A stretch of DNA of 64,000 nt, from positions 3,748-67,747 of the forward strand of contig JBIKWQ010000004.1 of the NCBI GenBank assembly GCA_044356215.1, given 5' to 3'. Below the pieces are notes generated by a model. The model saw only the letters and a program-made list of their open reading frames with translations. It had not been told where the DNA came from and searched no databases. Below are positions 1 to 64,000 of this stretch, piece after piece. Both the position numbers and the translations under genes were made by a program. Positions within the stretch are counted from its first letter, which is position 1; each line of letters opens with the position of its first letter. The stretch comes from Bdellovibrionota bacterium (GTDB taxonomy: Bacteria > Bdellovibrionota_C > UBA2361 > OMII01).

Positions 1-810
1 GGCGCTTTTACTGTAATGCTCTACATGATGGAGGCGCGCGAGTACCTATGGGACCTCTTAGAAGAGGTTACAGGAGCTCGTCTAACGGTCTCTTTCGGAC
101 GCGTGGGTGGAATTAAGGATGATCTGACCCCTGGATTCGCTGAAAAGATGAAAGCAGCGTTTAAAGGCGTGCGGGATCACCTGGTCAACTGCGATCGTTT
201 GATGACGCGTAACCGTATTTTCATCGACCGTATGTGTGATGTGGCGATCCTAACGGCGGAAGAGGCCGTTAGTTTCGGTATTACAGGGCCAATGCTTCGC
301 GGCTCAGGGGTAAACTACGATATAAGAAAAGCGTTCCCTTACTCGAGCTACGACGAATTCGAGTTCGATGTGCCGCTAGGTACAAAGGGTGATAACTACG
401 ATCGCTTCCTGGTGCGTTTCCAGGAGATGGAGCAGTCTTTAAGGATCTGTGAGCAGGCGATCTCTCGTTTGCCAGATGGCCCAGTTATCGTAGACGATCC
501 GCATATAGCGCTCGAGCCGAAGGAAGAGGTTTACAAATCAATTGACGGGATGATTAACCACTTCGAGTTAGTGATGTACGGTGTTAAGCCGCCTCAGGGA
601 TCTGTCTATCACGCGATAGAAGGTGGAAATGGAGAGCTCGGTTTCTACGTTGTATCCGATGGAAGCGGCAAGCCGTACAGAGCGCACGTTAGGGCTCCTA
701 GTTTTATTCATATGGGTTCGATGCGGAAGATGTTGTTGGGGGCTAATATCTCCGACCTGATACCGACCTTTGGAATGATTAATATGATAGGTGGTGAGTG
801 TGACCGATAG
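1..810 (+). CDS. nuoD: NADH-quinone oxidoreductase subunit D (49 kDa/NuoD), 5'-truncated by window edge
   Basis: Open frame runs to position 1; C-terminal region resembles the NuoD/NiFe-hydrogenase large-subunit-like family; first gene of a nuo E-G-H-J-K-L-M-N run. Confidence 0.85.
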   Translation, partial: GAFTVMLYMMEAREYLWDLLEEVTGARLTVSFGRVGGIKDDLTPGFAEKMKAAFKGVRDHLVNCDRLMTRNRIFIDRMCDVAILTAEEAVSFGITGPMLRGSGVNYDIRKAFPYSSYDEFEFDVPLGTKGDNYDRFLVRFQEMEQSLRICEQAISRLPDGPVIVDDPHIALEPKEEVYKSIDGMINHFELVMYGVKPPQGSVYHAIEGGNGELGFYVVSDGSGKPYRAHVRAPSFIHMGSMRKMLLGANISDLIPTFGMINMIGGECDR

Positions 811-1414
811 TGGACAAGTTTTTCATATAAGCACGAAGAAGATCGCGCCGGTGACCAAGAAAGTGGTGCTCTCTGATGCCGCTGAGAAGCGGGCTCAGGA
901 GATCATACCACTATATCCGCAGAGTCGCTCGGCGATAATGCCGCTTCTTTACATAGCTCAGGATGAGCTCAGCTACATCTCGCAAGAGGCGGTTGAGTGG
1001 GTAGCGGATAAGCTCTCGCTTCCTCCGGTTCAGGTTTGGGAGGTCGCGACCTTCTACACCATGTATTACAAAAAGCCGGTTGGAAAATATCACTTTCAGG
1101 TATGTAGGACTCTGCCTTGCGCTCTGCGTGGAGCTAAGATGGTGTCTGATTACCTACGCGAAAAATTCAATCTCAATCCTGGCGAGGTAAGCGCCGACGG
1201 GATGTGGAGCTTTGAGGAGGTTGAGTGCCTCGGTTCATGCGGAACAGCGCCGATGTGCCAGATTAATGATGTGTTCTTTGAAAACCTATCTGAGGCGAAG
1301 CTAGATACGATCGTCGAGCGGATATCTAAGGAGAAGCCAGACCTACGATTCTCAACTGTGAAAGATGAGATAGGAGCTGGCCTCGCGGGGTTTCCAAAGT
1401 CTGAGATTAAGTGA
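791..1414 (+). CDS. nuoE: NADH-quinone oxidoreductase subunit E (24 kDa, thioredoxin-like 2Fe-2S)
   Basis: Motifs CRTLPC and CLGSCGTAPMCQIND typical of NuoE; overlaps the nuoD stop by 20 nt. Confidence 0.85.
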   Translation: MVSVTDSGQVFHISTKKIAPVTKKVVLSDAAEKRAQEIIPLYPQSRSAIMPLLYIAQDELSYISQEAVEWVADKLSLPPVQVWEVATFYTMYYKKPVGKYHFQVCRTLPCALRGAKMVSDYLREKFNLNPGEVSADGMWSFEEVECLGSCGTAPMCQINDVFFENLSEAKLDTIVERISKEKPDLRFSTVKDEIGAGLAGFPKSEIK

Positions 1415-1430
1415 AGTCTAACGATTCTTA

Positions 1431-3134
1431 GTGAGCAAAGTGATGTCTGATCCAGTGACTCCCAAGGCGCCTGAAGTGGTGAACCTGACGATCGATGGTA
1501 AAGCGGTAAGTGTACCCAAGGGGACTAATCTGATCGAGGCCGCGAAGGTGGCTGGCGTGGAGGTTCCTCACTACTGTTACCATCCGCACCTCTCTGTGGC
1601 GGGTAACTGCAGGATGTGTCAGGTCTCTGTGAAGGGACAGCCGAAGATGACGATCGCGTGTAACACGAACGCCGCTGAAGGGATGGAGGTTGCCACTCAC
1701 GAGACCAGCAAGGATGTGGCTGATTCTCAAGCGGCGGTTCTTGAGTTTATCCTTATTAATCACCCGCTAGATTGCACAGTTTGCGATCAGGCAGGCCACT
1801 GTAAATTGCAGGATTATCACTTCGAGTACAACGCTCGTCCGAGCCGTTTTCTTGAGGATAAAGTCCATAAAGTAAAAGCTCTACCACTCGGTCCAAATGT
1901 GATGCTCGATGGAGAGCGTTGTATTATGTGCACCCGCTGTATCCGTTTTTGTGATGAGGTAACAAAAACCTCTGAGCTTGGCATGCTAAACCGCGGAGAC
2001 CAATCGGTGATCGCTGTTAGCCCGGGAAGGGAGCTTAACAACGCGCTTTCTGGCTCAGTTGTTGACCTCTGTCCAGTTGGCGCGCTAACTCACCGTAAGT
2101 GGCGCTTTAACACGAGGATCTGGTTTACCAAACAAACAGAGAGTATCTGTCCTGGATGTTCAACTGGATGCAATGTGAAGGTCGCCGAACGTGATGGCCA
2201 AGTTACCCTTGTTAAAGCGCGTCGTAACGACGGTGTGAATAAGGAGTGGTTGTGCGATGAGGGACGCTACGGATTTGAGCGGTTCCTTCCAAAGAGTCGG
2301 ATAACACACGCGGTAAGCAACAAGGGTGGGGCGATCTCAAACAGTAATATATCAGAGGCGATAAACGCTCTTAAGGGTCAGCTTAAGACAGTTACAGTTT
2401 TAGCTAGCCCAGAGCTTCTTGTTGAGGAGTATTATCTCCTTAGACAGCTGATGTTGCGCGCCTCGTCTGTTAGTCGTGCTGTGATAGCTTACCGCGGGAG
2501 AACACTCTCTCAAGTTGAGGAGATCTTGGTTAGCCCGGACTATGCGGCTAACTTTAGAGGCGCTCAGTTAACTGGACTCGTCGGAGAGTCTCCAGAGCAG
2601 GAGTATCAAGAGGTTCTTGGCAAGATTAGGCGCAAAGAAATTGAGAACATTCTAATCTTAGGAGATCGAGCGATCGATTCACAAGATATGGATGATGCGC
2701 TCATTGAGGGATTAAAGGCGGCCAAGGTATCGGTTGCTCTTATATCAGACGCTAGCTCGCCGCTTGCTGCCGCGGCTAGTTATGTTGTCCCAGTGCGGGG
2801 AATACTTGAGAAGTCTGGATTGCTTCTAAACCGCGCGTTACGACTTCAATATACACAGAACGTGGTGTCCCTCGTTGATGGAACTACCCCAGAGTGGCGG
2901 TTTTTGGCGATGTTAGCAGACGCGGCCAATATAAAGATCGTCTCAGGGGATCTGAAGGCTATGAGTGACAGAGATCTAACGCGCTGGTATCTGGCGACTG
3001 ATCCGGTCTTAGCGCCGCAGGGGTTAACGATACAGACGATCAAAAACGGAGGGGTTCCGCTTGAGGCGAAGGGTCTCAGTGTCGGGCAATCGAAGGCTGA
3101 TGTGTCACAGGGAGCGTCGCCTTCAGCGGCGTAG
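1431..3134 (+). CDS. nuoG: NADH-quinone oxidoreductase subunit G-like (75 kDa family, short 567-aa form)
   Basis: N-terminal 2Fe-2S ferredoxin motif (C..CRMC), His-ligated cluster motif HPLDCTVCDQAGHC, CIMCTRCIRFC, CPVGAL and CPGCSTGC motifs; start could be GTG 1431 or ATG 1443. Confidence 0.8.
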   Translation: MSKVMSDPVTPKAPEVVNLTIDGKAVSVPKGTNLIEAAKVAGVEVPHYCYHPHLSVAGNCRMCQVSVKGQPKMTIACNTNAAEGMEVATHETSKDVADSQAAVLEFILINHPLDCTVCDQAGHCKLQDYHFEYNARPSRFLEDKVHKVKALPLGPNVMLDGERCIMCTRCIRFCDEVTKTSELGMLNRGDQSVIAVSPGRELNNALSGSVVDLCPVGALTHRKWRFNTRIWFTKQTESICPGCSTGCNVKVAERDGQVTLVKARRNDGVNKEWLCDEGRYGFERFLPKSRITHAVSNKGGAISNSNISEAINALKGQLKTVTVLASPELLVEEYYLLRQLMLRASSVSRAVIAYRGRTLSQVEEILVSPDYAANFRGAQLTGLVGESPEQEYQEVLGKIRRKEIENILILGDRAIDSQDMDDALIEGLKAAKVSVALISDASSPLAAAASYVVPVRGILEKSGLLLNRALRLQYTQNVVSLVDGTTPEWRFLAMLADAANIKIVSGDLKAMSDRDLTRWYLATDPVLAPQGLTIQTIKNGGVPLEAKGLSVGQSKADVSQGASPSAA

Positions 3135-3140
3135 AGATCT

Positions 3141-4238
3141 ATGTTTGAATTACTGGTTCTTTTAATTAAGGTTGGCTTCGTGCTGAATATGGCGCTGGTG
3201 TTGGGGTCGCTCTGCACCTGGCTAGAGCGTAAGGGCTCCGCTCTTATTCAAGATCGTGTTGGAGCAAATCGCGCCGGAGCGTTCGTTCAATCTGACAGGT
3301 GGTATGTAAAGCCAGCGTTACCGTTAATCCGTATGATGGGGTGGCTAGGTGTTATTAACACCCTTCTTTGTGATTCGGTAAAAGGGCTTTGGAAAGAGGA
3401 TTTCATTCCAGAGGGGACCTCAAAGTTTCTTCACGCTGTGGCGCCGATAATCGCTGTTTTGCCGATAATGTTGGCGTTCGCTGTTTTGCCACTCGCACCA
3501 GATTTTAACCTCTTTGGCTATTACATTCACCCGCGGGTGGCTCCGATCGACGCGGGGCTCCTGTTTGTGTTGGCGATGGGTTCAGTTGCTGTTTACGGAG
3601 TCGCGATAGCCGGATGGACAGGAAACAATAAGTTCTCCCTCCTCGGATCGCTCAGAGCCGCGGCGCAGATGATCTCATACGAGCTTCCGATGGGCGTGGT
3701 GTTTGTCGCGCTGATCGTTGTTTACGGGACTCTCGATGTTTACTCGATCGTTGAGAAACAAGGGGAGCTGTTGTGGGGAATCGTTCCCAAGTGGGGAGTC
3801 ATTGTTCAGCCAGTGGGCTTTGTGGTGCTGCTGTTAGCAGGCATGGCTGAGACTAAGCGTGGACCGTTTGATTTACCGGAAGCCGAGTCTGAGTTAGCGG
3901 CGGGATACTTTACAGAGTATTCGGGTATGAAGTTTCTGCTTTTCTGGTTGGGCGAGTTCTGTGAGATAGCGCTCTTCGCTCTCTTACTTAGCTTACTTTT
4001 CTTTGGTGGATGGCAGATCCCGTGGGTTAATTTGCCAGAAGGGGTTTGGTGGGCAGCGCTGATCGGCCACATCGTTTTGATGTCTAAAGTGGTGTTCTTC
4101 TGCATATTACAGATCGTTATCCGCTGGACGTTGCCGCGTTTTCGCTATGACCAGCTGATGAATCTAGGGTGGAAGATGTTGTTGCCAGTTAGTTTGTTGA
4201 ACTTAGCCGTAACGGCGATCGTTAAGGTACTAGCATGA
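3141..4238 (+). CDS. nuoH: NADH-quinone oxidoreductase subunit H (ND1)
   Basis: Polytopic membrane protein with ERKGSALIQDRVGANR motif near the N-terminus; position in operon. Confidence 0.8.
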   Translation: MFELLVLLIKVGFVLNMALVLGSLCTWLERKGSALIQDRVGANRAGAFVQSDRWYVKPALPLIRMMGWLGVINTLLCDSVKGLWKEDFIPEGTSKFLHAVAPIIAVLPIMLAFAVLPLAPDFNLFGYYIHPRVAPIDAGLLFVLAMGSVAVYGVAIAGWTGNNKFSLLGSLRAAAQMISYELPMGVVFVALIVVYGTLDVYSIVEKQGELLWGIVPKWGVIVQPVGFVVLLLAGMAETKRGPFDLPEAESELAAGYFTEYSGMKFLLFWLGEFCEIALFALLLSLLFFGGWQIPWVNLPEGVWWAALIGHIVLMSKVVFFCILQIVIRWTLPRFRYDQLMNLGWKMLLPVSLLNLAVTAIVKVLA

Positions 4239-4783
4239 GTTTTATCGGATTTGTAATCGGAGTAGTGGCGATCGTTTCAGGGGTCTGCGTAGTAGGGTTG
4301 AGAAATCCGCTCTACAGCGCGTTTGCCTTGGTGACTAATCTCCTGGCGATGGCGGGGCTCTACGCGGCACTTGACGCGCACTTTTTGGCGGTATCGCAGG
4401 TTGTGGTTTACGCCGGCGCGATCATGGTGTTGGTGCTATTTGTTTTGATGCTGCTCAATCTTAAGTCCGAGTCTGGGCGTAAGCTTGGATTTATCAGATC
4501 TGCGGTGGCGCTGGTGATCGGATGCGCGGTTCTACTATCAGCATTGCCTCCAGTGTTCGCCCGCTTCGCAGGAATGTCGGAGGTAACAGTTAGTGATAAC
4601 GCGCGTGACTCAGAGGGAACCGTCAAGGCGATCGGTCAGGAGCTATATACCAAGTATGTCCCCCAATTTGAGTTGTCTTCGTTAGTTTTATTGATCGGAG
4701 TGGTGGGGGCGGTGATGCTCTCTAAGCGCAGGAGCGTAACGTTACAGCCTAGAGCCGGTGGTCTAGTCGGGGGGAGTAAGTAA
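4235..4783 (+). CDS. nuoJ: NADH-quinone oxidoreductase subunit J (ND6)
   Basis: Small hydrophobic protein with NuoJ-like N-terminal helices; immediately follows nuoH with a 4-nt overlap; no nuoI in between. Confidence 0.75.
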
Positions 4784-4788
4784 TAAAG

Positions 4789-5091
4789 ATGAACTCTGTT
4801 CTTACATACGTAGCGCTTTCGATGGCGCTCTTTGTTATCGGCGCGATCGGGGTGTGTCTCCGTCGCAACGCGATAGTTGTTTTCATGTGTATCGAGATGA
4901 TGCTTAACGCGGTGAACCTAGCTTTTGTCGCTTTTAGCAAGCTTCACGGCAACCTCGACGGACAGATAGCCGTTTTCTTCGTAATGGTGATCGCGGCGGC
5001 TGAATCAGCGATCGGATTGGCTATTATCCTCTCGGTCTTTCGGAGTGTCGCTTCGGTTGAGACCACTGACGCGGGTGAACTGAAATGGTAG
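4789..5091 (+). CDS. nuoK: NADH-quinone oxidoreductase subunit K (ND4L)
   Basis: 100-aa three-helix membrane protein with a conserved acidic residue in the helix (ESAIGLAI). Confidence 0.85.
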
Positions 5092-6980
5092 GTGATATGC
5101 TAAGCTTGGAAAGTTTGTTGGCGTCGTTGGTGCTTATACCGGCGGTAGGATCGGCACTGTCTTACTTGGTCGGAAGGGTTTACCCAGCGTTGGCGGGAGC
5201 TGTCGCCTCGCTCGCTGTGATCGCGGCATTTGTCTGCTCACTCGCTTTGTGGAGCGGGCTGTCCTCTCTCTCAGGAGGAATAACCACTTCGCTTAGCTCA
5301 TGGCTTACTTTCGGGGATTTTAATGCACCACTAGAGCTTTACTTTGATCAGCTCTCAGCTGTGATGTGCTTAGTTATCACCGGTATCGGTTCGCTGATTC
5401 ACATTTATTCCATGGGATACATGGCTCACGATGAGAGTCGTCCACGATTCTTCGCCTACCTGAACCTTTTCGTGGCGTCGATGTTGGTTCTTGTCTTAGG
5501 TAAGTCGTTACCGGTTGTGTTCATTGGATGGGAAGGGGTAGGGCTCTGTTCTTATCTGTTGATCGGATTTTGGTTTACCAATCGTGATTACGCAAGCGCT
5601 GGTCGTAAGGCTTTTGTGATGAATAGGATCGGCGATGTTGGATTCCTGGTGGCGATGGCTGTTCTGTTCCGCTATTGCGGGACCCTAGATGTGGTTAGCT
5701 TGAATACCCCCGGAGTTTTAGCAAAGCTTCCCGCGGATCTCGGTCTAATCGCTGGACTCGCGCTGTTTGTAGCGGCTACTGGAAAGTCAGCTCAGCTTCC
5801 ACTCTTTACATGGCTTCCTGACGCGATGGCCGGTCCCACTCCTGTATCAGCTCTAATCCATGCGGCGACGATGGTGACGGCTGGCATTTACCTAATGGGA
5901 CGTATGCACGGGGTAATAGAGCTTGATCCGTTCGTTCCGGCGACGATTATGTGGGTGGCTATAGCAACGGCGGCTCTGTCAGCAACGGTTGCGCTAGCTC
6001 AAAATGACATAAAGAAGGTCTTGGCTTACTCAACAGTAAGTCAACTAGGGTTTATGTTTGTGGCGGTAGGAGCTGGATTCTACGCGGTGGCTCTGTTTCA
6101 TGTGGTAACACACGCTTTCTTTAAAGCGTGTCTTTTTTTGAGCGCTGGTTCAGTTATTTATGGCTGTCACCACGAGCAGGATATGAGACGAATGGGTGGA
6201 CTTGCGAAGAAGATGCCACTTACCTGTATCTCATACGGAATAGCCACATTAGCGATAGCGGGAATAGCGCCACTAGCTGGATACTTCTCAAAGCACGCGA
6301 TCTTCGAGGCTCTGGCTGAATCGAGCAATGTCTATCTCGCGGCTAGCTTGCCAACCCTTAGTTTAGTGGCGACTTTAGTTGCGATATGTACGGCTCTGTA
6401 CATGGCTCGCTCATTCATTATGACCTTCCTGGGATCGTATCGTGGGACGGAGCATCCTCACGAGGCTCCACTTGTGATGACAGCTCCGGTTCTTGTTCTG
6501 GCGCTCCTCTCAGTGGTTGGAGGTCTATGGCTACATCACTCTTTACCGGAGTATGTAACGGGGCCACTTCCGGCTACGTCGTTACACGCTGAAAGTGATG
6601 GCGGGTTGATGTCTTACATCATCGGATCTCTTCCGGGGATCGTAGGTATTGGTCTGGCTTTGGTGATGTATCTCTTTGTTCCGGCTATCTCTTCCGCAAT
6701 AAGTTCGGTCGCGTGGCCTCTAGAGCGGCTCTTCGCCGGCAAGTATTTCATCGATGAGTTGTACGATCGGTCGATAGTGAGGCCGTTAACCGGCATCTCA
6801 CAGGCACTCTCACGTGGTATCAATCAGACCTTCGTTGAGGGGAGTGGAAACGCGGTGGGGATAGTCACGCGCGCCGTAGGCGAGCTTACCTGCCGAGCAA
6901 CGTCGGGTCAGGTAGCGACTTACGTGTTAATAATGTTTGGAGCGATAGCGTTCCTACTTAGTGTATTTGTTAAAGTGTGA
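5085..6980 (+). CDS. nuoL: NADH-quinone oxidoreductase subunit L (ND5)
   Basis: 631-aa antiporter-like subunit; start at ATG 5085 or ATG 5097. Confidence 0.9.
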
Positions 6981-6993
6981 GGTAGGGGACGTA

Positions 6994-8637
6994 ATGACTG
7001 CAGCATGGCCTCCTTTAAGTTCAACTGTAATTATACCGGCTCTTGCGGCGTTAATAGCGCTTGGCCCGTGGTTCGCCAAAGAGCGTGATAATCAGGGACG
7101 TTTGTGCCGACTCTGGGCTCTTTTAGGTTCGGTCGCGACATTGGTGATAGTTCTCGCGATAGGTGTGGCCGGATTAGCCAACCCGCAAGGTTTTTTAAGG
7201 ATTGAGGAGAGCTATCCGTGGATCCCCTCATGGGGGATTTCGTTTCATCTGACACTAGATGGACTCTCTTTTGTTTTTGCTCTGTTAACCTCAATTATTT
7301 CTGTAGCGGTAATCGCGTGGGCTAACAAACCCGCAGCAGCCGGCCCAGCATGGTACGCTCTGCTTCTATTAGGACAAGCAGCGGTTACTGGGGCTTTCTT
7401 AGCCACGGATCTGGTTCTGTTTTATGTGTTTTATGAACTAATGCTAATACCTGTGCTTGGAGCAATGGTGCTGTGGGGTGGAGGCCGCAAGATGCAGGCG
7501 GCTCTTAAATTTCTGCTCTATACGATGGCAGGATCGGTGTTTATGTTTTTAGCGATCCTGTATCTCGGATGGCAGGGCGTTAGCACGATGCAGCAGCACG
7601 CTGGGACATCAGCATTCGCTTTTGAGATTACAACTCTCACCTCTTTACCAAAGGTTTCATACGGCGAGCAGATCCTGCTCTGTCTCTGCTTCTTAGTAGC
7701 TTTTGGTGTGAAGATTCCAGCGGTGCCGCTTCATGGCTGGCTTGCTGATACTTATCGTGAAGCTCCATACGGCGTCGCGGCTTTCACGGCGGCGTTGCTT
7801 GGAAAGGTTGGTTTGTATGGGATAGTTCGGTTTGTTATGCCGCTTTTCCCCGATGCCATGCATACCTTTGGACCTTATATAGCGGCCATCGGCGCGGTGG
7901 GAGTTATCTACGGAGGGCTCATAGCGCTTGTTCAGCGAGACGTTCGCTCACTATTGGCTTATTCATCCCTGTCGCATTTAGGATTCTGTATTCTTGGAAT
8001 AGCGGCGGCGAGTGATATGGCGGTGACTGGATCAGTCTTCCAAGCGGTAAGTCACGGATTAGTGACGGCGGCTCTCTTCCTAGTTTTCGGTGCTTTAACA
8101 GAGAGAGAAGGGGCGAGCGATTTTGAGAGCCTCGGTGGTCTGGCGACAAAGTTGCCGGTCACAGCTTTCTTCCTGATGGTATTTAGCGTAGCCGCAGTGG
8201 CTTTACCGCTAACGAGTAGCTTTGTTGGTGAGTTCTTGATCCTCATCGGCTCCTGGAAGAGCTATCCGCAGTGGAGTTTGCTGGCGATGTTCGGTGTGAT
8301 AATCGGCGCGGTCTACACATTGACGGCCTATATGAATACGATGTTCGGTGGTTGCTCTGAGACGGTTCCACTCAGAAGGAGTGATCTAAGAGGTGCTGAG
8401 GTTGTGGTGATGGGAGCCCTCGCTGTAATGGTTTTAGCTTTGGGAATATTTCCATCGCGAGTCTTATCTGTTGTTGAATCCTCGGTAAGTTTGAGCACTG
8501 ATACTGAGGAGAGACATATGCGAGCTTCTCCAAAGCGCGGGTTTATCTCAAATGATAAGAAGGCTAAATCGCACGTGCATTCGGTGTCTCTGAATGATGG
8601 AGCAGAAGGCTCCGTGAAAGATAGTTCGGAATCTTAA
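6994..8637 (+). CDS. nuoM: NADH-quinone oxidoreductase subunit M (ND4) with an ~60-aa hydrophilic C-terminal extension
   Basis: Antiporter-like subunit; ATG 6994 preceded by GAGGTAGGGGA; C-terminal tail is rich in S/D/E/K. Confidence 0.85.
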   Translation: MTAAWPPLSSTVIIPALAALIALGPWFAKERDNQGRLCRLWALLGSVATLVIVLAIGVAGLANPQGFLRIEESYPWIPSWGISFHLTLDGLSFVFALLTSIISVAVIAWANKPAAAGPAWYALLLLGQAAVTGAFLATDLVLFYVFYELMLIPVLGAMVLWGGGRKMQAALKFLLYTMAGSVFMFLAILYLGWQGVSTMQQHAGTSAFAFEITTLTSLPKVSYGEQILLCLCFLVAFGVKIPAVPLHGWLADTYREAPYGVAAFTAALLGKVGLYGIVRFVMPLFPDAMHTFGPYIAAIGAVGVIYGGLIALVQRDVRSLLAYSSLSHLGFCILGIAAASDMAVTGSVFQAVSHGLVTAALFLVFGALTEREGASDFESLGGLATKLPVTAFFLMVFSVAAVALPLTSSFVGEFLILIGSWKSYPQWSLLAMFGVIIGAVYTLTAYMNTMFGGCSETVPLRRSDLRGAEVVVMGALAVMVLALGIFPSRVLSVVESSVSLSTDTEERHMRASPKRGFISNDKKAKSHVHSVSLNDGAEGSVKDSSES

Positions 8638-8654
8638 AGAAGGGTAATAGTACT

Positions 8655-10103
8655 ATGAACGCTTTGGCTCCATTCGCTCCGATCTTGGTCCTATCTGTTG
8701 GGAGTCTTGGGTATCTTTTGGGTGGTCGGTGGCTCGACGCTATTAAGGCATCGGCTCTCTTCGCGGTTCTTCTTATAGCGGGAGCGATCTGGTGCGCTTC
8801 TGGTTTGGTTGACTCTCCAGCCGCTGCTCCCTATGGGATAGCGGTAAACGCTGGATCTAAGTTGCTAGCTCTAGTCGCGTGTGTGGCCGGTCTAGTCAGC
8901 ATAGTAGCGACCTCAGGCTCGCTTGAACGTGAGAAGATCTCAACTGTAAGCGAGTATTATTACCTGATGGTAACATCGCTCTGCGGCGCTTTAATTATGA
9001 TCTTCGCCGCAGATTTCTTGACCCTATTTATCGGCGTAGAGGTGGCGTCTTTAGCGCTGTATTGCTTATGCGCGTCTCGTGTCAACGAGAGCCGATCTTC
9101 TGAAGCGGCGATGAAGTACTTTCTCTTAGGGTGTTTTAGTTCTGGATTCCTCCTATACGGTATCGCTCTTTGGTATGGAGCCACTGGATCACTGGCTTTT
9201 GCCAGCGCTAATGCGAGCGGCTCTAGTGCGTCGATTATAGCGCTATCATTCCTGATGGTATTGGTGGGGATTACATTCAAGATAGGCTTAGCCCCGTTTC
9301 ATTTCTGGGTACCAGATGTGTACCAAGGCGCTCCAACCTCTGTAACGACCTTTATGAGCTGTATCGTTAAGGTAGCCGCGGTAGCGACGTTGATTCGCGT
9401 CTGTGTCACAACATTCGGCTTCACTGAACTATGGGCAGTTGGGCCACTCTGGTTAATCAGCATTTTAGCGATGACGATGGGGAACCTGTCGGCGTTGCGT
9501 CAGAGTAGTGTTAAGCGCATGTTGGCTTATTCCAGTGTCGCTCAAGCGGGCTACATGCTGATCGGAATAGTTGTAGCAGGAGCGTCCGCTGAATCTCTTG
9601 GAGCTACGATATATTATCTTATTTCGTATTGTGCGATGACGATCGGCGCGTTCGCGACGCTCTCAGCTCTTGGTCCAGATGTTGATGATATTAGGGAGCT
9701 TCGTGGGCTTGGCAAGCGTAGTCCTTTCTTGGCGACCTGTATGACTCTTTTCTTTCTGGCTTTGGCGGGGCTACCGCCTGGCTTAGCGGGATTAATGGGG
9801 AAGGTGTACCTTTTTTCATCAGCGCTTTCAGCGGAGTTTTACGGGTTGGCGATAATCGCCGCGCTGAATTCAGCTTTAGCGTGCGCGTATTACTTTAGAG
9901 TGCCGGTGGCGATCTTCTTTCAGGAAGAAGGGGCGGGGACTGGCGAAGTAGTAGCTAAACAGCCTAGCGAGATTAAGGTCGCTCCAGAGGCGGGATTGGC
10001 GATAGCTCTGTGTGCCGCGGCAGTTGTGCTGTTTGGGCTTTTTCCGGAGCCTTTGCTGAAAGCGGTTCGGGCCGCAGCGATAGGTATGGGGAATGTACAG
10101 TAG
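8655..10103 (+). CDS. nuoN: NADH-quinone oxidoreductase subunit N (ND2)
   Basis: 482-aa antiporter-like membrane subunit; last gene of the nuo run. Confidence 0.85.
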   Translation: MNALAPFAPILVLSVGSLGYLLGGRWLDAIKASALFAVLLIAGAIWCASGLVDSPAAAPYGIAVNAGSKLLALVACVAGLVSIVATSGSLEREKISTVSEYYYLMVTSLCGALIMIFAADFLTLFIGVEVASLALYCLCASRVNESRSSEAAMKYFLLGCFSSGFLLYGIALWYGATGSLAFASANASGSSASIIALSFLMVLVGITFKIGLAPFHFWVPDVYQGAPTSVTTFMSCIVKVAAVATLIRVCVTTFGFTELWAVGPLWLISILAMTMGNLSALRQSSVKRMLAYSSVAQAGYMLIGIVVAGASAESLGATIYYLISYCAMTIGAFATLSALGPDVDDIRELRGLGKRSPFLATCMTLFFLALAGLPPGLAGLMGKVYLFSSALSAEFYGLAIIAALNSALACAYYFRVPVAIFFQEEGAGTGEVVAKQPSEIKVAPEAGLAIALCAAAVVLFGLFPEPLLKAVRAAAIGMGNVQ

Positions 10104-10111
10104 GCGTGCTG

Positions 10112-11122
10112 CTAATCGCGCGACTTATCTAAAAACTCTCTTATCTCGCGCGCCCTATTTTGCGCCGAGTGGTTCTTAAACAATCTCCACTTGCACTCAA
10201 ACATCTCCGCGATCGTCTCTAAGATCTCACAAACTTTCGCTGTCTCCTCTCCGGCTACTTCAGCCCCGTGACTCTCTTGTAAACGACTCTCCAGAAGCTT
10301 AAGGAGATTCCCTATATCTCTTGGTAATCCTAGCATCTCGAGCTGACAACAGGCCGCGCCAGTTCCCAGGCTGACCTGAGTTCCGTTGCCGAAGAAATCC
10401 CCGACAACAGAGTTAATCTTCGAAAGGTGTCCTAGGATCTCAAAAACAAATCGGCGTTCTTTGTTGTCGCGAGCTTTTATAATTTCGGTCACTGATTGTT
10501 CAGCCTGACCCACTAGGTGAGCTTCTGTGATACCAAAGACATCCACCAAGATATTATCGATCTTGCGCTTGCATTGCAGACGGTAACCTAGAGCTGTTTC
10601 CCTCTGTTTCTGGGGGAATTTCGCTAATCCGCCGATATGCTCAGGTTGAATCGTGTTAGCTACAACAGCAAAGCGTTCAAGCGCTCTCTGGTTTTGCGGG
10701 GTCAGCTCGAGGGCTCGATCGAAAATACGCGCCGTCCGGTCGATGTCGTACGGGCGCAATCCGAATTGATACCATCCAACGATCTCAAGAGAGAGCGAGA
10801 CTAACGAGTGTTGTTGAGGGTCTATTACAGAGGGCCACTCCTCGGTGCGAAGGTTTTTAATTTGGTCAAAATCTGTGAACCCGTGAAACGACAATATCTT
10901 CCAGGCTAGTCTAATAGCGTCGCCAGCGGCCTTTCTGTCGCGTGGGTTCCTCTCGACTAACTCGAAGAGCTCTCTAAGCTCGCGCATCGCCGCCTCAACC
11001 TGCTGTTCAGCTAACCTCGCGGATGCGTAACGGCCACGGTACCCATTCTCGGCAGGGGATATATGGTCCCTCTGGGGTCCTTTAGGTTCATGTTGTCGAA
11101 AATTGTAGGCATCAGATGACAT
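10112..11122 (-). CDS. hypothetical protein (alpha-helical, E/R-rich, no TM segment)
   Basis: 336-aa ORF convergent on nuoN with an 8-bp gap; no recognisable motifs. Confidence 0.5.
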   Translation of the reverse strand: MSSDAYNFRQHEPKGPQRDHISPAENGYRGRYASARLAEQQVEAAMRELRELFELVERNPRDRKAAGDAIRLAWKILSFHGFTDFDQIKNLRTEEWPSVIDPQQHSLVSLSLEIVGWYQFGLRPYDIDRTARIFDRALELTPQNQRALERFAVVANTIQPEHIGGLAKFPQKQRETALGYRLQCKRKIDNILVDVFGITEAHLVGQAEQSVTEIIKARDNKERRFVFEILGHLSKINSVVGDFFGNGTQVSLGTGAACCQLEMLGLPRDIGNLLKLLESRLQESHGAEVAGEETAKVCEILETIAEMFECKWRLFKNHSAQNRAREIREFLDKSRD

Positions 11123-11748
11123 AGCGACTGATGTTACAGCAGATCGAAGCCCATTTTCTATATCGAACGACCGTTGACGTGATGTTTATATCCCTGGGTA
11201 GCTTGACTCAGCATTTTGGGCATGTTACACCCTTTGTCGCGACGAAGTTCTGCGTCCGCTTGCGACAAAACGAAGCTTTAAACAGCATCAAAAAGATCAG
11301 CAGGCGACTGAATGGAAAGGGAAAACCTTTTCTTTCAGATACTTAAATGTGATGCAATGCCGCCCCCGGACGGTACCATCAGAGCAGAAGAGTCGTCAGA
11401 AGGTGTCTCGACTTCCCGAGTAGTTGCGCTCGGCTTTTGTGAAACCATTCTGACCGGGGGACTCGTAAAATTAAAATACTATTCAGCAGAGGCCTTAGTT
11501 GCGGGGTTTTTTGCAAGAAAGTAAGGTTTGTGCGCATTTCGTGTGGCAGGGGATCTGTTATTCCTCCCGGAAATGTGATACTCACCGTGCGGCTTTTGGC
11601 AGGCGCCTCAAAAGGGTAAGTTCTGATTAGGGCGGAGCGCCTTAAAAGGGAACAGGCCAGAAGACGAGTAAGCCGCGATGTCGATCCTGATAAGGGCTCG
11701 GTAGCGCGCTAAACAAGTGTTGTTTAACTTAGAGAAACAGGGCTAGAG

Positions 11749-12120
11749 ATGCCAACGATTAATCAGTTAGTTCGCAGTCGTCGTCGCCAGAAGCGCGCCA
11801 AGAGTAAGTCACCGGCGCTCGTACGATGTCCGCAGAAGCGCGGTGTTTGTACACGTGTTTACACACAGACACCAAAGAAGCCGAATTCAGCTTTGAGAAA
11901 GGTAGCACGTGTGCGCCTGACTACAGGAATGGAGGTAACGAGCTACATTCCTGGTATCGGTCACAACCTTCAGGAGCACTCAGTTGTTCTTATCCGCGGA
12001 GGCCGTGTTAAGGATCTCCCAGGAGTTCGTTATCACATTATTCGCGGAAAGCTTGAGTCTCACGGCGTAGCTGACCGCAAGCAGGGTAGGTCGAAGTACG
12101 GCGCTAAGCGTCCGAAGTAA
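11749..12120 (+). CDS. rpsL: 30S ribosomal protein S12
   Basis: MPTINQLVR...KKPNSALRK...[14 protein letters not shown] signature. Confidence 0.97.
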
Positions 12121-12150
12121 GAGGGCATTGGAATTTTAAGTTTTTCGTAA

Positions 12151-12630
<480 letters not shown>

Positions 12631-12676
12631 AAGCGTAAGCTGGTTGGAAGCTTTTTGAGTTTGGAGTTCAAGGATC

Positions 12677-14770
12677 GTGGCTAAGAAGGATTTAAGTAAG
12701 GTTCGTAACATCGGCATCATGGCCCACATTGATGCCGGTAAGACGACTACTACCGAGCGCGTGCTTTTTTACACCGGGATCAATTACAAGATCGGTGAGG
12801 TGCACGAGGGCGCGGCCACGATGGATTACATGGAGCTCGAGCAGGAGCGCGGTATTACTATTACTTCAGCCGCTACTACATGTAAGTGGAAGGGGTCCAA
12901 CAGCGAGTTTCCAGAGCATCAGATTAACGTAATCGATACACCAGGCCATGTAGACTTCACAATAGAAGTAGAGCGCAGCTTGCGCGTACTTGATGGCGCC
13001 GTTGCGGTATTCGATGCTGTAAGCGGTGTAGAGCCTCAGTCAGAGACCGTATGGCGACAGGCAAACAAGTTTAATGTTCCACGTTGCTGCTTCATTAATA
13101 AGATGGATCGCACCGGAGCTGACTTCCATGGAGGAGTTGCCTCTATTCGCGAGAAGCTCGGAGCTAAGGCGGTGCCCATTCAGCTTCCAATCGGAGCCGA
13201 GAGTGAGTTCGCTGGTGTTATCGATCTCGTTGAGATGCGCGCGATCATCTACAAGGATGAGACAAAGGGCGCTAAGTTCGAGGTAGCTGACGTTCCAGCT
13301 GAGATGCGCGCCGAGGCAGAGAAAGCCCGCGAATTCCTTTTAGAGTGTGTGGCTGAGGCTGACGATGCTCTTATGGAGAAGTATCTTCGTGGAGAAGCCC
13401 TCAGTGTAGCTGAGATTAAGTCTGGTCTTCGCAAGGGAACAATCGCGATGAACTTCTTCCCAGTACTCTGCGGAAGCGCGTTCAAGAACAAGGGCGTTCA
13501 GCCTTTGCTAGATGCGGTAGTTGAGTATTTACCGAGCCCATTAGACATTCCGGCCGTTAAGGGAACTGACCCAAACAGCAAAGGAGAGGTGGTCATCGAG
13601 CGTCAGGCAGATCCAGACGCTCCAGTAGCCGCGTTGGCTTTCAAGATCGTTACTGACCCATATGTTGGTATCCTTACGTTCTTCCGCGTGTATTCAGGTA
13701 CGGTAACAGCGGGAACTTCAATCCTTAACTCAACTCGCGGAAAGCGTGAGCGTGTCGGACGCGTAGTTCGCATGCATGCAGACAAGCGAGAGGAGGTAAA
13801 AGAGGTTGCAGCAGGTGATATCGGAGCAGCAGTGGGTCTTAAGGAGACGATCACGGGTGATACGCTCTGTTGTGAGAACAACCCGATCGTTTTAGAGAGT
13901 ATCCACGCGCCAGCCCCAGTTATCAGCGTAGCGATCGAGCCTAAGACTAAATCCGATGAGGAGAAGATGGGCTTATCGCTAATGAAGTTAGCGAAAGAGG
14001 ATCCATCTCTTAAATTGAGTGTTGATAAAGAGTCCGGACAGACGATCATCTCAGGAATGGGAGAGCTGCACCTTGATATCATCAAGCAGCGCCTCTTCCG
14101 CGAGTTCGGAGTCGATTCTACTGTAGGTAAGCCGCAGGTGGCTTACCGCGAGACTATTCTTAATAAGGCTGAGGCCGAGTGCAAGTACGCTAAGCAGACC
14201 GGTGGTCGCGGACAGTACGGTCACGTACTTCTACGTGTAGAGCCGCTTGAGGCTGGCAAAGGATTTGAGTTTGTTGATGAGATTAAGGGAGGCGTCATCC
14301 CGAAGGAGTACATACCAGCTGTCGAAGACGGAGTAGTCGAGGCCCTCGAAGGGGGTATCTTGGCTGGATTCCCAGTTATCGATATGCGTGTGACACTTTA
14401 CTTCGGAAGCTTCCATGAAGTTGACTCGAGTGAGATCGCCTTCAAGATCGCTGGCTCCATGTGTGTTAAGGATGCTTGCAAGAAGGCGAAGTTACAACTA
14501 CTTGAGCCGATCATGTCGGTTGAGGTGGTGTGTCCCGATGATTTTATCAGCAACATCGTGGGTGACCTGAACCGACGACGCGCAAGAATTCTTGGCATGG
14601 AGCCGAGAGCTGGCGCGCAGACGGTGAAGTGTGAGGTTCCTCTGGCCGAGATGTTCGGCTACTCGACGGATCTCCGCTCAAACTCACAGGGGCGAGCCAC
14701 CTTTACTATGGAGTATCACCACTACGCTGCCGTGCCGACACACGTCATGGAGAGTATGGTGAATAAGTGA
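12677..14770 (+). CDS. fusA: elongation factor G
   Basis: GTPase motifs [21 protein letters not shown]; 697 aa; GTG start. Confidence 0.96.
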
Positions 14771-14806
14771 TGTTTTTAATGGTGTCCTAATTAACCGGAG
14801 AGAATA

Positions 14807-16003
14807 ATGTCTAACAAGAAATTTGATAGAACCAAACCACACGTTAACGTTGGTACTATCGGTCACGTTGACCATGGTAAGACCACGACTACAGCCGCGC
14901 TCGTTGCCGTTCAAGCGGCTAAGGGCCTAGCGACTGTAAAGTCGTACAAGGATATCGCTAAGGGTGGAACCGTCCGTGACGATTCCAAGACCGTAACGAT
15001 CGCCAGCGCCCACGTTGAGTACGAGACAGCTAACCGCCACTACGCTCACGTAGATTGCCCGGGCCACGCTGACTACGTAAAGAACATGATTACTGGAGCC
15101 GCTCAGATGGACGGCGCTATTCTAGTAGTAAGTGCCTCTGATGGTCCTATGCCTCAGACTCGTGAGCACATCCTCTTGGCTCGCCAGGTAGGAGTTCCGA
15201 AGATCGTTGTGTTCCTAAATAAGGTTGACACAGTAGATGATCCTGAGTTGCTTGATCTCGTAGAGATGGAGGTTCGTGACCTTCTCTCTGAGTATGACTT
15301 CCCAGGTGCTGATACCCCAGTTATCCGCGGTAGCGCGCTCAAGGCGCTTCAGGGTGAGCAGAGCGATATCGGCGTAGGAGCTTTCGACAAGCTTCTCGCT
15401 ACTATCGACGAGTACATCCCTGTACCACAGCGTGATATCGATAAGCCGTTCCTAATGCCAGTTGAGGATGTATTCTCAATCGCTGGTCGTGGAACAGTAG
15501 CTACAGGACGTATTGAGCGTGGTCGTATCAAGGTTGGTGAGGAAGTTGAGATCGTTGGTCTCCGCGACACAACCAAGACTATTGTTACGGGCGTTGAGAT
15601 GTTCAAGAAGCTTCTCGATGAGGGACATGCTGGCGACAACGTTGGTTGTCTCCTCCGTGGTCTTAAGCGTGATGATGTTGAGCGTGGTCAGGTCCTTTGC
15701 GTGCCTGGCAGCGTAAAGCCGCACAAGAAGTTCAAGGCTGAGGCTTACATCCTTAAGAAGGAAGAGGGTGGACGTCATAAGCCATTCTTCTCCGGATACC
15801 GTCCACAGTTCTTCTTCAGAACAACAGACGTAACCGGTTCCATCAAGCTCCCAGACGGAGTTGAGATGGCGATGCCAGGCGATCATATCAACTTAGATGT
15901 TGAGCTGTATCAGCCAATCGGTATCGAGAAGACTCTCCGTTTCGCTATCCGTGAGGGTGGTAGGACGGTAGGTTCAGGTGTAGTTACCGACATCATCGAG
16001 TAG
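14807..16003 (+). CDS. tuf: elongation factor Tu
   Basis: [21 protein letters not shown] motifs; 398 aa. Confidence 0.97.
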
Positions 16004-16016
16004 TAATACCGATGCG

Positions 16017-16053
16017 AGCCGCGGCGGCTCTAAAATTCCGCCGCGGCTTTTTG
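16017..16053 (+). terminator. Rho-independent terminator after tuf
   Basis: Perfect 11-bp stem AGCCGCGGCGG/CCGCCGCGGCT with a 10-nt loop, followed by TTTTT. Confidence 0.6.
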
Positions 16054-16117
16054 ATCTGTTTTAAACAAGGTTTTTTAGATCGCTGATTTTCTAAATTCGA
16101 AAGTGTGAGGGTGAGCC

Positions 16118-16432
<315 letters not shown>

Positions 16433-16474
16433 TAACGACGAATCGCTAAAGTTTAAACGAGGGGGGACCTCTTC

Positions 16475-17140
16475 ATGACTACGTCAAAACATTATCCAGA
16501 AGGACTTCTAGGAAAGAAATTGGGAATGACCCAAGTCTTTACCCCAGAGGGCCAGAGTATCCCAGTTACGATTATCCAGGCTGGCCCGTGCTACGTGTTG
16601 GATGTTCGTGGACAGGATGTTCACGGCTACAACGCTGTGCAGTTCGGCTTCGAGCCAAAGAAAGGGCAGCGCTGCACTAAAGCGGAGCTAGGCCAGTTCA
16701 AGAAGGCCGCTCAGGGCGCTTTCTACCACGTTAAAGAGGTCCGCTGTGACGCGCAGGGGCTTGGCTGGAACGAGGTAGGCAAAGAAATTACCGTGTCCGA
16801 TGTATTCAAGGACGGGGAGACAGTTGATGTTTCCGGTGTGTCGATAGGTCGCGGATTCCAGGGAGTTGTTCGCCGTCACGGAATGAAGGGACAGCCAATG
16901 ACACGTGGTACTCACGAAGTTCGTCGTCACGTTGGAGCGATCGGTTGCCGTAAGTTCCCAGGACGTGTTTTTAAGGGACAGAGGATGCCGGGTCGCATGG
17001 GTGGTGAGAACGTAACTGTTCAGAACCTCATGGTGGTAGGTGTTCGTCCAGAAGAGAATATAATCCTTATCAAGGGTGGTATACCTGGCGCTCGCGGAAG
17101 CTTAGTTGTGATCCGCAAGGCGATTAAGGGTGGGAAATAA
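16475..17140 (+). CDS. rplC: 50S ribosomal protein L3
   Basis: Position in S10 operon and L3 family signature. Confidence 0.95.
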   Translation: MTTSKHYPEGLLGKKLGMTQVFTPEGQSIPVTIIQAGPCYVLDVRGQDVHGYNAVQFGFEPKKGQRCTKAELGQFKKAAQGAFYHVKEVRCDAQGLGWNEVGKEITVSDVFKDGETVDVSGVSIGRGFQGVVRRHGMKGQPMTRGTHEVRRHVGAIGCRKFPGRVFKGQRMPGRMGGENVTVQNLMVVGVRPEENIILIKGGIPGARGSLVVIRKAIKGGK

Positions 17141-17163
17141 CAGGGGGCAGAGGAGGTATTACT

Positions 17164-17829
17164 ATGACTTCTGATAAAGCAAACGCAAAGATTTATGACG
17201 CCGCAGGCAATGAGAAGGGCTCAGTAGCGCTCACCCCGGCTGTTTTTCAGGCTCAAGTTAAGGCTGAGCTAGTTCATGGGACAGTTCGCTGGCAGCGCGC
17301 TAAGCGCCGCGCCGGTACCCACGATGTTCTCACTCGTAGTGAGATGAAGGGAGGCGGCAAGAAACCTTTCAAGCAGAAGGGGACAGGTAACGCCCGTGCT
17401 GGATCGATCATCTCGCCTCTATGGGTTGGTGGAGCGATCGTTCACGGACCGACTCCGCGCAGCTATGAGTTCCGTATGTCGAAGAAGATGCGCCAAGGAG
17501 CTCTCCGTTCAGCTCTTTCAGCTAAGGCGTCTGAGGGTACTTTCCGCGTTCTCGAGTCTGTATCGGGAGCTACTGGTAAGACTAAAGATGCTGTGGCAAT
17601 GCTTAAGAGCCTTGGTGTTTACGGTTCCAAGACCTTAGTAATCGTTCCAAACGTTGAGTCGGATGAGAAGGGCAAGTTCGTTTTGGGACTGAGGAATATT
17701 GAGAAGGTAACGGTTGTGCCGGTAGCTGGAGTTAACGTGTACGACCTAGTTAACAGCGCTAATGTAGTGTGTGTCCAAGCGGCTTTGGCCGAGCTTGAGG
17801 CGCGCGCTGGAGAGGCGGTTGCCGATTAG
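17164..17829 (+). CDS. rplD: 50S ribosomal protein L4
   Basis: Position and family similarity. Confidence 0.93.
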   Translation: MTSDKANAKIYDAAGNEKGSVALTPAVFQAQVKAELVHGTVRWQRAKRRAGTHDVLTRSEMKGGGKKPFKQKGTGNARAGSIISPLWVGGAIVHGPTPRSYEFRMSKKMRQGALRSALSAKASEGTFRVLESVSGATGKTKDAVAMLKSLGVYGSKTLVIVPNVESDEKGKFVLGLRNIEKVTVVPVAGVNVYDLVNSANVVCVQAALAELEARAGEAVAD

Positions 17830-17863
17830 TTGTTTTTGAGGCGAGCTTAATAGAGGTATAATT

Positions 17864-18190
17864 ATGGCTAATAAGAAGAATCAAACAGCCGCTGCAGCGA
17901 GTGTAAACGATTACGCTGTACTTCTTTCTCCTGTAATCAGCGAGAAGGGTGCTCTCGTCGGTGAGTCCGGAAGGGTGGTTACTCTCCGAGTTGACCCACG
18001 CGCTACCAAGGAGGATATCCGAGGAGCCGTTGAGAGAGTGTTCTCAGTGAAGGTGGACGGTGTGAGAACCTGCACATTTCAAGGCAAGCTCAAGCGCACA
18101 GCGCGTGGGAGTGGCCGTCGTGCTGGTTACAAAAAGGCGTATGTCACTTTGGCCCAGGGAAGCAAGATTGACCTGGTAGAGGGACTTTAA
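17864..18190 (+). CDS. rplW: 50S ribosomal protein L23
   Basis: Position and family similarity. Confidence 0.9.
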   Translation: MANKKNQTAAAASVNDYAVLLSPVISEKGALVGESGRVVTLRVDPRATKEDIRGAVERVFSVKVDGVRTCTFQGKLKRTARGSGRRAGYKKAYVTLAQGSKIDLVEGL

Positions 18191-18234
18191 TTTAGGGATT
18201 TGGTAAGGGCTTAAATCAAGTAAGAGGCTAAGCT

Positions 18235-19059
18235 ATGGCTGTTAAGAGTTTCAGACCAACAACACCGAGCCGTCGTTATCTGACGGTTTCGGATTTCTCG
18301 GAGATTACAACCGATAGGCCAGAGAAGGGCCTCTTGGCTAAGTACTCCAGCACCGGAGGACGTAATAACTACGGCCGTAACACCAACATCAACAAAGGTG
18401 GTGGTCACAAGCGTCGTTACCGTCTAATCGACTTTCGCCGTGATAAGGCAGGTATCAACGGAACTGTTACATCAGTTGAGTACGATCCGAATCGTACTGC
18501 CCGTATCGCCTTGGTAACTTATACTGATGGAGAGAAGCGTTACATCTTAGCTCCTCAGGGTCTTTTTGTTGGCCAAGTCATTAGTGCTGGTCCAGACGCG
18601 GAGATTAAGCCAGGAAACGCGCTCCCGCTGAAGTCGATTCCTCTCGGAGAGAATATTCACAACGTTGAGCTAAAGATCAAAGGTGGCGCGCAGTTAGTGC
18701 GTTCCGCAGGAGCGGCTGCTCAGCTCGTGGCTAAGGAAGGTGATTACGCGACGGTAAAATTACCGTCCGGAGAGATGCGTAAGGTATCGGTTGAGTGCTA
18801 TGCTTCAATCGGTTCAGTAAGCAATCCAGACCACCAGAACCGGGTGCTTGGTAAGGCGGGAAGGAGCCGTTGGCTTAACCGTCGTCCACACAATCGTGGA
18901 GTTACCAAGAACCCAGTTGACCATCCTATGGGTGGAGGAGAAGGAAAGTCCAAGGGTGGAAGACATCCATGTTCTCGTACAGGTCTGTTGGCGAAGGGTC
19001 TCAAGACTCGCACCAACAAGCGTACACAGAAGTTTATTGTTCGTAAGCGTACTAAGTAG
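18235..19059 (+). CDS. rplB: 50S ribosomal protein L2
   Basis: GRNN.GR...[15 protein letters not shown] signature. Confidence 0.96.
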
Positions 19060-19076
19060 TCGAGTAGGGGGAAGCT

Positions 19077-19346
19077 ATGGCTCGTTCCATTAAGAAGGGA
19101 CCATTTGTAGATAACAGTTTGCTCAAGTGGATTGAGCGCGCTAAGTCGGGGGCTCATAAGGGGCCAATCAAGACTTGGTCACGTCGCTCAACGATCACTC
19201 CGGATATGATCGGATTGACGTTCGCGGTCCACAACGGCAAGAAGTTCAACGCCGTGTTTGTTACCGAGAATATGATCGGGCACAAGTTGGGAGAGTTCTC
19301 CCCAACCCGAACATTCCACGGTCACTCAGCGAAGGCGGCGGCCTAG
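19077..19346 (+). CDS. rpsS: 30S ribosomal protein S19
   Basis: SIKKGPFVD...NGKKF signature. Confidence 0.95.
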
Positions 19347-19374
19347 TAAGTTTTTAGCGTGTAAGTGAAGGTCA

Positions 19375-19752
19375 TTGGCTATGGCTAAGAAGACAAAAAA
19401 TCAGGGAAGCAATAATAGCGAGGTAGCGACAGCTACGTTGCGTCACATCAGGATGTCGCCTCGCAAGGCTCGTCTGGTTGTAGATTTAATCCGTGGAAAA
19501 CAGGTTGAGCCAGCTTTGGCTATCCTGAAGTTCTCTCCTAAGAAGGGTGCTAAGTTGGCTCTAAAGCTGTTGCAGTCGGCGATCGCTAACGCTAGGGAGC
19601 AGCAGCGCGCGGATGTTGATACTCTTTGGGTTACTAAGAGTTGGGTAGACGAGGGGCGTACTCTTAAGCGTTATATGCCTGCAGCTCACGGTCGCGCTAA
19701 TCCGATTCGTAAGCGTTCGTCGCACATGACGATTGTGGTCGGTGAGAAATAA
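19375..19752 (+). CDS. rplV: 50S ribosomal protein L22
   Basis: Family similarity; TTG 19375 or ATG 19381 start. Confidence 0.92.
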
Positions 19753-19775
19753 GTTTTTAGGAAGGGAGTTCTGTT

Positions 19776-20438
19776 ATGGGACAAAAAGTTAGTCCACGCG
19801 GTTTGCGATTAGGTATCATCGAGGGCTGGAGATCAAAGTGGTTCGCCTCTAAGGATATCGCCAAGTACATCGGCGAGGATGTTAAGATCCGTAAGTTCGT
19901 CAAGGATAAGTTGCATGCCGCTGGTATCGCTAAAGTGGAGATCGAGCGTGCTGCAGCCCGTGTTAAGGTAAATATCTATACCGCTAAGCCCGGTTTGGTA
20001 ATCGGTAAGAAGGGCAAGGACATTGAGGATCTTCGAAAGGACCTTAAGAACCTTGTTAAGCGCGATGTAAACTTGAGTATCATTGAGGCTCGCAAGGCTG
20101 ATATGGACGCTCAGTTAGTAGCTGAAGGGATCGCTTTTCAGCTAGAGCGTCGTGTTAACTTCCGTCGCGCTATGAAGGACGCGGTTGGAAGAGCTCAGCG
20201 TGTAGGAGCAGAGGGAATCAAGATCCGTGTTTCTGGTCGTTTGAATGGAGCGGAGATCGCTCGTACTGAGGCGACTAAAGAGGGACGTGTCCCACTTCAT
20301 ACTTTACGTGCTGATATTGATTACGGTTTCGCTGAGGCGAGCACAACGTACGGTATCATCGGCGTTAAAGTTTGGGTCTTCAAAGGTGAGAAGTTCGCCC
20401 CAGGTGAGGAGCCTGCGGGAGAGGCTATTCAGATGTAA
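19776..20438 (+). CDS. rpsC: 30S ribosomal protein S3
   Basis: [14 protein letters not shown] signature, KH domain. Confidence 0.96.
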
Positions 20439-20474
20439 GGTCGGATCGGCCACAAAGAGTATTCGGAGTAGAGT

Positions 20475-20900
20475 ATGTTACAGCCAAAGAAACCACGTTA
20501 TCGCAAGCAGATGAAGCTTTACCGTCACCTTAAGATTAAGGAGACGCGAGGATGCACACTTGAGTTCGGTGAGTTCGGCCTCCGCGCTATGGAAGCTGGA
20601 TGGATTACCAATCGTCAGATCGAGGCAGCTCGTCAGACGATGGTTCGTCACCTCAAGCGTGGCGGAAAGGTCTGGATCAAGGTCTTCCCGGATAAGCCAC
20701 TTACCAAGAAGCCTGCTGAAGTGCGTATGGGTAAGGGAAAGGGTTCCGTGGAGACTTGGGTAGCTGAGGTTAAGTCTGGGCGTCTGATGTACGAGGTTAC
20801 GGGGGTTGCCGAGAAGATAGCAGTTGAGGCTTTGGAGTTGGCGGCCGCTAAGCTGCCGATAAAGACTAAGGTAGTAATCCGTAGCAGCACCTTGATTTAA
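20475..20900 (+). CDS. rplP: 50S ribosomal protein L16
   Basis: [12 protein letters not shown] signature. Confidence 0.96.
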
Positions 20901-21007
20901 AGCCGAGAAACCGGCATATTGCGGCCTCGTTTTTGTAAAAGCAGGCGGCGAGATAGTCGATTAGTGCTTGGTGCATGATTACGAACAGAAAGAAGTAGGT
21001 AAGAGTT

Positions 21008-21217
21008 ATGAAGCGCAAGGATTTTCTAAAGGAAATCAACGGTTTGGATGCGGTGGCGCTCCAAGAGAAGGCGAATAAGTTGGCTGAGGAGCAGATGCGC
21101 CTACGCTTTAAGCAAGCGTCAAAGCAGCTGGACAAGTCTCACCTTCTTAAGAGCAACAGGAAGGAGTTAGCTCGGGTGCAGACAGCTCTGACCCAAAAAA
21201 AGAGCAAAGCCGCGTAG
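21008..21217 (+). CDS. rpmC: 50S ribosomal protein L29
   Basis: 69-aa helical protein in canonical position; unusual 107-bp spacer after rplP. Confidence 0.85.
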   Translation: MKRKDFLKEINGLDAVALQEKANKLAEEQMRLRFKQASKQLDKSHLLKSNRKELARVQTALTQKKSKAA

Positions 21218-21287
21218 TTGTGGAGTTTGCTTAAGAAACTAAGTATTTAGATAATGAGTGCGGTAATTAGGTAGTGCGAGAAGCTTT

Positions 21288-21608
21288 ATGGCAGAGACAA
21301 AGAAAGAGGCAGTAAAAGCCAAGTCAGAGCAAACGGAGGCATCAACAGACGCCACGACTAGAGGTTTGCGGAAGACCCAGGACGGTATCGTTGTGAGCAG
21401 CAAGATGGACAAGACGATCGTTGTATCGGTCGTTAGGCAGGTTCGTCACTCGACGTACGGAAAGTTCGTTCGTAGGACTAAGAAGTTCTACGCTCACGAT
21501 GAGTCAAACCAGTGTGGAATTGGTGACCGTGTGCGGATCGTTGAAGCGAGGCCGCTGAGCAAGTTGAAGAGGTGGAAGTTAGAGTCCGTTCTCAAGAAGG
21601 CTGAGTAA
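21288..21608 (+). CDS. rpsQ: 30S ribosomal protein S17 with ~25-aa N-terminal extension
   Basis: [14 protein letters not shown]...[11 protein letters not shown] signature. Confidence 0.9.
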
Positions 21609-21637
21609 CGGGTAAATTTTATTAGGCGGTACAGGTT

Positions 21638-22006
21638 ATGATTCAGCTTAAATCTTTGCTCGAGGTAGCGGATAACTCGGGCGCTAGAAAAGTTATTTGC
21701 GTTAAGGTGCTCGGCGGTAGCCGTCGTCGGTACGCGAGTGTTGGCGATGTCGTGGTGGTAGCGGTTCGTGAGGCGACTCCGAATTCTAAGATCGCCAAGG
21801 GGTCAGTTCACAAGGCGGTGGTTGTTCGGACAGCCAAAGAGGTTAGTCGTGAAGATGGGTCTTACATCCGCTTCGACGATAACAGCGTGGTTTTGATCGA
21901 TGATTCTTCAGAGCCGAAAGGTACTCGTATCTTCGGCCCAGTAGCTCGTGAGCTACGTGGTAAGAAGTTCATGAAGATCGTTTCGTTGGCTCCGGAAGTT
22001 CTGTAG
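21638..22006 (+). CDS. rplN: 50S ribosomal protein L14
   Basis: [17 protein letters not shown] signature. Confidence 0.96.
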
Positions 22007-22024
22007 TAGGTGAGGAGGTAAGTC

Positions 22025-22420
22025 GTGGCTGCTAAGAAAGCAAAGAAGCAAGAGGTTAAGAAGGTTCCTACCTTCCTCAAGAAGGGTGACCCGGTGATGG
22101 TTATCGCTGGTGGAAACAAGAACAAGAGGGCGATCAAGGGCCAGGTGTCGAAGATCAAGGCGATTGTTGGCGATAAGTGCGACAGGGTAATCCTTGATGG
22201 CTTGAACCTGTTTACACGCCATAAGCGCGCCACAGCTCCAGGAGAGCAGGGCGGCAAGATTCAAGTTGAGAGGTCTGTTCACATCTCGAACGTAATGTAT
22301 TACGTCGAGGCGCTGAAGCGTCCTGTTCGTTTAGTGAAGGATGTAACCGCTGACGGCAAGCGTGTTCGTGGTTACAGAGATCCGAAGAGTGACAAGTTCG
22401 TCCAGCTTGAGGCGAAGTAG
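22025..22420 (+). CDS. rplX: 50S ribosomal protein L24
   Basis: [14 protein letters not shown] motif; GTG start. Confidence 0.92.
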
Positions 22421-22427
22421 AGGTAAT

Positions 22428-22970
22428 ATGAATCGTTTATCTGAGCATTACACACAGGTAGTAGTACCAGCTTTGATGAAGAAGTTTAACTACTCTTCAC
22501 CGATGCAGGTTCCAAAAATTGAGAAGATAGTCTTGAACACTGGAGTTCGCGACGCTGTCAACAACTCAAAGGCTATTCAGTTTGTTGAGTACGCGATGAA
22601 TCGCATCAGCGGCCAGAAGCCAGTGGTGACACGAGCTAAGAAGTCCATTGCGGCTTTCAAGTTGCGTGAGGGGCTTCCGATCGGAGTTATGGTAACGATG
22701 CGCAAGCGTCGCATGTATGACTTCTTGGATCGGTTTGTTTCAGTAGTGTTGCCGCGAGTGCGTGACTTCCGGGGTGTGCCTCGTAAGGGATTCGATGGTC
22801 GTGGTAACTACACGATGGGACTTAAGGAGCAGATCGTATTTCCGGAGGTTGAGATCGATAAGCTCGACCAGATTCGTGGATTGGATATCACCTTCGTCAC
22901 TTCGGCGAAATCGGACGAAGAGGGTTTCGAGTTATTAGAGTTAATGGGAATGCCATTCCGTAAGAATTAA
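22428..22970 (+). CDS. rplE: 50S ribosomal protein L5
   Basis: MNRLSEHY start preceded by GAGGTAA; the six-frame ORF extends upstream to 22362 but overlaps rplX. Confidence 0.93.
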
Positions 22971-22984
22971 TCGAGGTAGGTGTT

Positions 22985-23383
22985 ATGATAAACGATCACG
23001 TGTCAGATATGATCACCCGGATCAGAAACGGTCAACGTGCTGGTCACAGATCAGTGTTGGTGACCTCTTCTAAGATGAATAAGAGCATCTTAGAGGTGCT
23101 AAAGCGCGAGGGGTTGATCGAGGGATTTGAGGGAGCCGAGGATGCTAACAAGCGATCAGCTCTAAGAGTAGGTCTGAAGTACTACACAAGTGGTAAGCCG
23201 ATGATCTCGCGCGTTGAGCGCGTATCAAAGCCTGGCTGCAGGAAGTATTTCGAAGTTGAGAGCTTGCCGAAGGTTAGCAGCGGTCTTGGAATCGCAATCG
23301 TGTCTACCTCCAAAGGAGTTATGACGGATAACGAGGCTCGCAGAAGCAAGGTCGGTGGAGAGGTTATAGCTCTAGTTGGATAG
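22985..23383 (+). CDS. rpsH: 30S ribosomal protein S8
   Basis: DMITRIRNGQ signature; follows rplE after only 14 bp, so no S14 gene lies between them. Confidence 0.95.
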   Translation: MINDHVSDMITRIRNGQRAGHRSVLVTSSKMNKSILEVLKREGLIEGFEGAEDANKRSALRVGLKYYTSGKPMISRVERVSKPGCRKYFEVESLPKVSSGLGIAIVSTSKGVMTDNEARRSKVGGEVIALVG

Positions 23384-23431
23384 AGTTTTTTCGCGATGAG
23401 AGTCGCGTCTTGATTTGTTAAGAGGTGTCGT

Positions 23432-23968
23432 ATGTCACGTATCGGAAAGTTGCCAGTAGCGCTTCCACAAGGGGTTAAGGGCGCGGTTTCGGGCTCTGTA
23501 GTGTCAGTAGAGGGCCCTAAGGGTAAGCTATCTTACAATGTAAGGCCTGGGGTGAAAGTTGAGCTTAATGACGGCAAGTTCGCTGTTTCATTGGTTGGAA
23601 CTGATGCTCAATCGAAAGCTGATTACGGAACAACACGCGCTACGATCAACAACATGGTCAAGGGCGTTAGTACCGGATGGAAGAAGAGCCTTGAGCTCAA
23701 CGGAGTAGGTTACGTCGCGAAGTTGCAAGGCAAGAATCTTGTTCTTAGTGTTGGTTTCTCACACGATGTCACGATGGTGATTCCTGACGCGGTGAAATGC
23801 ACAGTAGGTAAGAACGTAATCGACCTCGAGTCAAATGACCGTGAGGTCTTGGGAACGTTCGCGGCTAAGGTGCGTGATGTTCAGCCTCCAGAGCCTTACT
23901 TGGGTAAGGGTATCAAGTACTCAGATGAGAAGGTTCGTCGTAAGGCTGGTAAGACAGGTAAGAAGTAA
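23432..23968 (+). CDS. rplF: 50S ribosomal protein L6
   Basis: MSRIGKLPVALPQGV signature. Confidence 0.95.
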   Translation: MSRIGKLPVALPQGVKGAVSGSVVSVEGPKGKLSYNVRPGVKVELNDGKFAVSLVGTDAQSKADYGTTRATINNMVKGVSTGWKKSLELNGVGYVAKLQGKNLVLSVGFSHDVTMVIPDAVKCTVGKNVIDLESNDREVLGTFAAKVRDVQPPEPYLGKGIKYSDEKVRRKAGKTGKK

Positions 23969-24004
23969 TAGGTAGCTTAAGAAGCAGTTAGGAGTGGGGG
24001 CCGT

Positions 24005-24412
24005 ATGGCAACGCAAGGTAAGAAGATAGCAAAGACAGCTAGAGCAAAGAGGAAGTTAAGAATTCGCCAGAAGGTCGAGGGCAGCGCCCAGAAGCCTCGC
24101 TTGAGCATTTTCCGCAGTTCGAAGCACACCTATGCACAGGTGATCGCGGATGATGGTCACAAGACATTAGCGAGCGCCTCAACCCTAGATAAGGATGTGC
24201 AGGCTAAGGTGGCCAGTCTCGTTAAGGGGCAAGATGGAGCTAAGGGCAGCACAAAGTCCGTTAGCGCGGCGCGCGCGGTGGGAATGGTGCTAGCGGAGCG
24301 CGCTAAAGCGGCTCAGGTATCTCAGGTTGTATTCGATCGCAATGGTTTCCTTTACGCGGGACGTGTTAAGGCGCTTGCTGATGGGGCTCGTGAGGGTGGT
24401 TTGAATTTTTAA
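24005..24412 (+). CDS. rplR: 50S ribosomal protein L18
   Basis: [11 protein letters not shown] signature. Confidence 0.93.
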
Positions 24413-24422
24413 TCGGTGGTGT

Positions 24423-24959
24423 ATGGCTTTTAAGAAGAAACTCGATGATCGTAGGGTAACCGTAGAGCAGTGCGGTGAGCTCACTGATAAGACCGTTGGT
24501 ATCAACCGTGTCGCTAAGGTTAGTAAGGGTGGTCGCCGATTCAGCTTCAGCGCACTCGTTGTTACAGGCGATGGACGTGGACATATCGGCTTCGGTCTTG
24601 GCAAATCGGTTGAGGTGCCAGACGCTATTCGTAAGGCATCAGAGCAGGCTCGTAAGCGCTTAGTGAAGATTCCTCTAAAGGGAACAACGATACCACACGA
24701 CATCGTCGGCAAGTCTGGTCCAACGACTGTCATCCTAAAGCCTGGTTCTCCAGGAACTGGAGTTATCGCGGGAGCTGCGGTGCGCGCGGTAATGGATGCT
24801 TGTGGTATTAAGGACATCCGTACCAAGTGCATCGGGTCAAGCACGGCTCAAAACGTTTTGAGAGCTACTATCGCTGGATTACTCGGACTAGAAGAGCCTG
24901 AGGTAGTTGCAGCGGTGCGTGGACTCAAGCTTGAGGATATGGGATATCGTCCTTTCTAA
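24423..24959 (+). CDS. rpsE: 30S ribosomal protein S5
   Basis: INRVAKVSKGGRRFSFSALVVTGD signature. Confidence 0.95.
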   Translation: MAFKKKLDDRRVTVEQCGELTDKTVGINRVAKVSKGGRRFSFSALVVTGDGRGHIGFGLGKSVEVPDAIRKASEQARKRLVKIPLKGTTIPHDIVGKSGPTTVILKPGSPGTGVIAGAAVRAVMDACGIKDIRTKCIGSSTAQNVLRATIAGLLGLEEPEVVAAVRGLKLEDMGYRPF

Positions 24960-24983
24960 TCAGAGAGAGAGTGAGAAGTAGGT

Positions 24984-25172
24984 TTGATTATGAGCAAGGT
25001 AAGAGTAAAGCAGCTAAGAAGTAAGATCGGTCGTAATCCTGCGACAGTCAGAACGCTCAAGGCTTTAGGCCTCGGGTCGATCGGTAAGGAGAAGGAGTTA
25101 GCGCTCAATCCAAGTGTCCAGGGTATGATTGACTCTGTTAAGCACCTTGTTGAGGTAACTCCGGTTAAGTAA
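24984..25172 (+). CDS. rpmD: 50S ribosomal protein L30
   Basis: 62-aa protein, canonical position. Confidence 0.85.
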   Translation: MIMSKVRVKQLRSKIGRNPATVRTLKALGLGSIGKEKELALNPSVQGMIDSVKHLVEVTPVK

Positions 25173-25189
25173 TTGCGATTTGCGTGTAG

Positions 25190-25684
25190 TTGGTGAGGTC
25201 GGTTATGGCCAGTAAGAATGTTTTAACTTTGAATACTTTAAAGCCGATGCCTGGGGCGCGTAAGCCGCGCACCAGAGTAGGGCGCGGAGAGGGATCCGGT
25301 CACGGAAAGACCTCTGGTAAGGGCGGTAAGGGCCAGACGGCTCGTTCCGGTGGTAAGATTCGCCCAGGATTTGAGGGAGGTCAGATGCCTCTTTACAGGC
25401 GTCTCCCTAAGGTTGGATTCACATCTCGCACTGAGGTTCGTGGTAAGAACGTTTACTCGATCGTGCGCTTGTCAGTTCTCGAGCGTCTCGATAACGGAGC
25501 AACTGTAGATGTAGCTAAGATTCAGTCGCTAGGATACGCCAAGAAGAGCTCTGAGCGCGCGGGCGTAAAGGTTCTCTCAGATGTTGAGAAGCTGACCAAG
25601 AAGTTACACGTTAAGGTTAACGCCATATCGGCTCAAGCGCGCGCTCAAGTAGAGGCGGCTGGTGGCACGGTGGAGTTAGTGTAA
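25190..25684 (+). CDS. rplO: 50S ribosomal protein L15
   Basis: Gly-rich N-terminus RVGRGEGSGHGKTSGKGGKGQ; true start may be ATG 25205. Confidence 0.93.
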   Translation: MVRSVMASKNVLTLNTLKPMPGARKPRTRVGRGEGSGHGKTSGKGGKGQTARSGGKIRPGFEGGQMPLYRRLPKVGFTSRTEVRGKNVYSIVRLSVLERLDNGATVDVAKIQSLGYAKKSSERAGVKVLSDVEKLTKKLHVKVNAISAQARAQVEAAGGTVELV

Positions 25685-25712
25685 GGTAGCTATATTAGTT
25701 GCTGATTATGCG

Positions 25713-25761
25713 CGGACCGCGCCGATCTGCTTTTGTCAGGTTGGGCGGTCCGTAGTTTTTT
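25713..25761 (+). terminator. Putative Rho-independent terminator after rplO
   Basis: 8-bp stem CGGACCGC/GCGGTCCG with a long loop, followed by TTTTTT. Confidence 0.4.
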
Positions 25762-25868
25762 AAGCTGATTTTTGACCTCAAGTATCTGAAGATCACTGTG
25801 CGAAAGGGCTGTTTAAACGTATAGTGCCGATCGGGAATTTTAAGGGTTTAATTTATCAAAGGTATCGC

Positions 25869-27203
25869 ATGAATGGCTTGTTAGCGCTTTTCCAGATTCC
25901 GGAGCTAAAGAAGCGGCTTCTCTTTACTATTGGGATGCTCGCTGTGTATCGCTTCGGCGTGTTTGTTTCTACACCTGGTGTTGACGTGGATAAGATCCGC
26001 CAGATGTTTGAGTCAAACGCTAATACGCTTTTTGGCCTTATAAACCTGTTCTCGGGAGGAGCTCTTGAGCAGTTCTCGATCTTTACCCTCGGTATCTCGC
26101 CTTACATTACTGTCTCAATTATCATTCAACTTTTAACACCAAGCTTCCCGCATCTGGAGAATTTAAAGAAAGAGGGAGATGCTGGTCGTCGTGTAATCAC
26201 CAGGTATACCCGTCAGGGAACTATTCTTCTCGCGCTTTTCCAGAGTTTTATGATCGCGCGGGCGCTGGAAGCCAAAGGACTCGCTACTCCAAGTTTAAGC
26301 TTTGAGCTGGTGACTATGATCACGCTGACAGCAGGAACAGCCTTTGTAATGTGGCTCGGTGAGCAGATTACTGAGCGCGGATTAGGAAATGGAACTAGCC
26401 TGATTATATTCGCCGGTATCGCCGCGCGCATGCCTTCTGTGTTTGGTTCAACTGTTGAGCTCGCACGCACAGGTGAGGTCTCGCCATTCACGATTATCGC
26501 GCTGATTCTCTTCTCGCTCTTCTCAATTTACGCAATTGTGTACGTTGAGCGCGCTCACCGAAAGATCCCAGTCCAGTATCCGAGGCGTATGGTCGGTAAG
26601 CGGATGACACAGGCGCAGACTCAGTACATGCCTCTTAAGTTAAATATGACTGGAGTTATCCCACCGATCTTCGCGTCAGCGATATTGATGGTTCCAGCTA
26701 CTTTGGTGACTGTTCTTCCAGGGGCAGATCTCTCGGCTTTTGGTAAGTTCTTCACTCCGGGTTCTTGGGGATACGAGAGCATCTATGTCGCTTTGATCGT
26801 GCTATTTAGTTTCTTCTACACAGCGGTTGTGTTTAATCCAACTGAGGTGGCTGATAACTTAAAGAAGAACGGTGGATTTATTCCGCTAGTGCGACCGGGT
26901 TCAGAGACTGCGGATTATCTCTACGGGGTTCTTACAAGACTGACACTCTGGGGCGCAATCTACATCTCTCTAGTTTGTGTATTGCCTCAGGTGATTTACT
27001 TACAGATGGGAGCTTCGCAGTTCGCTTACGTCTTTGGCGGTACAGCTGTGCTGATCGTTGTTGGAGTTACTTTAGATACGGCTTCTCAGATCGAGTCGAT
27101 GTTGGTCGCCCGCAACTACGAGGCGTTTATGTCCAAAAACTCCAAAGTGCGTGGTGGTGCTGGCTCAGCTAGTTACACACGTAACAGATTAGTTCGTCGA
27201 TAG
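25869..27203 (+). CDS. secY: preprotein translocase subunit SecY
   Basis: 10-TM protein with SecY signatures; start at internal ATG 25869 (MNGLLALFQ); the six-frame ORF begins at 25824. Confidence 0.93.
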   Translation: MNGLLALFQIPELKKRLLFTIGMLAVYRFGVFVSTPGVDVDKIRQMFESNANTLFGLINLFSGGALEQFSIFTLGISPYITVSIIIQLLTPSFPHLENLKKEGDAGRRVITRYTRQGTILLALFQSFMIARALEAKGLATPSLSFELVTMITLTAGTAFVMWLGEQITERGLGNGTSLIIFAGIAARMPSVFGSTVELARTGEVSPFTIIALILFSLFSIYAIVYVERAHRKIPVQYPRRMVGKRMTQAQTQYMPLKLNMTGVIPPIFASAILMVPATLVTVLPGADLSAFGKFFTPGSWGYESIYVALIVLFSFFYTAVVFNPTEVADNLKKNGGFIPLVRPGSETADYLYGVLTRLTLWGAIYISLVCVLPQVIYLQMGASQFAYVFGGTAVLIVVGVTLDTASQIESMLVARNYEAFMSKNSKVRGGAGSASYTRNRLVRR

Positions 27204-27244
27204 TCTCAGTCGTTTAATCCGGTCGGTAAATCACGGAGGAAGAT

Positions 27245-27817
27245 ATGCGGATCGTTCTTTTAGGACCACCAGGAGCGGGAAAGGGCACACAGGCTCTTCT
27301 TATTACCAAGAAGTACGCCATTCCACACATCTCAACGGGAGAGATCTTGCGTGAGCAGGTGGCGCTTCAGTCACCGCTAGGGTTAAAGGTGAAGGCTACC
27401 TTGGATGCTGGAGAGCTGGTAACTGATGATCTGATTATGGCGATCATTAAGGACAGGCTAGAGCGTCCTGATTGCGCTAAGGGCTTTCTACTCGATGGCA
27501 TTCCTCGCACTATCAATCAATCAGAGATGCTGGATGCTATCTTGGCTAGGGCCGCTACGCCTCTTACTCATGTGGTTCAGATTACTGTTCCGCAGCAGGT
27601 TATCATGGATCGGATCAAGAGCCGTGGTGTTGCCAGCCAAGGCGGCAGGTCAGATGATTCAGCGGAGGTTGCCGCTCATAGGTATCAGGTATATCTGACT
27701 CAAACAGCGCCGCTGGCGGCTTTTTATAGGGACCAGGATTGCCTCCGTCAGGTAGATGGTGTTGGAACGGTGGATGAGGTGTTTGAGCGCGTTTGCCGTG
27801 TGCTTGAGGGGGATTAA
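27245..27817 (+). CDS. adk: adenylate kinase (short-lid form)
   Basis: P-loop GPPGAGKGTQ; 190 aa; canonical position after secY. Confidence 0.93.
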   Translation: MRIVLLGPPGAGKGTQALLITKKYAIPHISTGEILREQVALQSPLGLKVKATLDAGELVTDDLIMAIIKDRLERPDCAKGFLLDGIPRTINQSEMLDAILARAATPLTHVVQITVPQQVIMDRIKSRGVASQGGRSDDSAEVAAHRYQVYLTQTAPLAAFYRDQDCLRQVDGVGTVDEVFERVCRVLEGD

Positions 27818-27820
27818 AGG

Positions 27821-28924
27821 GTGATTGCCCGAGCTTGGCTTGTATCGCGCACGTTGTGGCCACTATTGCTCTCGTTGCTCTCTTTCGCGACTTTTGTCTT
27901 GTCTGAGGTTTCGGCGGAAACTCCCCGAATTACTGTTGGTCTAGCTCTGCCTTTAAGTGGCGAAATGTCGAGATATGGGCTCGATATCCAGCGAGGAGCT
28001 CAGATGGCAAAGGAGGAGCTAGCCAAGAAGGGGATCGAGGTAGTGCTTATCTCGGAGGATACCCAGCTAATTCCGCGGATGGCGGCTACCGCGGCGCAAA
28101 AGTTAATTAATAGCGACCACGTTGATGTAGTTGTTAGCCTCTGGGATACGGCCGAGGCCGTGGCCCCAATCGCTGAGCAGCGGAGAACTCCTCATGTCAG
28201 TATTCGCTGGAATCACCGTGTAGCGGAGGAGTTTCCGCACACATTTACCTTCGAGAGTTCTTATGTAACCTGGATCCGAGCAACGCTGGATTTTCTTCGT
28301 TCAAAAGGGGTAAGGCGTCTGGCGTTGATGACTGATGAGTCCGGGGCCGGATGGGTGTTTGGGCGCGAGTATCTTCTTCAGGTAGTAGCGGATTATGGAA
28401 TTGAATTGACTACCGATCAGCGTTTTATGGGCTCGACTGGGGATTTGAATTTAACGATTTCAAAGCTTCTTGCGAGGCCCAGTGACTATATCTTGATGCT
28501 TCATTTCGGGGCGCCTCTAGTTGAAACCATGCGGCGTTTGTCTGAGAGGAAGATAGCTACTCCGATAATCGGCTACTTTGATGGAATGGAGCCGCCTATT
28601 AATGTAGAGGGGAGGTCCTTTGTCGCTCAGTTTGATACGCAGTCGTGGTTCGCTGAACGTTTCACTGCGAGGTTTCCAGGGGAGAGACCGATAAGGGCGG
28701 CTTTCGGGTATGATCTGATATCGATCCTAGGGCAGATTGTCGAGAAAATTAATAGGACACCAACTGAAGCTGAGATCTTAACGCACCTTAACGGAGTGCG
28801 TGATTACCCCGGGGCGACCGGACTGATCTCGTCAAATCAGTCTAGAGCGATTGAGACTACCTGTGTTCTTAAAGAATTTAGGAATGGTGTTGCGGTTAAG
28901 ATAGGGGAGGCTAATTCGCGGTAG
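27821..28924 (+). CDS. periplasmic binding protein (type I PBP, Leu/Ile/Val-binding-like ABC transporter substrate-binding protein)
   Basis: Signal peptide followed by PBP1-fold-like sequence; begins 3 nt after the adk stop (GTG). Confidence 0.6.
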   Translation: MIARAWLVSRTLWPLLLSLLSFATFVLSEVSAETPRITVGLALPLSGEMSRYGLDIQRGAQMAKEELAKKGIEVVLISEDTQLIPRMAATAAQKLINSDHVDVVVSLWDTAEAVAPIAEQRRTPHVSIRWNHRVAEEFPHTFTFESSYVTWIRATLDFLRSKGVRRLALMTDESGAGWVFGREYLLQVVADYGIELTTDQRFMGSTGDLNLTISKLLARPSDYILMLHFGAPLVETMRRLSERKIATPIIGYFDGMEPPINVEGRSFVAQFDTQSWFAERFTARFPGERPIRAAFGYDLISILGQIVEKINRTPTEAEILTHLNGVRDYPGATGLISSNQSRAIETTCVLKEFRNGVAVKIGEANSR

Positions 28925-28953
28925 ACTGTGATTTCTCAGATGTTATCAACGCT

Positions 28954-30318
28954 GTGCTACAAACTAACGCCTGTATTTCTATGACCCCAACTACCATAGT
29001 GATTATCGGAGGAGGCTGCAGCGGTACTCTAGCCGCCATACAGATTATGCGGCGAGTCAATCATCCTGCGCTCGACGTTATTCTGGTTGAGCGCGCACCT
29101 GCCGCCGCCAGGGGGCTCGCGTATGACGCGCCGAGTGATCGCTGTAAATTAAACGTGCCAGCGCGAGGCATGTCGGCTTTCCCTGATGAGCAAGACAGTT
29201 TTCTTGAATGGATGCGGGGTCACGATCCATCGGTCACTGGGGATGAGTTTATTTCAAGGAGAGTCTATGGCTCTTATCTTCAGGATCTATTGAGACTCCA
29301 TGCAACCAATCAAAACGGAGCGTCTCTCCGCGTTATTTCAGATGAGGTGATAGATCTTCTTTTCCGGGCGGATACAAATAAGTGGGATGTCGTTCTTAAA
29401 GATAGGCCCGCTCTTAGCGCTGATTACTGCGTGCTTGCTCTGGGCAACTTGCGGCGAGTTAGCTTTTGCGGCGTTGAAGTGGCGTCCACTTTTTATGATC
29501 CTTACAAGCGTGGAACATACGAGTCATTATCCCGAGCGGATAGTCTATTGATTTTAGGAAGTGGTCTTACAGCGGTGGATAGCGTTATTGAAGCCGAGGG
29601 GAGTGGTTTCCGAGGTTCTTATACGATGCTGTCACGACATGGGCGAATACCGCTTCCGCACGAGCCTCCTGGTGATTCTCAGTCTTCGCGGCAGCTACCT
29701 TCCCCTGAGTCGCTAGCTGGTTTATCTCTTCGCTCGCTCACGAAACTTGTGGTGTCACTGGCACGCGAGCAGGGATCGTCCCAAGGATTAATAGTCGCCC
29801 TACGTCCATATCTGCAGGAGATATGGCGCAGATTTTCGGATGTTGATAAGAAGCGTTTTTTGCGTCATGTGCGGCCGATCTGGGAGATCCACAGACATCG
29901 AATCCCTAAATCGCATTACGATTTATTAGAGGCACTTAAGAGAGATGGCCGACTGACAGTGTTAGCGGGCCACTTAAAGCAGATTCAACGCGACTCAAAC
30001 GGCGCTCATGTTAAGATAGAAACCCGTGACGCTTTTCTGGAACGCTCGTTTGGTGGGGCGATCCTCTGTGCTGGTCCTGAGGGAGATCTAAACAGGGTAG
30101 GAGATCAACTTGTTAAGAATATCCTGAAACGTGGCGTAATCAAAATGGGCCCCCTCGGTCTTGGCGGAGAGATCGTGGAGGACGCGCCTGGGAGCTCGCG
30201 GTTATTTATGATTGGACCTCTTCAGCGCGAATCGCTCTGGGAGATAACAGCAGTTCGCGAAATACGTGAGGAGGTTGTTAAGTTGGCAGATAGCTTGGCT
30301 ATCAACACCGGTGAGTAG
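28954..30318 (+). CDS. FAD/NAD(P)-binding oxidoreductase (YdhS-like FAD-NAD(P)-binding family)
   Basis: N-terminal Rossmann motif IVIIGGGCSG and a second GSGLTAVD dinucleotide motif; likely start ATG 28981. Confidence 0.6.
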   Translation: MLQTNACISMTPTTIVIIGGGCSGTLAAIQIMRRVNHPALDVILVERAPAAARGLAYDAPSDRCKLNVPARGMSAFPDEQDSFLEWMRGHDPSVTGDEFISRRVYGSYLQDLLRLHATNQNGASLRVISDEVIDLLFRADTNKWDVVLKDRPALSADYCVLALGNLRRVSFCGVEVASTFYDPYKRGTYESLSRADSLLILGSGLTAVDSVIEAEGSGFRGSYTMLSRHGRIPLPHEPPGDSQSSRQLPSPESLAGLSLRSLTKLVVSLAREQGSSQGLIVALRPYLQEIWRRFSDVDKKRFLRHVRPIWEIHRHRIPKSHYDLLEALKRDGRLTVLAGHLKQIQRDSNGAHVKIETRDAFLERSFGGAILCAGPEGDLNRVGDQLVKNILKRGVIKMGPLGLGGEIVEDAPGSSRLFMIGPLQRESLWEITAVREIREEVVKLADSLAINTGE

Positions 30319-30328
30319 TTAGGCTATC

Positions 30329-30457
30329 TTCTGTTTAAAGCTTGGACCACGGCTTGGTAGGTGTATCACCGCTCTGTGCCGCCGCGCCCTGAACAGCGAC
30401 AAATAAGCCGATTCCCGAGCACACATATCTGATTAAGTTCCTAGTGAAAGATTTCAT
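30329..30457 (-). CDS. possible small (42-aa) hydrophobic peptide MKSFTRNLIRYVCSGIGLFVAVQGAAAQSGDTPTKPFKQKIA
   Basis: ATG preceded by GGAGAG at 7-nt spacing; lies in an otherwise non-coding 460-bp gap; below the ORF-track length cutoff. Confidence 0.25.
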
Positions 30458-30779
30458 GGATTAACTCTCCTTCTGTAGCTTTTTGATGACTGCAAGCCCC
30501 TCATAGCTAGGGTCGGATGGTTTCTGAGAAAACTTTAAGCCTTTTTTGTAGCGAGCTTAAAAATATTTCTTAACTAGTCACCGGATTCTTTGGATCGTTG
30601 CAGTCATAACATCGCTTCTCTAGGCGGTCGTTTCTGGCTCTTATATCGGGAATTTTATTGATAACTAGCTGATTTCAATGGTGGTCTGCGTGAAGCTTAG
30701 CGGTCGAATCTGTGATACTCTCTCGAGGCTATCAGCGAACAGCGATTAGTTCGGAAGAGCGGAAGTTTGGAGAGGAAGT

Positions 30780-31877
30780 ATGGCTAGTTTTGGTGGACCT
30801 AGGAGACCAGACGGTGGCTTAGCGCCAAAGGGGGATCAACCTGGGCAACATTCCACTGGCGCATCCCGGCAATCCCAGATCAATAGTACAGGTACTGGTA
30901 AGAAATCAGATCGTCCTGACGTCGATAGTAGCACTGATACCAATCCACCACCTCGTTCAGAAGTATCGATAGTTCGGGCGTTATTCGGCCCAGCGTTTGC
31001 GATAGGGGCAGGAAATACACTCTACATCGCGCAATTCGGTAATCATGTCCTAACTTTGGTTTATGCGTGACTTGCTGCTTTGTCATTCCTTAACTCGGCA
31101 AAGCCGGGATTCGTTAGTGGCATTTTGAGTGGAGGAATTAATAATGATCCACTAGAGGCCGAAAAAAAGCTGAGTGGTTTTAGTGGATTCATCAAGGAGA
31201 AGGTCTCGCGACCAGGAGTATGCTTAGCCGCTAACGGTGTAGCTTATGCGGTGACAGCTTTAGGTTATTTAGGATGGTTAGCGGCAGGTGGGCGGGATTT
31301 TGGTTTCACGGCGAATGATGTGGTTCAGATATTAGTCTGCGGCTTTTCGGCGGTTGGAGAGTTCGCTGGAGCAGCTCTTTGCAACAAAAACGCTTTGCAG
31401 CTAAACCGAGAGCCGTGGGGTCTTGAGAAAATCGCCACAACGATCTGGTCGAAGATACCGACTGGCGTGCGCGCGTTTTTAAGTGATCCGGGGGCTATAT
31501 TCTCTAACGTTAATGCGGTGCTCTACGGATGGACTTTCTACAAAGCCGGAGCTCTTTCAAGTGCCGTCTCGGGCTCTCAGTTGGCCTTAACCGCGGCGGG
31601 CAGTAGCTTTACGTTATTGGGAGCGTTCTTCGGAATATGTTCTGTCTTTTATGGTGCTGGCAAATGGGGCAAACCGTTACCAGTAACATTTAATAGCATC
31701 GGTAACTTCTTCAGTGGAGCGGCGATGATCTCGTTGGGGGTAGCGAGCGCTTCGCTAGTCCCAACGTTAATCGGCGCCGCGTCATTACTCTGGGCCTGGG
31801 GAAACGGATGTTATTCGGTAAATTCGATTCGTGAGACTTTTTTTACTAGTAAGCAAAACTCGCCTACACCTCAATAA
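30780..31877 (+). pseudogene. Gly/Ala-rich membrane protein gene interrupted by an in-frame TGA at 31068-31070 (ORFs 30780-31070 and 31080-31877 share one frame)
   Basis: Both ORFs are in the same frame and separated only by TGA plus 9 nt; hydrophobic segment continues across the stop; the second ORF has only a TTG start with no RBS; strong RBS GGAGAGG before 30780. Confidence 0.5.
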
Positions 31878-33246
31878 GCTCACCATAGCCAGGCACCAAT
31901 GTATTCCACCCAAGCTCACGCCCTAGAGTGGCGCTGAAGCTCTTGGCACTATCAGGCTCGCCGTGAACAACAGCGACCTTGCCTGGCGTTCCAATGCACG
32001 AACGACACCACCTAATCAGCTCATTCTTATCGGCGTGAGCACTAAACCCGCTCATCTCTTGAATCTCGGCGCGTACTGGAACTTCTTCGCCAAAGAGCGT
32101 CATCGTAGTATTGCCGCGCTTAAGCCAATCACCACGCGATCCAGGGGGTTGAAATCCGACGAACAGGATCGTGTTGCGATCATCTGATACGCGGTGCTTC
32201 AGATGGTGTAAGATACGACCACCTGTAAGCATTCCACTCGCTGATATAATCACTATCGGCTCGTGTATCGAGTTAAGCTTAATCGACTCGGCGCGCTCAC
32301 GGGTAAAATACATCTTGGGAACCTGGAAAGGTTGAAATCCTTTTTTTAGGAGAGCAAGCGCGGCGGCGTCGTACTCGTTTGTGTGTCCCTGGTAGATCGA
32401 TGTGGCATCTCGCGCCATCGGGCTGTCTATAATTACAGGTATGTCAGGGATACGCTTCGCTGCCTTTAGCTCCCTTAAATAGTAGAGGATCGTTTGCGTA
32501 CGACCAACGGCAAAGCTAGGGATGACTACCGCTCCGCCGCGTTTACTGGTGCGGTTGATGATGTTCGCTAAGCGTTCGTGTGGGTCAACCTCTGTGTCAT
32601 GAAGTCTGTCGCCATAGGTTGACTCAATCAGAAGTAGATCTCCTAAGGTCGCTGGCTGAGGATCAACAAGAATAGGTTGGTCGTAACGACCGATATCACC
32701 AGAGAAGACGATACGTTTATTGCCAATAGTTAAAGCGATAGAGCACGCTCCTACGATGTGGCCCATCAGCGACCATTCAGCGAAGACCCCTGGCAGAACT
32801 TCAATTTTGGTATTAATTGGAGTCGGCTTGAGAAGGGTTAAAGCTGATTTGGCCTGCTCTTCCGTGTAAAGAGGTAGGGGAGGTGAGTGACGAGAGCTTT
32901 TGTGCTCGGATCTAAAAGACGCCTCCTCTTCTTGAAGTCTGGCGCTATCTAAAAGAAGGAGTCTGGTTAAATCCGCTGTCGCTGGAGAACACCAGACCGG
33001 CGCCTTTAGTCCTAGAGCGTGATAACGGGGCAGTATACCAGTGTGATCGATGTGAGCGTGTGTTAGAAGCCCCGCGTTTATCGCGCCTAAGTCGATCTCT
33101 GGGGGCGCCCAGTTCTTTTCTCGCCATGAGCGTTCCCCTTGGAACATCCCGCAGTCGATTAGGATTTGGTGAGTGCCGTTTGATACCAGATATTTAGAAC
33201 CGGTGACTGTACCGGCGGCGCCTAGGAAGCGGATGGTTAGTGGCAT
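31864..33246 (-). CDS. MBL-fold metallo-hydrolase of the beta-CASP RNA-metabolising family
   Basis: HxHxDH motif (THAHIDHTG) and beta-CASP C-terminal histidine motifs; 460 aa. Confidence 0.8.
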   Translation of the reverse strand: MPLTIRFLGAAGTVTGSKYLVSNGTHQILIDCGMFQGERSWREKNWAPPEIDLGAINAGLLTHAHIDHTGILPRYHALGLKAPVWCSPATADLTRLLLLDSARLQEEEASFRSEHKSSRHSPPLPLYTEEQAKSALTLLKPTPINTKIEVLPGVFAEWSLMGHIVGACSIALTIGNKRIVFSGDIGRYDQPILVDPQPATLGDLLLIESTYGDRLHDTEVDPHERLANIINRTSKRGGAVVIPSFAVGRTQTILYYLRELKAAKRIPDIPVIIDSPMARDATSIYQGHTNEYDAAALALLKKGFQPFQVPKMYFTRERAESIKLNSIHEPIVIISASGMLTGGRILHHLKHRVSDDRNTILFVGFQPPGSRGDWLKRGNTTMTLFGEEVPVRAEIQEMSGFSAHADKNELIRWCRSCIGTPGKVAVVHGEPDSAKSFSATLGRELGWNTLVPGYGELIEV

Positions 33247-33282
33247 AGTGACTCCTTAAAATAGACTGGGCTAGACAGTGAA

Positions 33283-35922
33283 CTACAGAAGCTCAGATTT
33301 TAAAGTCTGATAATCAGTTTTTCCACTACCCAAAACAGGCAAGCTCTTTATCTGGCGCGCTTCGCTGATATGCACAATAGGCGGGAACCCTGCGTTCTTT
33401 AGCGCCGCGTTAGCTCCCTCTACAGAGAGGCTACCGGCGATAAACGCCACAAGCTTAGGCCTTCCATCACCCTCGCTTCCTTGTGTTAAGACCGCCACAG
33501 AAGGTGCGCCATCTGGTGAGGGAACGAGCTTTTGCAGCGCCTCCTCTACGGCGCCAAGGCTAATCATCTCGCCAGCAATCTTTATAAAGCGCTTTAGTCG
33601 ACCGGTAATTACAAGTGAGCCATCCTTTATCAATCCAAGATCTCCAGAGTTGTACCAACGCTCATTTCGATGCTCAACGAATGGATCAATGGCGGGATCA
33701 AGATATCCGTGAAAGACATTTGGGCCTTTGATCAGAATCAGCCCCTGCTCGCCCGTCGCGACAGGCTCTCTGGTCTCAGGATGAACGATAGCTAGCTCTA
33801 CACCGCTTATAGGTCGACCGACCCCTATGCGTGGCTGACTTGGTCTGCCAACGCTCACAACTGGGCTGCACTCGGTTATGCCGTATCCCTCAAGAACCTG
33901 AGCATTAGGATTAATAGCCGCGACCTGCTCAAACAATTCAGTTGGGGCGCGTTCGGCTCCCGACACTAAGGCTCTTAAGGTTTGAAATTGCGTAGCCTCG
34001 CCTGAGCTTAAGATCGATCTCAGAAACGTTGGAGTTCCAGCGGCTATCGTAGCGCTCCAAGCGGAGATAGCTTTGGCTATCTTGCGGCTCTCGTTTGGAT
34101 TCGGATGATAAGCGACCTTGAGCCCTGTCATTAACGGTAAAAGGGTGCAGATCGTTAATCCAAAAGAGTGAAAGGGTGGGAGGAACCCCAGAAGCACATC
34201 GTCTTTTGAGATGCTGAAAGCTTCTAGCACTCCACTTACGTTAGACATGATATTACGGTGGGTCAGCGGCACACCCTTAGGCAGTGCCTCTGATCCGCTT
34301 GTGAATAGAACTACAGCAGGTGAGTCAGGGTCTAACTCTCGTAGCCCGAAAGCTTCTAGGATCTGCTCAGTTGATTCTCTGGCTAGACGCTTGCCAGATA
34401 TCTTGTCGCGCAAGCTTAAGTCTCGGGCGATATCCTCTAAGAGCACGAATCTATTGTCGAGAAAGTCTAGATCGGTAGGGATGAGATCTAGAAATGCTTC
34501 AGATGTGATGATCGCTGATAGTTCAGTGGCCTCGCAGGCGTGCAGGAGCGATCTCTTTCCAGCGGTCCAATTTAGGAATACCGGCGTTTTCCCTGCGAGG
34601 ATCGTAGCCATCGTCACAAGCGACCCGGCCGCTGATGCGGGAAGTAGCACTCCTATATGTGAGCCAGATAGTTGGCTGATGTAGCGAGCAAGGATGACGA
34701 CCTTAAGCTTTACTTCGTTCCAACGAACTACCCCGGCGCGTGGATCGGCGAGAGCCGGCTGCTTACCGAAGCGGCTGCATGCGATTAGAAATGCTTGAGC
34801 GATAGTTGAAGCCGATCTTAGCTCCGGTTCAGGGCGTGTCGCGCTCGCTTCGCTCCAGAACTGAGGGGCAATAATTTCAGATCTGGTGGTAGTTTGATTA
34901 AGCTCACCAGCGGCTGCGCGCATCAGGGAGCCAACAGTGAGCAATTCCGAGAGCTCTACATCGTGAACCTCAAACTCGCGATCTAACCAGATGAGTAACT
35001 CCGCGATTGAGAGTGAGTCGATCCCAAGGTCGTCTCCGAGGCGAGTATCCGGGCTAATGCTAGCAACAGGAACCTGCGCTACGTGAGCCACCCGCGCGAT
35101 AACCTTTTCGCGAATCTCATCGGGAACAGAATCAAGGGAGTGATTAGTGATAGCTCTTTCAGGTAGCTCTGGAACGCTACGATAGAGAAAGCTGTGTGAT
35201 ACAAGCACGGGAGCTTCGGGTTCTGGCGAGTTGTAGTGGGTCTCCAGGTATCTGTTGATCGCCAGAGGCTCCCCATCTTTAGGAAGATCTGTAGGATTAA
35301 AAGTTATCTCGATAGAGACCTGACGGCGGGGTGTAAACAGGAAGAGGTTCTGCAAGAGGATCCTAATTCCTCGCAAGCATGTTTTTCCGACATCAGGCGT
35401 AACGCCGCCGGTAGTCGCCTTAGAGAAGATACTTCCACAGAGGCCACGGATTTTTACCACAGCGACCTGCGCGTTCGGATAGCCTTTTAAGATCGTGTGC
35501 ACCCCTGATGTTCCACCTATCCGTTCTGGGCCACTGACTGATAAGCGACCAGATGGATAAACAAGTATGTTGTCACCGTACTCAAGTGATTGAACGATCT
35601 GGCCTAAAGCCCGCTCGATACGACGGCGTTTGTAGGGGCCAGAATCAAACTCCATATCCGCCATAGGGATAGCTCTGATACGCTTGAGCACCGGATTAAG
35701 AAAACGCAAACGATACATGCTTTCAAGCACAACCGGGCGAGGGCGGAGGGTCTCCCAAAGAAGGGTAGTGACGATAACTGGATCAATCTCGGCTGGGTGA
35801 TTAGGCAGGATTAATACGCCACGGGTCTTGGATACCTCTTCCAGCCCGGTAACGGTGATTTTGTAGCGGAGACTCAGTAAAAGCTTAAGTATTCGTGCTA
35901 ACATACTTCTGCTAGCTTTCAC
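33283..35922 (-). CDS. tri-domain Aas-like protein: lysophospholipid acyltransferase (PlsC-like) - acyl carrier protein domain - acyl-ACP/acyl-CoA synthetase (AMP-binding)
   Basis: HX4D motif NHPAEID plus YPSGRLS block; phosphopantetheine-site DLGIDSLS; AMP-binding motifs LFTSGSEALPKGV and GYGITE. Confidence 0.75.
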   Translation of the reverse strand: MKASRSMLARILKLLLSLRYKITVTGLEEVSKTRGVLILPNHPAEIDPVIVTTLLWETLRPRPVVLESMYRLRFLNPVLKRIRAIPMADMEFDSGPYKRRRIERALGQIVQSLEYGDNILVYPSGRLSVSGPERIGGTSGVHTILKGYPNAQVAVVKIRGLCGSIFSKATTGGVTPDVGKTCLRGIRILLQNLFLFTPRRQVSIEITFNPTDLPKDGEPLAINRYLETHYNSPEPEAPVLVSHSFLYRSVPELPERAITNHSLDSVPDEIREKVIARVAHVAQVPVASISPDTRLGDDLGIDSLSIAELLIWLDREFEVHDVELSELLTVGSLMRAAAGELNQTTTRSEIIAPQFWSEASATRPEPELRSASTIAQAFLIACSRFGKQPALADPRAGVVRWNEVKLKVVILARYISQLSGSHIGVLLPASAAGSLVTMATILAGKTPVFLNWTAGKRSLLHACEATELSAIITSEAFLDLIPTDLDFLDNRFVLLEDIARDLSLRDKISGKRLARESTEQILEAFGLRELDPDSPAVVLFTSGSEALPKGVPLTHRNIMSNVSGVLEAFSISKDDVLLGFLPPFHSFGLTICTLLPLMTGLKVAYHPNPNESRKIAKAISAWSATIAAGTPTFLRSILSSGEATQFQTLRALVSGAERAPTELFEQVAAINPNAQVLEGYGITECSPVVSVGRPSQPRIGVGRPISGVELAIVHPETREPVATGEQGLILIKGPNVFHGYLDPAIDPFVEHRNERWYNSGDLGLIKDGSLVITGRLKRFIKIAGEMISLGAVEEALQKLVPSPDGAPSVAVLTQGSEGDGRPKLVAFIAGSLSVEGANAALKNAGFPPIVHISEARQIKSLPVLGSGKTDYQTLKSELL

Positions 35923-36034
35923 TGATATGGCTGTTAATGCAAGTGAGAAGTGGGGGTTAGGTAGTATTGGGCTGTCTCGGCACTTTACGGGTCGCTAGGT
36001 CTTGGTGTAGCATCCCACGGAGTTTCTGCTTTAT

Positions 36035-36108
36035 GCGCCTTTAGCTCAGTTGGATAGAGCATCTGGCTTCGAACCAGAGGGTCGGGGGTTCGAGTCCCTC
36101 AGGGCGCG
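36035..36108 (+). tRNA. tRNA-Arg (anticodon UCG)
   Basis: Cloverleaf with 7-bp acceptor stem GCGCCTT/AGGGCGC; anticodon loop CTTCGAA; T-arm GGTTCGAGTCC; no encoded CCA. Confidence 0.85.
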
Positions 36109-36153
36109 TTTCTTCAATACTGTAGTTCCCCCTAATTTAATCGCGAGGGCACA

Positions 36154-37080
36154 ATGGCAAAGATCGTCGTCACCGGAGGTGCTGGTTTTATCGGCTCACA
36201 CATCGTTGACCGTCTTAAAACCGGGAATGAGGTACATGTTATCGACGACCTCTCAAGTGGATTGAAGCAGAACCTCTCCCCTGATGTTAAATTGCATGAG
36301 CTTGATATCCGATCAGAACAAGCTGCTGACCTGATCGCTAAGCTTGAGCCTGATTTCTTAGTACACGCTGCAGCGCAGATCTCGGTTCGTATAAGCATGG
36401 ATAAGCCAGCCGTTGATACAGACATCAACGTGACCGGACTCATAAATCTCCTTACTCCGCTGTGTCATACTAAAAATAAGGCGCATGTTGTGTTCCTCTC
36501 ATCAGGAGGAGCTTGTTATGGAGAGCAGGAAGTATTCCCAGCCCCTGAGGGTCATCCGATTAGACCGGAGAGTGTCTACGGATTATCTAAGAGAGTTGGC
36601 GAGATGTATCTTGAATTCTGGTCGCGCGTTTGGGGAATTAGCAGTACATCGCTGCGACTATCAAATGTCTATGGCCCACGTCAAAACCCTCATGGAGAAG
36701 CCGGTGTAGTGGCGATCTTCTGTGAGCGATTGTTGGCTGGCAAGGATATCGTAGTCAACGGCAGCGGTGAGCAGACTAGAGATTTTGTTTTTGTTGGCGA
36801 TGTCGCGGACGCTGTTTTTAAAGCTGTGGAGAAGCGCCCGGTTGGCGAGTTCAATATCGGAACAGGCCGAGAGACTTCAGTCATCTCTTTGGCGACAGAG
36901 CTTAGAGATCGCGCGTGCCCTACGGCCAAGATTGACTTCGCGCCGGCCAAAGCGGGTGAGCAGATGCGCAGCGTTATCGATAACACCCTTGCAGGAAAGT
37001 TCCTCTCATGGAGCCCTAAGGTGGATATGGCCGATGGATTGGCTCGCACCCTCGAATGGTACCGCGAAGGTAAGAGATAG
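36154..37080 (+). CDS. NAD-dependent epimerase/dehydratase (UDP-glucose 4-epimerase family)
   Basis: GGAGFIGSH Rossmann motif, YxxxK catalytic motif; 308 aa. Confidence 0.8.
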   Translation: MAKIVVTGGAGFIGSHIVDRLKTGNEVHVIDDLSSGLKQNLSPDVKLHELDIRSEQAADLIAKLEPDFLVHAAAQISVRISMDKPAVDTDINVTGLINLLTPLCHTKNKAHVVFLSSGGACYGEQEVFPAPEGHPIRPESVYGLSKRVGEMYLEFWSRVWGISSTSLRLSNVYGPRQNPHGEAGVVAIFCERLLAGKDIVVNGSGEQTRDFVFVGDVADAVFKAVEKRPVGEFNIGTGRETSVISLATELRDRACPTAKIDFAPAKAGEQMRSVIDNTLAGKFLSWSPKVDMADGLARTLEWYREGKR

Positions 37081-38200
37081 TCGTAGCCCGGATAATTTAA
37101 TAACTATATTCATCCCGAGTGTTCACGGAGGTGGAGCCGAGCGCGCCATGCTTGTGTTCGCCTCCGAATTACTTAATTTAGGTTTTAATGTAGATCTGGT
37201 TTTAGTTAGGTTAGAGGGACAGAACGTCAGTCGGATCCCCGGTGGAGCGCGCGTTGTTGATCTAGATTGTCGGCGGATGTTGACCGCGATCCCTAAATTA
37301 ATCAGATATCTTAAAAACCACCAACCGCGCGCTGTTTACTCTACCATCACTCACGCGAACATCGCGCTCGCTTTCGCTTCTAGATTCGCTCGAGTCTCAT
37401 ATCCGGTGGTTGTCAGACAAGCAAATGCGCCGATCTCGGAGACCAAAGATAGTATCGGACGGAAGATTGCCAGCCGAATGATTCCGCTGGCCTATGGTTA
37501 TGCATCAAGGATTATAGCGGTGTCTGATGGGGTGCGTGGGGAGCTAATAAAGCTATCAAGCGGCCTGGAAACGTTGATATCGGTTATTCCTACACCTGTG
37601 ATAAGCGAGCAGCTACTTGACGATGGTACTCGTACCCCAGAACATCCGTGGCTCATACAGCCGCAGCATGATCGAGATGTGCCAGTAATATTAAGCGCAG
37701 GGAGGCTTGAGCCACACAAGGGGATGCTCGACCTAATTCGCGCATTTAAGTCGGTTAGAGATAAAAGAGCGGCGAAGTTAATTATCCTTGGAGAGGGATC
37801 GCAACGGGGAGAGCTTATACGAGCGGCTGAGTCTTTAGGAGTAGGAGATGATGTTGACCTGGTGGGGTTTAAGAGTAATCCCTATGGTTACATGAATCAC
37901 GCTAACGTATTCGCGCTAGCTTCATGGTACGAGGGGCTACCGAATGTATTGATTCAAGCCTTAGCGTTTGGCACCCCAGTAGTAGCGACAGATTGTCCAA
38001 GTGGCCCGCGGGAGATCTTGGAGGATGGCAGATTAGGGAGATTAGTCAGAGTAGGGGATCTTACAGGTTTATCGGATGCTTTAAGTGACTCGTTAGTTTT
38101 ATCTAAGAGTAGTGAAGCAAGAGAGTCAATGCTAAAGCGATTTGGGGCTCGTGAGGCTACGCTTAGGTATTTGGGGGTGGGGTGTGAGACGGGAATTTAG
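37034..38200 (+). CDS. GT4-family glycosyltransferase
   Basis: N-terminal GGGAER motif and C-terminal EX7E-type motif (SWYEGLPNVLIQALAFGTPVVATD); start uncertain, ATG 37034 overlaps the epimerase 3' end. Confidence 0.7.
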   Translation: MDWLAPSNGTAKVRDSRSPDNLITIFIPSVHGGGAERAMLVFASELLNLGFNVDLVLVRLEGQNVSRIPGGARVVDLDCRRMLTAIPKLIRYLKNHQPRAVYSTITHANIALAFASRFARVSYPVVVRQANAPISETKDSIGRKIASRMIPLAYGYASRIIAVSDGVRGELIKLSSGLETLISVIPTPVISEQLLDDGTRTPEHPWLIQPQHDRDVPVILSAGRLEPHKGMLDLIRAFKSVRDKRAAKLIILGEGSQRGELIRAAESLGVGDDVDLVGFKSNPYGYMNHANVFALASWYEGLPNVLIQALAFGTPVVATDCPSGPREILEDGRLGRLVRVGDLTGLSDALSDSLVLSKSSEARESMLKRFGAREATLRYLGVGCETGI

Positions 38201-38205
38201 GACGG

Positions 38206-39282
38206 CTACGGGGGGGTGGGAGATGCGCCTCCTCCTGGTGCTTGTTGTCGCCGCGAATAGCGCTCTATTTCATGAAGGCGCGTGCTGGTCATAGGATGTG
38301 ATGAGAGATAGCTACTGAGACCACTTTCTTCACGTCCCTCCGAGATCTTCCTTAACGCCTTGTGAAGAGCCATCGGGTCACTCCCTTTCTTCGCCAGACT
38401 ATCAAGCGCAAAGCGATCAGCCTCTCGCTCATGATCTCGAGAGTTCTTCGAGTCGATTAAGTTGATAGCCAGAGCCTGGAATACACCCGGATCTCCCCCG
38501 AACAACAGGAGCGTAGCTATCGAAATCGCCGAGCCTCGTACCAGACTCTGAGTGCCGTGATCATAAAAAAGATGCCCCATCTCATGGGCCAAAACGGCTT
38601 CTAATTCCGAATCGTCGAGTGCCTTGACTAATTTATCGGTGGCGATGATGGTATTGGGAAGGAGTGCCAGCGCGTTCGTTACCTCTTTATCTCCGCGACC
38701 CATAAGACGGGTCATCACATTCGGCTCAAGTGGAAGCGCTATGGCGGTCTGGAGCCCTTGCACTAGCTTCTTCGGGCGCGCCTGTTGCTCATCGCTTAGG
38801 CTAGTTGGCATAAACAAAATTTTATCGAGAAGCCCTAGACCCTGGGAGCCTATTTCTCGTTTCATCGCGATCGGAATATGCGGTGCCATTTTTTTCGCGA
38901 TCAGCGGTAGTCCGTAGGTATACAAGGAGAACGACACACCAATGGCGAGCAGAACCACGCAGAGAGCCGAAAGAGGACGAGTCTCGATCGTCTCTATTAG
39001 TTGGGTTAGTCTTGAAACGCCAAAACCAAATGCTTTTTTTGAGCGCGAGTCGGTGGCTACATGGATCTCGGCGCCATTCTCGAAACGTAATACGATTGGC
39101 GAGTCGCCCACTGGTCGAATAGTCTTGTACTCTAGCGGCGAAATCCTGCTAGCTCCTTCGGAATTTGGATCCAGAATAAGATCGCCATTGTCCTCTCGGA
39201 ATAAAGTTCTCCGAATGGCTTTTGACGACACGCCATCAAAGAATAGTCCTTCGAACTTCTCAATGCCACCAGTCGTTTTCAC
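38206..39282 (-). CDS. M48-family zinc metallopeptidase with N-terminal soluble domain and one TM segment
   Basis: HEMGH zinc-binding motif, downstream glutamate (HEREAD), TM helix LSALCVVLLAIGVSFSLYTYGL. Confidence 0.75.
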   Translation of the reverse strand: MKTTGGIEKFEGLFFDGVSSKAIRRTLFREDNGDLILDPNSEGASRISPLEYKTIRPVGDSPIVLRFENGAEIHVATDSRSKKAFGFGVSRLTQLIETIETRPLSALCVVLLAIGVSFSLYTYGLPLIAKKMAPHIPIAMKREIGSQGLGLLDKILFMPTSLSDEQQARPKKLVQGLQTAIALPLEPNVMTRLMGRGDKEVTNALALLPNTIIATDKLVKALDDSELEAVLAHEMGHLFYDHGTQSLVRGSAISIATLLLFGGDPGVFQALAINLIDSKNSRDHEREADRFALDSLAKKGSDPMALHKALRKISEGREESGLSSYLSSHPMTSTRLHEIERYSRRQQAPGGGASPTPP

Positions 39283-39293
39283 AGGGCCTACCT

Positions 39294-40394
39294 TTAAAAG
39301 CCAAAATCTACATCAAGGTCGTACACATCCGCGGCCTGCTCGCCGACCGAACGGATCTCCGTGCGGGCTTGCCCTGCGAAATCATCGAGGTTCTTAGGGC
39401 CGACAACGGCAAGGTTATCAAGAATAAATCGCCTAACCCTAATAACACACCACGGGCGCGCAAAACCGAGTGTCGCCAAGAGTAGGAGGGTGTTTGTTAG
39501 CGATATAAAAAAGTAGCGCTTCATAGCGGGCAGACAGCTAATAACGCAGCTTCCAATTGTGGCGTTATCCCAGACACGACGGGCCACCCCGAGCCTCATA
39601 TAGCCCGGCACCCACGCTATGACAACTAAGCCAAATAAGCTAACTGAACTGGCGATTGCCATTCGAGGTAATTGAGCAAGCGAGATATGTCCAGACTTTA
39701 TCATCGCTGAGGAGATTCCGCTGGTAGCTATTCCGCATATTACGATTAACGCTCCCACTACGAATAGTAATGTGGCAACCGCGTATACTCGGTACATCTG
39801 TCCAAGCGTTATCGGCGTCTTGAAAGAAGTGACCCCGTATTTAAGATTATTAACAGCGTATCGCTTTGAAGACAGCCGCGCCCACGGGGCGAGTAGCCAT
39901 AAAGTCATAATAGCGACAACTTTTGGCAATACACATCTCGTGAACGCCTCTCCAGCGGTCCCAGCAAAGTGAAACGAAAGATTTCTATAGCTCGTGTAAC
40001 GAGCCCGGAATCGAAGCGCCGCGGAGATTACCCAAGGCCAGCCAAGCGCAAAAAGCGGAACAGCAATGAGGATCCAGAGCCAAGAGATAGCACGCGCCTT
40101 AGTTATCACAATTAGAGCGGCGAAGAGAATCAGGCGACCTTTAAATATCTTCCATGGGTCCGCCGTGTATTCAAATTGCACACCGGCCAGCTCGGTATGG
40201 CTCATTAGGTACCGCTCGCGTCGCACTTTCGCCCACGGGGAATAAAATCCTAGAGTAATAATCGTAAGAGCTACATTCACTATCCAGATGCTGAAATACT
40301 CGCGGGCCGAACCCGTGAATAAAAAAGAATGCTCAACTGACTCATCTGGAGCTGCACGAGAGGAAGGTGGCGGAGGTGATTGCGTGACTGTCAT
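39294..40394 (-). CDS. DUF898/YjgN-family polytopic membrane protein
   Basis: Multiple TM helices with YjgN-like repeated W/R-rich loops; immediately upstream of, and presumably co-transcribed with, the M48 peptidase gene. Confidence 0.55.
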   Translation of the reverse strand: MTVTQSPPPPSSRAAPDESVEHSFLFTGSAREYFSIWIVNVALTIITLGFYSPWAKVRRERYLMSHTELAGVQFEYTADPWKIFKGRLILFAALIVITKARAISWLWILIAVPLFALGWPWVISAALRFRARYTSYRNLSFHFAGTAGEAFTRCVLPKVVAIMTLWLLAPWARLSSKRYAVNNLKYGVTSFKTPITLGQMYRVYAVATLLFVVGALIVICGIATSGISSAMIKSGHISLAQLPRMAIASSVSLFGLVVIAWVPGYMRLGVARRVWDNATIGSCVISCLPAMKRYFFISLTNTLLLLATLGFARPWCVIRVRRFILDNLAVVGPKNLDDFAGQARTEIRSVGEQAADVYDLDVDFGF

Positions 40395-40479
40395 GTTTGG
40401 CTAGTACTAGTTGAAAATCAATTGATAACAAATGGTATCAGCAAACTATGATGTCGGTAAACCGGAGATGTAGCTGGCC

Positions 40480-40884
40480 TCACAATAAATCAACCGCGCC
40501 AGTTTTTCTTAGTGTCTCGTCAGCGGTAGCGAATACAAGTTTGTTCTCAAGAGCAGTAGCCACTAAGAAGCGATCGGCTGGATCGCCGTGATCAAAGTTA
40601 AGTCTTCGCGATCTGAGCGCGATTGGAAAGGTCAGCGGGGCCTCCTTAAGCGAAAATTCGGAGAGCGCTGATTTAATCCAAGAGGCGGGCGTTCCCTTTA
40701 CCGCTAATCTGCCTCTCTCTATCAGTAAGTGAGCCTCCCAGATTGAAACCGGACTAAGGAATAGCTCGTTGTCTGGATTGTCTAGCCCGACTTTTTGCTT
40801 CTTGTTTAATCGCTTGTCACCAAGCAGGTACCAGAGCCAAATGTGGGTATCGAGCAGGATCCTCACTTTATGAGCGCCTCCCAA
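40480..40884 (-). CDS. vapC: PIN-domain ribonuclease toxin (VapC-like)
   Basis: N-terminal LLDTHIWLW PIN signature with conserved acidic residues; overlaps the upstream antitoxin by 22 nt. Confidence 0.75.
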   Translation of the reverse strand: MGGAHKVRILLDTHIWLWYLLGDKRLNKKQKVGLDNPDNELFLSPVSIWEAHLLIERGRLAVKGTPASWIKSALSEFSLKEAPLTFPIALRSRRLNFDHGDPADRFLVATALENKLVFATADETLRKTGAVDLL

Positions 40885-41102
40885 TCGTTATCGGCAAGAG
40901 GGGAGACGAGGTCCCCGACTTTCCCGGATAGGGTGTCTTTTAAAGCGCCATATGAACTCTTCGAACGCTTGGAATCTGCTGGATAAACAACCGCCAATGG
41001 CTTTCCGTTCTTTAGGATCTCGATCGGCTCGCCAGTGGTCTTTACTCGCTCAAGAAGACGCAAACAGATAGCTTTGAACTCAGAGACGTTAATTTTTTCC
41101 AT
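40863..41102 (-). CDS. Phd/YefM-type antitoxin
   Basis: 79-aa protein with Phd/YefM-like N-terminus (INVSEFKA...LLERV...GEPIEI..NGKP.AVV). Confidence 0.65.
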   Translation of the reverse strand: MEKINVSEFKAICLRLLERVKTTGEPIEILKNGKPLAVVYPADSKRSKSSYGALKDTLSGKVGDLVSPLADNDWEALIK

Positions 41103-41113
41103 TCTTCTTTAAG

Positions 41114-41140
41114 TATAGTCAAATTATATGACTATAGTCA
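41114..41140. promoter_or_regulatory. Palindromic operator upstream of the antitoxin gene: TATAGTCA-N7-TGACTATA overlapping a second TATAGTCA
   Basis: Perfect 8-bp inverted repeat 12-39 bp upstream of the antitoxin start; contains TATAGT/TATAAT-like -10 hexamers. Confidence 0.6.
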
Positions 41141-42517
41141 ACTTGTATTCCTCCCCCCCAACAACACCCCAAGCATCAACAGAAACGGTCTCTGATCAAG
41201 AATATTATGACTAAAAAGCCCACCAACGGCGGCCACAATTATCAGAGCTACGCCGTTGCGGCAGCCTCGCTTCGCAAAAGTTACCATCGAGCAGATGAGG
41301 AACCCCAGGTAGGTTATTAATCCTAGCGCTCCGTTATTTATCCACTGCTGGAGATAGATATTGTGAGGCAGCTCAGACATCGTTCGTGAGAAGCCAGTTC
41401 CGTGACCGAGTAAGGGGGCCTCCTCAATAAGTTCGATCCCCTCAACTACGGCGTCTAAGCGAGTTCCAGCGGAGCCGTCATCAACCTGCTGGTTGTTTAG
41501 TAGTCGCACAAGACGGGACTTTCCCTGTGTGCTAGAGCTTAATTGAGCGAACGTGACAGCGAATCCAAGAGCTATCACCGCTGCTAGGCATATAATCACT
41601 ATCTCCGAGGCGATTCGGGAGCGGGATAATCCGGACTTAAAGAATCTGTAATAGATAGCTATTCCTAAGAGGGCCAAAAATACTACCAGTCCGCTACGCG
41701 ACATGGTCATGCAGACGGTAGAGAAAGTTAAGAGGAGCAGGATAAGGTTGAGCACCACGCTGGTTTGATTGGCCTTTGGCGTGACGCGACCTTTTGGCGT
41801 TCCTAGATCGATCGCTCCAGCGCAGACAATCACCGCTACAAGACTTGAAAAGTTAGCGTTCCCTGAGAATCCCGCTGGGCGATTCGTTATCGGAGCAAAT
41901 GTGCCTGGATGGAGGGTGTCGTACCAGACTGAGGAAGCGAGGAGCAGAAGGCTGCCCAAGGCCGAGAGCTTTACGGCGCTAGAGGTCGTGCTAAAGCGCC
42001 CCATGATCGCGGCGGATGCGGTAATACATAACCCGTATGGAATCAGCAGTATCCACTTAGCACCCTCGCTCCAGAACGCGCCGGGCAGAGCCGAGAGTAT
42101 CAGGGCTAATAGAGCCACCAATGAGAAGGGGACCAGAACCGTAGCATTCTGCCTAAAGACCGTGATTGGACCTTGAACGTAGCTATGGCGCAGGTGTTTA
42201 AGCGTTAATAGAAATATAAATGGAGTCAGCGATACAAGGCATAGGATAGTAGCGCCGGTCGGTAGTTTCCCACCGTGACCAAGAGCTTGGTCAGCGACAG
42301 AGAAGAATAGGATAAGTAGAGCGAAGGTATAGCTAAAAAGAAGAAGCGATCTAAGTGAACTAGTAGGTGATCTTGAGTGTATTGAGTGCATGAACTGCCA
42401 TTTGTAAGTTTCCGCGATAATCTCGTCATTTCCACCTGGATTCCAATGCGCTAGCGCATATCGGACTGAACGGTGTTGAGGGTAAGTTCGGTGCATTTGG
42501 CACTTTATGACGCACAC
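41138..42517 (-). CDS. O-antigen ligase/polymerase family protein (Wzy_C domain, WaaL/Wzy-like)
   Basis: ~10 TM helices and a C-terminal HNIYLQQWINNGALGLITYLGFL-type Wzy_C motif; true start probably internal to the ORF. Confidence 0.7.
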   Translation of the reverse strand: MCVIKCQMHRTYPQHRSVRYALAHWNPGGNDEIIAETYKWQFMHSIHSRSPTSSLRSLLLFSYTFALLILFFSVADQALGHGGKLPTGATILCLVSLTPFIFLLTLKHLRHSYVQGPITVFRQNATVLVPFSLVALLALILSALPGAFWSEGAKWILLIPYGLCITASAAIMGRFSTTSSAVKLSALGSLLLLASSVWYDTLHPGTFAPITNRPAGFSGNANFSSLVAVIVCAGAIDLGTPKGRVTPKANQTSVVLNLILLLLTFSTVCMTMSRSGLVVFLALLGIAIYYRFFKSGLSRSRIASEIVIICLAAVIALGFAVTFAQLSSSTQGKSRLVRLLNNQQVDDGSAGTRLDAVVEGIELIEEAPLLGHGTGFSRTMSELPHNIYLQQWINNGALGLITYLGFLICSMVTFAKRGCRNGVALIIVAAVGGLFSHNILDQRPFLLMLGVLLGGRNTS

Positions 42518-44018
42518 CCCCGAGTCCGACGGAAAGCGGATCCTTAGAGGATTCCAGTGGACCTATATCTCAGTAGCTTTGCAGGGGCTACTTAAACTAG
42601 TTGCTCTGATGATACTCGCGCGGATACTCACTCCGCGTGATTTCGGTCTACTTGGATTCGCTCTTATCTGCACAAACTTCGTGGAGCGAATCGGGCAGGG
42701 GGGCTTCGCTCCCGCGATTGTACAGGTCGAGGAAGCTACTCAGAGCATAATAACAACAGCTGCGCGCACTAGCGTTGCTTTCGGCTTCTTTTCGATGGCT
42801 GTTTTGGCTCTTAGCTCAGGGGCGGTCGCCACGTTTTTTGGTGAGAGGGAGTTAGCTCTTGTAGTCATAGCGCTCAGTGTCGGATGTCTAATCGAATCTA
42901 TAGTCGCGATACCAGAGGCTTTGTTACAGCGAGAGTTGCGGCTCAAGGAGATTATGTTGGCCGAAAATGTAGCCTATCTGATATCAATGATCGCGATCTG
43001 CCCAACTATGGCGCTCTTTGGTTGGGGCGTCTGGTCATTAGTCATAGCGCAGCTCTCTTTGAAGGTAATTAGGTTAGTTATGATTCAAAGAGCGGCGCCA
43101 CCTTGTCTGTCAGGTATGTGGTCGACAGTGGAGGCGCTCAAGCTGACAAAGCTAGCATTTGGTTTTAGCCTAGGAAGACTCCTAAATTTCTTCTCGCTGC
43201 AGGGAGATAATTTTGTAGTCGGAAGGCTTTTAGGTACTGAGGCGCTTGGAATGTACAACCGAGCCTATCAGCTGATGACCCTGCCAGCGATGTACTTCGG
43301 TCAGGTATTCGAGCGAGTTATGTTTCCGGCGATGGCTAGAAAGCAGAGCAACAAGAAGGAGCTGGGAGATGAGTTCCTAATTGCACTTGAGGTGATTACA
43401 GCGATAGCGCTGCCAGCAGGGGTGGTGATGTTTGCTTTGGCTAACGAGATCGTGCTTGTTGGGTTTGGACCTCGGTGGATAAGTGTGGTTCCAGTGGTTA
43501 GCGTACTTTCCTTCGGTGTCTTTTTTAGAACTGCCTATAAATGCAGTGATACAGTAGTGCGGTCGTTAGGAGCAGTTTATGATTATGCCGGTCGACAAGC
43601 TCTGTACGCAACCCTTGTGATCGGAGGGGCTTATTTCGGCGCTAAGTATGATCAGATAGGTGGTGTCGCCGTCGGAGTGGTCTTAGCTGTGGCGATTAAT
43701 TATGTTTCGATGACCCGACTTAGCTCAAAACTTTTAGGTTTGAGGATACGTCAGATTGTTTGGACGCACGCGCTTGGGATCTGGAGCAGCCTTTGGGTTA
43801 GTGCCGGGTTGGCGTTGGCGATGGGTGAGCTCAGAAACCTGGAGCTATCGCCTGTGATATTATTGATGACGGCAGTAGCGGTTGCTCTTATTAGCTGGAC
43901 ACTCAGCGTTCTAATTGCGGCACTGCTTGTTCCGTCCATTAGTGTACGTAGAGCAATGATATATTTAAGAACGGCTAGGAGGGTTAACCGTATTGGGGAG
44001 CCAAGGGGGATTGTTTAG
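42507..44018 (+). CDS. wzx: Wzx-type polysaccharide flippase (MOP/PST family)
   Basis: 503-aa 12-14 TM protein with PST-family N-terminus; divergent from the ligase gene. Confidence 0.75.
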   Translation: MTHTPESDGKRILRGFQWTYISVALQGLLKLVALMILARILTPRDFGLLGFALICTNFVERIGQGGFAPAIVQVEEATQSIITTAARTSVAFGFFSMAVLALSSGAVATFFGERELALVVIALSVGCLIESIVAIPEALLQRELRLKEIMLAENVAYLISMIAICPTMALFGWGVWSLVIAQLSLKVIRLVMIQRAAPPCLSGMWSTVEALKLTKLAFGFSLGRLLNFFSLQGDNFVVGRLLGTEALGMYNRAYQLMTLPAMYFGQVFERVMFPAMARKQSNKKELGDEFLIALEVITAIALPAGVVMFALANEIVLVGFGPRWISVVPVVSVLSFGVFFRTAYKCSDTVVRSLGAVYDYAGRQALYATLVIGGAYFGAKYDQIGGVAVGVVLAVAINYVSMTRLSSKLLGLRIRQIVWTHALGIWSSLWVSAGLALAMGELRNLELSPVILLMTAVAVALISWTLSVLIAALLVPSISVRRAMIYLRTARRVNRIGEPRGIV

Positions 44019-44024
44019 TTCTCC

Positions 44025-44046
44025 TTTAGGGAAGGCCGGCAAAACC
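44025..44046. repeat. Solo copy of the 22-bp repeat TTTARGGAAGGCCGGCAAAACC (same as the MITE-like element ends)
   Basis: TTTAGGGAAGGCCGGCAAAACC 7 bp after the wzx stop; matches 46128-46149 and the reverse complement of 46367-46388. Confidence 0.7.
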
Positions 44047-44164
44047 TCGCTTGCGCGATATTTTTTTAGAAACGGCGCGTTTGCGCCGTTTAGGTAGATG
44101 CTGCTGTTGCCAGAAGCTGATAATATCTGTGGCATGACACAGAGAACATTCGCTTAAACTAAAC

Positions 44165-44190
44165 TGGGCATCGAATGCCCTTGTCATTTT
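44165..44190 (+). terminator. Possible short terminator hairpin
   Basis: GGGCAT-CGA-ATGCCC followed by TTGTCATTTT. Confidence 0.3.
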
Positions 44191-44253
44191 GGCTTTCTTA
44201 GCGAAACAAGAAAGGACTAATGGTTAGTGCCGTTGTAACTACTGGCCTTGAGC

Positions 44254-44916
44254 TTATCGGGCCCCCGAGCCTGAAAGCACGACAGAGATAGTTTTTAGTG
44301 CTATCCAGAGGTCAAGTATAAGGCTCCATTGTCGTATGTATATCAAGTCTAATCCGAGTTTGCGGCGGTAGCCTAACACTCCGTCAGGGTAGCCCTGAAT
44401 GACTTGGGCTAAGCCAGTTAGCCCAGCCTTAGCTTGTAGCCGCTGATGAAACCGTGGAATTGACCCAGAGAGCTGCGCGGCTATCTCAGGCCGCTCAGGG
44501 CGTGGACCAATAAGAGACATGTCTCCACGCAGAACGTTAAAGAGCTGCGGAAGCTCATCTAATCTCGTACGGCGTAGAAAGCGCCCGATCGGCGTCACCC
44601 GATCGTCAGTTCTTGCCGCCAAAGTCGCGCCACCTTCGGATTCAGCATCCACTCGCATTGAGCGGAACTTCCACAGTGTAAACTCTCTGCCCCCCTGTGT
44701 GAGTCTGGTTTGACAGTAAAGTGCTGGCCCAGGTGAAGTGAGTTTAATAGCAATCGCGACCAGTATCATTACCGGAGAGAGAATTGCAATTAACGCTAGT
44801 GAAGCTAAGAGATCAATCCCTCTTTTCAGCAAGCCAGAGAGGCTATTAAAGGCTGAACCCTTCTCTTTATTAATAATGTGTGACGATCCCATGCTACATC
44901 CTTTTCTACTAAACAC
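44254..44916 (-). CDS. initiating sugar phosphotransferase (WbaP/PglC-like monotopic phosphoglycosyltransferase, bacterial sugar transferase family)
   Basis: Single N-terminal TM then conserved PGT C-terminal domain motifs (RPGLTGLAQV, DL.Y). Confidence 0.8.
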   Translation of the reverse strand: MFSRKGCSMGSSHIINKEKGSAFNSLSGLLKRGIDLLASLALIAILSPVMILVAIAIKLTSPGPALYCQTRLTQGGREFTLWKFRSMRVDAESEGGATLAARTDDRVTPIGRFLRRTRLDELPQLFNVLRGDMSLIGPRPERPEIAAQLSGSIPRFHQRLQAKAGLTGLAQVIQGYPDGVLGYRRKLGLDLIYIRQWSLILDLWIALKTISVVLSGSGAR

Positions 44917-44988
44917 TACCGTCCGCTGTGGCGAGGATCACAGCGGCTTAAACTCAAAAGATGGTATTAGATTTCTCGGTTTTTATTT

Positions 44989-46098
44989 ATGCGTGTAGTC
45001 ATTCTTTACAATTCAAGTTGGTACGTTTTTCTTTTAAGACGGAATCTCGTCTTATCGTTACGAGCTCTAGGGCATGAAGTTACTGTCATAGCGCCGGTTG
45101 ATCGTTACACCGAGCGAGTAAAACAGATGGGTGTTTCTTTCTTACCGATTGCGATTGATGGAGCTGGGCGCTCTCCTGTTGGTGAGGTGAGGACTCTGAC
45201 ATCAATAAATAGGGCACTAAAAACAGCGCGACCTCACGCGGTTCTATCTTTTACAGTTAAGTGCAATCTCTATGCAGGTCTATGCCGTCGATTCATGGAT
45301 TTTAAGCATATCGCCAATGTATCAGGGTTGGGTGAGCTCTTTGATTTGAACTCAAGGCTTAAAAGAGCCGCCGAGCTGCTTTATAGAATAGCTCTTGGAA
45401 GAACTAACGTAGTCTTTTTTCAGAATGAACAAGATAAGGATCTACTTGTTAGCAACGGCGCGGTAGAACGCGCCCGTTCGCGTGTAATTCCGGGCTCCGG
45501 TGTAGATCTTGAGCGTTTTACGGCTGACCTTAGGATGCCGAGCTCACAGAGGACGTTCCTTATGTTTGGCAGGCTACTTCCGAAGAAGGGTTTTGATCAC
45601 TTCATCAACGCGGCGCGCGAAGTGCGTCAGCGGCTTGGAGATGATGTGGCATTTTGGATTATGGGTGCTGCCGACCCGCAGCGCGCTGAGTCCCTGGAGC
45701 TACTTGAGCGGGTGAATGGCGCACATGCAGAGGGAATAATTCGGTATCTTCAATCCACAGATGATCCTTTGCCGACTATTAAAGAGAGTGACGTGGTAGT
45801 GCTCCCTTCTACATATAATGAGGGGATACCGCGTTCGTTACTAGAGGCACTAGCTTGTGGCAAGCCTGTTATCACAACGGATTGGAAGGGGTGCCGGGAG
45901 ACCGTAGAGGATGGAAGGAATGGATTTCTTGTCAAGCCAAACGATACCAAGTCGCTGGTAGCTGCGTTTGAGGCCGTGGCAAAAAAAGAAGCAGATGAGC
46001 TCCTTTTGATGGGGCGCAACAGTCGAGAGTTAGCGGAGCGTCGCTTTGATGAAAGGGTGGTGTTGGATGCCTATCTGGGGGCGTTGGGAGAGGAATAG
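44989..46098 (+). CDS. GT4-family glycosyltransferase
   Basis: C-terminal EX7E motif (STYNEGIPRSLLEALACGKPVITTD); 369 aa. Confidence 0.8.
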   Translation: MRVVILYNSSWYVFLLRRNLVLSLRALGHEVTVIAPVDRYTERVKQMGVSFLPIAIDGAGRSPVGEVRTLTSINRALKTARPHAVLSFTVKCNLYAGLCRRFMDFKHIANVSGLGELFDLNSRLKRAAELLYRIALGRTNVVFFQNEQDKDLLVSNGAVERARSRVIPGSGVDLERFTADLRMPSSQRTFLMFGRLLPKKGFDHFINAAREVRQRLGDDVAFWIMGAADPQRAESLELLERVNGAHAEGIIRYLQSTDDPLPTIKESDVVVLPSTYNEGIPRSLLEALACGKPVITTDWKGCRETVEDGRNGFLVKPNDTKSLVAAFEAVAKKEADELLLMGRNSRELAERRFDERVVLDAYLGALGEE

Positions 46099-46127
46099 GG
46101 ATAATAAAGGATTTACCGAGGTTTTCA

Positions 46128-46388
46128 TTTAAGGAAGGCCGGCAAAACCCCTCCCTACTGCGAAAGCGGATCTTGAGCTGCTCTTCGAGTTTTCGAGATG
46201 GGAAAAAATCCTCAATGTATCACAGCGGATACACTTCCGACCTTCGCTAAAGCTACGGCCGGCGAGATAATGTAGGACCAGACGTAGCCGTGGCGTAGTC
46301 TGGTGCGGTTTTTCCCCATCTCGAAAATCGAATATCAACTCAACCTCCACTTTCTCGCTACGGGTAGGTTTTGCCGGCCTTCCTTAAA
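46128..46388. mobile_element. MITE-like 261-bp element with 22-bp terminal inverted repeats TTTAAGGAAGGCCGGCAAAACC and extended internal dyad symmetry
   Basis: Left end 46128-46149 is the exact reverse complement of right end 46367-46388; internal second inverted repeat (TTTTCGAGATGGG(G)AAAAA); a solo end copy at 44025; the 73-aa ORF inside it is probably spurious. Confidence 0.6.
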
Positions 46389-46553
46389 CAAAGAGTAAAA
46401 GAGATCGGCGAGCCTTAAAAGGGTTTTTACCTACTTTTTGTCCTGATTACTTTCTGTGAAGCCTTATCTCCCAGGATGTGGGTAATGGTCAGACGGAAAG
46501 GGAGGACAACAGTGGCAGATCGGGTACGTTCACGAGCACGATCAAGTGCCTCT

Positions 46554-48920
46554 TTAACTCCGCCTCGGATAGTTTGATCCATATGCCATAATATCGCTGG
46601 CTGAGTCACTCTTAGTTGCCCCATTGAGCACAGTTCCGATTATCCTTGCGCGGACCCGAGTCAGCTTCTCTCGAGCCTCACGCACCGTATGTCGCGGAGT
46701 AAAGCCGCCACGAACAACTAGAATAACACTGTCCACTGCACGAGATATTAACAGAGCATCAGCCACTGCCATAATCGGTGGAGTATCTACCAAGATAAAG
46801 TCATACCGATCCTTGAGTCCGGAGAGCAATCTTTTCATACTCTCAGACCCAACTAGCTCAGCCGGATTTGGTGCGGGAGCTCCAACTGGTAAAAGGTCAA
46901 GACCCGGTACTCCCGTTTCGTAAATGACGCTCTCAAGCGGCAATCGCAACGTTAGTAGGTCGCTCAAGCCACGGTGTTCCTCATGTTGTCCAAGAAATAA
47001 CTTGCTTAGCCCACACATCCTTAGGTCGCCGTCAATTATTAAGGTCTTGTGATTCGCTTGTGCCAAGGTAACTGCAAGGTTAGATAGTAGCGTTGTTTTT
47101 CCCTCACCCTGAATCGAGCTAGCTATCATAATCACCCTAGGTGGATAGTCAGCCGATGAGAGTAGGACGTTTGCTCGGATACTCCTGAGGGACTCTGATA
47201 TCGCCGTGTGCGGAGCGGAGATGGTGACTAACGCCTTGCTCTCCGTGGGCCTATCTTCACTTAACAGAAGCTTCTCTTTTGATTTAGCGACATCCTCGGA
47301 CTCCTTTGATTCCGGTAAATGATCGATTACTCCAGGAGTCTTCGTAAGGGTTTTATCTTGTGAATTGAAATCAGGTACTGACCCCAGTAGCGGAAGATCG
47401 ACGATCTGTCGGAGCTCTTGTGTAGTAACTATAGTATCGTCTAAAGACTCGAGAATGTAAGACATGAGAATTCCGGCGCTTAGTCCGACTATAGAAGCTA
47501 AAATCACGATTATATTGGTCTTAGGAGCACTTGGAGATGTAGGAAGCGTGGCATAGTCAGCAACAAAAACATTTGATGTAGTTACCGAGGCACTCATCTC
47601 GATCTCTTTGGCCTGTTTTAATACGGCTTGATAGAGTTCCCGAAGAGAAGAGGCTTCCTTACTGAGTACGTCATACTGAATAAGTTTCTTTGCCACGTCC
47701 TGAGCTTTCGACTTTTCGCTCTCTATCTGATCCCTAAGGGAGTTCTCCGCGTTGTTGTCGGCGCTAAACTGGGCTTCTAAAGACTGCAGGCCCTGTTTTC
47801 GCTCATCGCGGATAGCCTTTCGGAGCGCTGATATCTTAGCTTGAAGTTCACGCATGGTGGGATATGCGGCTGTCACCTGACTACCCAAGCTGGCGTACTC
47901 GGTCTCCGACTGTTTTAGACTGGCGCGTAACTGCTGTGTAATTTCGCTATCAAAAAACGTACCTTCGTCTTCTCGTTGTTTACGGGCCTGGTTGAGTGCG
48001 CTCTCTGATTTAATTCTTTTTCCCGTCGCGTCCGCTAGCATCTGAGCCAGTGACTCAATATGACGGTGATTTAGTCCAGCGCCGTCGTTATTCCTGACCA
48101 AAAGCAATTTGTTCGCTGATGCATAAGCGCCCAATTGATCCTCGGCGGCGGCTACTCGCTCCCGTAGTGCGTCACTTTGAGCAATAAGAAGTTCTATGTT
48201 CGCGTGGATCGCCCCTTGACGTTCGCGTTTTAGATGCTCAATGAACTCGGTAGCGTGCAAATTCGCGATCTTTTGTGATAGGGCGCGATCTGTTGTTGTT
48301 GCTTTTATGTGGACGAGGTTAGTTTCATGAACCGGATTGATATCGATTAATGAGAGGTAGCGGTTGATCTCGCCAGGGGAGTGCTTGAAAAATCCGGAGC
48401 CCTTTATTGGAGTCGCACTCTCTGCACTTGATATAGTCGGAGCTATCGTTCTGAGCAGCTTTGATAGTGTAGCTTTTAAAACGGATTTATCCTTCCAGTA
48501 ATTGCCAAGATCTCGATGGAGGTTGTTCTTTCCCAGCGCAGCGTCGGCTAGTCCAGCAAGCTTCAGTTTCGCGACAGTTGTCTTAAGGTACTCAATTTTT
48601 CTCGAATCTGTTCCAAAGAGGTTCTCGCTCTGAATTGAGGCTAAGATCGGGGCGTGGCCGCGTAGCTCAATCGTTGTATCGGCGGTGTAAGACGAAGGAG
48701 TTAGATAGCAATAAGCTAGAGCTATAAAAGCGGCGCCACAGCAGTGAGCTATAATCAATTTAGAGCGCTTCTTAAGTAAGGAGAAAAGGTGGGATATCTC
48801 GGTTTCGGAGGATCCCTCGTTTTGCATGCCACGCTCTAGGTATGGCGGATAGAGGTAGGTACTTAGGTCTCCGTCCTGAGAAACAGGAGTCAATTGGTAT
48901 AGCGAGTGCTGGTGTGACAT
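46554..48920 (-). CDS. wzc: polysaccharide co-polymerase / BY-kinase (Wzc/GumC-like PCP2a with C-terminal P-loop ATPase)
   Basis: Wzz-like N-terminal domain, two TMs, long coiled-coil, Walker A SIQGEGKTTLLSNLA and Walker B VDTPP; Tyr-poor C-terminal tail. Confidence 0.8.
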   Translation of the reverse strand: MSHQHSLYQLTPVSQDGDLSTYLYPPYLERGMQNEGSSETEISHLFSLLKKRSKLIIAHCCGAAFIALAYCYLTPSSYTADTTIELRGHAPILASIQSENLFGTDSRKIEYLKTTVAKLKLAGLADAALGKNNLHRDLGNYWKDKSVLKATLSKLLRTIAPTISSAESATPIKGSGFFKHSPGEINRYLSLIDINPVHETNLVHIKATTTDRALSQKIANLHATEFIEHLKRERQGAIHANIELLIAQSDALRERVAAAEDQLGAYASANKLLLVRNNDGAGLNHRHIESLAQMLADATGKRIKSESALNQARKQREDEGTFFDSEITQQLRASLKQSETEYASLGSQVTAAYPTMRELQAKISALRKAIRDERKQGLQSLEAQFSADNNAENSLRDQIESEKSKAQDVAKKLIQYDVLSKEASSLRELYQAVLKQAKEIEMSASVTTSNVFVADYATLPTSPSAPKTNIIVILASIVGLSAGILMSYILESLDDTIVTTQELRQIVDLPLLGSVPDFNSQDKTLTKTPGVIDHLPESKESEDVAKSKEKLLLSEDRPTESKALVTISAPHTAISESLRSIRANVLLSSADYPPRVIMIASSIQGEGKTTLLSNLAVTLAQANHKTLIIDGDLRMCGLSKLFLGQHEEHRGLSDLLTLRLPLESVIYETGVPGLDLLPVGAPAPNPAELVGSESMKRLLSGLKDRYDFILVDTPPIMAVADALLISRAVDSVILVVRGGFTPRHTVREAREKLTRVRARIIGTVLNGATKSDSASDIMAYGSNYPRRS

Positions 48921-48928
48921 ATCTTTAG

Positions 48929-50044
48929 CTAGTTAACTCTCTTATTCACCGCAAATCCGTTAAAGATTCCGTTTATTGTTTCAACGATCTGACGTTTAAA
49001 GAACCTACCCGAATGACTGGGGACCCTAACAAGGTCTCCGTTCCGAAGCCTGACATCTGGGCCACCACGCAGGCCGACCTCTTCAAGGTCAAGAGAGATT
49101 AGAGCTTTTCGCCCAGCGCCTACATCACGAATTACCTCAACGTTGTTAACGTCGGCTGAGTATGTGAATCCTTTTGCCGCCGCGATTGCGCCGATTACTG
49201 AAGTTCGTCCGGTCAACTTAAATGAGCCTGGCGTTGCGACCTCGCCGTCGACCTCGTATGTTCCGGCCTCAGGAACTATGATCGTGTCACCTGGAGCCAG
49301 GGGAATAGTTAGTGGGCGCTTGTCGATAGTGCCGATAAGGTCCTCTAGGTCTATCTCTATGCCGCTTCCGTTGTCGTTGGTTTGGGTGCTAACAAGCGAT
49401 AAGGTTGGAGTACCCGAGTTTTTCACTGGAATGGGCTCCTTTATCTTTGGGGTTGGTAACAGGATTATCCGAGTGCCTGCTGCTGGAGAACGACCACCAG
49501 CTTCACTTAAGAGCTCAGTTAGTAGTACGCCGCGGCGGGTTAGGGGATATGTCCCAGGCTTGTTAACCTCACCTATGACAGAGACCCGACTCGTAGAGAA
49601 TGTCTTTAATGAGACTAGAACCTGTGGTGACCTGATAAAACGTGAATACCGTTTGGCGATGGCTGATTGTGCTTCCTCAACAGGCAGGCCTCCAACATCT
49701 ACCCGACCAACAAGTGGGAGAATTACTGCTCCATCAGAAGCTACAGCGGAGTTGGCAGTTAGGTTGTTGAATCCAAAAACCGATACGTCTAGGACATCAC
49801 CGGTTCCGAGTGGATATCCCCCTCCAGAGCCTGTGTTTGCTAGTAGGTTTTTGCGCGCATCTATTAATACAGAAACCCTTTGAGAAAGATTAGCCTCGTA
49901 GCCGTTGAACGCGTCGATTCCATTCAGCAGATTTGGGCTGCCCTGGGATTGATGTTGGGGTGATTCAAGCTCCTTGTGCGATGGCGTATAGCGCAAGCAT
50001 CCCGTAAATAAAACTAGAATTATGGTGATAAGAAGGTATCTCAT
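48929..50044 (-). CDS. wza: outer-membrane polysaccharide export lipoprotein (Wza family)
   Basis: Lipobox LFTGC, Poly_export motif and SLBB-like repeats; directly upstream of wzc. Confidence 0.8.
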   Translation of the reverse strand: MRYLLITIILVLFTGCLRYTPSHKELESPQHQSQGSPNLLNGIDAFNGYEANLSQRVSVLIDARKNLLANTGSGGGYPLGTGDVLDVSVFGFNNLTANSAVASDGAVILPLVGRVDVGGLPVEEAQSAIAKRYSRFIRSPQVLVSLKTFSTSRVSVIGEVNKPGTYPLTRRGVLLTELLSEAGGRSPAAGTRIILLPTPKIKEPIPVKNSGTPTLSLVSTQTNDNGSGIEIDLEDLIGTIDKRPLTIPLAPGDTIIVPEAGTYEVDGEVATPGSFKLTGRTSVIGAIAAAKGFTYSADVNNVEVIRDVGAGRKALISLDLEEVGLRGGPDVRLRNGDLVRVPSHSGRFFKRQIVETINGIFNGFAVNKRVN

Positions 50045-50232
50045 GGCTAGTAGCTCTTATATTGAGTCGAGGGGAGATAATGGCTCAAGATTGACCGTGT
50101 GTGAGATAACAGCCGTCATTATACAGCATATGAAGTTCAAAGTTCACGTTCCGAAGGTAATTAATGAGGTTGATTATTCGTCTCGGAAGCCGCAAGATGA
50201 CGGCCAGAGGCGGATTTATTTAAATCTTAACT

Positions 50233-51195
50233 ATGAAGAAGGTATTGGTAACAGGAGCTGCGGGATTTATCGGTTCGCATGTGGCAGAGGCTCTGCTCAA
50301 GCGTGGTGACCAGGTAGTGGGAATAGATAACATAAACGACTATTACCCAGTTAAGTTTAAACGTGAAAATCTGGAGATCCTCGCACGCCATCCCGGGTTC
50401 AAATTCGTTGAAGGTGAGTTAACAGATAAGCACCTTGTAGATTCACTCTATGAAACAGAGGGATTTACGCATCTAGCGCACTTAGCGGCGAGGGCAGGAG
50501 TCAGACCCTCAATAGCCGATCCAGGGTTGTATCAGCGCGCTAATATCGAAGCCACTTTAAACCTGCTTCAGGGAGCTGTAGGTAAGGGCCTAGAGAATCT
50601 AGTTGTCACGTCTTCTTCTTCGGTTTACGGAAATTCGAGAGCAATACCTTTTCGTGAAGATGACTCGGCAACTGATAGACCGATCTCTCCTTATGCAGCG
50701 ACAAAGAAGGCCACTGAGGTGTTGAGCTATACGTATCATTCTCTTTACGGGCTCAATATAAATGTAGTGCGCCCATTTACTGTTTACGGAGCTAGGGGGC
50801 GTCCTGATATGGCCCCGTGGCTGTTTATTGAGTGGGCACTCCAAGGAAAGAAGATCCGCAAGTTCGGCGATGGAACAACGCGCCGTGACTATACTTACAT
50901 CGGCGATTTTGTTGCGGGCTTCGTAAACGCTATAGATCGTAACTTTGGCTACGAGATCTTTAATCTTGGAAATTCGGCTACGGTTTCGCTGAATGAGGCG
51001 CTCGATATCGTGCGAGAAGTGACCGGCAAGGAACTTGTGATCGAACAGCTCCCGGAGCAGCCGGGGGACGTGGCGATCACAAACGCTGACATATCGAAAT
51101 CGAGAAGGCTTCTTGATTACGATCCTAAGACATCTTTTGGGGCAGGGATGCTCAAGTTCTGCCAATGGTACAAAGAGAACCGGCTAGGGCGGTAA
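50233..51195 (+). CDS. NAD-dependent nucleotide-sugar epimerase (UDP-glucuronate/UDP-GlcNAc 4-epimerase-like)
   Basis: GAAGFIGSH Rossmann motif, YxxxK (YAATKKA); 320 aa. Confidence 0.8.
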   Translation: MKKVLVTGAAGFIGSHVAEALLKRGDQVVGIDNINDYYPVKFKRENLEILARHPGFKFVEGELTDKHLVDSLYETEGFTHLAHLAARAGVRPSIADPGLYQRANIEATLNLLQGAVGKGLENLVVTSSSSVYGNSRAIPFREDDSATDRPISPYAATKKATEVLSYTYHSLYGLNINVVRPFTVYGARGRPDMAPWLFIEWALQGKKIRKFGDGTTRRDYTYIGDFVAGFVNAIDRNFGYEIFNLGNSATVSLNEALDIVREVTGKELVIEQLPEQPGDVAITNADISKSRRLLDYDPKTSFGAGMLKFCQWYKENRLGR

Positions 51196-51235
51196 GCTAA
51201 CCGGTGTAACCAGTTTTCTAGGTCTGTATATCCAT
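51164..51235. repeat. 72-bp direct repeat, copy 1 (covers the epimerase 3' end)
   Basis: Identical to 52700-52771; encodes the epimerase C-terminus (QWYKENRLGR*) on the + strand. Confidence 0.9.
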
Positions 51236-51405
51236 TTTACCCCGTGAACGGTTACTCCATTTCGTTCATGGACTCTGTTATGAGGCTTATCGATGTGCGA
51301 TCGGGCTTAAGTCCATAAAGCTGGGGCACACCAACAGTATACCATAAATTTAACACCTGTTTAAAATACTTTACATTATATTGAATAGGTATTAAGTTTA
51401 CAGCT

Positions 51406-52602
51406 ATGAGTACTAGAGCCCTTTCCTCGCATATTCTCGCCGATTTAAAGGGTAAAAAGATGGTAATGCTTTCCGGCCCTCGCCAATGTGGAAAAACGAC
51501 ATTGGCGAAAGCGCTTCCTGAACTATCTTCTGATATGGCGTACTACAATTGGGATGTTGCGCCGCACAGAGAAAAACTTAAAAATTACAAACTTGATGAA
51601 TCAAAGCACTATTGGGTTTTCGATGAACTTCATAAATATCGAGCCTGGAGAAATTGGCTCAAGGGGGTTTACGATTTACACCATACACATCATGAAATTT
51701 TAATAACTGGCAGCGCACGACTTGACCAGTACGCACGAGGGGGAGATTCACTCCAGGGCCGCTATTTTCACTACCGTTTACACCCCTTTACCTTAGGGGA
51801 GGTTCTTAACCTACCAGAACAAAATTATCGCAAATCCTTAGAACGAGCCGCTAAGGTTAGTTGGTCTGCTCACGCTCAAAATACACTGCTAGAACTATTG
51901 AAATTCGGTGGCTTTCCGGAGCCTTTTTTAAGTAAGTCGACAAGCTTTGCAGGTAGATGGCGCTTGGCGTACAGCCAGCGTTTGGTGAACGAGGATGTTA
52001 GAACACTTGAACAAACGCAAGAATTAGATCAGATGAGTTTATTGTACGACCGCTTACCAGACTTAGTTTCGAATAATCTATCGATCAATAACCTAGCAAA
52101 AGATCTGGAGATCTCCCACCAAACCGTCGCTAAGTGGATCGGAATTTTTGAGAAATTATATGCTAACTTCTACGTCTTGCCTTATGGTGAGCCTGCAATT
52201 AAGGCCATAAAAAAAGAAAAGAAACTGTATCTCTGGGATTGGGCGCGCCTATCAGATCCAGGGGCGAGGCTAGAAAATCTCGTAGCGCTGCATTTACTAA
52301 GGTTAGTGCATTGGTTTGAGGATATCTACGGAGAGATACTTGAGCTCAGATATATAAAAGATATAGATGGGCACGAAATTGATTTTTTACTCCTACGTAA
52401 TAAGCTTCCTTGGATTGCAATAGAAGTCAAAAACTCTGAGCAAGGCATCAGTACAGGTTTTAAATATTTGTTGAATAAAATTAGAATTCCATATGCCTAC
52501 CAGATCCATTTAAAAAGTGAACTAGTTTATAAACTCGCTAACATAAATCAGAGCACTGTTTATGCTTTGCCAGTGAGCAATTTTCTTTGTGGATTACCGT
52601 GA
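51406..52602 (+). CDS. AAA-family ATPase of the DUF4143/AAA_14 type
   Basis: Walker A GPRQCGKTT; typical ATPase plus DUF4143 C-terminal architecture; markedly AT-rich relative to its flanks. Confidence 0.75.
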   Translation: MSTRALSSHILADLKGKKMVMLSGPRQCGKTTLAKALPELSSDMAYYNWDVAPHREKLKNYKLDESKHYWVFDELHKYRAWRNWLKGVYDLHHTHHEILITGSARLDQYARGGDSLQGRYFHYRLHPFTLGEVLNLPEQNYRKSLERAAKVSWSAHAQNTLLELLKFGGFPEPFLSKSTSFAGRWRLAYSQRLVNEDVRTLEQTQELDQMSLLYDRLPDLVSNNLSINNLAKDLEISHQTVAKWIGIFEKLYANFYVLPYGEPAIKAIKKEKKLYLWDWARLSDPGARLENLVALHLLRLVHWFEDIYGEILELRYIKDIDGHEIDFLLLRNKLPWIAIEVKNSEQGISTGFKYLLNKIRIPYAYQIHLKSELVYKLANINQSTVYALPVSNFLCGLP

Positions 52603-54107
52603 GAAGTTCTCTGGCGCAGGGTCGAACGGGTCGTAGGAGGGTAGTTCATCGAGAGCCTCTGACGCATCGATGAACTTCGGGATGGGGGGGAGGTGCTCGA
52701 ATGGTACAAAGAGAACCGGCTAGGGCGGTAAGCTAACCGGTGTAACCAGTTTTCTAGGTCTGTATATCCATCGTGATTTCGGTCTGACATAGGGCTCCGC
52801 GGTAGCCTTAATCTTCTTGTTCGATTCGGAGATGAACGTGAGGTCCCGCCAGCCCTCAGACACCCAGATACACAGTCTTTGAGGCTCCCGGAACGGTTGG
52901 TAACATCGGATATGATCCGCTGATCGATAGGGGAGCGATTGCGCGGTCGGCTACCTACATCCGAGATAAGTTTTGAATACGCGGCTTCGCTCGGAAGATT
53001 GTTGAAGGCACCGGAGGTAATTGGTGGATATCCGGCACGAAAGGTTTCTTCATCAAGCTTGGTTAACGACCAGGACCTGTTGCTATTTAAGTCGCCTTTT
53101 AGCTCGCTATCCTCGATATAGATCCGGCTGGAGATCGCTAGTGCGCTAGCATATATCGGAGGTGCGACAAAGCTCCATGGACCTGGAATGTAGGAGTTGC
53201 CTATGAAAGTAAGAGAAACGGGATCGGCGGTGCCGTCATTATTTGATATGTTACAGAGAGACCAAGGGCCGCGGCCCCCCCAGCCGTAAACGGTATTGTT
53301 GATCATCTCTACTGAGGCCCCCGGTTTGATATAGGGATTGCGCTCCTCGTTTGATGCAATCAGATTGTTGCGCAGCGTAATTCTCTTCGAAAGGTCGCCA
53401 ATCATGACTCCTTTGCTGTGAGGTCCTTTTGGATGGATGGAGTTGTACAGCCCTTCGGCGATAAGGCAATTAGAGATAGTAACATCGTGAGTGTTAGGGT
53501 AGGCAGTTGAGATATTCTCATCAACTGCCCACGTCAATGAGAGGTGATCGACAACTACGTTGTAGGCTGATCTCGGAGGTGCGGCGCCTATGGACACCGC
53601 GTCTCTAAACCTGGGTTCAACGCCGGTATGATTGTCTCCTGGACGGACCGCAAGATGCTGCATCAGAACGTCGTGAGTTTCGACGCTAAATCCGCCCTGA
53701 GTAATTGTAATACCGGGATTGGGGGCGGTTTGTCCTGCGATAGTTATGTACGGATGTTTAATTTTTAGGATCGACTTAAGCCTAATCTCACCCGAGATCT
53801 CAAAGACGCATGTGCGGGGTTCCTTGGCGTTGATGCATTCCCTGAGCGAGCCAGGACCAGAGTCAGACAGACTTCGAATTCGAAAGATCCTAGTACGCGG
53901 TTTTTTTAGGTGGCGACCGCTTCCGGCCTGTGTCTCGACTCCGAATCCAGATAGCCCGGGTATTATAGGTAAATCGCGGCGTGTGTTGATGTCGGCTGCC
54001 GTTGCAGAGAGAACTTTACCCGATGCAATTGGTTCGGCTATCGAATTGAATAGTGTCGCGGCAAAAATTGCGACAGCAACAGGGGAGAGATCTTTAAGTA
54101 GGTCCAT
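52560..54107 (-). CDS. secreted right-handed beta-helix polysaccharide lyase (pectate-lyase family)
   Basis: Signal peptide MDLLKDLSPVAVAIFAATLF, pectate-lyase-like motifs (HPYITIAGQTAPNPG, DHLSLTW, DGYTDLENWLH); the C-terminal ~60 aa after ENWLHRL is low-complexity and is encoded antisense to repeat copy 2 and the insertion's right edge. Confidence 0.65.
   Translation of the reverse strand: MDLLKDLSPVAVAIFAATLFNSIAEPIASGKVLSATAADINTRRDLPIIPGLSGFGVETQAGSGRHLKKPRTRIFRIRSLSDSGPGSLRECINAKEPRTCVFEISGEIRLKSILKIKHPYITIAGQTAPNPGITITQGGFSVETHDVLMQHLAVRPGDNHTGVEPRFRDAVSIGAAPPRSAYNVVVDHLSLTWAVDENISTAYPNTHDVTISNCLIAEGLYNSIHPKGPHSKGVMIGDLSKRITLRNNLIASNEERNPYIKPGASVEMINNTVYGWGGRGPWSLCNISNNDGTADPVSLTFIGNSYIPGPWSFVAPPIYASALAISSRIYIEDSELKGDLNSNRSWSLTKLDEETFRAGYPPITSGAFNNLPSEAAYSKLISDVGSRPRNRSPIDQRIISDVTNRSGSLKDCVSGCLRAGGTSRSSPNRTRRLRLPRSPMSDRNHDGYTDLENWLHRLAYRPSRFSLYHSSTSPPSRSSSMRQRLSMNYPPTTRSTLRQRTSHGNPQRKLLTGKA
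52700..52771. repeat. 72-bp direct repeat, copy 2 (encodes the conserved C-terminus of the pectate-lyase-fold gene on the - strand)
   Basis: Identical to 51164-51235; its reverse complement encodes HDGYTDLENWLHRLAYRPSRFSLYH; a degenerate ~35-bp extension upstream resembles the epimerase 3' end with a G7 homopolymer. Confidence 0.9.
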
Positions 54108-54207
54108 CCGGAGAGAGATATCAGTCTCCGAAGTTATCAAGGATGATCCATGTTACTTGACGCGCAGATGATGCGATGTAACACATCTCTGGCGTGAGTT
54201 TCGGCGC

Positions 54208-54846
54208 TTAAGCGGATCTCTTTATGCCGCCGCTTCTTGATCTTTTTGATACGCCTGTGCCAGTTTGGCCATAGTTGAGTGCCGCAACTTTCGTGCGTGA
54301 GCTAGCTGTCACAGGGGCATTTCCTGATGCCTCTAGGCGTCCCTGAATGAGCCTCTCTCCGGCTCTGAATGAAGTCGTCGCTTTCGTATCTCCTAGCGAA
54401 TCCCACGCGGCGTCTATGTTATCGTCTAGCTGCGCCGAGGCAAAAGCCAGATCTCTGATCTGACTGGCCTCCTCTTGTGTCATTAGGGTGGAATCTACGA
54501 AGAACTTTAGTGACTCTTTAGTCGCTCGCTCAGCAGAGGCAAATCTCTCCGTTGGTGGCTTGTCTGCCATGTTAAGTTTAAAGGCTGACCGAAAATCCCT
54601 GGCTATTGAGTCCCCGAATCGATTTTTGATTAGCTGGTGAGCCGTAGCGGCAAAAAGTTCCTCTTCGTTTACCTCTCCTGGCTTAAACGTGTTGCCGAGA
54701 AGATTCCGCAAAGTGCGCCCAAACTCAGTGGTCGGGGTTGAGCTTCGAGACGGTTTTCTTCTCTGATTCCGAACGCTTAGAGCCTCTTGTGTTGGCTCTT
54801 TGCGGGCAGCTACCTTAAATTTGGGGCTAATCTTCATAGCGGTCAT
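54208..54846 (-). CDS. hypothetical protein (basic termini, no TM segment)
   Basis: 212-aa ORF divergent from glmS; no recognisable motifs. Confidence 0.4.
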   Translation of the reverse strand: MTAMKISPKFKVAARKEPTQEALSVRNQRRKPSRSSTPTTEFGRTLRNLLGNTFKPGEVNEEELFAATAHQLIKNRFGDSIARDFRSAFKLNMADKPPTERFASAERATKESLKFFVDSTLMTQEEASQIRDLAFASAQLDDNIDAAWDSLGDTKATTSFRAGERLIQGRLEASGNAPVTASSRTKVAALNYGQTGTGVSKRSRSGGIKRSA

Positions 54847-55083
54847 CCTTGTGCCCTCATGGGCTTACTGCGACTATCTTGAAGAAGTTACAGCAATCTT
54901 AATGCCAGGGGCGGAGGTAGAGGCAGGGGATGGCTGGCGGAGTATTCTCTGGTGTGACGTAGGTCGTGACACTTTGCGCGCTCTTGAGTACACTGTCGGC
55001 TGCTAGTTGCTTGAAATAGCACGATGATCTTTTATTCGTCGAGTGATTGGCAAGTCTTGGGGCGATTAACTAGGAGTTCCTTT

Positions 55084-56925
55084 ATGTGTGGTATTGTCGG
55101 ATATGTCGGTGCTCAGGAAGCTTTGCCTGTAATCTTAGGGGGGCTGGAGTCACTTGAGTACCGTGGATATGACTCATCTGGGGTAGCTCTCTACAGGAAC
55201 GGAGAGGTCGATATCACCCGAGCTACTGGCAAGCTCTCTGAGCTGAAGAAGGTTTTTAAAGAACGAGGAGAATCCTCAGCGGCAGGAAGTACGCTTGGGA
55301 TAGGTCACACCCGTTGGGCAACTCACGGAAGGCCAACAGAGAACAACGCGCATCCGCACTCAGCCGGACGGGTTAGTTTGATTCACAATGGAATTATAGA
55401 GAACTACCTAGAGCTTAGGGCCGACCTTCAGCGAAAGGGGTGCGTTTTTAAATCAGATACGGACACTGAGGTAGCGGCGCACTTGCTTAATAATCTCTTA
55501 GAAGATGGCACCGAGCCATTAGAAGCTATGCGTCGTATGTGTGCGGCCGTTAGAGGTAGCTACGCGTTTCTGGCTATCGATTCTGAGACCCCAGACAGGA
55601 TCTTCGTAGCAAAGAACTCGACCCCAATCATCATCGGCAGGGGAGAGGGGGAGAACTTCGTGGCTAGTGATATACCGGCGCTTTTGCAGCACACCCGAAG
55701 AATTATAGTCCTTGAGGATGGAGATCTGGCTGAGGTTAGCTCTGATTCAATATACATCGAGAACAAGGGGTCTCCAGTTCAACGTCGTGAGGAGCGTGTC
55801 TCATGGGATCCGATCACGGCTCAGAAGGGTGGTTTTAAGCACTTTATGCTTAAGGAGATCTTCGACCAGCCTCAAGCTGTAGCCGACACTATTCGTGGTC
55901 GTTTCTCAGTAGAGAGTGGGTCGGTGATTTTGCCTGAATTGGGGGCGCTAGATCGAAAGGCAGCCGAGCTAAAACGCGTAGTGCTGGTCGCGTGTGGTAC
56001 AGCTTGGCACGCCTGTTTAGAGGGAAAGTTTTTCATAGAGCGTTTCGCGCGTATACCGTGCGATGTTGATTATGCCTCTGAGTTCCGCTATCGCTCACAT
56101 CTTCTCGACGCGAATACTTTAGTAATAGCTGTTTCGCAGTCTGGAGAGACGCTTGATACCCTTGGCGCCATCGAGTGCGCGCGAGGAACGGCGCCGACCC
56201 TAGTTGTAAGCAACGTTGTCGGCGCCTCGATGAGTCGGCGCGCTGATATGGTTCTGTATACCCACGCCGGACCAGAGATAAGTGTGGCATCGACTAAGGC
56301 TTTCTCAACTCAGTTGATCGCCCTTGAGTTGCTAGCGCTATTTTTGGCGGAGAAGCGTGAGACGATGTCATCTGATGATAGGAAGGCGGTCCTTCAGTCA
56401 CTTGTTAACACAGCCGGAGCGATAACTCAGGCCCTAAAAATAGATGGTGATGTTATAGCGGCAGCTCGCAAGGTGGCGACCGCCAGAGATTTCCTCTTTT
56501 TAGGAAGAGGCACATGTTATCCGATTGCTCTTGAAGGAGCCCTTAAGCTCAAAGAGATCTCATACATTCACGCCGAGGGATACCCAGCCGGTGAGATGAA
56601 GCACGGACCGATCGCTTTAATCGATGAGAAGATGCCGGTTGTAGTTGTGCTTCAGCGCGACAAGCTCCTGTTTGAAAAGACCCTTTCGAACCTCAAAGAG
56701 GTCGAGGCACGAGGAGCGCGAGTAATAGTGGTTACCGATGCCGCCGATGACCGCCTGGCGGGTTTACAGGCAGAGTCGGTGATTCGAGTTCCGTTTGTCT
56801 CGAATGAGCTGAGTCCTTTGCTGCTGAATATCCCGCTCCAGCTCCTGGCGTACCATGTCGCTGTTATGAATGGGACTGATGTAGATCTGCCGCGCAATTT
56901 GGCCAAGAGTGTGACGGTGGAGTAG
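55084..56925 (+). CDS. glmS: glutamine--fructose-6-phosphate aminotransferase
   Basis: N-terminal MCGIVGYVG Ntn-glutaminase start, two SIS domains, C-terminal ...TVE; the six-frame ORF begins earlier at 55024. Confidence 0.95.
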   Translation: MCGIVGYVGAQEALPVILGGLESLEYRGYDSSGVALYRNGEVDITRATGKLSELKKVFKERGESSAAGSTLGIGHTRWATHGRPTENNAHPHSAGRVSLIHNGIIENYLELRADLQRKGCVFKSDTDTEVAAHLLNNLLEDGTEPLEAMRRMCAAVRGSYAFLAIDSETPDRIFVAKNSTPIIIGRGEGENFVASDIPALLQHTRRIIVLEDGDLAEVSSDSIYIENKGSPVQRREERVSWDPITAQKGGFKHFMLKEIFDQPQAVADTIRGRFSVESGSVILPELGALDRKAAELKRVVLVACGTAWHACLEGKFFIERFARIPCDVDYASEFRYRSHLLDANTLVIAVSQSGETLDTLGAIECARGTAPTLVVSNVVGASMSRRADMVLYTHAGPEISVASTKAFSTQLIALELLALFLAEKRETMSSDDRKAVLQSLVNTAGAITQALKIDGDVIAAARKVATARDFLFLGRGTCYPIALEGALKLKEISYIHAEGYPAGEMKHGPIALIDEKMPVVVVLQRDKLLFEKTLSNLKEVEARGARVIVVTDAADDRLAGLQAESVIRVPFVSNELSPLLLNIPLQLLAYHVAVMNGTDVDLPRNLAKSVTVE

Positions 56926-56966
56926 GTCGATGGTCAATCCCTAAATAGGCTTTATATGGTCAATCC

Positions 56967-57097
56967 CACGTGAACGTGCTCCTGCACGTGCTCGTAAACG
57001 TACCCGATTTGCCACTTCTGCCATCTTAGTTCGGCTTCTGAATGACCCTGAATTCGGGTACGTTTCTCGTTTACGTGCACGAGCACGTTCACGAGGC
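56967..57097. repeat. Long imperfect inverted repeat (~45-bp arms, ~42-bp spacer) between glmS and mraZ
   Basis: Arm 56967-57007 (CACGTGAACGTGCTCCTGCACGTGCTCGTAAACGTACCCGA) versus arm 57050-57097 (GAATTCGGGTACGTTT...ACGAGCACGTTCACGAGG); preceded by a 12-bp direct repeat ATGGTCAATCCC x2. Confidence 0.6.
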
Positions 57098-57290
57098 TCT
57101 GGTTATCCTTGATAACTGAGCAGAGAGCTATGAAAAAATACCGCGGCGCTCCGTCGCCTAGCCTGGATATTTGCAATAATAACAGCGAGTTGACCGGCTC
57201 CGGCACCAGTCCGCATTAGATTCCCCACAAAAAATAATCATTCTCCTCATTTTAGTACGTTGACTGAAGCACCCACGGCCTGTACTGTGG

Positions 57291-57315
57291 TGGTATGAAG
57301 TGGGTCATAGTGGTA
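57291..57315 (+). promoter_or_regulatory. Candidate MraZ operator: three direct repeats TGGTA-N5-TGGGT-N5-TGGTA (10-nt period) ~80 bp upstream of mraZ
   Basis: Matches the known E. coli MraZ box architecture (three TGGGN repeats with 5-nt spacers) upstream of mraZ; three GGTTGTT repeats with 12-nt period follow at 57335-57365. Confidence 0.5.
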
Positions 57316-57393
57316 TGTTGACCCATTATCTCTCGGTTGTTCTCTCGGTTGTTTGTTTGGTTGTTATTCCCCAAAACAACGGCGGATTGGTAG

Positions 57394-57936
57394 ATGATGG
57401 AAAAGCAGGAGGGGCAGAAGGAATCTGAAGTATCTGAGCGTTCTGCGCCTCCTGCTCGAACACCATCCCGTCCGCCGTTTGTTTCTTTTCGTGGTAATTG
57501 CGTCCACTCACTCGATGATAAAGGGCGCATAAGCCTTCCCAGTGAATTTAGAAGAGTGCTCGGTGATCAGGAGCGGCGGGGAGTCGTCCTGACCAACTAC
57601 ATTTCAGAGGGATCGCGCTGCATCGAGGGCTTCAGCCTGGGTGAGTGGGAGGATTTTGAGGGCCGTTTGCGGGAGAAGAGCCGCTTTAGCAGTAAATTGC
57701 AGAAGCTCGAGAACTTCTATCTGAGCCGAGCCACCGAGTGCGCGATAGACGGGAACGGGAGGATTTTAATTCCAACCTATTTGAGAGCGTACGGTGGGTT
57801 GGATCGAGAGGTGGTCTTCACCGCTTCAATACACGGATTTCGAATGTGGGATAAGCGAGTATGGGACGCGATCTTTGCCGCCTCAGAGCAGGCGTTGCTA
57901 GAGAATCCGGATCTATTCGCTGATGTGGATCTATGA
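57394..57936 (+). CDS. mraZ: transcriptional regulator MraZ
   Basis: Two DxxGR motifs (DDKGRISLP, DGNGRILIP); followed by rsmH; has ~30-aa N-terminal extension if ATG 57394 is used. Confidence 0.85.
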   Translation: MMEKQEGQKESEVSERSAPPARTPSRPPFVSFRGNCVHSLDDKGRISLPSEFRRVLGDQERRGVVLTNYISEGSRCIEGFSLGEWEDFEGRLREKSRFSSKLQKLENFYLSRATECAIDGNGRILIPTYLRAYGGLDREVVFTASIHGFRMWDKRVWDAIFAASEQALLENPDLFADVDL

Positions 57937-58865
57937 GTGATGTTAGTAGCGAGGCGGTGCATATCCCCGTTTTGCTCCATGAGGTGGTAGAGCAGCTAAG
58001 AGCGGAGAAAGGTGGCATGTTCCTCGATTGTACCTTAGGTGGTGGCGGACATACGCGGGCGATCCTAGACGCCTCTCCGGATAGCTGGGTGGTATCTTTA
58101 GACAGAGATCAGAGAGCCATTCGTCGAGCTGAGACTTGGGCGGGTCGTTACGCTGAACGACTACGCCTGATTCACGCGCCGTTCTCTCAGGCTGCTGACG
58201 TGGTCGATCTAAGTAAGTTCGATGGGATTCTCGCTGATCTAGGCATGTCAACTGACCAGTTGCGCGAGGGGCGGGGCTTCTCCTTTGCCGACGAGGGCTT
58301 TCTTGATATGCGGATGGACGAATCCTCGCCCATCACAGCGAGTGATTTTATCAACAGTGCTTCTGAGCGTGAGCTGTTTTTAGCTCTCGCTGAGGGCGGT
58401 GTCGGCTCTTCCGCGCGGCAATTAACCAGATTTTTGATTTCGCGGCGCCCGTACGAGAGCGCTAAAAACTTAGCTGAAGTAGTCAAAGAGTCCCATTTAG
58501 GCAAGAAAAGCGGCTCGAAAGTTCATCCGGCGACAGTAGTCTTTCAGGCGCTCAGGATGAAGGTTAATCGTGAGCGTGAGGAGATTCTGGCGCTCATGGG
58601 AGCGGCCCCAAAGTTAGTCAAGGGATCGGGATCCAGACTAGCCGTAATCACATTTCATTCGATCGAAGACACATTGGTAGCGCGAGAAATGCGACGTTGG
58701 GAGGCCGCCGGAAGTTATCCAGCCTCGTGGCGTGGTCCGCGAGATGAGAGACGTATAGGCGTTGTAAATCCGCGCAAGCCAGTGTGTCCGAGTGAAGATG
58801 AAGTGCGGCGAAATCCAGCGTCACGCAGCGCGCGTCTGCGTGTGTTTGAGTTCGCGGAAAAATAA
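57933..58865 (+). CDS. rsmH: 16S rRNA (cytosine1402-N4)-methyltransferase
   Basis: HIPVLLHEV...DCTLGGGGHT signature. Confidence 0.92.
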   Translation: MSDVSSEAVHIPVLLHEVVEQLRAEKGGMFLDCTLGGGGHTRAILDASPDSWVVSLDRDQRAIRRAETWAGRYAERLRLIHAPFSQAADVVDLSKFDGILADLGMSTDQLREGRGFSFADEGFLDMRMDESSPITASDFINSASERELFLALAEGGVGSSARQLTRFLISRRPYESAKNLAEVVKESHLGKKSGSKVHPATVVFQALRMKVNREREEILALMGAAPKLVKGSGSRLAVITFHSIEDTLVAREMRRWEAAGSYPASWRGPRDERRIGVVNPRKPVCPSEDEVRRNPASRSARLRVFEFAEK

Positions 58866-58955
58866 ATTTTTGAAGTTAAAAATATTCGCGTCATGTCACT
58901 TTTGGTAGCGACAGAATTTGAAGAACAAAGTACATTCTAAAGATTAGGGTTTTAT

Positions 58956-59273
58956 ATGGCAGTATGTTTGCAGTATCAGTCGGTTTACGTTAAGCGAGAG
59001 GCTGCGGTGGTTTCTCTAAGAGTGCAGATCGTCGCGGCGGTCGCTCTCTTGCTCGTGTTAGGCGCACGAGTTTGGGTCAAGTTAGAGGCGACGGACCTTG
59101 GGTATCAGTTGGCGCGTGAGCGCTCACGAACCATCGAATTGGACATGGAGCGTCGTGAGCTTGAGCTTCAACGTTCAGTTTTGCTTAGACCCGATGCGTT
59201 AAGCGCTTCAGCGAGAAAGATGGCTCACCTCGAGGAGCACATGGCTGAGAGAAGTTTTCGCGTCGCGTACTGA
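58956..59273 (+). CDS. ftsL: cell division protein FtsL
   Basis: 105-aa bitopic protein with a single TM then a coiled-coil; canonical position between rsmH and ftsI. Confidence 0.65.
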   Translation: MAVCLQYQSVYVKREAAVVSLRVQIVAAVALLLVLGARVWVKLEATDLGYQLARERSRTIELDMERRELELQRSVLLRPDALSASARKMAHLEEHMAERSFRVAY

Positions 59274-59355
59274 TCCCGCTAAACGGGATTCCATGGGACC
59301 AGGAGCTTCCCGAGAAAGGGATGATTGTTTAGGTATCAGTGATTTGATCAGTTAG

Positions 59356-61284
59356 ATGTCCGCTCAGATAAAGCTTCCATTCGAATCCTCAACTCTAAAG
59401 GCCGCCAGAATAGCGGAGCCAGAATTACCGTATTCGGCTAAACGCAAGGATTCATTGATCGGCGTGGATTTCGCGATGTTGAGGAGATCTCCGGCGTCGA
59501 TAGCGGAGCTGGCCTCGAAGCGCCCAATGCGGCTCCGATTGGTTGGCATCGCCGCTATTTTATGGACCGGGATTTTGGTGGCTAGGTTGTATAGCTTGCA
59601 GGTTTCGGACGTCGAACGGTGGCAGGACTGGGCGATTAAGCAGCATGTAGCCGATGTTGAGGTGGCATCTGAACGAGGGCCTGTTATAGATCGTAACGGC
59701 AAGCTAGTCGCGGTGTCGGTTCCGGCGGAGTCAATTTATATTCGGCCTAGACAGGTTAGAGATAAGCAGCGAGTTGTTAAAGAGCTTTCAAAGGCTCTTG
59801 GTGTTAAGCCGATACATATAGCCGAGAAGCTAGTCAGCAAACAGCCGTTTGTCTGGGTCAAGCGTCAGATGCCGAGGTACGACGCGCGCAAGGTCACTGA
59901 ACTTAATCTGGCTGGCGTGGGTAGTGTTTTGGAGTCGAAGCGATTTTATCCTTATAACAATGCAGCTAGCTCGCTGATTGGTAAGGTCGGTACCGATGGA
60001 GTGGGGTTGTCAGGGATCGAGAAGGTCTATGAGAGGAGACTCAAGCAAGACCATATAAAGACTCGGGCAGGACGCGATGCCCTTGGTAAAATTATCCACA
60101 CAGGATTGGGCGAGGATGGGCAACCTTTCGCGCCCCCTCGGGGACACGAGCTTAAGTTAACGATCGACGCCGATCTGCAGATTATCATGGATGAGGAGCT
60201 TGAGCTCGGGCGCAAAGAAGCGAACGCCAAGCAGGCCATGGCGGTGATGGTGGACTCGGATACAGGAGAGATCGTGGCGCTGAGTCAATCGCCAAGCTTT
60301 AACTTCAATAATCCCTCTAAATCCTCGAAGAACGAGTTAAGGAATCTTTTAGTGGAGGCGGTTTTTGAGCCGGGCTCGGTGATGAAGCCACTCGTAGCCG
60401 CGGCGGCGATAGACGCTGGAGTTGTAAAGCCTCAAGATATGATCGATTGCGAGATGGGACGTTTCCCTTTTTCTAAGCATACGATTAAGGACGTCCACCC
60501 ATCTGGTGTTATATCATTCCACGATGTCGTCGTGCGCTCATCTAATATCGGGATGACAAAGGTTGGAATACGCATGGGGAGCGAGCGGCTTTACGATTAC
60601 CTTCGGAAATTCGGCTTCGGGCGTTCCAGTGGTTTGGGGCTGCCAGGGGAATCTTCGGGAATTCTGCGCTCTGAGCCAAGCTGGAGCAAGGTTGATGTGG
60701 CCACGCACTCTTTCGGGCAGGGAGTTGCTGTCACTCCTCTACAGGTTGTCAGGGCAGTTGCGGCGATCGCTAACGGCGGAATCCTTCCACAGCTATCAGT
60801 TACAATAGATGATAACGGGATACCAGAGGGGCAGCGTATCGTCTCTGAGAGGGCGGCTAGCGCGGCCCGCGAAATGATGTACGGAGTAGTTGAGGACGAG
60901 CACGGGACCGGAGCTAAGGCAGCTGTTCCGAATATCCGTGTTGGAGGCAAGACCGGAACAGCTCAAAAAGCGTCTCCAAGTGGCCGTGGCTATCAACCTG
61001 GCACCTATGTGGCCTCGTTTGTTGGTTTCGCTGATGGAGGGTCCATCGGCGTAGGTCGAAATCTTACCACTATGGTTATTATAGACGAGCCTCACGCTAA
61101 GAGTATATACGGCGGTACTTTGGCGGCTCCAGTTTTCCAAAAAGTAATGGATAGGAGCTTCAAGTTTTTAGCGACCAAGAGCCAGCTAGGAGTGGGGCGT
61201 TCTCGCGAGCCACTGATAGTGCCAAATGAGCCTATAGAGATTAAAGATGAGGAGCTGTTTACAGCGTCTTATAAGGTGCCATAG
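59356..61284 (+). CDS. ftsI: peptidoglycan D,D-transpeptidase FtsI (class B PBP)
   Basis: N-terminal TM, PBP dimerisation domain, transpeptidase motifs SVMK, SSN, KTGT. Confidence 0.9.
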   Translation: MSAQIKLPFESSTLKAARIAEPELPYSAKRKDSLIGVDFAMLRRSPASIAELASKRPMRLRLVGIAAILWTGILVARLYSLQVSDVERWQDWAIKQHVADVEVASERGPVIDRNGKLVAVSVPAESIYIRPRQVRDKQRVVKELSKALGVKPIHIAEKLVSKQPFVWVKRQMPRYDARKVTELNLAGVGSVLESKRFYPYNNAASSLIGKVGTDGVGLSGIEKVYERRLKQDHIKTRAGRDALGKIIHTGLGEDGQPFAPPRGHELKLTIDADLQIIMDEELELGRKEANAKQAMAVMVDSDTGEIVALSQSPSFNFNNPSKSSKNELRNLLVEAVFEPGSVMKPLVAAAAIDAGVVKPQDMIDCEMGRFPFSKHTIKDVHPSGVISFHDVVVRSSNIGMTKVGIRMGSERLYDYLRKFGFGRSSGLGLPGESSGILRSEPSWSKVDVATHSFGQGVAVTPLQVVRAVAAIANGGILPQLSVTIDDNGIPEGQRIVSERAASAAREMMYGVVEDEHGTGAKAAVPNIRVGGKTGTAQKASPSGRGYQPGTYVASFVGFADGGSIGVGRNLTTMVIIDEPHAKSIYGGTLAAPVFQKVMDRSFKFLATKSQLGVGRSREPLIVPNEPIEIKDEELFTASYKVP

Positions 61285-61329
61285 TTAAGATTCACCACAC
61301 CTGGTTGGTATTTTTTTATAGCGGCGTTT

Positions 61330-62046
61330 ATGTCTGATTACGTTGATTATCTTGATCGAATTTCGGCTCCTAAGACTTTTAATCGAAAGTGTCAGTGGCT
61401 TAGGCATAATTTTGGATCCCTATTTGAGGCTAATCAAAAAATCCTAGAGATAGGACCAGGTCTAGGCGAGTTTATCAGCTTCGTTTCTGAGAAGGGGGAT
61501 CCTGTAATAGACGTGATCGACAGAGATCAAGGTGTCCTCGACCGAGTTAAATCTAAATTCAAGGTACGTAACGCGTGGAGATGTTCGGCTGAGGAGATGG
61601 GAGAGCTCGAAGGGCAGCTTGACCGTTATGATAGAGTTTTTTTGTTGCAGGTAATGGAGCACATCGAGACTAGATCTCTTCCCGGGTTCCTAAGGGCCCT
61701 TTATAAGAGCCTCGCTCCCGGCGGCTTAATAGTAATTACCGTGCCAAATGGTGGTAACCCTTTAAGCATAGTGGAGCGATATTCGGATATTACGCACCAC
61801 AACTTATTTAGCGAGAACTCTCTTAAGCAGTTGGTTGAGATGAGCGATTTAAAGGGAGCTACCTGCCGTGTTCAGGGCTATTCAATTCCTCCTGTATCCA
61901 CGATCGATATTATAAGAAAAGTGGCCCGAAAGGTTTTGCACCTGACTCTAAAGGGAGTCATGGCTGTTAACGGCGGTGTGTTTTTCTCGATTTACGATCC
62001 GAACATAACGCTAATAATTGAGAAACCGAGAGATGCAAATAGTTGA
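61330..62046 (+). CDS. class I SAM-dependent methyltransferase
   Basis: Motif I LEIGPGLGEF and Methyltransf_11/23-like layout; 238 aa. Confidence 0.65.
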   Translation: MSDYVDYLDRISAPKTFNRKCQWLRHNFGSLFEANQKILEIGPGLGEFISFVSEKGDPVIDVIDRDQGVLDRVKSKFKVRNAWRCSAEEMGELEGQLDRYDRVFLLQVMEHIETRSLPGFLRALYKSLAPGGLIVITVPNGGNPLSIVERYSDITHHNLFSENSLKQLVEMSDLKGATCRVQGYSIPPVSTIDIIRKVARKVLHLTLKGVMAVNGGVFFSIYDPNITLIIEKPRDANS

Positions 62047-63286
62047 TCCGTCGGATTCAAAGACCTCTCATCCGATTAAGTTGCCGGTAGCGGCGATTAT
62101 TTTCCTCACTGTAGTCAATTTACTCAATTATTTCGATCGCTATATCGTTCAGTCAGTAGAGCCAACGATCACTCGCGAATTCGGCTTGACGAATACAGAG
62201 GCGGGATACGTCGTATCAGCATTTGTTCTCGGTTACTTTATCTTCTCCCCAATATTTGGCTTTTTAGGGGATAGATTTGATCGTCGCTGGGTTATGGCGT
62301 TAGGGCTATTTGCCTGGAGTCTCTCGACAGCTCTGACATCTTTCGCCACCGGTATTTTAAGCTTTGTCATCGCGCGGGTGTTGGTGGGGGTAGGAGAGGC
62401 ATGCTACGGAGCGATAGTGCCGGTTTACCTGCAAGGAAGAATTCCTAACACTTTGGCTCTTAACAAGGCGCTGTCGGTATTCTATGTCGCTATTCCGGTT
62501 GGCTCAGCGCTAGGTTATGTCGCGGGAGGTCAGATCGCCGCTCAATATGGATGGCGAAACCTGTTTCTGCTAGCCGCGATTCCCGGGGTGATTTTGTCAT
62601 TTGGTTTTCTAGCGTTAAAGGCTGAAGGGCTGGCTGGGGAAAAGAGATCTCGCGAAAAAGGAGTAGGTGCTTGGTCCGGGCTTAGACAGATATTGACCAA
62701 TCCTTTTCTGGTCCTTGTGATCTTAGGATATATTTTAAATACCTTCGCCCTCAATGGAGTCGCCGCGTTTGTAGTACGACATGGCACTGATTTAGGTTTG
62801 AGCGAGGCGGCCTCGTCCTCTTATTTCGGAGCGATCCTTGTATTAGCTGGACTGTTAGGGACGATGGGAGGAGGGTTTTTAGCGTCGCGTCTAGCCGCCG
62901 GAAGCGCTGACGCAATCCGCCCATTGACGCGGTTTCTGGCGTTTTCAACGCTATTAGCCGTTCCTTTTCTTGCCTTCTGCTTTATCTCAAAATCCGTTGA
63001 GGGGTTTTTAATCGGGTGCTTCTTAGCGGAGCTTCTTATCTTCGCCGGTGTGGCTCCGTTAAATTCAGTTATCGTGGAGAGAGCTCCTACTGGACTGGAA
63101 TCATTCACTCAGGGTGTTACTATCTTCTCCATTCAGCTATTCGGTGGATTTCTCGGCCCAGTGGTTATCGGCGCGATAGCTGACGCGACAGGCTCCCTCC
63201 CACTAGCGATGCAGGGTACCACCGCGGCTCTTCTCGCTTCCGGATTGCTGTGGCTTGTAGCGGAGAAAAGAGCTCTCTCGAAATAA
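62033..63286 (+). CDS. MFS transporter
   Basis: 12-TM profile with the MFS signature G.LGDRFDRR; start ATG 62033 or TTG 62018. Confidence 0.8.
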   Translation: MQIVDPSDSKTSHPIKLPVAAIIFLTVVNLLNYFDRYIVQSVEPTITREFGLTNTEAGYVVSAFVLGYFIFSPIFGFLGDRFDRRWVMALGLFAWSLSTALTSFATGILSFVIARVLVGVGEACYGAIVPVYLQGRIPNTLALNKALSVFYVAIPVGSALGYVAGGQIAAQYGWRNLFLLAAIPGVILSFGFLALKAEGLAGEKRSREKGVGAWSGLRQILTNPFLVLVILGYILNTFALNGVAAFVVRHGTDLGLSEAASSSYFGAILVLAGLLGTMGGGFLASRLAAGSADAIRPLTRFLAFSTLLAVPFLAFCFISKSVEGFLIGCFLAELLIFAGVAPLNSVIVERAPTGLESFTQGVTIFSIQLFGGFLGPVVIGAIADATGSLPLAMQGTTAALLASGLLWLVAEKRALSK

Positions 63287-63298
63287 GCCAGGCGAAAC

Positions 63299-63919
63299 CT
63301 ACCCAAAATTAACGGCCCCGAGATGTAGTGGTGGCTCCATCTCAACTCCGAAAAGGCCCGAAGAGTATTTTCTCGATAGCTCCTCTGATCTCTTCGCAAA
63401 ACCTCCCGAGCTCATTATAAAGGCGAGCGCTTGATTAATTCGAGGAAGCGCCTCAGGCCAATCAGGACGAATGGCGAACGAGTTGTCGCAGATATCGATC
63501 ATCGTCGCGCGGTCATCAAATAGCGGTAACAGCTCTCCAGCATGCTCTCGAGATTGATACGAAGTAACCATTGAGTTGCAGATGAAGATATGGGCTGGAC
63601 GCGGAACTCCTTTTAGGAGAATGCGGTCAATCCCCTCATCGATTGTGTCGCAGATTATCAGGGCGCTGTCAGCCCTGTTAAGCCTGGTATTCGCGATTAG
63701 ATGGGCACGACTATTTTTGATAACAGCGATCCGATATTGCGGGTCTCTTAGATCTTCAAAGTTGGTCGGAACAGCTAGTTGAGCGAGTCCTGCCGTTTCC
63801 CTTTGCCTCATCAAAGCTGATATTCCGATCCGATTCACAGGTAGAGAGAAGAGAATGTTCGATGGAGCATGCGGGATCGACACCATCGGCCCAAAAAGAT
63901 CTATCTCCCCCAGCCTCAA
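63299..63919 (-). CDS. substrate-binding-protein family 3 (PBPb) domain protein, apparently only the C-terminal lobe
   Basis: C-terminal SBP_bac_3-like region (...DSALIICDTIDEG..., ...INQALAFIMSSGGF...); no signal peptide; TTG start after an in-window stop. Confidence 0.35.
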   Translation of the reverse strand: MRLGEIDLFGPMVSIPHAPSNILFSLPVNRIGISALMRQRETAGLAQLAVPTNFEDLRDPQYRIAVIKNSRAHLIANTRLNRADSALIICDTIDEGIDRILLKGVPRPAHIFICNSMVTSYQSREHAGELLPLFDDRATMIDICDNSFAIRPDWPEALPRINQALAFIMSSGGFAKRSEELSRKYSSGLFGVEMEPPLHLGAVNFG

Positions 63920-64000
63920 TTTCTCGACATGGCGGCTAAATGCTATTGGAACCGCTTGGATCTGACACCTTAGCGAATTCTCGAGATACGCGATCAGATC

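Follow-up and report, generated by a model that had tools for sequence, protein, structure and literature searches.

A single in-frame TGA splits a gene for a predicted eight-helix membrane protein of Bdellovibrionota: probably a very recent, strain-specific nonsense mutation

Between positions 30780 and 31877 of the window (by which is meant the whole 64,000-nt stretch of Bdellovibrionota DNA that was analysed) lie two open reading frames that share one frame and are separated only by a TGA and the three codons CTT GCT GCT. The features of this region and of its immediate surroundings are these:

30769-30775, plus strand: Shine-Dalgarno-like GGAGAGG, read from the sequence, 4 nt before the ATG at 30780; the same in contig L001, which carries the intact allele P0001
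30780-31070, plus strand: 5' ORF, ATG start, 96 aa
30780-31067, plus strand: 5' part of the gene, codons 1-96, predicted to encode a disordered, Pro/Gly/Ser/Thr/Asp-rich cytoplasmic tail (~60 aa), transmembrane helix TM1 and the first half of TM2
31068-31070, plus strand: premature stop TGA; a G-to-T substitution at 31068 produced it from GGA, the codon for Gly100 of P0001; the next base is C, giving UGA-C
31071-31877, plus strand: 3' part of the gene, predicted to encode the second half of TM2 and TM3-TM8; TAA stop at 31875-31877; matched by the family profile
31080-31877, plus strand: 3' ORF, TTG start, 265 aa
31094-31108, plus strand: hairpin CTCGGC-AAA-GCCGGG, seen in the sequence, starting 24 nt downstream of the premature stop
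31864-31877: 14-nt tail-to-tail overlap with a convergent beta-CASP metallo-beta-lactamase gene (31864-33246, minus strand)

The original prediction had described two same-frame ORFs split only by the TGA and three codons, and both the coordinates and the read-through translation (...NHVLTLVYA*LAALSFLNSAKPGF...) have been reproduced. Its contrast between a strong GGAGAGG ribosome-binding site ahead of 30780 and a second ORF with only a TTG start can likewise be seen in the sequence, inspection of which found nothing resembling a Shine-Dalgarno sequence before the TTG at 31080. The motifs conserved in the 3' part are SFxN, PGxC, GEFAGA, REP, DPGAxFxxGN and WxxxN. The 14-nt overlap with the beta-CASP gene is shared by L001 and by two other contigs that carry the gene, L083 and L091; there is no downstream operon gene, so the stop has no polar effect. 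Promoter and terminator counts around the gene show no excess over shuffled sequence.

Elsewhere in the window there are five other sites at which two long open stretches in the same frame face each other across one stop, and at four of the five that stop is simply the end of a listed long ORF. Taken alone, such adjacency is thus not unusual in the window, and the status of the two pieces as one gene has to rest on relatives. A profile of the family, built with one 97%-identical allele among its members, matches both pieces, with E = 2.6e-14 for the 5' part and E = 5.5e-84 for the 3' part.

Among 5.8 billion proteins, a word-indexed search matched only two: P0002, which is the 265-aa ORF itself, and P0001, which comes from a JGI metagenome, is 368 aa long and matches the fused sequence from end to end with 97% identity. 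L001, the contig carrying P0001, shares 97.97% identity with the window across 3554 nt, and in the DNA alignment at the stop the sole difference is GGA in place of TGA. A second contig, L091, whose protein shows 93% amino acid identity, has an uninterrupted 368-codon ORF, also with GGA at the site. Three further distinct intact alleles from 90%-identity clusters (P0018, P0019 and P0020) all read LVYAGLAAL there. Glycine occupies the site in all five intact alleles from other metagenomes (P0001, P0018, P0019, P0020 and P0023); the five close alleles are 93-97% identical, are uninterrupted over 368-370 aa, and read either LVYAGLAAL or VVYAGLAAL, the codon itself having been read as DNA for two of them, L001 and L091. 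The question of whether orthologues carry a sense codon in place of the TGA is therefore answered in the affirmative.

With L091 as outgroup, a three-way comparison assigns the substitution of T for G at 31068 to the branch leading to the window, and TGA is thereby shown to be the derived state. The same branch also carries a 9-nt in-frame deletion, the replacements S41G, A50D and V249A, and two synonymous changes; in all, the gene differs from its L001 counterpart by 11 substitutions and one 9-nt indel. Downstream of the TGA this branch has acquired one synonymous and one nonsynonymous change and no more stops or frameshifts, and this lack of any other lesion beyond the stop points to a recent mutation. 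The truncated form is found only on the source contig (80,204 nt, deposited in NCBI and in JGI/IMG) and in its read set.

The differences between the window and L001 over the wider interval 29819-33363 are themselves clustered, with 28 of them in 31899-32107 and eight in 29829-29853, and there are none at all in the 461-nt intergenic region 30319-30779. This distribution resembles patches of recombination set in an otherwise near-identical background.

More distant relatives were sought by an exhaustive HMMER search covering 1.84 billion cluster representatives; the metagenome search was made with a 5-sequence family alignment. The HMMER search gave 16 matches, two of them spurious: P0007 and P0011 are tandem-repeat proteins, one of which matches the Pfam makorin C-terminal domain, and they match the LLWxWG motif only. 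With P0002 excluded there are 13 true homologues, of 246-480 aa and 20-39% identity, each a single ORF. Ten of these 13 run straight across the stop position in the alignment, and the other three start at or near it. At the position of the stop the 14 aligned sequences have, in order, G, A, C, G, G, L, G, G, L, L, F, A, L, F. The positional orthologue P0003, a 359-aa protein encoded without interruption in the arrangement SecY-adk-PBP6-[gene]-beta-CASP, has alanine at the site, and its gene overlaps the beta-CASP gene tail to tail by 14 nt, as the window's does. The case that would have spoken against one gene, orthologues encoded as two separate genes, was looked for and not seen, P0003 and all of the distant homologues being single ORFs. 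With a continuous ORF in every relative, the view that one membrane-protein gene of ~365 aa has been cut by a single in-frame TGA is upheld.

The original prediction had also called the gene an orphan, and this did not hold. Going by profile similarity, it belongs to a small unannotated family, with ~13 clusters among the 1.84 billion representatives. The companion statement that the protein resembles no recognised family has stood: neither the fused protein nor any of its relatives was assigned to a family in Pfam-A, NCBIfam, PADLOC or PHROGs, the only Pfam matches across the 14 members being two isolated weak ones, to T4SS_pilin and to Rv2743c, and the family profile had no match among PDB sequences. 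No match came from tblastn against plasmid and phage collections, no relative from a scan of representative-genome contigs with the protein itself, and no added family members from word-indexed profile searches. Among the distant members no conserved gene neighbourhood was found; a 379-aa ORF upstream of P0005 in L088, considered as a tandem paralogue, is unrelated to the family.

AlphaFold2, given the 14-sequence alignment, produced an all-helical model of the intact protein (mean pLDDT 79, pTM 0.75) in which residues 1-58 are disordered (pLDDT < 50) and are followed by eight long helices, at approximately 67-87, 92-110, 150-171, 181-204, 240-262, 268-294, 303-325 and 329-362. This agrees with the earlier description of a disordered N-terminal region followed by Gly/Ala-rich hydrophobic segments. 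The stop site corresponds to residue 100 of the intact protein, which the model places within the TM2 helix (92-110) at pLDDT > 90, as expected from the claim that a hydrophobic helix continues across the stop. Averaged over the family, the mean number of Lys plus Arg residues is 6.7 in the N-terminal tail, 5.7 in long loop A, 6.4 in long loop B, 1.5 in loop C and 3.6 in the C-terminal tail, as against 0-0.4 in the four short inter-helix turns. By the positive-inside rule, these counts would make the intact protein an inner-membrane protein with eight transmembrane helices, both termini and all of its long loops being cytoplasmic.

The residues that are invariant or nearly so in the alignment (P0001 numbering) lie at the helix ends: S105 and N108; E143, P148 and G149; R213, E219, W226 and P230; P240, G241, F244, G247 and N248; and A337, W341 and N345. 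A Foldseek search of the model against PDB and BFVD gave no match with E < 0.05, the best in PDB having E = 0.054 with TM-scores of 0.19-0.23 and the best in BFVD E = 0.06; in both searches the highest-ranked matches had TM-scores of ~0.2, the chance level for helical bundles. An internal repeat, whether of four helical hairpins or of two halves, was sought with hhalign, and no duplication was detected (probability <= 2.8%). The idea of a bilobed effector like the chlamydial Inc proteins was dropped, there being no profile support for it and eight transmembrane helices rather than one hairpin. The conserved polar, Pro and Gly residues at the helix ends, together with the stand-alone gene context, are the only basis for guessing at a role; the protein is probably accessory, a small transporter or channel-like component, and any specific activity that might be predicted for it would be tentative at best.

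Among within-species alleles the core of the gene has a dN/dS of 0.26-0.32, compared with 0.07-0.25 for the neighbouring genes, values which indicate that the core is under purifying selection and that this is a real, constrained coding gene. The first ~60 codons (window 30780-30960) show 15-16 nonsynonymous and 2 synonymous differences from L091, a dN/dS > 2. The window's private 9-nt deletion falls in this segment; P0019 and P0020 carry a different N-terminal tail segment, and P0019 has a different C-terminal tail as well.

The gene lies in an interval (window 28925-31863) bounded by the PBP6 gene and the convergent beta-CASP gene, a slot whose contents vary among related Bdellovibrionota MAGs; all of the nearest beta-CASP loci come from Bdellovibrionota MAGs from lakes. 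The contents, and a remnant found there, are:

Slot of L006: empty, with the PBP6 and beta-CASP genes directly adjacent
Slot of L083: the family gene only
Slot of the window and of L091: the family gene and an FAD/NAD-binding gene
Slot of L003: a 263-aa ORF, ATPase-like by eye only
Slot of L004: ORFs that are transposase-like by eye only
Window 30285-30457, minus strand: remnant of a dockerin gene, recognised by comparison with L091 and including a 40-aa signal-peptide-like stub at 30335-30457

In L091 a 234-aa dockerin-domain ORF (Pfam Dockerin_1, E = 5e-6; 2977-3681, minus strand) lies between the FAD/NAD-binding and family genes, and ~570 nt of this ORF are deleted in both the window and L001. 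As the dockerin ORF had already been deleted, the nonsense mutation would be the second gene loss at this locus. When the family was compared by tblastn with the beta-CASP loci of 80 other genomic contigs (L003-L082), no copy was found, which is why the sister species L003-L006 are taken to be without the gene.

Compared with its neighbours the family gene is strikingly divergent between related genomes. The positional orthologues at window 30780-31877 and L083:2582-3661 are only 37% identical, whereas the flanking proteins of the same two contigs are 94% (adk), 90% (PBP6) and 95% (beta-CASP) identical; the divergence is far above that predicted from the within-species rate (core dN/dS ~0.3). 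This disparity suggests either allelic replacement or episodic diversification.

Two further observations were made farther along the window. The listed ORFs 36154-37080 (an NAD-dependent epimerase) and 36767-38200 (a GT4 glycosyltransferase) overlap by ~300 nt; since the glycosyltransferase domain starts only at residue 122, the overlap is most likely due to the ORF listing having begun at an upstream GTG rather than to a frameshift. With an O-antigen-ligase-like gene nearby (41138-42517, minus strand), these genes may form a surface-polysaccharide cluster.

Taken together, the evidence makes it highly probable (about 0.85) that the two ORFs are one ancestral gene interrupted by a very recent, strain-specific G-to-T nonsense mutation, GGA to TGA, at 31068. 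Of the explanations that the original prediction had offered, it is the recent nonsense mutation, giving a pseudogene, that is borne out: the close alleles have GGA (Gly), TGA is derived, and the rest of the frame is open. The ancestral gene, of ~365 codons, would have encoded a polytopic inner-membrane protein until the change, very recently and in the source strain, turned its glycine codon into a stop. Ribosomes starting from the ATG and its Shine-Dalgarno-like sequence at 30780 would now terminate after 96 residues, releasing a product that ends midway through TM2, comprises otherwise only TM1 and the disordered cytoplasmic tail, and lacks seven and a half helices of the intact architecture as reckoned here. 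The other 268 codons would go untranslated, barring rare near-cognate readthrough of UGA-C or inefficient re-initiation at the TTG at 31080. A break at this point, within one of the membrane-spanning helices of a compact bundle, most likely makes the allele null, that is, a young pseudogene or a loss-of-function polymorphism, though some complete protein, carrying Trp at position 97, may still be produced.

A more ambitious reading gives the loss a selective cause. The 37%-identical alleles between flanks of 90-95% identity, the dN/dS > 2 of the tail and the presence or absence of the gene among sister species could together mean that this undescribed eight-helix family occupies a hypervariable slot under diversifying selection, and that the nonsense allele is an adaptive loss segregating in the lake population and not a case of neutral decay. 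This we consider unlikely; were it true, the protein might be, for example, a component of phage contact, prey contact or sensing.

It is less likely still that the broken allele retains part of its function, either by leaky readthrough of UGA-C or through re-initiation at the TTG at 31080 with the two fragments assembling. In E. coli, UGA followed by C is reportedly the weakest termination context (Poole, Brown and Tate 1995), and it is the leakiest context in bacteria; the in-frame TTG lies only 9 nt after the stop, and the downstream frame is still wholly open. An open frame is, however, equally to be expected of a mutation too young to have decayed, the TTG has no Shine-Dalgarno-like sequence, a break in the middle of TM2 leaves that helix complete in neither fragment, and no relative has a split or stop-containing arrangement.

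There is a very small chance that the stop is a sequencing or consensus error and that the true genome has GGA and an intact gene. The stop is indeed present in one genome only, all other alleles have glycine, and the difference is a single base. Consensus substitution errors are very rare in short-read assemblies, and the Logan assembly of run SRR11638223 (L002), made with its own assembler, agrees with the window at every one of 4901 nt, the TGA among them, and again shows the split into 96 and 265 aa, on an unbroken contig of 6,091 nt; this assembly and the deposited MAG may share the same reads, so that the support is at the level of assembly. This identity makes an error arising in the assembly or polishing of the MAG improbable. 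The other private changes on the window's branch (the 9-nt deletion, S41G, A50D and V249A) also show that the window holds a distinct allele and not a miscalled copy of L001. The sequencing error offered as one alternative in the original prediction is not supported, the same base being seen in an independent assembly of the run.

Programmed recoding, with UGA read as selenocysteine, as glycine under genetic code 25, or by a conserved regulatory readthrough, is so improbable as to be set aside, even though glycine, the codon's meaning in the relatives, is what UGA specifies in code 25 (SR1/Gracilibacteria), and a small hairpin lies 24 nt downstream: the stop is missing from every relative, and its column (G/A/C/L/F) has Cys in 1 of 14 sequences and is not conserved. 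Code 25 was rejected on the window's own genes, TGA ending the nuoE-like, nuoH and EF-G (fusA) genes with Pfam matches that reach the end of the profile in each. The earlier remark that TGA is a genuine stop in nuoE and fusA is in accord with this, and no other long ORF pair split by TGA occurs in the window. The predicted hairpin does exist as a sequence, but it carries no folding signal: the 71-nt region around and after the stop has a minimum free energy of -15.7 kcal/mol, compared with a shuffle mean of -15.6 (z = -0.03). Neither a SECIS element nor a tRNA-Sec was found in the 64-kb window by Rfam and ARAGORN (the sole tRNA is a tRNA-Arg), and there is no Rfam match in the region of the stop. 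With the stop not conserved, the column not Cys and no SECIS-like fold, selenocysteine and programmed readthrough, both put forward in the original prediction, fall away; readthrough in particular was rejected for want of any relative with a stop at the site.

The stop codons of the 47 long ORFs in the window are TAG in 22, TAA in 17 and TGA in 8. TAG is thus the commonest, a preference that is unusual for a genome of ~50% GC.

The present in-frame TGA should accordingly not be counted as an instance of recoding, selenocysteine or an alternative genetic code, and in the annotation the two "hypothetical proteins", 96 and 265 aa long, should become a single entry marked as a disrupted gene. A by-product of the analysis is a small unannotated family of predicted eight-helix membrane proteins from uncultured freshwater Bdellovibrionota, with signs of unusually fast or mosaic evolution and a confident AlphaFold model that has no structural neighbour; the family is perhaps worth registering, and the evidence gives no sign of a new mechanism.

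Among known membrane proteins, those built of polytopic helical hairpins offer the closest general likeness, sharing the Gly/Ala-rich bundle of transmembrane helices, the tight periplasmic turns and the conserved polar residues at helix ends; the weak Foldseek neighbours, transhydrogenase domain II and the SatP succinate-acetate channel, are not significant matches. With bacterial selenoprotein genes the locus has in common an in-frame UGA in a conserved ORF and a small hairpin downstream. It differs from them in that the position of the stop is occupied in its homologues by Gly, Ala or a hydrophobic residue and not by Cys or Sec, that the hairpin is at chance level and 24 nt away, where a SECIS element lies immediately downstream of the UGA, and that the UGA is conserved in no relative. 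The resemblance to young nonsense pseudogenes goes much further: a single base change, a sense codon in conspecific strains, a frame otherwise undecayed, and an accessory gene in a variable region where a neighbour has also been destroyed by deletion. There is no difference in kind from these, the sole unusual point being the undescribed family of which the gene is a member, and the phenomenon is one of ordinary recent gene inactivation, not of recoding.

Follow-up and report, generated by a model that had tools for sequence, protein, structure and literature searches.

Does the function of two adjacent genes for membrane proteins follow from the polysaccharide locus in which they lie, or do the two genes form a unit of their own? 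The question is raised by a pair in the window (the whole 64,000-nucleotide stretch of a Bdellovibrionota contig analysed here) that encodes a DUF898/YjgN-family polytopic inner-membrane protein of 366 amino acids (39294..40394, minus strand, stop codon at 39294-39296) and, downstream of it, a bitopic M48 zinc metallopeptidase of 358 amino acids with a GTG start (38206..39282, minus strand). Both open reading frames are present and co-directional, as the initial annotation had them, and are separated by 11 nucleotides (39283..39293, minus strand) rather than by the 12 it gave. The junction reads TAA-AGGTAGGCCCT-GTG, with a Shine-Dalgarno-like AGGTAGG before the peptidase GTG. The start chosen for the DUF898 gene yields the same length as that of its closest relatives, P0002 and P0003 (both 366 amino acids). 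Pfam searches confirmed the glycosyltransferase blocks and the toxin-antitoxin (TA) pair described around these genes: GT4 and epimerase genes on one flank, and PIN/Phd, Wzy_C, a Wzx-like flippase, Bac_transf and GT4 on the opposite flank. The nearest sigma-70-like site in the window lies upstream of the Phd gene.

An M48 homologue is located directly downstream of the DUF898 gene, on the same strand, in 77 of 80 GTDB-species loci. Two of the remaining three loci end at a contig edge, and the third (L079) has a partner with a 4-nt overlap that was missed by tblastn and found by open reading frame listing and Pfam. The pairing is thus present in 78 of 78 evaluable loci, each from a different GTDB species, with an intergenic gap within ±20 nt in 73 of the 78; 23 are overlaps of 4 nt or 1 nt. 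The 11-nt gap of the window also occurs in the relatives L001 and L002 and in the contig of P0014. Because all evaluable loci contain the same type of M48 gene at such tight spacing, the pairing is not due to chance; the neighbourhood survey therefore bears out the earlier claims that the pair recurs and that it is conserved in relatives. The two genes probably constitute a translationally coupled operon that is complete in itself. In the reverse direction, a DUF898 gene was found directly upstream of both distant DUF7092-M48 homologues inspected (Methylomarinum and a Rokubacteria MAG). The partner is also kept by J-domain (two cases, P0277 and P0270), zinc-ribbon and GYF variants of DUF898; another J-domain-DUF898 protein, P0088, was left out of the partner check, its contigs stopping 76-86 nt past the gene.

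The M48-paired DUF898 subfamily, defined here by a C-terminal motif and a DUF7092-M48 gene directly downstream, occurs in at least 589 GTDB species. Sampled hosts are all diderm (Alpha-, Beta- and Gammaproteobacteria, Nitrospirota, Verrucomicrobiota, Deinococcota, Spirochaetota, Desulfobacterota and Methylomirabilota). A concatenated DUF898+M48 query retrieved no fusion protein, only N-terminally extended DUF898 proteins; the candidate P0395 (DUF7092 at residues 125-202) was rejected as an apparent frameshift or gene-calling error. A search of the literature for the DUF898-M48 pair returned no paper on the pairing and no phenotype or expression data, in agreement with its earlier description as functionally unexplained. 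The pair is already catalogued but unstudied, and the window provides a further member.

The upstream product matches Pfam PF05987 over its full length (positions 2-336 of the 336-position profile), scoring 303 bits where the cut-off is 28 (E = 3.2e-90). Absence of a DUF898 profile match for 39294-40394 had been set beforehand as a refutation test; the full-length match, together with a content of 3.3% Trp and 7.1% Arg, vindicates the description of a W/R-rich DUF898-type protein with multiple transmembrane segments. DUF898/YjgN is a widespread bacterial membrane family that, to our knowledge, has no known function and no solved structure, and no PDB fold match was found for the AlphaFold model of the window protein (pLDDT 90). 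The model is made of three repeats, each consisting of a β-element and a re-entrant hairpin on the cytoplasmic side, with two transmembrane hairpins between them. Repeat 1 (40167..40337, minus strand, amino acids 20-76 according to the secondary structure of the model) comprises, in order, a β-strand, a hydrophobic helix a, an uncharged tip (TLGFYSPW), a K/R-rich helix b (AKVRRERY) and a β-hairpin; it is the most conserved part of DUF898, with invariant F26, Y33, N40, L43, G49, Y51, W54, A55, V57 and F74. Repeat 2 (39819..39995, minus strand, amino acids 134-192) was delimited from the model and the repeat alignment, and repeat 3 (39399..39563, minus strand, amino acids 278-332) contains invariant N301, P314 and R319. 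All three repeats align to repeat 1 of E. coli YjgN; model and alignment both place in the window protein a polytopic architecture of TLG.Y.PW...R..RY-type repeats. Single-repeat relatives occur as small proteins, such as the DUF898/DUF4234 protein of E. faecalis. The "DUF898" label given to the urate oxidase PuuD in PMC4562309 probably refers to another DUF number and was set aside as evidence.

Across the DUF898 family, about 25 Lys/Arg residues lie on the side of the β-elements versus about 0.5 at the tips of the transmembrane hairpins, which are 1-7 residues long, and the re-entrant tips carry zero charge. Domains fused to the N-terminus are of cytoplasmic type (J-domain, zinc ribbon, GYF, HTH), XRE-type HTH fusions being rare (1/67). 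From this charge distribution and the type of the fused domains, both termini and the β-elements are predicted to be cytoplasmic.

DUF898 ends in an acidic C-terminal tail, GEQAADVYDLDVDFGF-COOH (39297..39344, minus strand, amino acids 351-366). A motif Φ-D-Φ-[GS]-[LF]-COOH, anchored at the free C-terminus, is near-universal in the paired proteins: of 81 sequences, 70 have Asp at position -4 and 73 have Leu or Phe at position -1, and 171 of 186 database homologues terminate in [DE]-Φ-[GSA]-Φ. The window protein, which terminates in DLDVDFGF after an acidic helix, has the tail that defines the subfamily. Hydrophobic and acidic residues alternate along the tail in a β-strand-like manner, and confidence for residues 360-366 is low in the monomer model (pLDDT <50). 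E. coli YjgN, which is unpaired, lacks the motif.

The downstream product matches Peptidase_M48 with E = 5.7e-23 (82.2 bits against a cut-off of 20.3). Its HEMGH motif occupies residues 233-237 (codons 38572-38586, minus strand) and the third zinc ligand, Glu285 (codon 38428-38430, minus strand), lies within SRDHEREAD, so that the HEMGH…E domain noted earlier is indeed there. Invariant among 60 M48 homologues are N203, A204, H233, E234, H237, E285, A288, D289, H329, P330 and R335, which include residues of the NAxA substrate-edge strand (amino acids 203-206) and of SSHP (327-330) in the catalytic domain (38242..38877, minus strand, amino acids 136-347). Judged by its sequence, the protein is an M48 zinc protease with an intact active site and is predicted to be active. 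A family profile covers the whole catalytic domain of PDB 3C37 (E = 9e-48) and of BepA (E = 3e-26), whereas it aligns with Ste24 and HtpX at the HExxH helix only; the best Foldseek matches of the catalytic domain are likewise 3C37/BepA-type M48 enzymes.

Hydropathy and the AlphaFold model of the peptidase (pLDDT 88.8) agree with the proposed layout of an N-terminal soluble domain followed by one transmembrane helix (38899..38976, minus strand, approximately amino acids 103-128); the membrane segment spans residues 98-129 by hydropathy and belongs to a helix of residues 103-135 in the model. Topology prediction had been suggested as a way to see whether the peptidase domain is periplasmic, and its outcome is divided: judged by the flanks of the helix, 36 sequences versus 18 point to an N-terminus-in orientation, but in the window clade Lys/Arg residues number two on the N-terminal side versus four on the C-terminal side. 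The catalytic domain is probably periplasmic, a placement that this C-terminal Lys/Arg excess keeps from being secure. As a separate observation, a cytoplasmic J-domain on DUF898 is hard to square with a periplasmic active site.

The N-terminal domain of the peptidase (39013..39282, minus strand, amino acids 1-90) is a PH/PTB-like β-sandwich that probably corresponds to Pfam DUF7092. In the model it has seven strands and a C-terminal helix (pLDDT 87-96), and its Foldseek matches are PH domains and talin F3, including talin F3-peptide complexes. PF23368 (DUF7092) scores 19.8 bits on the window peptidase, under the cut-off of 24.5, which is exceeded by the partner encoded at L079 and by homologues of 31-78% identity. 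Among the best 150 of 2168 representative hits, DUF7092 is N-terminal in proteins of about 330-470 amino acids with M48 architecture, or lies in fragments. A top hit of the PH-domain profile, P0366 (4255 amino acids), is a LapA/RTX adhesin and a repeat-protein artefact, its score being high because repeats are summed. Homology of the PH-like domain to the β-elements of DUF898, which have similar F.F.G.S strands, was also considered and rejected (hhalign probability 0.2). The domain is slightly acidic on average and, given this mean net charge of -1.9, is not an obvious electrostatic partner for the acidic tail.

These observations are best accommodated, with a probability of roughly 40%, by an obligate two-subunit inner-membrane metalloprotease complex in which DUF898, embedded in the membrane, would be the anchor, an adaptor or a regulator of the protease. 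The first subunit, DUF898, would keep its N- and C-termini in the cytoplasm and cross the membrane with four true transmembrane helices paired into two hairpins; it would also have three β-element repeats with re-entrant hairpins entering from the cytoplasmic side, and a strongly basic cytoplasmic face. The M48 subunit would place its PH/PTB-like domain in the cytoplasm and, beyond the single transmembrane helix, its BepA/3C37-type catalytic domain in the periplasm. The C-terminal peptide of DUF898 is proposed to dock on the PH/PTB-like domain as an extra β-strand, and the two proteins may also pack together through their transmembrane helices; alternatively, the tail could fold back on the basic face of DUF898 or act as a degron. 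By analogy with other bacterial M48 enzymes, the protease would cleave membrane or envelope proteins on the outer side of the inner membrane, in quality control or processing, and the cytoplasmic add-ons of DUF898 (J-domain, zinc ribbon, GYF, HTH) might be input or adaptor modules. A bolder version, which is speculative and rather improbable, adds inside-out control: DUF898 would hold the periplasm-facing M48 enzyme through the tail inserted in the PH/PTB-like domain, so that the state of the cytoplasm sets proteolysis in the envelope, and some lineages would read the cytoplasm through the fused J-domain and DnaK.

DUF898 could instead be a dedicated substrate of the M48 enzyme, acting as a pseudo-substrate, inhibitor or tethered factor. 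Regulated cleavage would then inactivate or activate DUF898, or free its cytoplasmic N-terminal module, and the C-terminal tail might be where the enzyme recognizes or cuts it, much as Ste24 processes C-termini. Dedicated protease-substrate pairs typically show one-to-one gene pairing, the β-strand-like free C-terminal motif could lie on the NAxA edge strand, and the rare N-terminal XRE-type HTH or J-domains resemble membrane-tethered factors released by proteolysis. However, the likeliest topologies put the tail in the cytoplasm and the active site in the periplasm, almost no part of DUF898 is exposed to the periplasm beyond the short hairpin tips, HTH fusions are rare, and no conserved transcription factor or output gene lies nearby; a switch of this kind is unlikely. 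Re-entrant loops like those of DUF898 are typical of channels and transporters, and the three parallel hairpins might form a pseudo-threefold pore that conducts small molecules or peptides, with the M48 domain processing a transported peptide on the far side. The three parallel repeats with hydrophobic uncharged re-entrant tips, the invariant polar residues N40 and N301 inside membrane helices, the existence of small single-repeat relatives and a fold without solved relative are all consistent with a pore. This proposal is nevertheless quite improbable: it leaves the PH-like domain and the C-terminal tail without a role, and no conserved precursor-peptide gene, ABC ATPase or binding protein was found nearby.

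The surroundings of the pair bear on two readings taken from local context, of which the initial annotation favoured an accessory module with a possible link to defence. In one, the pair would be an accessory of the Wzx/Wzy-type polysaccharide pathway that encloses it in the window, for instance in processing or quality control of an export component, and in the relative L001, at 76% identity, genes for a glycosyltransferase and an epimerase likewise follow the pair. A homologue of any window polysaccharide gene nevertheless lies within 6 kb in 2 of 80 GTDB loci, as an epimerase only in both; in the P0014 relative the pair is flanked by carotenoid/rhodopsin genes on one side and a Mg-chelatase-like gene on the other, unrelated housekeeping genes surround it at other loci, and close relatives retain the 11-nt gap despite different flanks. 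In the other reading, the pair would be an anti-phage defence or TA-like abortive module, as its position beside the type II PIN/Phd pair and a weak PADLOC match of the peptidase to CapP (E = 0.003) might suggest. Against it, the CapP match is not significant and is confined to the zinc motif in the HExxH region, PADLOC-DB 2.0 yields zero hits for DUF898, the TA pair is found near DUF898-M48 in 0 of 80 loci, the pair is chromosomal with stable synteny in Rhizobiaceae, and its flanks show no mobile-element hallmarks. No conserved third gene accompanies the pair among the surveyed loci. Since the polysaccharide and TA genes are virtually never found beside the pair in the other genomes, they are unrelated neighbours here, and their presence is a coincidence. 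A role in polysaccharide export is thereby largely refuted, a defence role is disfavoured to the point of being very improbable, and function read from local context is not supported.

The other role suggested for the pair, in envelope stress, divides into two parts. An envelope-related function is plausible on grounds other than context, namely the BepA-like and probably periplasmic catalytic domain and the distribution limited to diderm lineages. The stress part found no support: regular expressions for sigma-E, sigma-32, alphaproteobacterial RpoH, EcfG, sigma-54 and sigma-70 consensus sites returned 0-1 hits upstream of 79 DUF898 genes, which is the background level, and no obvious element common to the upstream regions of the window and L001 pairs was seen.

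A large DUF898 subfamily thus goes strictly with a single, dedicated M48 protease type, whose PH-like domain is represented in about 2,100 representative clusters (50% identity). In annotating the window, the pair should not be assigned to the polysaccharide pathway or to defence. The analysis provides testable handles in the C-terminal docking-type motif, the PH/PTB-like domain that is specific to the protease among the best 150 of 2168 hits, the predicted topology and the J-domain fusions. Should the two proteins prove to be a quality-control protease of the envelope and its membrane adaptor, they would join the small bacterial M48 set of BepA, LoiP, YcaL and HtpX and would offer a first functional foothold for DUF898; inside-out control, if true, would make the complex a trans-membrane protease of a kind not described before, with a subunit whose fold has no solved relative.

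The window peptidase has its type of catalytic domain in common with E. coli BepA (YfgC), LoiP (YggG) and YcaL and with the Geobacter M48 peptidase of PDB 3C37. The targets of these enzymes are envelope proteins that have stalled or assembled wrongly beyond the cytoplasm, and this activity supplies the working analogy for the pair. They are soluble periplasmic proteins or lipoproteins and, unlike the window peptidase, have no PH-like domain, transmembrane anchor or DUF898 partner gene. BepA carries a TPR domain, whereas Pfam finds none in the window peptidase; LoiP, which is its best NCBIfam hit, has a lipoprotein signal, whereas the window peptidase starts with a 97-residue soluble domain and no signal peptide. 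Its scores lie far below the equivalog cut-offs for LoiP (NF052399, 52.5 bits against 365) and BepA (NF052400, 34.6 against 570). HtpX (M48B) and Ste24/ZMPSTE24 (M48A) are likewise membrane-bound M48 zinc proteases with HExxH...E; HtpX acts in membrane-protein quality control and Ste24 on C-terminal tails. However, HtpX spans the membrane four times, carries HExxH between TM2 and TM3 and has a cytoplasmic active site, and Ste24 forms a seven-helix chamber, whereas the window peptidase joins one transmembrane helix to a globular domain of the BepA type and scores at most 29 bits on the HtpX NCBIfam equivalogs (cut-offs 245-422).

E. coli YjgN, which we take to be the founding DUF898 protein, is matched by the same Pfam profile with E = 1.5e-45 and shares the motif of the first repeat, TIITLG.Y.PWA..K.KRYL, but good alignment to the window protein is limited to the first repeat of YjgN, and its gene has no adjacent M48 gene, valS being convergent downstream. 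BlaR1/MecR1 (M56), which give weak Foldseek matches (E ~4e-3), also couple a zinc-protease domain through the membrane to a domain on the opposite side; they differ in family and in their reversed orientation, with a cytoplasmic protease and an extracellular sensor, and BlaR1 has a repressor partner gene, whereas none is conserved beside DUF898-M48. FtsH-HflK/C and stomatin-NfeD follow a similar logic, a conserved operon of a membrane protease and a non-catalytic membrane partner acting as scaffold or gate, but share no sequence or fold kinship with the window pair, DUF898 being without an SPFH domain. A further parallel is found in DegS, whose PDZ domain recognizes the YxF-COOH end of outer-membrane proteins, and in the binding of peptides by PTB or talin F3 domains: as in the window pair, a short motif at a free C-terminus has an aromatic or aliphatic end, and a small β-sandwich domain is joined to a protease. 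Unlike in DegS, the domain of the window peptidase is PH/PTB-like rather than PDZ, and the motif it is predicted to bind is acidic and is carried by the partner subunit rather than by a substrate.

The window minus strand encodes a 366-residue protein (39294-40394) that matches Pfam DUF898 over the entire profile (E=3.2e-90), followed in the same direction by a 358-residue protein with a GTG start (38206-39282) that matches Peptidase_M48 (E=5.7e-23). The gene identities given in the initial annotation were therefore correct, and its observation of a DUF898-M48 pair is confirmed. The DUF898 stop and the peptidase start are spaced by 11 nt, and the junction, TAA-AGGTAGGCCCT-GTG, holds a Shine-Dalgarno-like AGGTAGG within this gap. 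In the Pfam search, the peptidase N-terminus scored 19.8 bits against DUF7092, which is below the cut-off of 24.5. The peptidase HEMGH (residues 233-237) and Glu285 are invariant among 60 homologues, as are N203/A204 in the substrate-edge strand and H329/P330, a pattern indicating that the M48 active site is intact. Its nearest NCBIfam matches are LoiP, BepA and HtpX, all far under their equivalog cut-offs, and neither protein had a significant match among the PADLOC defence models.

When one genome per GTDB species was searched with a DUF898 alignment, at least 589 loci were confirmed, of which the best 80 were retained (29-38% identity to the window protein). An M48 homologue lies immediately 3' on the same strand in 77 of these (tblastn with the window peptidase); two others run into a contig edge, and the last, L079, has a partner that overlaps the DUF898 gene by 4 nt and carries clear Pfam DUF7092 and M48 matches. 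The partner is present in all 78 evaluable loci, so the earlier claim of a recurring adjacency holds. The gap, taken from the peptidase start codon closest to the DUF898 stop, falls within ±20 nt in 73 of the 78, including 23 overlaps of 4 nt or 1 nt. The 11-nt gap is retained in close relatives at 76% and 58% identity, one with flanks partly like those of the window and the other with wholly different neighbors (rhodopsin/carotenoid and Mg-chelatase-like genes). In the reverse direction, distant DUF7092-M48 proteins of Methylomarinum and a Rokubacteria MAG have DUF898 directly 5'. A profile of the N-terminal PH-like domain alone matched 2168 representative clusters (803 at E≤1e-10), and the best 150 of these are N-termini of proteins of approximately 330-470 residues with the M48 architecture, or fragments, apart from one repeat-adhesin artefact. 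The hosts all belong to diderm lineages, in a sample skewed to relatives of the query.

The window overall is core chromosome (nuo genes, ribosomal operons, secY, adk, glmS and mraZ-rsmH-ftsI). The pair is flanked, as first described, by an epimerase and a GT4 gene on one side and by PIN/Phd, Wzy_C, a Wzx-like flippase, Bac_transf, GT4, a Wzc-like protein, Wza and a second epimerase on the other, a setting that had suggested an accessory membrane module, possibly related to envelope stress or defence. Across the survey, however, homologues of the window polysaccharide genes occur within 6 kb of the pair in only two of 80 loci, epimerases in both cases, and the PIN/Phd pair in none of the 80. 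Local context is therefore incidental, and these survey data largely exclude both an accessory part in the polysaccharide pathway and a defence role. The initial interpretation is supported in its gene identities and in the recurrence of the pair, but not in the function it hinted at from context. Clustering of all flanking ORFs revealed no third conserved gene; the next commonest families, present in at most 15 loci, mirror Rhizobiaceae synteny.

The PIN toxin gene (40480-40884, minus strand) lies directly upstream of the DUF898 gene as part of a type II toxin-antitoxin pair with a Phd/YefM antitoxin gene (40863-41102, minus strand; 22-nt overlap), itself preceded by a sigma-70-like promoter (41141-41112). 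The toxin-antitoxin pair is probably a lineage-specific insertion, given its absence from the GTDB loci. No terminator is predicted in the 85 nt between it and the DUF898 gene, so read-through transcription into the DUF898-M48 genes is possible.

Several other features of the window were recorded. Its nuo (complex I) row (16-10103, plus strand) encodes NuoD, NuoE, a 567-residue NuoG-like protein, NuoH, NuoJ, (K), L, M and N; nuoF is absent between nuoE and nuoG, and nuoI is absent between the overlapping nuoH (3141-4238) and nuoJ (4235-4783). EF-G and EF-Tu (12677-16003, plus strand) each stand alone in their 90%-identity clusters in a collection of 15 billion proteins; thus, no close relative of the source lineage is represented among the sequences there. 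Just outside the polysaccharide locus lies a gene for an 879-residue fusion (33283-35922, minus strand) of a PlsC-type acyltransferase, an internal phosphopantetheine carrier domain and an AMP-binding (acyl-activating) domain, which is similar to Aas but has a built-in carrier. The GT4 ORF as mechanically called (36767-38200, plus strand) shares 314 nt with the epimerase gene before it (36154-37080), and its GT domain begins only at residue 122, which puts the likely true start at about 37.08-37.13 kb. Pfam gave no match at E≤1e-5 for four sizeable ORFs: 10112-11122 (minus strand, 336 residues), 31080-31877 (plus, 265), 52560-54140 (minus, 526) and 54208-54846 (minus, 212), the last two flanked by an AAA_14/DUF4143 ATPase gene (51406-52602) and by glmS.

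The AlphaFold model of the DUF898 protein (pLDDT 90, pTM 0.82) contains three repeats (residues 20-76, 134-192 and 278-332), each comprising in order a β-strand or β-hairpin, a 17-residue hydrophobic helix, a 5-residue tip, a 14-residue Lys/Arg-rich helix and a β-hairpin. Two long transmembrane hairpins (80-132 and 197-275) separate the repeats, and the protein ends in a helix (336-358) and a low-confidence tail. The triplication is also seen in sequence, all three repeats aligning with repeat 1 of E. coli YjgN. No PDB entry matched the fold significantly, by structure (best E=0.8) or by sequence profile. Among 60 homologues the repeat tips are hydrophobic with no charged residue, and Lys/Arg lie nearly all on the β-element side and almost never at the transmembrane-hairpin tips. 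Some lineages add N-terminal domains of cytoplasmic types, most commonly DnaJ and otherwise Zn_ribbon_4, GYF_2, XRE-type HTH or HEAT repeats (for example, L091 4001-6246, L092 949-3260, L093 4001-6333, and proteins P0278 and P0315). This charge distribution and these fusions would put the N- and C-termini, the β-platform and the basic face on the cytoplasmic side, with the three short hairpins as probable re-entrant or interfacial elements entering from there. All DnaJ, zinc-ribbon and GYF variants checked have a DUF7092-M48 gene directly 3', and both J-domain loci have a divergent DsbA-family gene upstream. Five independent contigs (L084-L088) with the same J-domain-DUF898 gene all stop 76-86 nt past its stop codon, a recurrent assembly break at the expected site of the peptidase gene; upstream they carry a PEP-CTERM-like gene.

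The model of the peptidase (pLDDT 88.8) has three parts: a seven-stranded sandwich with a C-terminal helix (residues 8-85), a single long hydrophobic helix (103-135) and, C-terminal to it, the M48 domain. In Foldseek searches the N-terminal domain matched PH domains and the PTB-like F3 domain of talin, with peptide complexes among the hits, and the catalytic domain matched 3C37, BepA, ZMPSTE24 and BlaR1. The family profile aligns across the whole catalytic domain with 3C37 (E=9e-48) and BepA (E=3e-26), whereas alignment to Ste24 and HtpX is confined to the surroundings of the HExxH helix, which groups the peptidase by profile with the soluble, extracytoplasmic M48 type. It lacks a signal peptide and has a folded 97-residue domain ahead of its sole transmembrane helix, so its N-terminus is most probably cytoplasmic and its catalytic domain periplasmic. 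By the positive-inside count, the family as a whole weakly favours this orientation (36 versus 18 sequences), whereas the clade of the window protein does not.

Alignment of 81 paired DUF898 proteins on their free C-termini gives the shared tail A-[VT]-G-[EA]-E-x-x-[DE]-Φ-[FE]-[DG]-Φ-D-Φ-[GS]-[LF]-COOH, with Asp (70/81) or Glu (8/81) at position -4 and Leu or Phe at -1 (73/81). An exact [DE]-Φ-[GSA]-Φ end occurs in 171 of 186 database homologues, N-terminally extended variants included, and lies within two residues of the end in eight more; the motif is missing from E. coli YjgN, which is unpaired. The constant distance of the motif from the free carboxylate suggests that a binding domain recognises it, and the tail pLDDT below 50 in the monomer model is consistent with its binding to another chain.

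The pairing is strict, the spacing is tight, the accessory domain is confined to the protease and the C-terminal motif to paired partners, all of which points to a single two-subunit membrane complex. On the simplest physical picture, the DUF898 tail would add a strand to the PH/PTB-like domain on the cytoplasmic side, while the single transmembrane helix of the peptidase would pack on DUF898 helices and proteolysis would occur at the periplasmic face, DUF898 serving as anchor, adaptor or regulator. That J-domain fusions retain the partner hints at a connection with DnaK-dependent proteostasis in the cytoplasm. Alternatively, DUF898 may be a dedicated substrate or switch of the protease, or a channel with the M48 protein as its processing peptidase. 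The targets of BepA, LoiP, YcaL and HtpX are envelope or membrane proteins that have stalled or assembled wrongly, and by analogy the two-subunit complex may have substrates of this kind.

DUF898, Peptidase_M48 and the N-terminal domain (DUF7092) are already Pfam families, of which the window copy is an ordinary member, and relatives at 76% identity share its gene arrangement. The literature searched held no functional treatment of DUF898, YjgN, DUF7092, COG4269 or DUF4234. A paper on the urate oxidase PuuD calls its membrane domain 'DUF898' (E=6e-135; PMC4562309); this is probably a slip for another DUF number and, taken literally, would falsely tie DUF898 to urate oxidation. The pair is thus rated as an already catalogued, uncharacterised kind of system, to which the completeness of pairing, the C-terminal motif, the PH-like assignment and the re-entrant-repeat architecture, none found in the literature searched, are added; these four points make it a well-defined experimental target.

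Follow-up and report, generated by a model that had tools for sequence, protein, structure and literature searches.

A non-coding palindromic MITE with IS5-like ends in a bacterial EPS locus

The classical MITEs of bacteria are Correia/NEMIS of Neisseria, ERIC/IRU of the enterobacteria and RUP of Streptococcus. These elements measure 100-300 bp, carry terminal inverted repeats (TIRs), lack coding capacity and occur in dozens of dispersed copies. They come in size variants that arose by internal deletion or insertion, form long hairpins when transcribed and have occasionally inserted into genes. Correia and RUP duplicate the dinucleotide TA, and to our knowledge no target duplications are made by the elements of the REP/REPIN type. 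The insertion sequence IS5 duplicates 4 bp at the sequence YTAR (PMC10359306).

Here we describe a repeat found in a 64,000-nucleotide stretch of DNA (the window). The window is chromosomal, as indicated by nuo genes and the genes for EF-G, EF-Tu, SecY, GlmS and a PBP, and it includes an EPS/capsule locus in which the repeat lies between the convergent genes GT4 and wzc, whose stop codons are separated by a spacer of 455 bp (Table 1). The nearest relatives with a name are metagenome-assembled genomes (MAGs) labelled Pseudomonadota bacterium, to the proteins of which EF-G is 93-94% identical, and related copies of the repeat were recovered from MAGs that bear the labels Bdellovibrionota and "delta proteobacterium". 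The lineage is an uncultured freshwater one, represented by metagenomes only. A first, sequence-only reading had described the repeat as MITE-like and had offered three options: a non-autonomous mobile element, a REP-like repeat family, or a structured RNA/terminator module. In the recurrence of the repeat within one EPS locus it had also seen a hint that glycosyltransferase cassettes may be shuffled or insulated. The data collected below make us fairly confident that the repeat is a copy of a non-coding MITE family that is probably moved by an IS5-like transposase.

Extent, ends and internal symmetry

The ends of the element were set by aligning 33 related copies, and the element proper was found to measure 251 bp, which is below the limit of about 500 bp that applies to MITEs. 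The earlier description as a 261-bp element with perfect 22-bp TIRs was accurate with respect to the exact inverted repeat and had to be corrected with respect to the boundaries, the TIR being 17 bp long. The 22-mer TTTAAGGAAGGCCGGCAAAACC at 46128-46149 is indeed the exact reverse complement of 46367-46388, and was matched in none of 100 shuffled windows. It is composed of the 17-bp TIR, a palindromic 4-bp duplication and a single outermost T/A that pairs by coincidence. The left end of the element reads ...AAAACCCCTCCCTAC and the right end, when reverse-complemented, ...AAAACCTACCCGTAG; as a pair, the TIRs are GGAAGGCCGGCAAAACC ... GGTTTTGCCGGCCTTCC. Nearly all TIR columns are invariant in the alignment of 32 copies, and the conservation across copies ends exactly at GGAAGG...CCTTCC. 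The flanks CATT and ACAA, suggested earlier as a place to look, are not the target duplication; this is the TTAA at either side of the element.

The nested internal dyad symmetry that was noticed at the outset is present. An inner inverted repeat of 19 nt (95%) is formed by 46190-46208 and 46309-46327, the symmetry of the arms as a whole extends over 65 nt (78%), and the two arms of around 88 nt are identical to one another at 74 of 88 positions. According to the alignment, the most common form of the element, of 183 bp, is built of 92, 11 and 80 nt, and the 251-bp form consists of the same parts plus the central module of 68 nt. This length difference is not a multiple of 3 and therefore breaks the reading frame of the 73-aa ORF that had been predicted within the element. 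The ORF had no match in Pfam and no exact record in the collection, and a search of 5.8 billion protein clusters yielded only three weak matches to 'hypothetical' proteins. The suspicion that it is an artefact of the symmetry was therefore well founded. In annotation, the ORF is best left out of the list of genes and the spacer labelled as a mobile repeat.

Table 1. Positions of the element, its parts, neighbouring repeats and genes of the EPS/capsule locus within the window
Feature	Position	Strand	Remarks
MITE 'type A'	46133..46383	+ (strand label arbitrary)	aligns over its full length with 31 further copies on metagenome contigs, arms >95% conserved
Left TIR GGAAGGCCGGCAAAACC, 17 bp	46133..46149	+	exact reverse complement of 46367-46383
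Right TIR, 17 bp	46367..46383	-	pairs perfectly with 46133-46149
Target-site duplication, left copy TTAA	46129..46132	.	single TTAA in the empty sites of L133/L134 and L126; family flank consensus YTAR
Target-site duplication, right copy TTAA	46384..46387	.	empty sites, YTAR flanks
Central 68-nt module	46236..46303	+	part of the 251/252-bp class, lacking in the commoner 183-bp class
73-aa ORF, spurious	46129..46350	-	no Pfam match, weak hypothetical matches, frame-breaking size classes
Truncated 'type B' copy	44030..44091	+	left TIR 44030-44046, hairpin AAACGGCGC-GTTT-GCGCCGTTT, preceded by TTAG at 44026-44029
'Type C' repeat remnant	46388..46494 (other side 46115-46132)	+	recurs in L126 9758-10006, L133 8509-8735 and L125 2105-2198
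Wzy	41138-42517	-	EPS/capsule locus
Wzx flippase	42507..44018	+	Pfam Polysacc_synt_3; type-B remnant starts 11 bp past the stop codon
Bac_transf	44254-44916	-	EPS/capsule locus
GT4 glycosyltransferase	44989..46098	+	Pfam Glycos_transf_1, Glyco_trans_1_4; stop codon 34 bp before the MITE
Wzc-like chain-length/tyrosine-kinase	46554..48920	-	Pfam Wzz, GNVR, AAA_31; convergent with GT4
Wza	48929-50044	-	EPS/capsule locus

Copies, target sites and the putative transposase

A metagenome scan with a pattern that combined the 17-nt core with five semi-specified inner bases returned 45 loci, with 33 complete copies and around 25 single ends, most of the latter located at the ends of contigs. The related copies were all drawn from metagenome assemblies, closed genomes having contributed none. 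The lake metagenome Ga0214921 contributed 21 complete copies and 8 ends, distributed over 18 contigs of 5.8-165 kb that we infer to represent one genome. One of these contigs is 96% identical to positions 1-2291 of the window, and on this basis the population can be considered a sister of the window's organism. Between copies the arms exceed 95% identity, and the total length falls into discrete size classes: 183 bp (14 copies), 182 bp (2), 251/252 bp (8, among which the window copy), 275 bp (2), 299 bp (2), 259 bp (1), 222 bp (1) and, as deletion minis, 49-65 bp (3). The 275-bp and 299-bp forms each exceed the class below by 24 nt and owe this to additional hairpin-forming sequence at the centre.

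Relatives outside this set were few. A scan of the genome collection with the bare 17-mer gave almost only chance matches among the matches listed, and a BLAST comparison of the element with the 79 listed loci revealed extended similarity in two of them only: a Bdellovibrionota MAG (L074) with a 57-bp mini-hairpin that has the same ends, and a 'delta proteobacterium' MAG (L031) with diverged copies of the element. Scans of viral contigs with TIR-A and TIR-B gave only chance matches, a BLAST search of the plasmid and phage collections with the element gave none, and no papers were retrieved by a full-text literature search for the TIR sequence. The present MITE family, which has an IS5-type signature, has apparently not been described before. 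The repeat also accounts for the contig breaks at the element in other assemblies: in one assembly of the window's strain (L080) the contig stops 25 nt into the element and in another (L081) near the centre of the palindrome, as may be expected because repeats and palindromes cause such breaks. A third contig of the same strain shows the same distance of 456 bp between the end coordinates of GT4 and wzc.

The composition of the four bases that adjoin the element, counted over 85 ends, is C52/T32, T79, A78 and G55/A29, or YTAR. In 16 of 30 copies the two 4-bp flanks are identical direct repeats, as compared to the 6.2 expected on permutation (p<5e-5), and in another 10 the flanks differ at one position. 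None of the 30 complete copies has identical flanks of 5 or 6 bp. In all, 14 of the 30 copies carry imperfect duplications with mismatches at one or two positions, and these mismatches may reflect recombination between copies, misassembly of metagenomes at repeats, or mutation. Six identical pairs are non-palindromic (TTAG and CTAA twice each, CTAT and CAAG once each) and argue for a direct duplication, not an extension of the inverted repeat. Both the outer and the inner flank positions are also correlated in the way direct repeats are, with L0=R0 in 24 of 30 copies (p=0.0025) and L3=R3 in 26 of 30 (p=5e-5).

Sites that lack the element were found as well. Via homologues of the Wzc-like protein we reached the syntenic EPS loci L133 and L134 of related strains, where the site of the window copy is empty (Wzc-GT4 spacer, 8509-8534) and reads ...ACCGAGGTTTTTATTTAAACAAAGAG...; the site is equally empty in L126 (9758-9792), reading ...GCTGAGGTTTTAATTTAAACAAAGAG... 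These loci contain a single TTAA in the context ...GGTTTT(T/A)ATTTAAACAAAGAG, and the filled site of the window reads ...GGTTTTCATTTAA-MITE-TTAAACAAAGAG or, with a longer left flank, ...ACCGAGGTTTTCATTTAA followed by the 251 bp. A second comparison concerns the copy of L084, which adjoins CTAG followed by AATAAATTT..., and the 96%-identical L117, which is uninterrupted and has a single CTAG. Moreover, a 183-bp copy in L126 (5962-6144) splits an ORF. When this copy was removed in silico together with one flank, a GNAT acetyltransferase of 183 aa was restored, and the insertion junction falls within its domain (Pfam Acetyltransf_1, residues 50-156, E 9e-19). These data speak strongly for the proposal of a non-autonomous mobile element, as the repeat is multi-copy, makes target duplications, has empty sites and has disrupted one gene. 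Given copies that are more than 95% alike, differences in occupancy between strains and the interrupted gene, the family is young and apparently active.

The combination of GGAAGG tips and a 4-bp YTAR duplication is the signature of the IS5 group, which is why an IS5-like partner is proposed. The ends of IS5 (IS5A) of E. coli K-12 read GGAAGGTGCGAA, and the first 6 nt of these are the tips of the TIR of the element; beyond these six the likeness is weak, with 10 of 16 positions matching by eye. A tblastn search of the window and all fetched loci, with E. coli InsH as the single probe, recovered no IS5-like transposase; the sequence searched amounts to a few hundred kb from the host population. 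On balance, we consider an IS5-group insertion sequence the likelier source of the missing activity.

It is unlikely that the partner belongs to another IS family, be it IS701, or an IS630/Tc1-like or IS427/ISL2-type element, the duplication of which would be limited to the central TA of a YTAR target. The negative InsH search would fit such a partner, and the duplications of the IS701 family are exactly 4 bp long (PMC2266710). However, the TIR consensus of that family, ---YACT-Y--YR (PMC2266710), does not fit GGAAGGCCGGCAAAACC, of which positions 4-7 read AGGC instead of YACT. With respect to the TA-duplicating families, both empty-site comparisons fit a TA duplication equally well: since both targets are palindromic (TTAA and CTAG), the empty sites by themselves do not separate a duplication of 4 bp from one of 2 bp, and to tell them apart one relies on the six non-palindromic pairs together with the permutation test. 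Judged by these two lines of evidence, the combination of a 2-bp duplication of TA and variable tips is the less likely candidate. The six non-palindromic tetramers and the correlated flank positions, and likewise the tips that equal those of IS5, argue against a partner from any of these other families.

In the preferred reading, in which an IS5-like enzyme mobilizes the MITE, a DDE transposase would be provided in trans and bind both 17-bp TIRs (GGAAGGCCGGCAAAACC), and the element would integrate at a YTAR tetranucleotide via cuts staggered by 4 nt. Repair of the gaps would then duplicate the target, in this case TTAA. The window copy landed in the spacer where GT4 and wzc converge, within a small repeat that is older. 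Instability of the palindrome would cause the family to shed deletion derivatives, such as the 49-65-bp minis and the stubs of 22-25 bp. Such stubs with duplicated tetramers are found in L126 at 3851-3875 (TTAG...TTAG) and 5518-5539 (CTAA...CTAA), and a similar one in L133 at 2094-2116; they would represent fusions of two TIR tips, formed by deletion across the long palindrome.

Sister repeats, the EPS locus and the hairpin

A third copy of the 22-mer had been pointed out directly behind the wzx stop codon, together with an adjacent palindrome. Both are there: the 22-mer at 44025-44046 with one mismatch, and the palindrome AAACGGCGC-GTTT-GCGCCGTTT at 44070-44091. This 'solo' copy had been taken for an end of the same element; it is a truncated member of a second, related family of around 100 bp (type B). 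The segment 44030-44091 is 88% identical to L131 8271-8335, the left two-thirds of a complete, palindromic type-B element of 101 bp (8275-8375). The latter comprises, in this order, a left TIR GGAGGAGCGGCAAAACC, a hairpin AAACGGCGCG-TTC-GCGCCGTT, a second small hairpin and a right TIR GGATTTGCCTCGTTTCC, and it occupies the Wzc-GT4 spacer of that sister strain. Complete type-B copies of 80-101 bp with both TIRs also occur in L101 (4139-4233, flanked by TTAA and TTAA) and L102 (5421-5505). The copy in the window retains a left TIR like that of type A and the hairpin and has lost the right TIR, so that it is probably immobile. A further repeat, type C, is the sequence into which the MITE inserted. 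Yet another type of palindrome was observed at 46511-46540 and 56966-57096.

It was correctly stated before that the + strand copies lie directly 3' of + strand genes, as wzx ends at 44018 and GT4 at 46098. A further idea, namely that the repeats serve as recombination substrates by which EPS gene cassettes are shuffled, is very unlikely. The EPS locus is a mosaic, with an identity between the window and L133 of around 100% from 40354 to around 43400 and of around 77% beyond, at least as far as 56287. In L133 the type-C segment that carries the insertion site lies in inverted orientation with respect to its flanking genes, and the combinations of types A, B and C in the spacers of the locus differ among strains, as the idea would have it. 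Nevertheless, the only recombination breakpoint that can be mapped is sharp and lies inside wzx near 43400. The nearest repeat, the type-B remnant, follows around 630 bp downstream and the MITE is 2.7 kb away, and the identity is equal (77-78%) on either side of the MITE spacer. For this one mappable junction, the repeats were therefore rejected as markers of EPS recombination. The family is furthermore spread over many unrelated loci, and for that reason the presence of the MITE in an EPS locus needs no special explanation. We give equally little credence to a broader version, in which the repeats of types A, B and C and the palindromes at 46511-46540 and 56966-57096 would be exchangeable spacer modules that provide portable homology for the swapping or inversion of cassettes and hairpins that insulate convergent transcripts. 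If true, it would explain why different repeat types are found in the same Wzc-GT4 spacer among strains.

A second functional reading is that of a structured RNA, terminator or insulator module under selection, the hairpin of which would stop or stabilize the convergent EPS transcripts. The RNA fold of 46128-46388 is one single long hairpin, as had been anticipated, and is far more stable than the shuffled controls on both strands: -123.3 kcal/mol on the + strand (z -11.4) and -142.5 kcal/mol on the - strand (z -12.8). The position of both the window copy and the type-B remnant just 3' of genes, and the type-B copy in the same Wzc-GT4 spacer of the sister strain, are in line with such a role. 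The fold is sufficiently explained by the fact that the two arms of around 88 bp are inverted copies of one another. Against a selected module we found neither a U-tract nor a terminator-like site within 46133-46383; the only nearby terminator-like hairpin is at 44166-44180, and the regional count of such hairpins is not above chance. In an Rfam scan of the window the only match was a tRNA (36035-36108), leaving the element unmatched. None of the 50 consensus pairs showed a compensatory change, and G-U pairs, of which one strand has 4 and the opposite strand 1, indicate no clear strand preference; both these measures are uninformative or negative as the copies are too young. Finally, copies lie in spacers of all three kinds, namely divergent (5), tandem (4) and convergent (3), as well as inside genes, and the length of the hairpin centre varies freely. 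Taken together, we regard an RNA or terminator module as highly improbable. Any transcript across the element would be certain to fold into a very long stem, and one could imagine an effect on mRNA stability, read-through or the expression of EPS genes.

Comparison with known systems

The element is a real mobile repeat of an ordinary kind, and the functional ideas on EPS are unsupported. It leaves the general understanding of how MITEs work unchanged. Its family could provide strain-level markers for time-series of lakes, and points to a putative IS5-like transposase.

Among the described systems, REP and REPIN repeats resemble the element in being abundant, palindromic and mostly intergenic. 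Spread of the present repeat by a RAYT (Y1, IS200/IS605-like) transposase is hardly tenable: it would agree with a palindromic, mostly intergenic and multi-copy element that has a GTAG tetranucleotide within the sub-terminal ...CCCGTAGCG, but REP/REPIN repeats are short imperfect palindromes that depend on an associated RAYT gene and lack the architecture of TIRs plus duplication, whereas here the copies carry target duplications with a defined YTAR target, the empty site shows an exact TTAA duplication and the perfect 17-bp TIR with IS5-like tips suits a DDE element.

The classical bacterial MITEs share with the element its size, TIRs, lack of coding capacity, dispersed copies, size variants, hairpin and gene insertion. 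No sequence similarity to Correia, ERIC or RUP emerged from the literature search for the TIR or from the BLAST searches of the plasmid and phage collections, and the duplication differs, being YTAR in the family of the element and TA in Correia and RUP. The MITE reported from Porphyromonas gingivalis to contain a minisatellite (PMC4596501) likewise has a centre that varies by repeated short modules. Host and sequence are different, and the modules added in the present family are inverted copies by which the hairpin is extended, in place of a tandem minisatellite. IS5 itself (IS5 group, IS5 family) is matched by the terminal hexamer GGAAGG at both ends and by the 4-bp YTAR duplication. The element differs from it by a TIR that agrees at 10 of 16 positions, by the lack of a transposase gene and by 88-bp arms that are mutual inverted copies, which turns the whole of the element into one hairpin.

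Mosaic identity and a probable recent replacement within the EPS locus

Identity was compared between window positions 40354-56287 and two syntenic EPS loci of related strains, L133 and L131. Against L133 the window is around 100% identical until ~43400, which lies within wzx, and around 77% identical over the remainder of the EPS locus, while against L131 the identity is 88-100% and drops to ~78%. This mosaic pattern implies that a stretch of no less than 13 kb in this locus was replaced recently, with one junction within wzx.

The same two syntenic loci carry, beside wzy at about 13063-14073, genes annotated as a PhdYeFM antitoxin / PIN toxin pair. The aligned region of the window (40480-41102) contains two similarly sized small ORFs, which are candidate counterparts. 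Their coordinates, and those of most repeats and hairpins discussed below, are collected in the table.

Coordinates of repeats, hairpins and small ORFs in the window and in fetched loci (L-numbers)
Feature	Location	Remarks
Longer MITE forms	L086 505-803; L101 11846-12144; L097 1642-1916; L116 1216-1490	
TIR stubs, 22-25 bp	L126 3851-3875 and 5518-5539	Full left TIR joined to final 5-8 nt of right TIR
Type C repeat	Window 46115-46132 + 46388-46494; L126 9758-10006; L133 8509-8735; L125 2105-2198	
Palindromic intergenic element, ~130 bp	Window 56966-57096	Directly downstream of glmS (55024-56925)
Short GC-rich hairpin, GGGCATCGAATGCCC	Window 44166-44180	Between convergent wzx and Bac_transf; T-rich tails, both strands
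Small ORFs in the aligned PhdYeFM/PIN region	Window 40480-40884 and 40863-41102	- strand

Longer forms of the MITE, TIR stubs and the host sequence of the insertion

The centre of the MITE lengthens by steps of 24 nt, from 251 to 275 and then to 299 bp. The additional sequence includes inverted copies of the motif ACTTCGGCGAGCTC and extends the central hairpin. Diverged copies of the MITE hairpin (GGTAGGCCGGCAATAC...GGTTTTGCCGGCC) were also observed in a 'delta proteobacterium' MAG contig (L031, 1-250), interleaved with another palindrome (AGAAAAGCTGGCAAAACCC...); the tandem unit measures ~124 bp.

At the other extreme, only short stubs of the terminal inverted repeats are present. Both stubs of L126, a locus that also carries a MITE copy, have a duplicated tetramer at their two sides (TTAG for one, CTAA for the other), and they look like deletion or excision leftovers of palindromic elements. 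A further stub, of 23 bp, is situated at positions 2094-2116 of L133, which is 99.9% identical to L134 across 8.5 kb. At the same positions in L134 the stub differs by four clustered substitutions (GGAAGGCCGGCAAAACC in L133 vs GGAGGCGAGGCAAAACC in L134), which amount to a switch between type-A (MITE) and type-B-like (sister family) TIR variants. The difference could reflect gene conversion among repeat copies or an assembly artefact.

The sequence that hosts the MITE insertion in the window is itself a copy of a repeat, type C, whose full form measures ~250 bp and of which ~100 bp is missing from the window copy. Within L133, the type C segment has the opposite orientation relative to the neighbouring Wzc and GT4 genes.

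Other hairpins and palindromes in the window

The GC-rich hairpin in the wzx-Bac_transf spacer may serve as the genuine bidirectional terminator there, though the regional count of terminator-like hairpin sites around it is not above chance. Another small repeat may be present at 30560-30619, 3' of an ORF ending at 30318. This segment has BLAST matches in up to three fetched metagenome loci. A 19-nt inverted-repeat pair is also located here (30477-30495 / 30598-30616), and the segment overlaps its second arm.

The palindromic element downstream of glmS has arms of 24-29 nt, such as CCACGTGAACGTGCTCCTGCACGT. An arm motif, GTACGTTCACGAGCACG, is found again 3' of wzc (46511-46540) and in two metagenome loci (L122 3984-4011 and L123 1074-1110), and the palindrome and these recurrences probably constitute one more small repeat family.

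Follow-up and report, generated by a model that had tools for sequence, protein, structure and literature searches.

We consider it somewhat probable that a horizontally acquired single-gene cassette entered the chromosome of an uncultured bacterium, probably one of the Bdellovibrionota, by insertion with long target duplication. The cassette lies in the 64-kb stretch of DNA analyzed here (the window), where two 72-nt direct repeats (R; 51164-51235 and 52700-52771) enclose a 1,464-bp insert (51236-52699). An earlier note on this DNA had described the two copies as 100% identical, and alignment bears this out (72/72 nt); identity ends sharply on either side. No other such pair occurs in the 64-kb window, and shuffled sequences are expected to yield 0 matches. 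The insert is AT-rich, at 42.3% GC, whereas the window as a whole has 50.3% and the genes to its left and right, for the epimerase and the β-helix protein, have 48.9% and 51.0%; the values given previously, 40% against 53%, were close. Overall, the earlier note is partly confirmed in its observation and partly supported in its interpretation. The locus comprises the following features:

50233-51195, + strand: left target gene, NAD-dependent sugar epimerase (Pfam Epimerase, 179 bits)
51117-51163, - strand: orphaned ancestral β-helix tail (WQNLSIPAPKDVLGS*, from translation), antisense inside the epimerase gene
51164-51235, unstranded: repeat copy 1; epimerase end, stop, and 40 nt downstream
51236-51295, unstranded: left filler, 60 bp, with no match among the fetched sequences
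51296-51344, + strand: upstream part of the portable module, common to the L019 copy in an unrelated context
51345-51400, + strand: conserved imperfect palindrome, ~56 bp, with 5 bp between it and the start codon
51406-52602, + strand: cargo gene, AAA_14/DUF4143 ATPase, 398 aa (Pfam, PADLOC)
52603-52699, - strand: right filler, last 33 codons (97 bp) of an IS91/ISCR-like transposase (EHLPPIPKFIDASEALDELPSYDPFDPAPENF)
52700-52771, unstranded: repeat copy 2; on the - strand, the conserved C-terminal motif of the β-helix protein
52560-54107, - strand: right target gene, PelZ-like right-handed β-helix protein, 515 aa

The target genes and the empty site

As the earlier note had it, copy 1 encodes the end of the epimerase and its stop: the last 10 codons and stop of the ORF at 50233-51195 fall within it (...QWYKENRLGR*, + strand). 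One source names this enzyme UDP-glucuronate 4-epimerase. Copy 2 encodes, also as claimed, the conserved C-terminus of the β-helix protein on the - strand (...DGYTDLENWLHRLAYRPSRFSLYH), and DGYT.LENW is invariant across the homologues of that protein. As RNA, copy 1 forms an imperfect hairpin followed by a T-run and is for this reason terminator-like in appearance. The RNA fold of R has an energy of -21 kcal/mol (z -1.8 on the + strand, z -2.9 on the - strand); folded as DNA, the hairpin is not significant. On the + strand, the hairpin and T-run of copy 2 could terminate transcripts of the ATPase gene.

At 515 aa, the β-helix protein here is longer than its homologues (455-483 aa). The final 46 residues, with the stop codon (52560-52699), derive from read-through into the insert and replace an ancestral tail of 15 residues, and this insert-derived tail is present in all three strain variants (90% cluster), each 515 aa. 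The protein thereby retains its conserved DGYTDLENWLHRL motif and acquires a read-through tail. The replaced sequence survives beside copy 1, where the antisense reading ...LYHWQNLSIPAPKDVLGS* matches the C-terminus of the protein in relatives (...LYHSQNLDIPSLNDVLGS), and the orphaned tail at 51117-51163 matches the C-termini of empty-site relatives (P0002 and P0003). The orphaned tail together with copy 1 thus reveals a former tail-to-tail overlap of 79 bp (51117-51195).

Two sister species share an identical gene neighborhood with an empty site (β-helix proteins 84% and 76% identical to the one here). Three loci (L008, L009, and L010) have the same synteny, a single R-equivalent, and no ATPase gene, and in each the epimerase and β-helix genes overlap tail-to-tail by 79 bp; the overlap was read in the DNA of one relative, the DNA alignment of the empty site used L008 and L009, and the empty sites are those of sister species, not of conspecific strains. 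The suggestion that the two genes once overlapped tail-to-tail is thus borne out, and the empty site with its overlap in the sister species indicates that the insertion is derived and that target DNA was duplicated. What was duplicated, however, is not the overlap itself, as had been proposed: relative to the 79-bp ancestral overlap, the left boundary of the 72-bp interval lies 47 bp, and its right boundary 40 bp, farther to the right. By virtue of the R-insert-R layout, the epimerase gene retains its end, stop, and hairpin. In the sister species, no other type of insert was seen at this site.

Assemblies made independently from different samples cross the whole structure (L002, a 9-kb contig, and L023). 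In the Logan unitig graph, short-read contigs break inside R, a pattern that fits the inserted state and also a circle coexisting with an empty site. No contig spanning such a circle was found, and for this species no allele with an empty site has been recorded.

The ATPase gene and its portable module

The ATPase gene is the only intact gene of the insert. An HMM search placed the product of 51406-52602 in the DUF4143-type family named in the earlier note, with AAA_14 at 82.6 bits (cut-off 27) and DUF4143 at 72.9 bits (cut-off 28.1), and it also matches the PADLOC candidate defense family PDC-S01 (PDLC04790; E 3e-50). The protein consists of an AAA+ domain with the Walker A motif GPRQCGKT, a helical/winged-helix middle, and a C-terminal PD-(D/E)xK nuclease-like domain, whose motif residues D326, E340, and K342 are shared by all 20 homologues compared. 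In the AlphaFold2 model (pLDDT 84.7), the C-terminal domain follows the order alpha-beta-beta-beta-alpha-beta, and the structural matches are to the AAA+ fold. A dN/dS of 0.04-0.055 indicates strong purifying selection on the gene. Homologues adjoin genes for AbiEii, PIN, Schlafen-like, and second AAA_14 proteins. The insert encodes no methyltransferase, and the cargo is not a restriction-modification system.

This domain architecture is the one described for PDC-S01/COG1373, a very common family in which an ATPase is fused to a PD-(D/E)xK domain (PMC12988326, PMC3424549), and the match to the family HMM is strong. PDC-S01 was designated a defense candidate by genomic association alone (PMC12988326), and the single member tested gave Escherichia coli no protection against T4, T5, or T7 (bioRxiv 10.1101/2024.09.26.614923). 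On these grounds, we regard the gene as a candidate phage-defense gene, whose predicted product is probably an ATP-driven DNA-binding nuclease acting in defense or in plasmid or phage exclusion.

Immediately upstream lies the palindrome, with the half-site TAAATTTAAyACCTrTTTAAAAT. Reverse self-matches occur in 7 loci, and the inverted repeats in L016, L017, and L019 have arms of 23-31 nt that are 84-96% complementary (fold z -4.1). By inspection, the palindrome overlaps a -35/-10-like pair, TTTACA-17-TAAGTT; a promoter consensus scan did not score above shuffled sequences. We infer that it is a putative promoter-operator of a near-leaderless ATPase gene, which is predicted to be, probably, self-repressed through it. 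In the PDC-S01 literature searched, we found no description of minimal promoter-plus-gene mobility or of an upstream palindrome.

Palindrome and gene together form a module that recurs in unrelated neighborhoods, at 87.7% nucleotide identity in L016-L018 and 95.5% in L019, in genomes of roughly 42% GC; the donor-like contexts L016 and L019 have a GC content of 41.5-42.4%. These near-identical copies in other genomic contexts support the cassette as foreign and portable. The other module copies have neither flanking repeats nor any R-like sequence. A second copy flanked by repeats, these being 81 bp long, is present in a Bdellovibrionota genome. At the site studied here there is also a second allele (L005/L006), in which 1,653 bp with a RimI-like GNAT gene stand in place of 51236-51330; to within 1 bp, it parts from the window's allele where copy 1 ends.

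The remainder of the insert is filler. The right filler (62% GC) is a transposase remnant whose conserved end abuts the ATPase stop codon and whose other end is cut at copy 2; tblastn places the limits of the match at 52603-52701 (- strand). Its family, with 49 hits, is always found at the C-terminus of short ORFs and occurs only in copies that share their 3' end but are truncated to varying extents at the 5' end, and longer members give weak ISCR_clade_Ia matches. The tail is absent from all other module copies. This stretch had previously been read as a degraded, frameshifted echo of the epimerase end, a reading we reject since it scores like shuffled sequence (p 0.17-0.47). The identification of 52603-52701 as a transposase C-terminus means that the insert does carry a transposase remnant, and the earlier statement that no integrase or transposase is present is accurate for intact genes but overlooks these 33 codons. 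The recombinase search covered the 64 kb of the window: neither the insert nor the 38 largest ORFs scanned contain an intact integrase or transposase gene. Neither insert allele has an integrase or a remnant of one. No inverted repeats join the ends of the insert, and these ends are not conserved, differing among the window, the second allele, and L020; small hairpins lie subterminally at the left end.

Mode of insertion

Insertion with long target duplication, a rare and unexplained rearrangement, has been described for restriction-modification genes (PMC2853133). The class is credited to Nobusato et al. 2000 by Furuta, Abe and Kobayashi (Nucleic Acids Res 2010, PMC2853133), and its signature is an empty site, repeats >30 bp that often lie over start or stop codons, and no mobility genes (PMC2853133). 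Measured against the definition of Furuta et al. 2010, the locus has an empty site, in the sister species, that aligns with both repeats; a duplication longer than 30 bp (72 bp); and an insert below 20 kb (1,464 bp) without a mobility gene, holding only the 33-codon transposase remnant. It lacks restriction and modification homologues, which makes it the same type of rearrangement but not a restriction-modification case. The likeness extends to the single copy of the repeated sequence at the empty site, to repeats that are unique and lie over a gene end, to an insert GC unlike that of the host, and to a nuclease-type conflict gene as cargo; published inserts carry nuclease cargo, including solitary mcrA, and also orphan methyltransferases (PMC2853133). 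In the present case, by contrast, an AAA_14/DUF4143 ATPase-nuclease (PDC-S01) unaccompanied by a methyltransferase lies between two convergent target genes that once overlapped, in an uncultured host that probably belongs to the Bdellovibrionota, and it is sister species that provide the empty site.

The inserted fragment is a mosaic of donor DNA: 60 bp of unassigned sequence, the module of putative palindromic promoter-operator and ATPase-nuclease gene, and the last 97 bp of an IS91/ISCR-like element. We propose that the ends of such a fragment, in linear form, may have been joined by illegitimate recombination (end-joining or template-switching) to target positions 72 bp apart, for instance on the two sister duplexes of a replication fork, in which case the interval between the joins would be copied twice. 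Selection would keep only events that spared the function of both flanking genes. The break in the DNA may have been made by the encoded nuclease itself, as restriction enzymes have been proposed to do; an involvement of DNA breakage has been suggested for the class (PMC2853133). The truncated transposase tail, cut at the junction, is as expected of an arbitrary donor fragment. What speaks against insertion with long target duplication is that both alleles share the junction where copy 1 ends, as a site-specific process predicts and a random one does not. No donor sequence was found that spans either junction. In addition, 72 bp falls in the size range of the att identity blocks of integrase-driven elements.

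Site-specific integration, which we judge unlikely, would make R an attL/attR identity block of a small element targeting the epimerase 3' end, with its integrase lost, as in CIMEs, or supplied in trans. Such integration is classically marked by direct repeats, tens of base pairs long, that restore the target gene's 3' end, and CIMEs are defined as retaining attL/attR after loss of the integration genes (PMC5704250). The locus resembles CIMEs and decayed integrative elements in having these border repeats (72 bp) and no integrase inside, and the Logan graph, like the common junction, is compatible with this reading. It differs from them (PMC5704250) in that no decayed integration or transfer genes are seen and no related integrase-bearing element is known for the site: neither an integrase, nor a trace of one, nor a same-site relative came to light in the two alleles, the 38 ORFs, or the relatives. 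Moreover, what was inserted is a mosaic piece of donor DNA and not an element that brought its own arms, being approximately one gene plus arbitrary donor scraps, with a truncated transposase tail for a right arm. The bare flanks of the other module copies, the emptiness of the site in both sister species without any other insert type there, and the lack of an empty-site allele on record for this species also count against it. The earlier note had taken the length of the duplication to imply a site-specific or homology-mediated mechanism; this does not follow, as the recombinase-free class with long, variable duplications fits equally or better (PMC2853133).

We think it quite improbable that Campbell-type homologous recombination produced the locus, that is, that a circle already bearing R and the cassette crossed over with chromosomal R to yield R-insert-R. 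The circle could have come from excision in another strain or from aberrant rolling-circle activity of an IS91/ISCR-like element that picked up adjacent DNA. This layout is precisely what one crossover between circle and chromosome yields, the insert holds an IS91/ISCR-like end beside copy 2, and complex class 1 integrons offer an analogous duplicated segment around ISCR1 and captured genes. Such a crossover accounts for spread but not for origin, as the joining of R to the cassette needs an earlier event; no circle-spanning contig was found, and RecA-type recombination is poorly served by 72 bp. Rolling-circle replication that started at the oriIS end, which lies downstream of tnpA (PMC13181058), would also proceed away from the ATPase gene.

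Staggered attack and gap filling, as in transposon target-site or CRISPR repeat duplication, would duplicate the interval between the joins. Known transposases, however, generate duplications shorter than ~15-26 bp and require defined element ends; this insert has arbitrary ends, neither an intact transposase nor terminal inverted repeats, and a 72-bp interval in place of a short fixed duplication. We give little credence to the insert being a 5'-truncated rolling-circle (IS91-like) transposon with the ATPase gene as cargo between transposase gene and origin end. The occurrence of the tail family only as 5'-truncated copies with a constant 3' end and the small subterminal hairpins at the left end of the insert would suit this reading. 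The insert does share with IS91/ISCR elements a remnant from the transposase C-terminus side, and such elements are known to co-mobilize neighboring genes. However, the conserved tail ends at the codon abutting the ATPase stop, which places the ATPase gene outside the IS91-like element, and the tail accompanies none of the other module copies. IS91/ISCR elements are marked by an HUH transposase, distinct ori and ter ends, a tetranucleotide target, and absence of duplication (PMC13181058); here, the last 33 codons are all that is left of the transposase, and a 72-bp duplication is present. The IS91 family inserts beside a specific tetranucleotide without target duplication, whereas this insert has a duplication, retains 97 bp of the element, and carries the ATPase gene outside the mobilized direction (PMC13181058).

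Least credible is an ancestral arrangement from which relatives lost the cassette, or an assembly artifact: recombination between the 72-bp repeats would leave exactly one R and short-read contigs do break inside R, but the insert's GC is 8 points under that of the host, its closest relatives are in other genomes, the ancestral β-helix tail and stop persist beside copy 1 and match the relatives' tail, and both junctions lie within contigs that several assemblers produced from several samples, among them a contig with SNPs specific to its own strain.

Insertion site and its ancestral state

The 64-kb window holds exactly one pair of long direct repeats, two 72-nt copies at 51164-51235 (copy 1) and 52700-52771 (copy 2) that are 100% identical, as an earlier note had claimed. 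The chance expectation for such a match is none, a third copy is absent from the window, and identity ends sharply on both the left and the right. The copies enclose an insert of 1,464 bp (51236-52699), whose GC content (42.3%, vs 50.3% for the window, 48.9% for the epimerase gene and 51.0% for the beta-helix gene) bears out the low value attributed to it by eye. The following genes occupy the site.

50233-51195, plus strand: epimerase gene; its final ten codons and stop lie inside copy 1
51406-52602, plus strand: ATPase gene, 398 aa; matches to Pfam AAA_14 and DUF4143 exceed the cut-offs, in keeping with the DUF4143-type ATPase first proposed
52560-54107, minus strand: beta-helix gene; crosses copy 2 as DGYTDLENWLHRLAYRPSRFSLYH, then continues with 46 further residues from the insert

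The beta-helix protein has 515 aa here vs 455-483 aa in its homologues, and the surplus is a C-terminal extension. Its nearest relatives, P0002 (84% identity) and P0003 (76%), terminate in ...LYHSQNLDIPSLNDVLGS. Contigs encoding P0002 share the gene order of the window (mraZ, rsmH, glmS, a 209-aa gene and the beta-helix gene, with convergent epimerase, wza and wzc genes); there the ATPase gene is absent, and the epimerase and beta-helix genes overlap by 79 bp, an overlap also seen in the DNA alignment. In the window, the minus strand of copy 1 and the antisense of the epimerase end still read NGYTDLENWLHRLAYRPSRFSLYHWQNLSIPAPKDVLGS followed by a stop codon, which is the ancestral beta-helix tail and its stop and implies an identical 79-bp overlap at 51117-51195. 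The empty site in relatives and this surviving tail indicate that the ancestor's genes overlapped and that the cassette came later, duplicating target DNA. Such sequence comparison makes a solid case for the insertion and its target duplication, and for the main reconstruction of the earlier note, a cassette inserted between tail-to-tail overlapping genes.

The duplicated interval differs from the ancestral overlap, spanning 32 nt before the epimerase end to 40 nt past it. By virtue of this position, the epimerase is intact, the conserved beta-helix motif is kept and the poorly conserved beta-helix tail is replaced. The 72-bp target duplication on arrival therefore left both overlapping neighbors usable, and the locus offers an example of overlapping convergent genes being separated without loss. 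All three beta-helix strain variants on record are of the 515-aa type, with no empty allele among them.

The insertion structure is not an artifact, as contigs from different samples and assemblers span the junctions. A 4.2-kb contig (L002, 100% identical) spans both copies, a 9-kb contig reproduces the window's gene order, and a third (L023) spans copy 2 and has its own SNPs. Short-k unitigs end within the 72-bp sequence, as would be expected of a repeat. Samples that contain the species include SRR11638223, SRR32583955, JGI 3300042289 and JGI 3300045556. In L023 the insert has diverged by 0.51% and the neighboring gene by 0.67%, so the insert is about as old as the strain split; this similar divergence leads us to reject the idea that strains have recently passed the insert to one another. 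One unitig of 100% identity, from the best-matching sample (L007, corresponding to window 51206-52659), ends 40 bp short of copy 2, within a transposase-tail remnant, which hints that this sample has another variant or a break in coverage.

The rest of the window carries nuo, ribosomal protein, exopolysaccharide and cell-division genes. Going by named relatives of the beta-helix protein and the ATPase, the host probably belongs to Bdellovibrionota. Within the exopolysaccharide cluster, a 29-nt direct repeat (44018-44046 and 46121-46149; 90% identical, 2,103 bp apart) surrounds sugar transferase and glycosyltransferase genes; a relative has the same genes, and this pair is probably not an insertion. 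A lone PIN-domain gene (40480-40884, minus strand), with DUF898/M48 peptidase genes on one side and the polysaccharide cluster's Wzy-like polymerase gene on the other, may likewise represent a small islet of conflict type.

Cargo gene and its portable module

The ATPase matches the PADLOC candidate defense family PDC-S01 (E 3e-50), which is reported among the commonest candidate defense genes of bacteria and archaea and ranks as the fourth most common defense candidate, without validation (PMC12988326). One PDC-S01 representative gave E. coli no protection against T4, T5 and T7 (bioRxiv 10.1101/2024.09.26.614923). DUF4143 has been listed within the PD-(D/E)xK superfamily (PMC3424549), and residues D326, E340 and K342 are invariant among 20 homologues of the ATPase. 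An AlphaFold2 model (pLDDT 84.7) comprises an AAA+ core, a helical middle and a C-terminal domain of alpha-beta-beta-beta-alpha-beta topology. A sequence search of the PDB returned no homologue; the closest solved folds to the model are RuvB, RFC, Hda and ORC-type AAA+ proteins. Genes adjoining ATPase homologues encode AbiEii, PIN, Schlafen-like and second AAA_14 proteins.

Together with its 5' region, the ATPase gene forms a portable module. Window 51345-52605 is 87.7% identical to copies in three loci (L016-L018) that adjoin DinB and tRNA-Pro, and window 51296-52610 is 95.5% identical to a copy adjoining DUF2442 and DUF4160 genes (L019); the flanks of these copies are unrelated to the window, and their genomes have 41.5-42.4% GC, like the cassette and unlike the window's host. 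The dN/dS of the ATPase between contexts is 0.04-0.055, and the gene has thus been maintained in functional form. The other module copies have neither repeats nor sequence resembling the 72-bp repeat. More broadly, six other loci (L012, L013, L014, L016, L019 and L021) lack long repeats within 600 bp of the ATPase gene, which excludes long flanking repeats as a general trait of the family. Scans with the ATPase yielded one partial locus in metagenomes, no match in viral contigs and two weak matches in plasmids.

A few bases before the ATPase start codon lies an imperfect palindrome (fold z = -4.1), which recurs in other loci.

Window 51345-51400: about 56 bp, half-site TAAATTTAAyACCTrTTTAAAAT
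L016 4121-4180, L019 228-283, L020 3456-3512: palindrome at the ATPase homologue
L021, L012, L013, L014: palindrome also present

The element persists in homologues at only ~65-70% DNA identity, with proteins down to 55-63% identical, and pyrimidine and purine changes are swapped between its arms. By inspection, it overlaps a -35/-10-like pair suited to a near-leaderless transcript. The palindrome is probably an autoregulatory operator overlying a leaderless promoter, and we infer that it is bound by the ATPase's own DNA-binding domain. The locus thus supplies a candidate regulatory element in this conserved palindrome.

Filler, second allele and a possible second case

To the right of the ATPase stop lie 97 bp of filler with 62% GC and a protein-coding appearance on the minus strand. 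In a full-library search, this filler matched the C-termini of short ORFs (32-205 aa) belonging to 49 families, with up to 80% identity; longer members extend upstream into a zinc-ribbon segment with weak similarity to ISCR-type (IS91 family) transposases in their C-terminal part. Within the window, the match (52603-52701, minus strand) runs from the ORF's last codon, abutting the ATPase stop codon, to the copy 2 border. Judged from these matches, the right filler is the cut end of a rolling-circle insertion sequence. The earlier note had read it as a degraded echo of the epimerase 3' end; this reading fails, as local and anchored alignments are no better than shuffled sequence (p 0.17-0.47) and the stretch is a transposase tail on the opposite strand. 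The members of the tail family are short ORFs only, with unrelated N-termini and a constant C-terminus, and no full-length transposase carries the tail; the family looks like the end of an IS91/ISCR-like element that has become widely dispersed with varying 5' truncation. At the left of the insert, 60 bp had no match among the sequences compared. The insert is a patchwork fragment of a donor's variable region with arbitrary cut points.

A second allele of the same site, found in several samples (L005, L006), has 1,653 bp in place of window 51236-51330.

L005 31-1682, also L006: second-allele segment, 48.5% GC, encoding a 444-aa protein in which a RimI-like GNAT acetyltransferase (TIGR01575, 96.6 bits) is fused to an N-terminal coiled-coil part

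This allele keeps the ATPase, the transposase tail and copy 2 at 99.86% identity, and it diverges from the window allele precisely at the copy 1 end. This allele starts with C, the base that also follows copy 2 in the host, which would allow it a 73-bp repeat.

A 77%-identical ATPase between 81-82-nt direct repeats is found in a Bdellovibrionota genome (L020) and in at least seven additional contigs from other samples, with a methyltransferase gene on one side and an lpxB-msbA fusion gene on the other.

L020 3259-3339 and 4845-4926 (locus grouped with L033, L034 and L035): direct repeats, 91-95% identical, spacing 1,586 bp

In a flank test, this locus scored 127 and the window 144, against a shuffle maximum of 28. 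The arrangement is suggestive of a second insertion with target duplication. Near-identical strains are 99.6% identical rightwards from 11-13 bp upstream of the palindrome; their left neighbor is ThrRS or a LytTR regulator, and they have the downstream repeat copy only, with the upstream copy missing. In the window and L020 lineages alike, strain variants exchange left context just upstream of the palindrome.

The 8-mer AGGGCGGT occurs in the window repeat and the L020 repeat alike, each time at positions 23-30 counted from the left (window 51186-51193; L020 3280-3287). The match came to light post hoc (p ~1e-3 to 1e-2), and in the empty site of the relatives TAGGTCGAT stands in place of the 8-mer; the sharing may be chance, and we left it unused. 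In L016, 72 nt comprising the 5' half of tRNA-Pro(GGG) and 33 nt upstream are repeated at 99% identity (5760-5831 and 5902-5973, 142 bp apart), with the ATPase module ~380 bp away. Set against L017, this looks like native sequence duplicated locally in tandem, and the repeat was left out of the count as a third case.

Mode of entry

The event is a known but unexplained kind of insertion with a new type of cargo. In the class termed "insertion with long target duplication" (Furuta, Abe and Kobayashi 2010, PMC2853133), the empty site aligns with both repeats, the repeats exceed 30 bp and the insert has no mobility genes; the repeats often cover start or stop codons, the cargo is of nuclease type, including solitary mcrA, and the mechanism is suspected to involve DNA breakage by the cargo. 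The window case fits this description in all respects except its cargo, which is not restriction-modification. It thus extends a class so far known from restriction-modification genes to another nuclease-type conflict gene and another phylum, and it supports the idea that nuclease cargo itself takes part in the insertion event. With its empty site, the locus is a clean case of a PDC-S01 gene arriving as a minimal promoter-plus-gene cassette without a recombinase. We propose that illegitimate joining linked a linear donor fragment, at its two ends, to target sites that were separated by 72 bp and may have lain on sister duplexes; selection would then have retained an event sparing both flanking genes.

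No integrase or intact transposase was found in the insert, in the second allele or among the window's 38 largest ORFs; the insert was originally described as free of such genes, which holds for intact ones but overlooks the cut transposase tail right of the ATPase. Terminal inverted repeats are absent from the insert, whose ends also lack conservation from one allele or lineage to another. A site-specific recombinase could have acted in trans on a CIME-like element (PMC5704250). This explanation predicts re-use of the junction at the copy 1 end, which a random process does not; because the two alleles re-use the same junction, we retain it, as unlikely.

A still less probable reading treats PDC-S01 genes as selfish mobile units, as has been proposed for restriction-modification systems. 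The protein, with its AAA+ motor, DNA-binding domain and PD-(D/E)xK nuclease, would cut or nick the target twice, at sites separated by 70-80 bp, and would thereby promote its own gene's insertion with a long duplication, the palindrome at the module's 5' edge being the cis-acting site. Hints in this direction are the independent 77%-identical ATPase with 81-bp repeats and similar spacing (1,586 vs 1,536 bp), the left context swapped between strain variants in two separate lineages, where the break falls 11-14 bp before the palindrome on its upstream side, and the agreement of the window's two alleles on the repeat/insert junction within 1 bp. Were this long shot true, a very common candidate defense gene would promote its own insertion.

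Target duplication is not a feature of IS91-type elements, whose rolling-circle copying would also head away from the ATPase (PMC13181058), so the remnant does not account for the structure. An integron cassette or dif/Xer site seems unlikely, since the repeat is native host coding sequence also present in empty relatives, no integrase was found, and inspection by eye showed TGTATA and no XerD-arm-like sequence. A hairpin or cruciform in the repeat is rejected as the cause of breakage, being modest as RNA, not significant as DNA and missing from the L020 repeat. A tRNA or tmRNA target is dismissed, the window's sole tRNA being at 36034, and no known RNA families lie in or near the repeat.

REP-like palindromic units, CTCTAT..CTCAGAGGC.TAGAG, are absent from the window and occur in several Bdellovibrionota loci, where they often adjoin the ATPase module or sit just within the L020 repeats.

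L020: 3347-3372, 4812-4836
L021: 2712, 4814, 4903, 5884
L012: 5940, 7178, 7663, 7749
L016: 3948-4046
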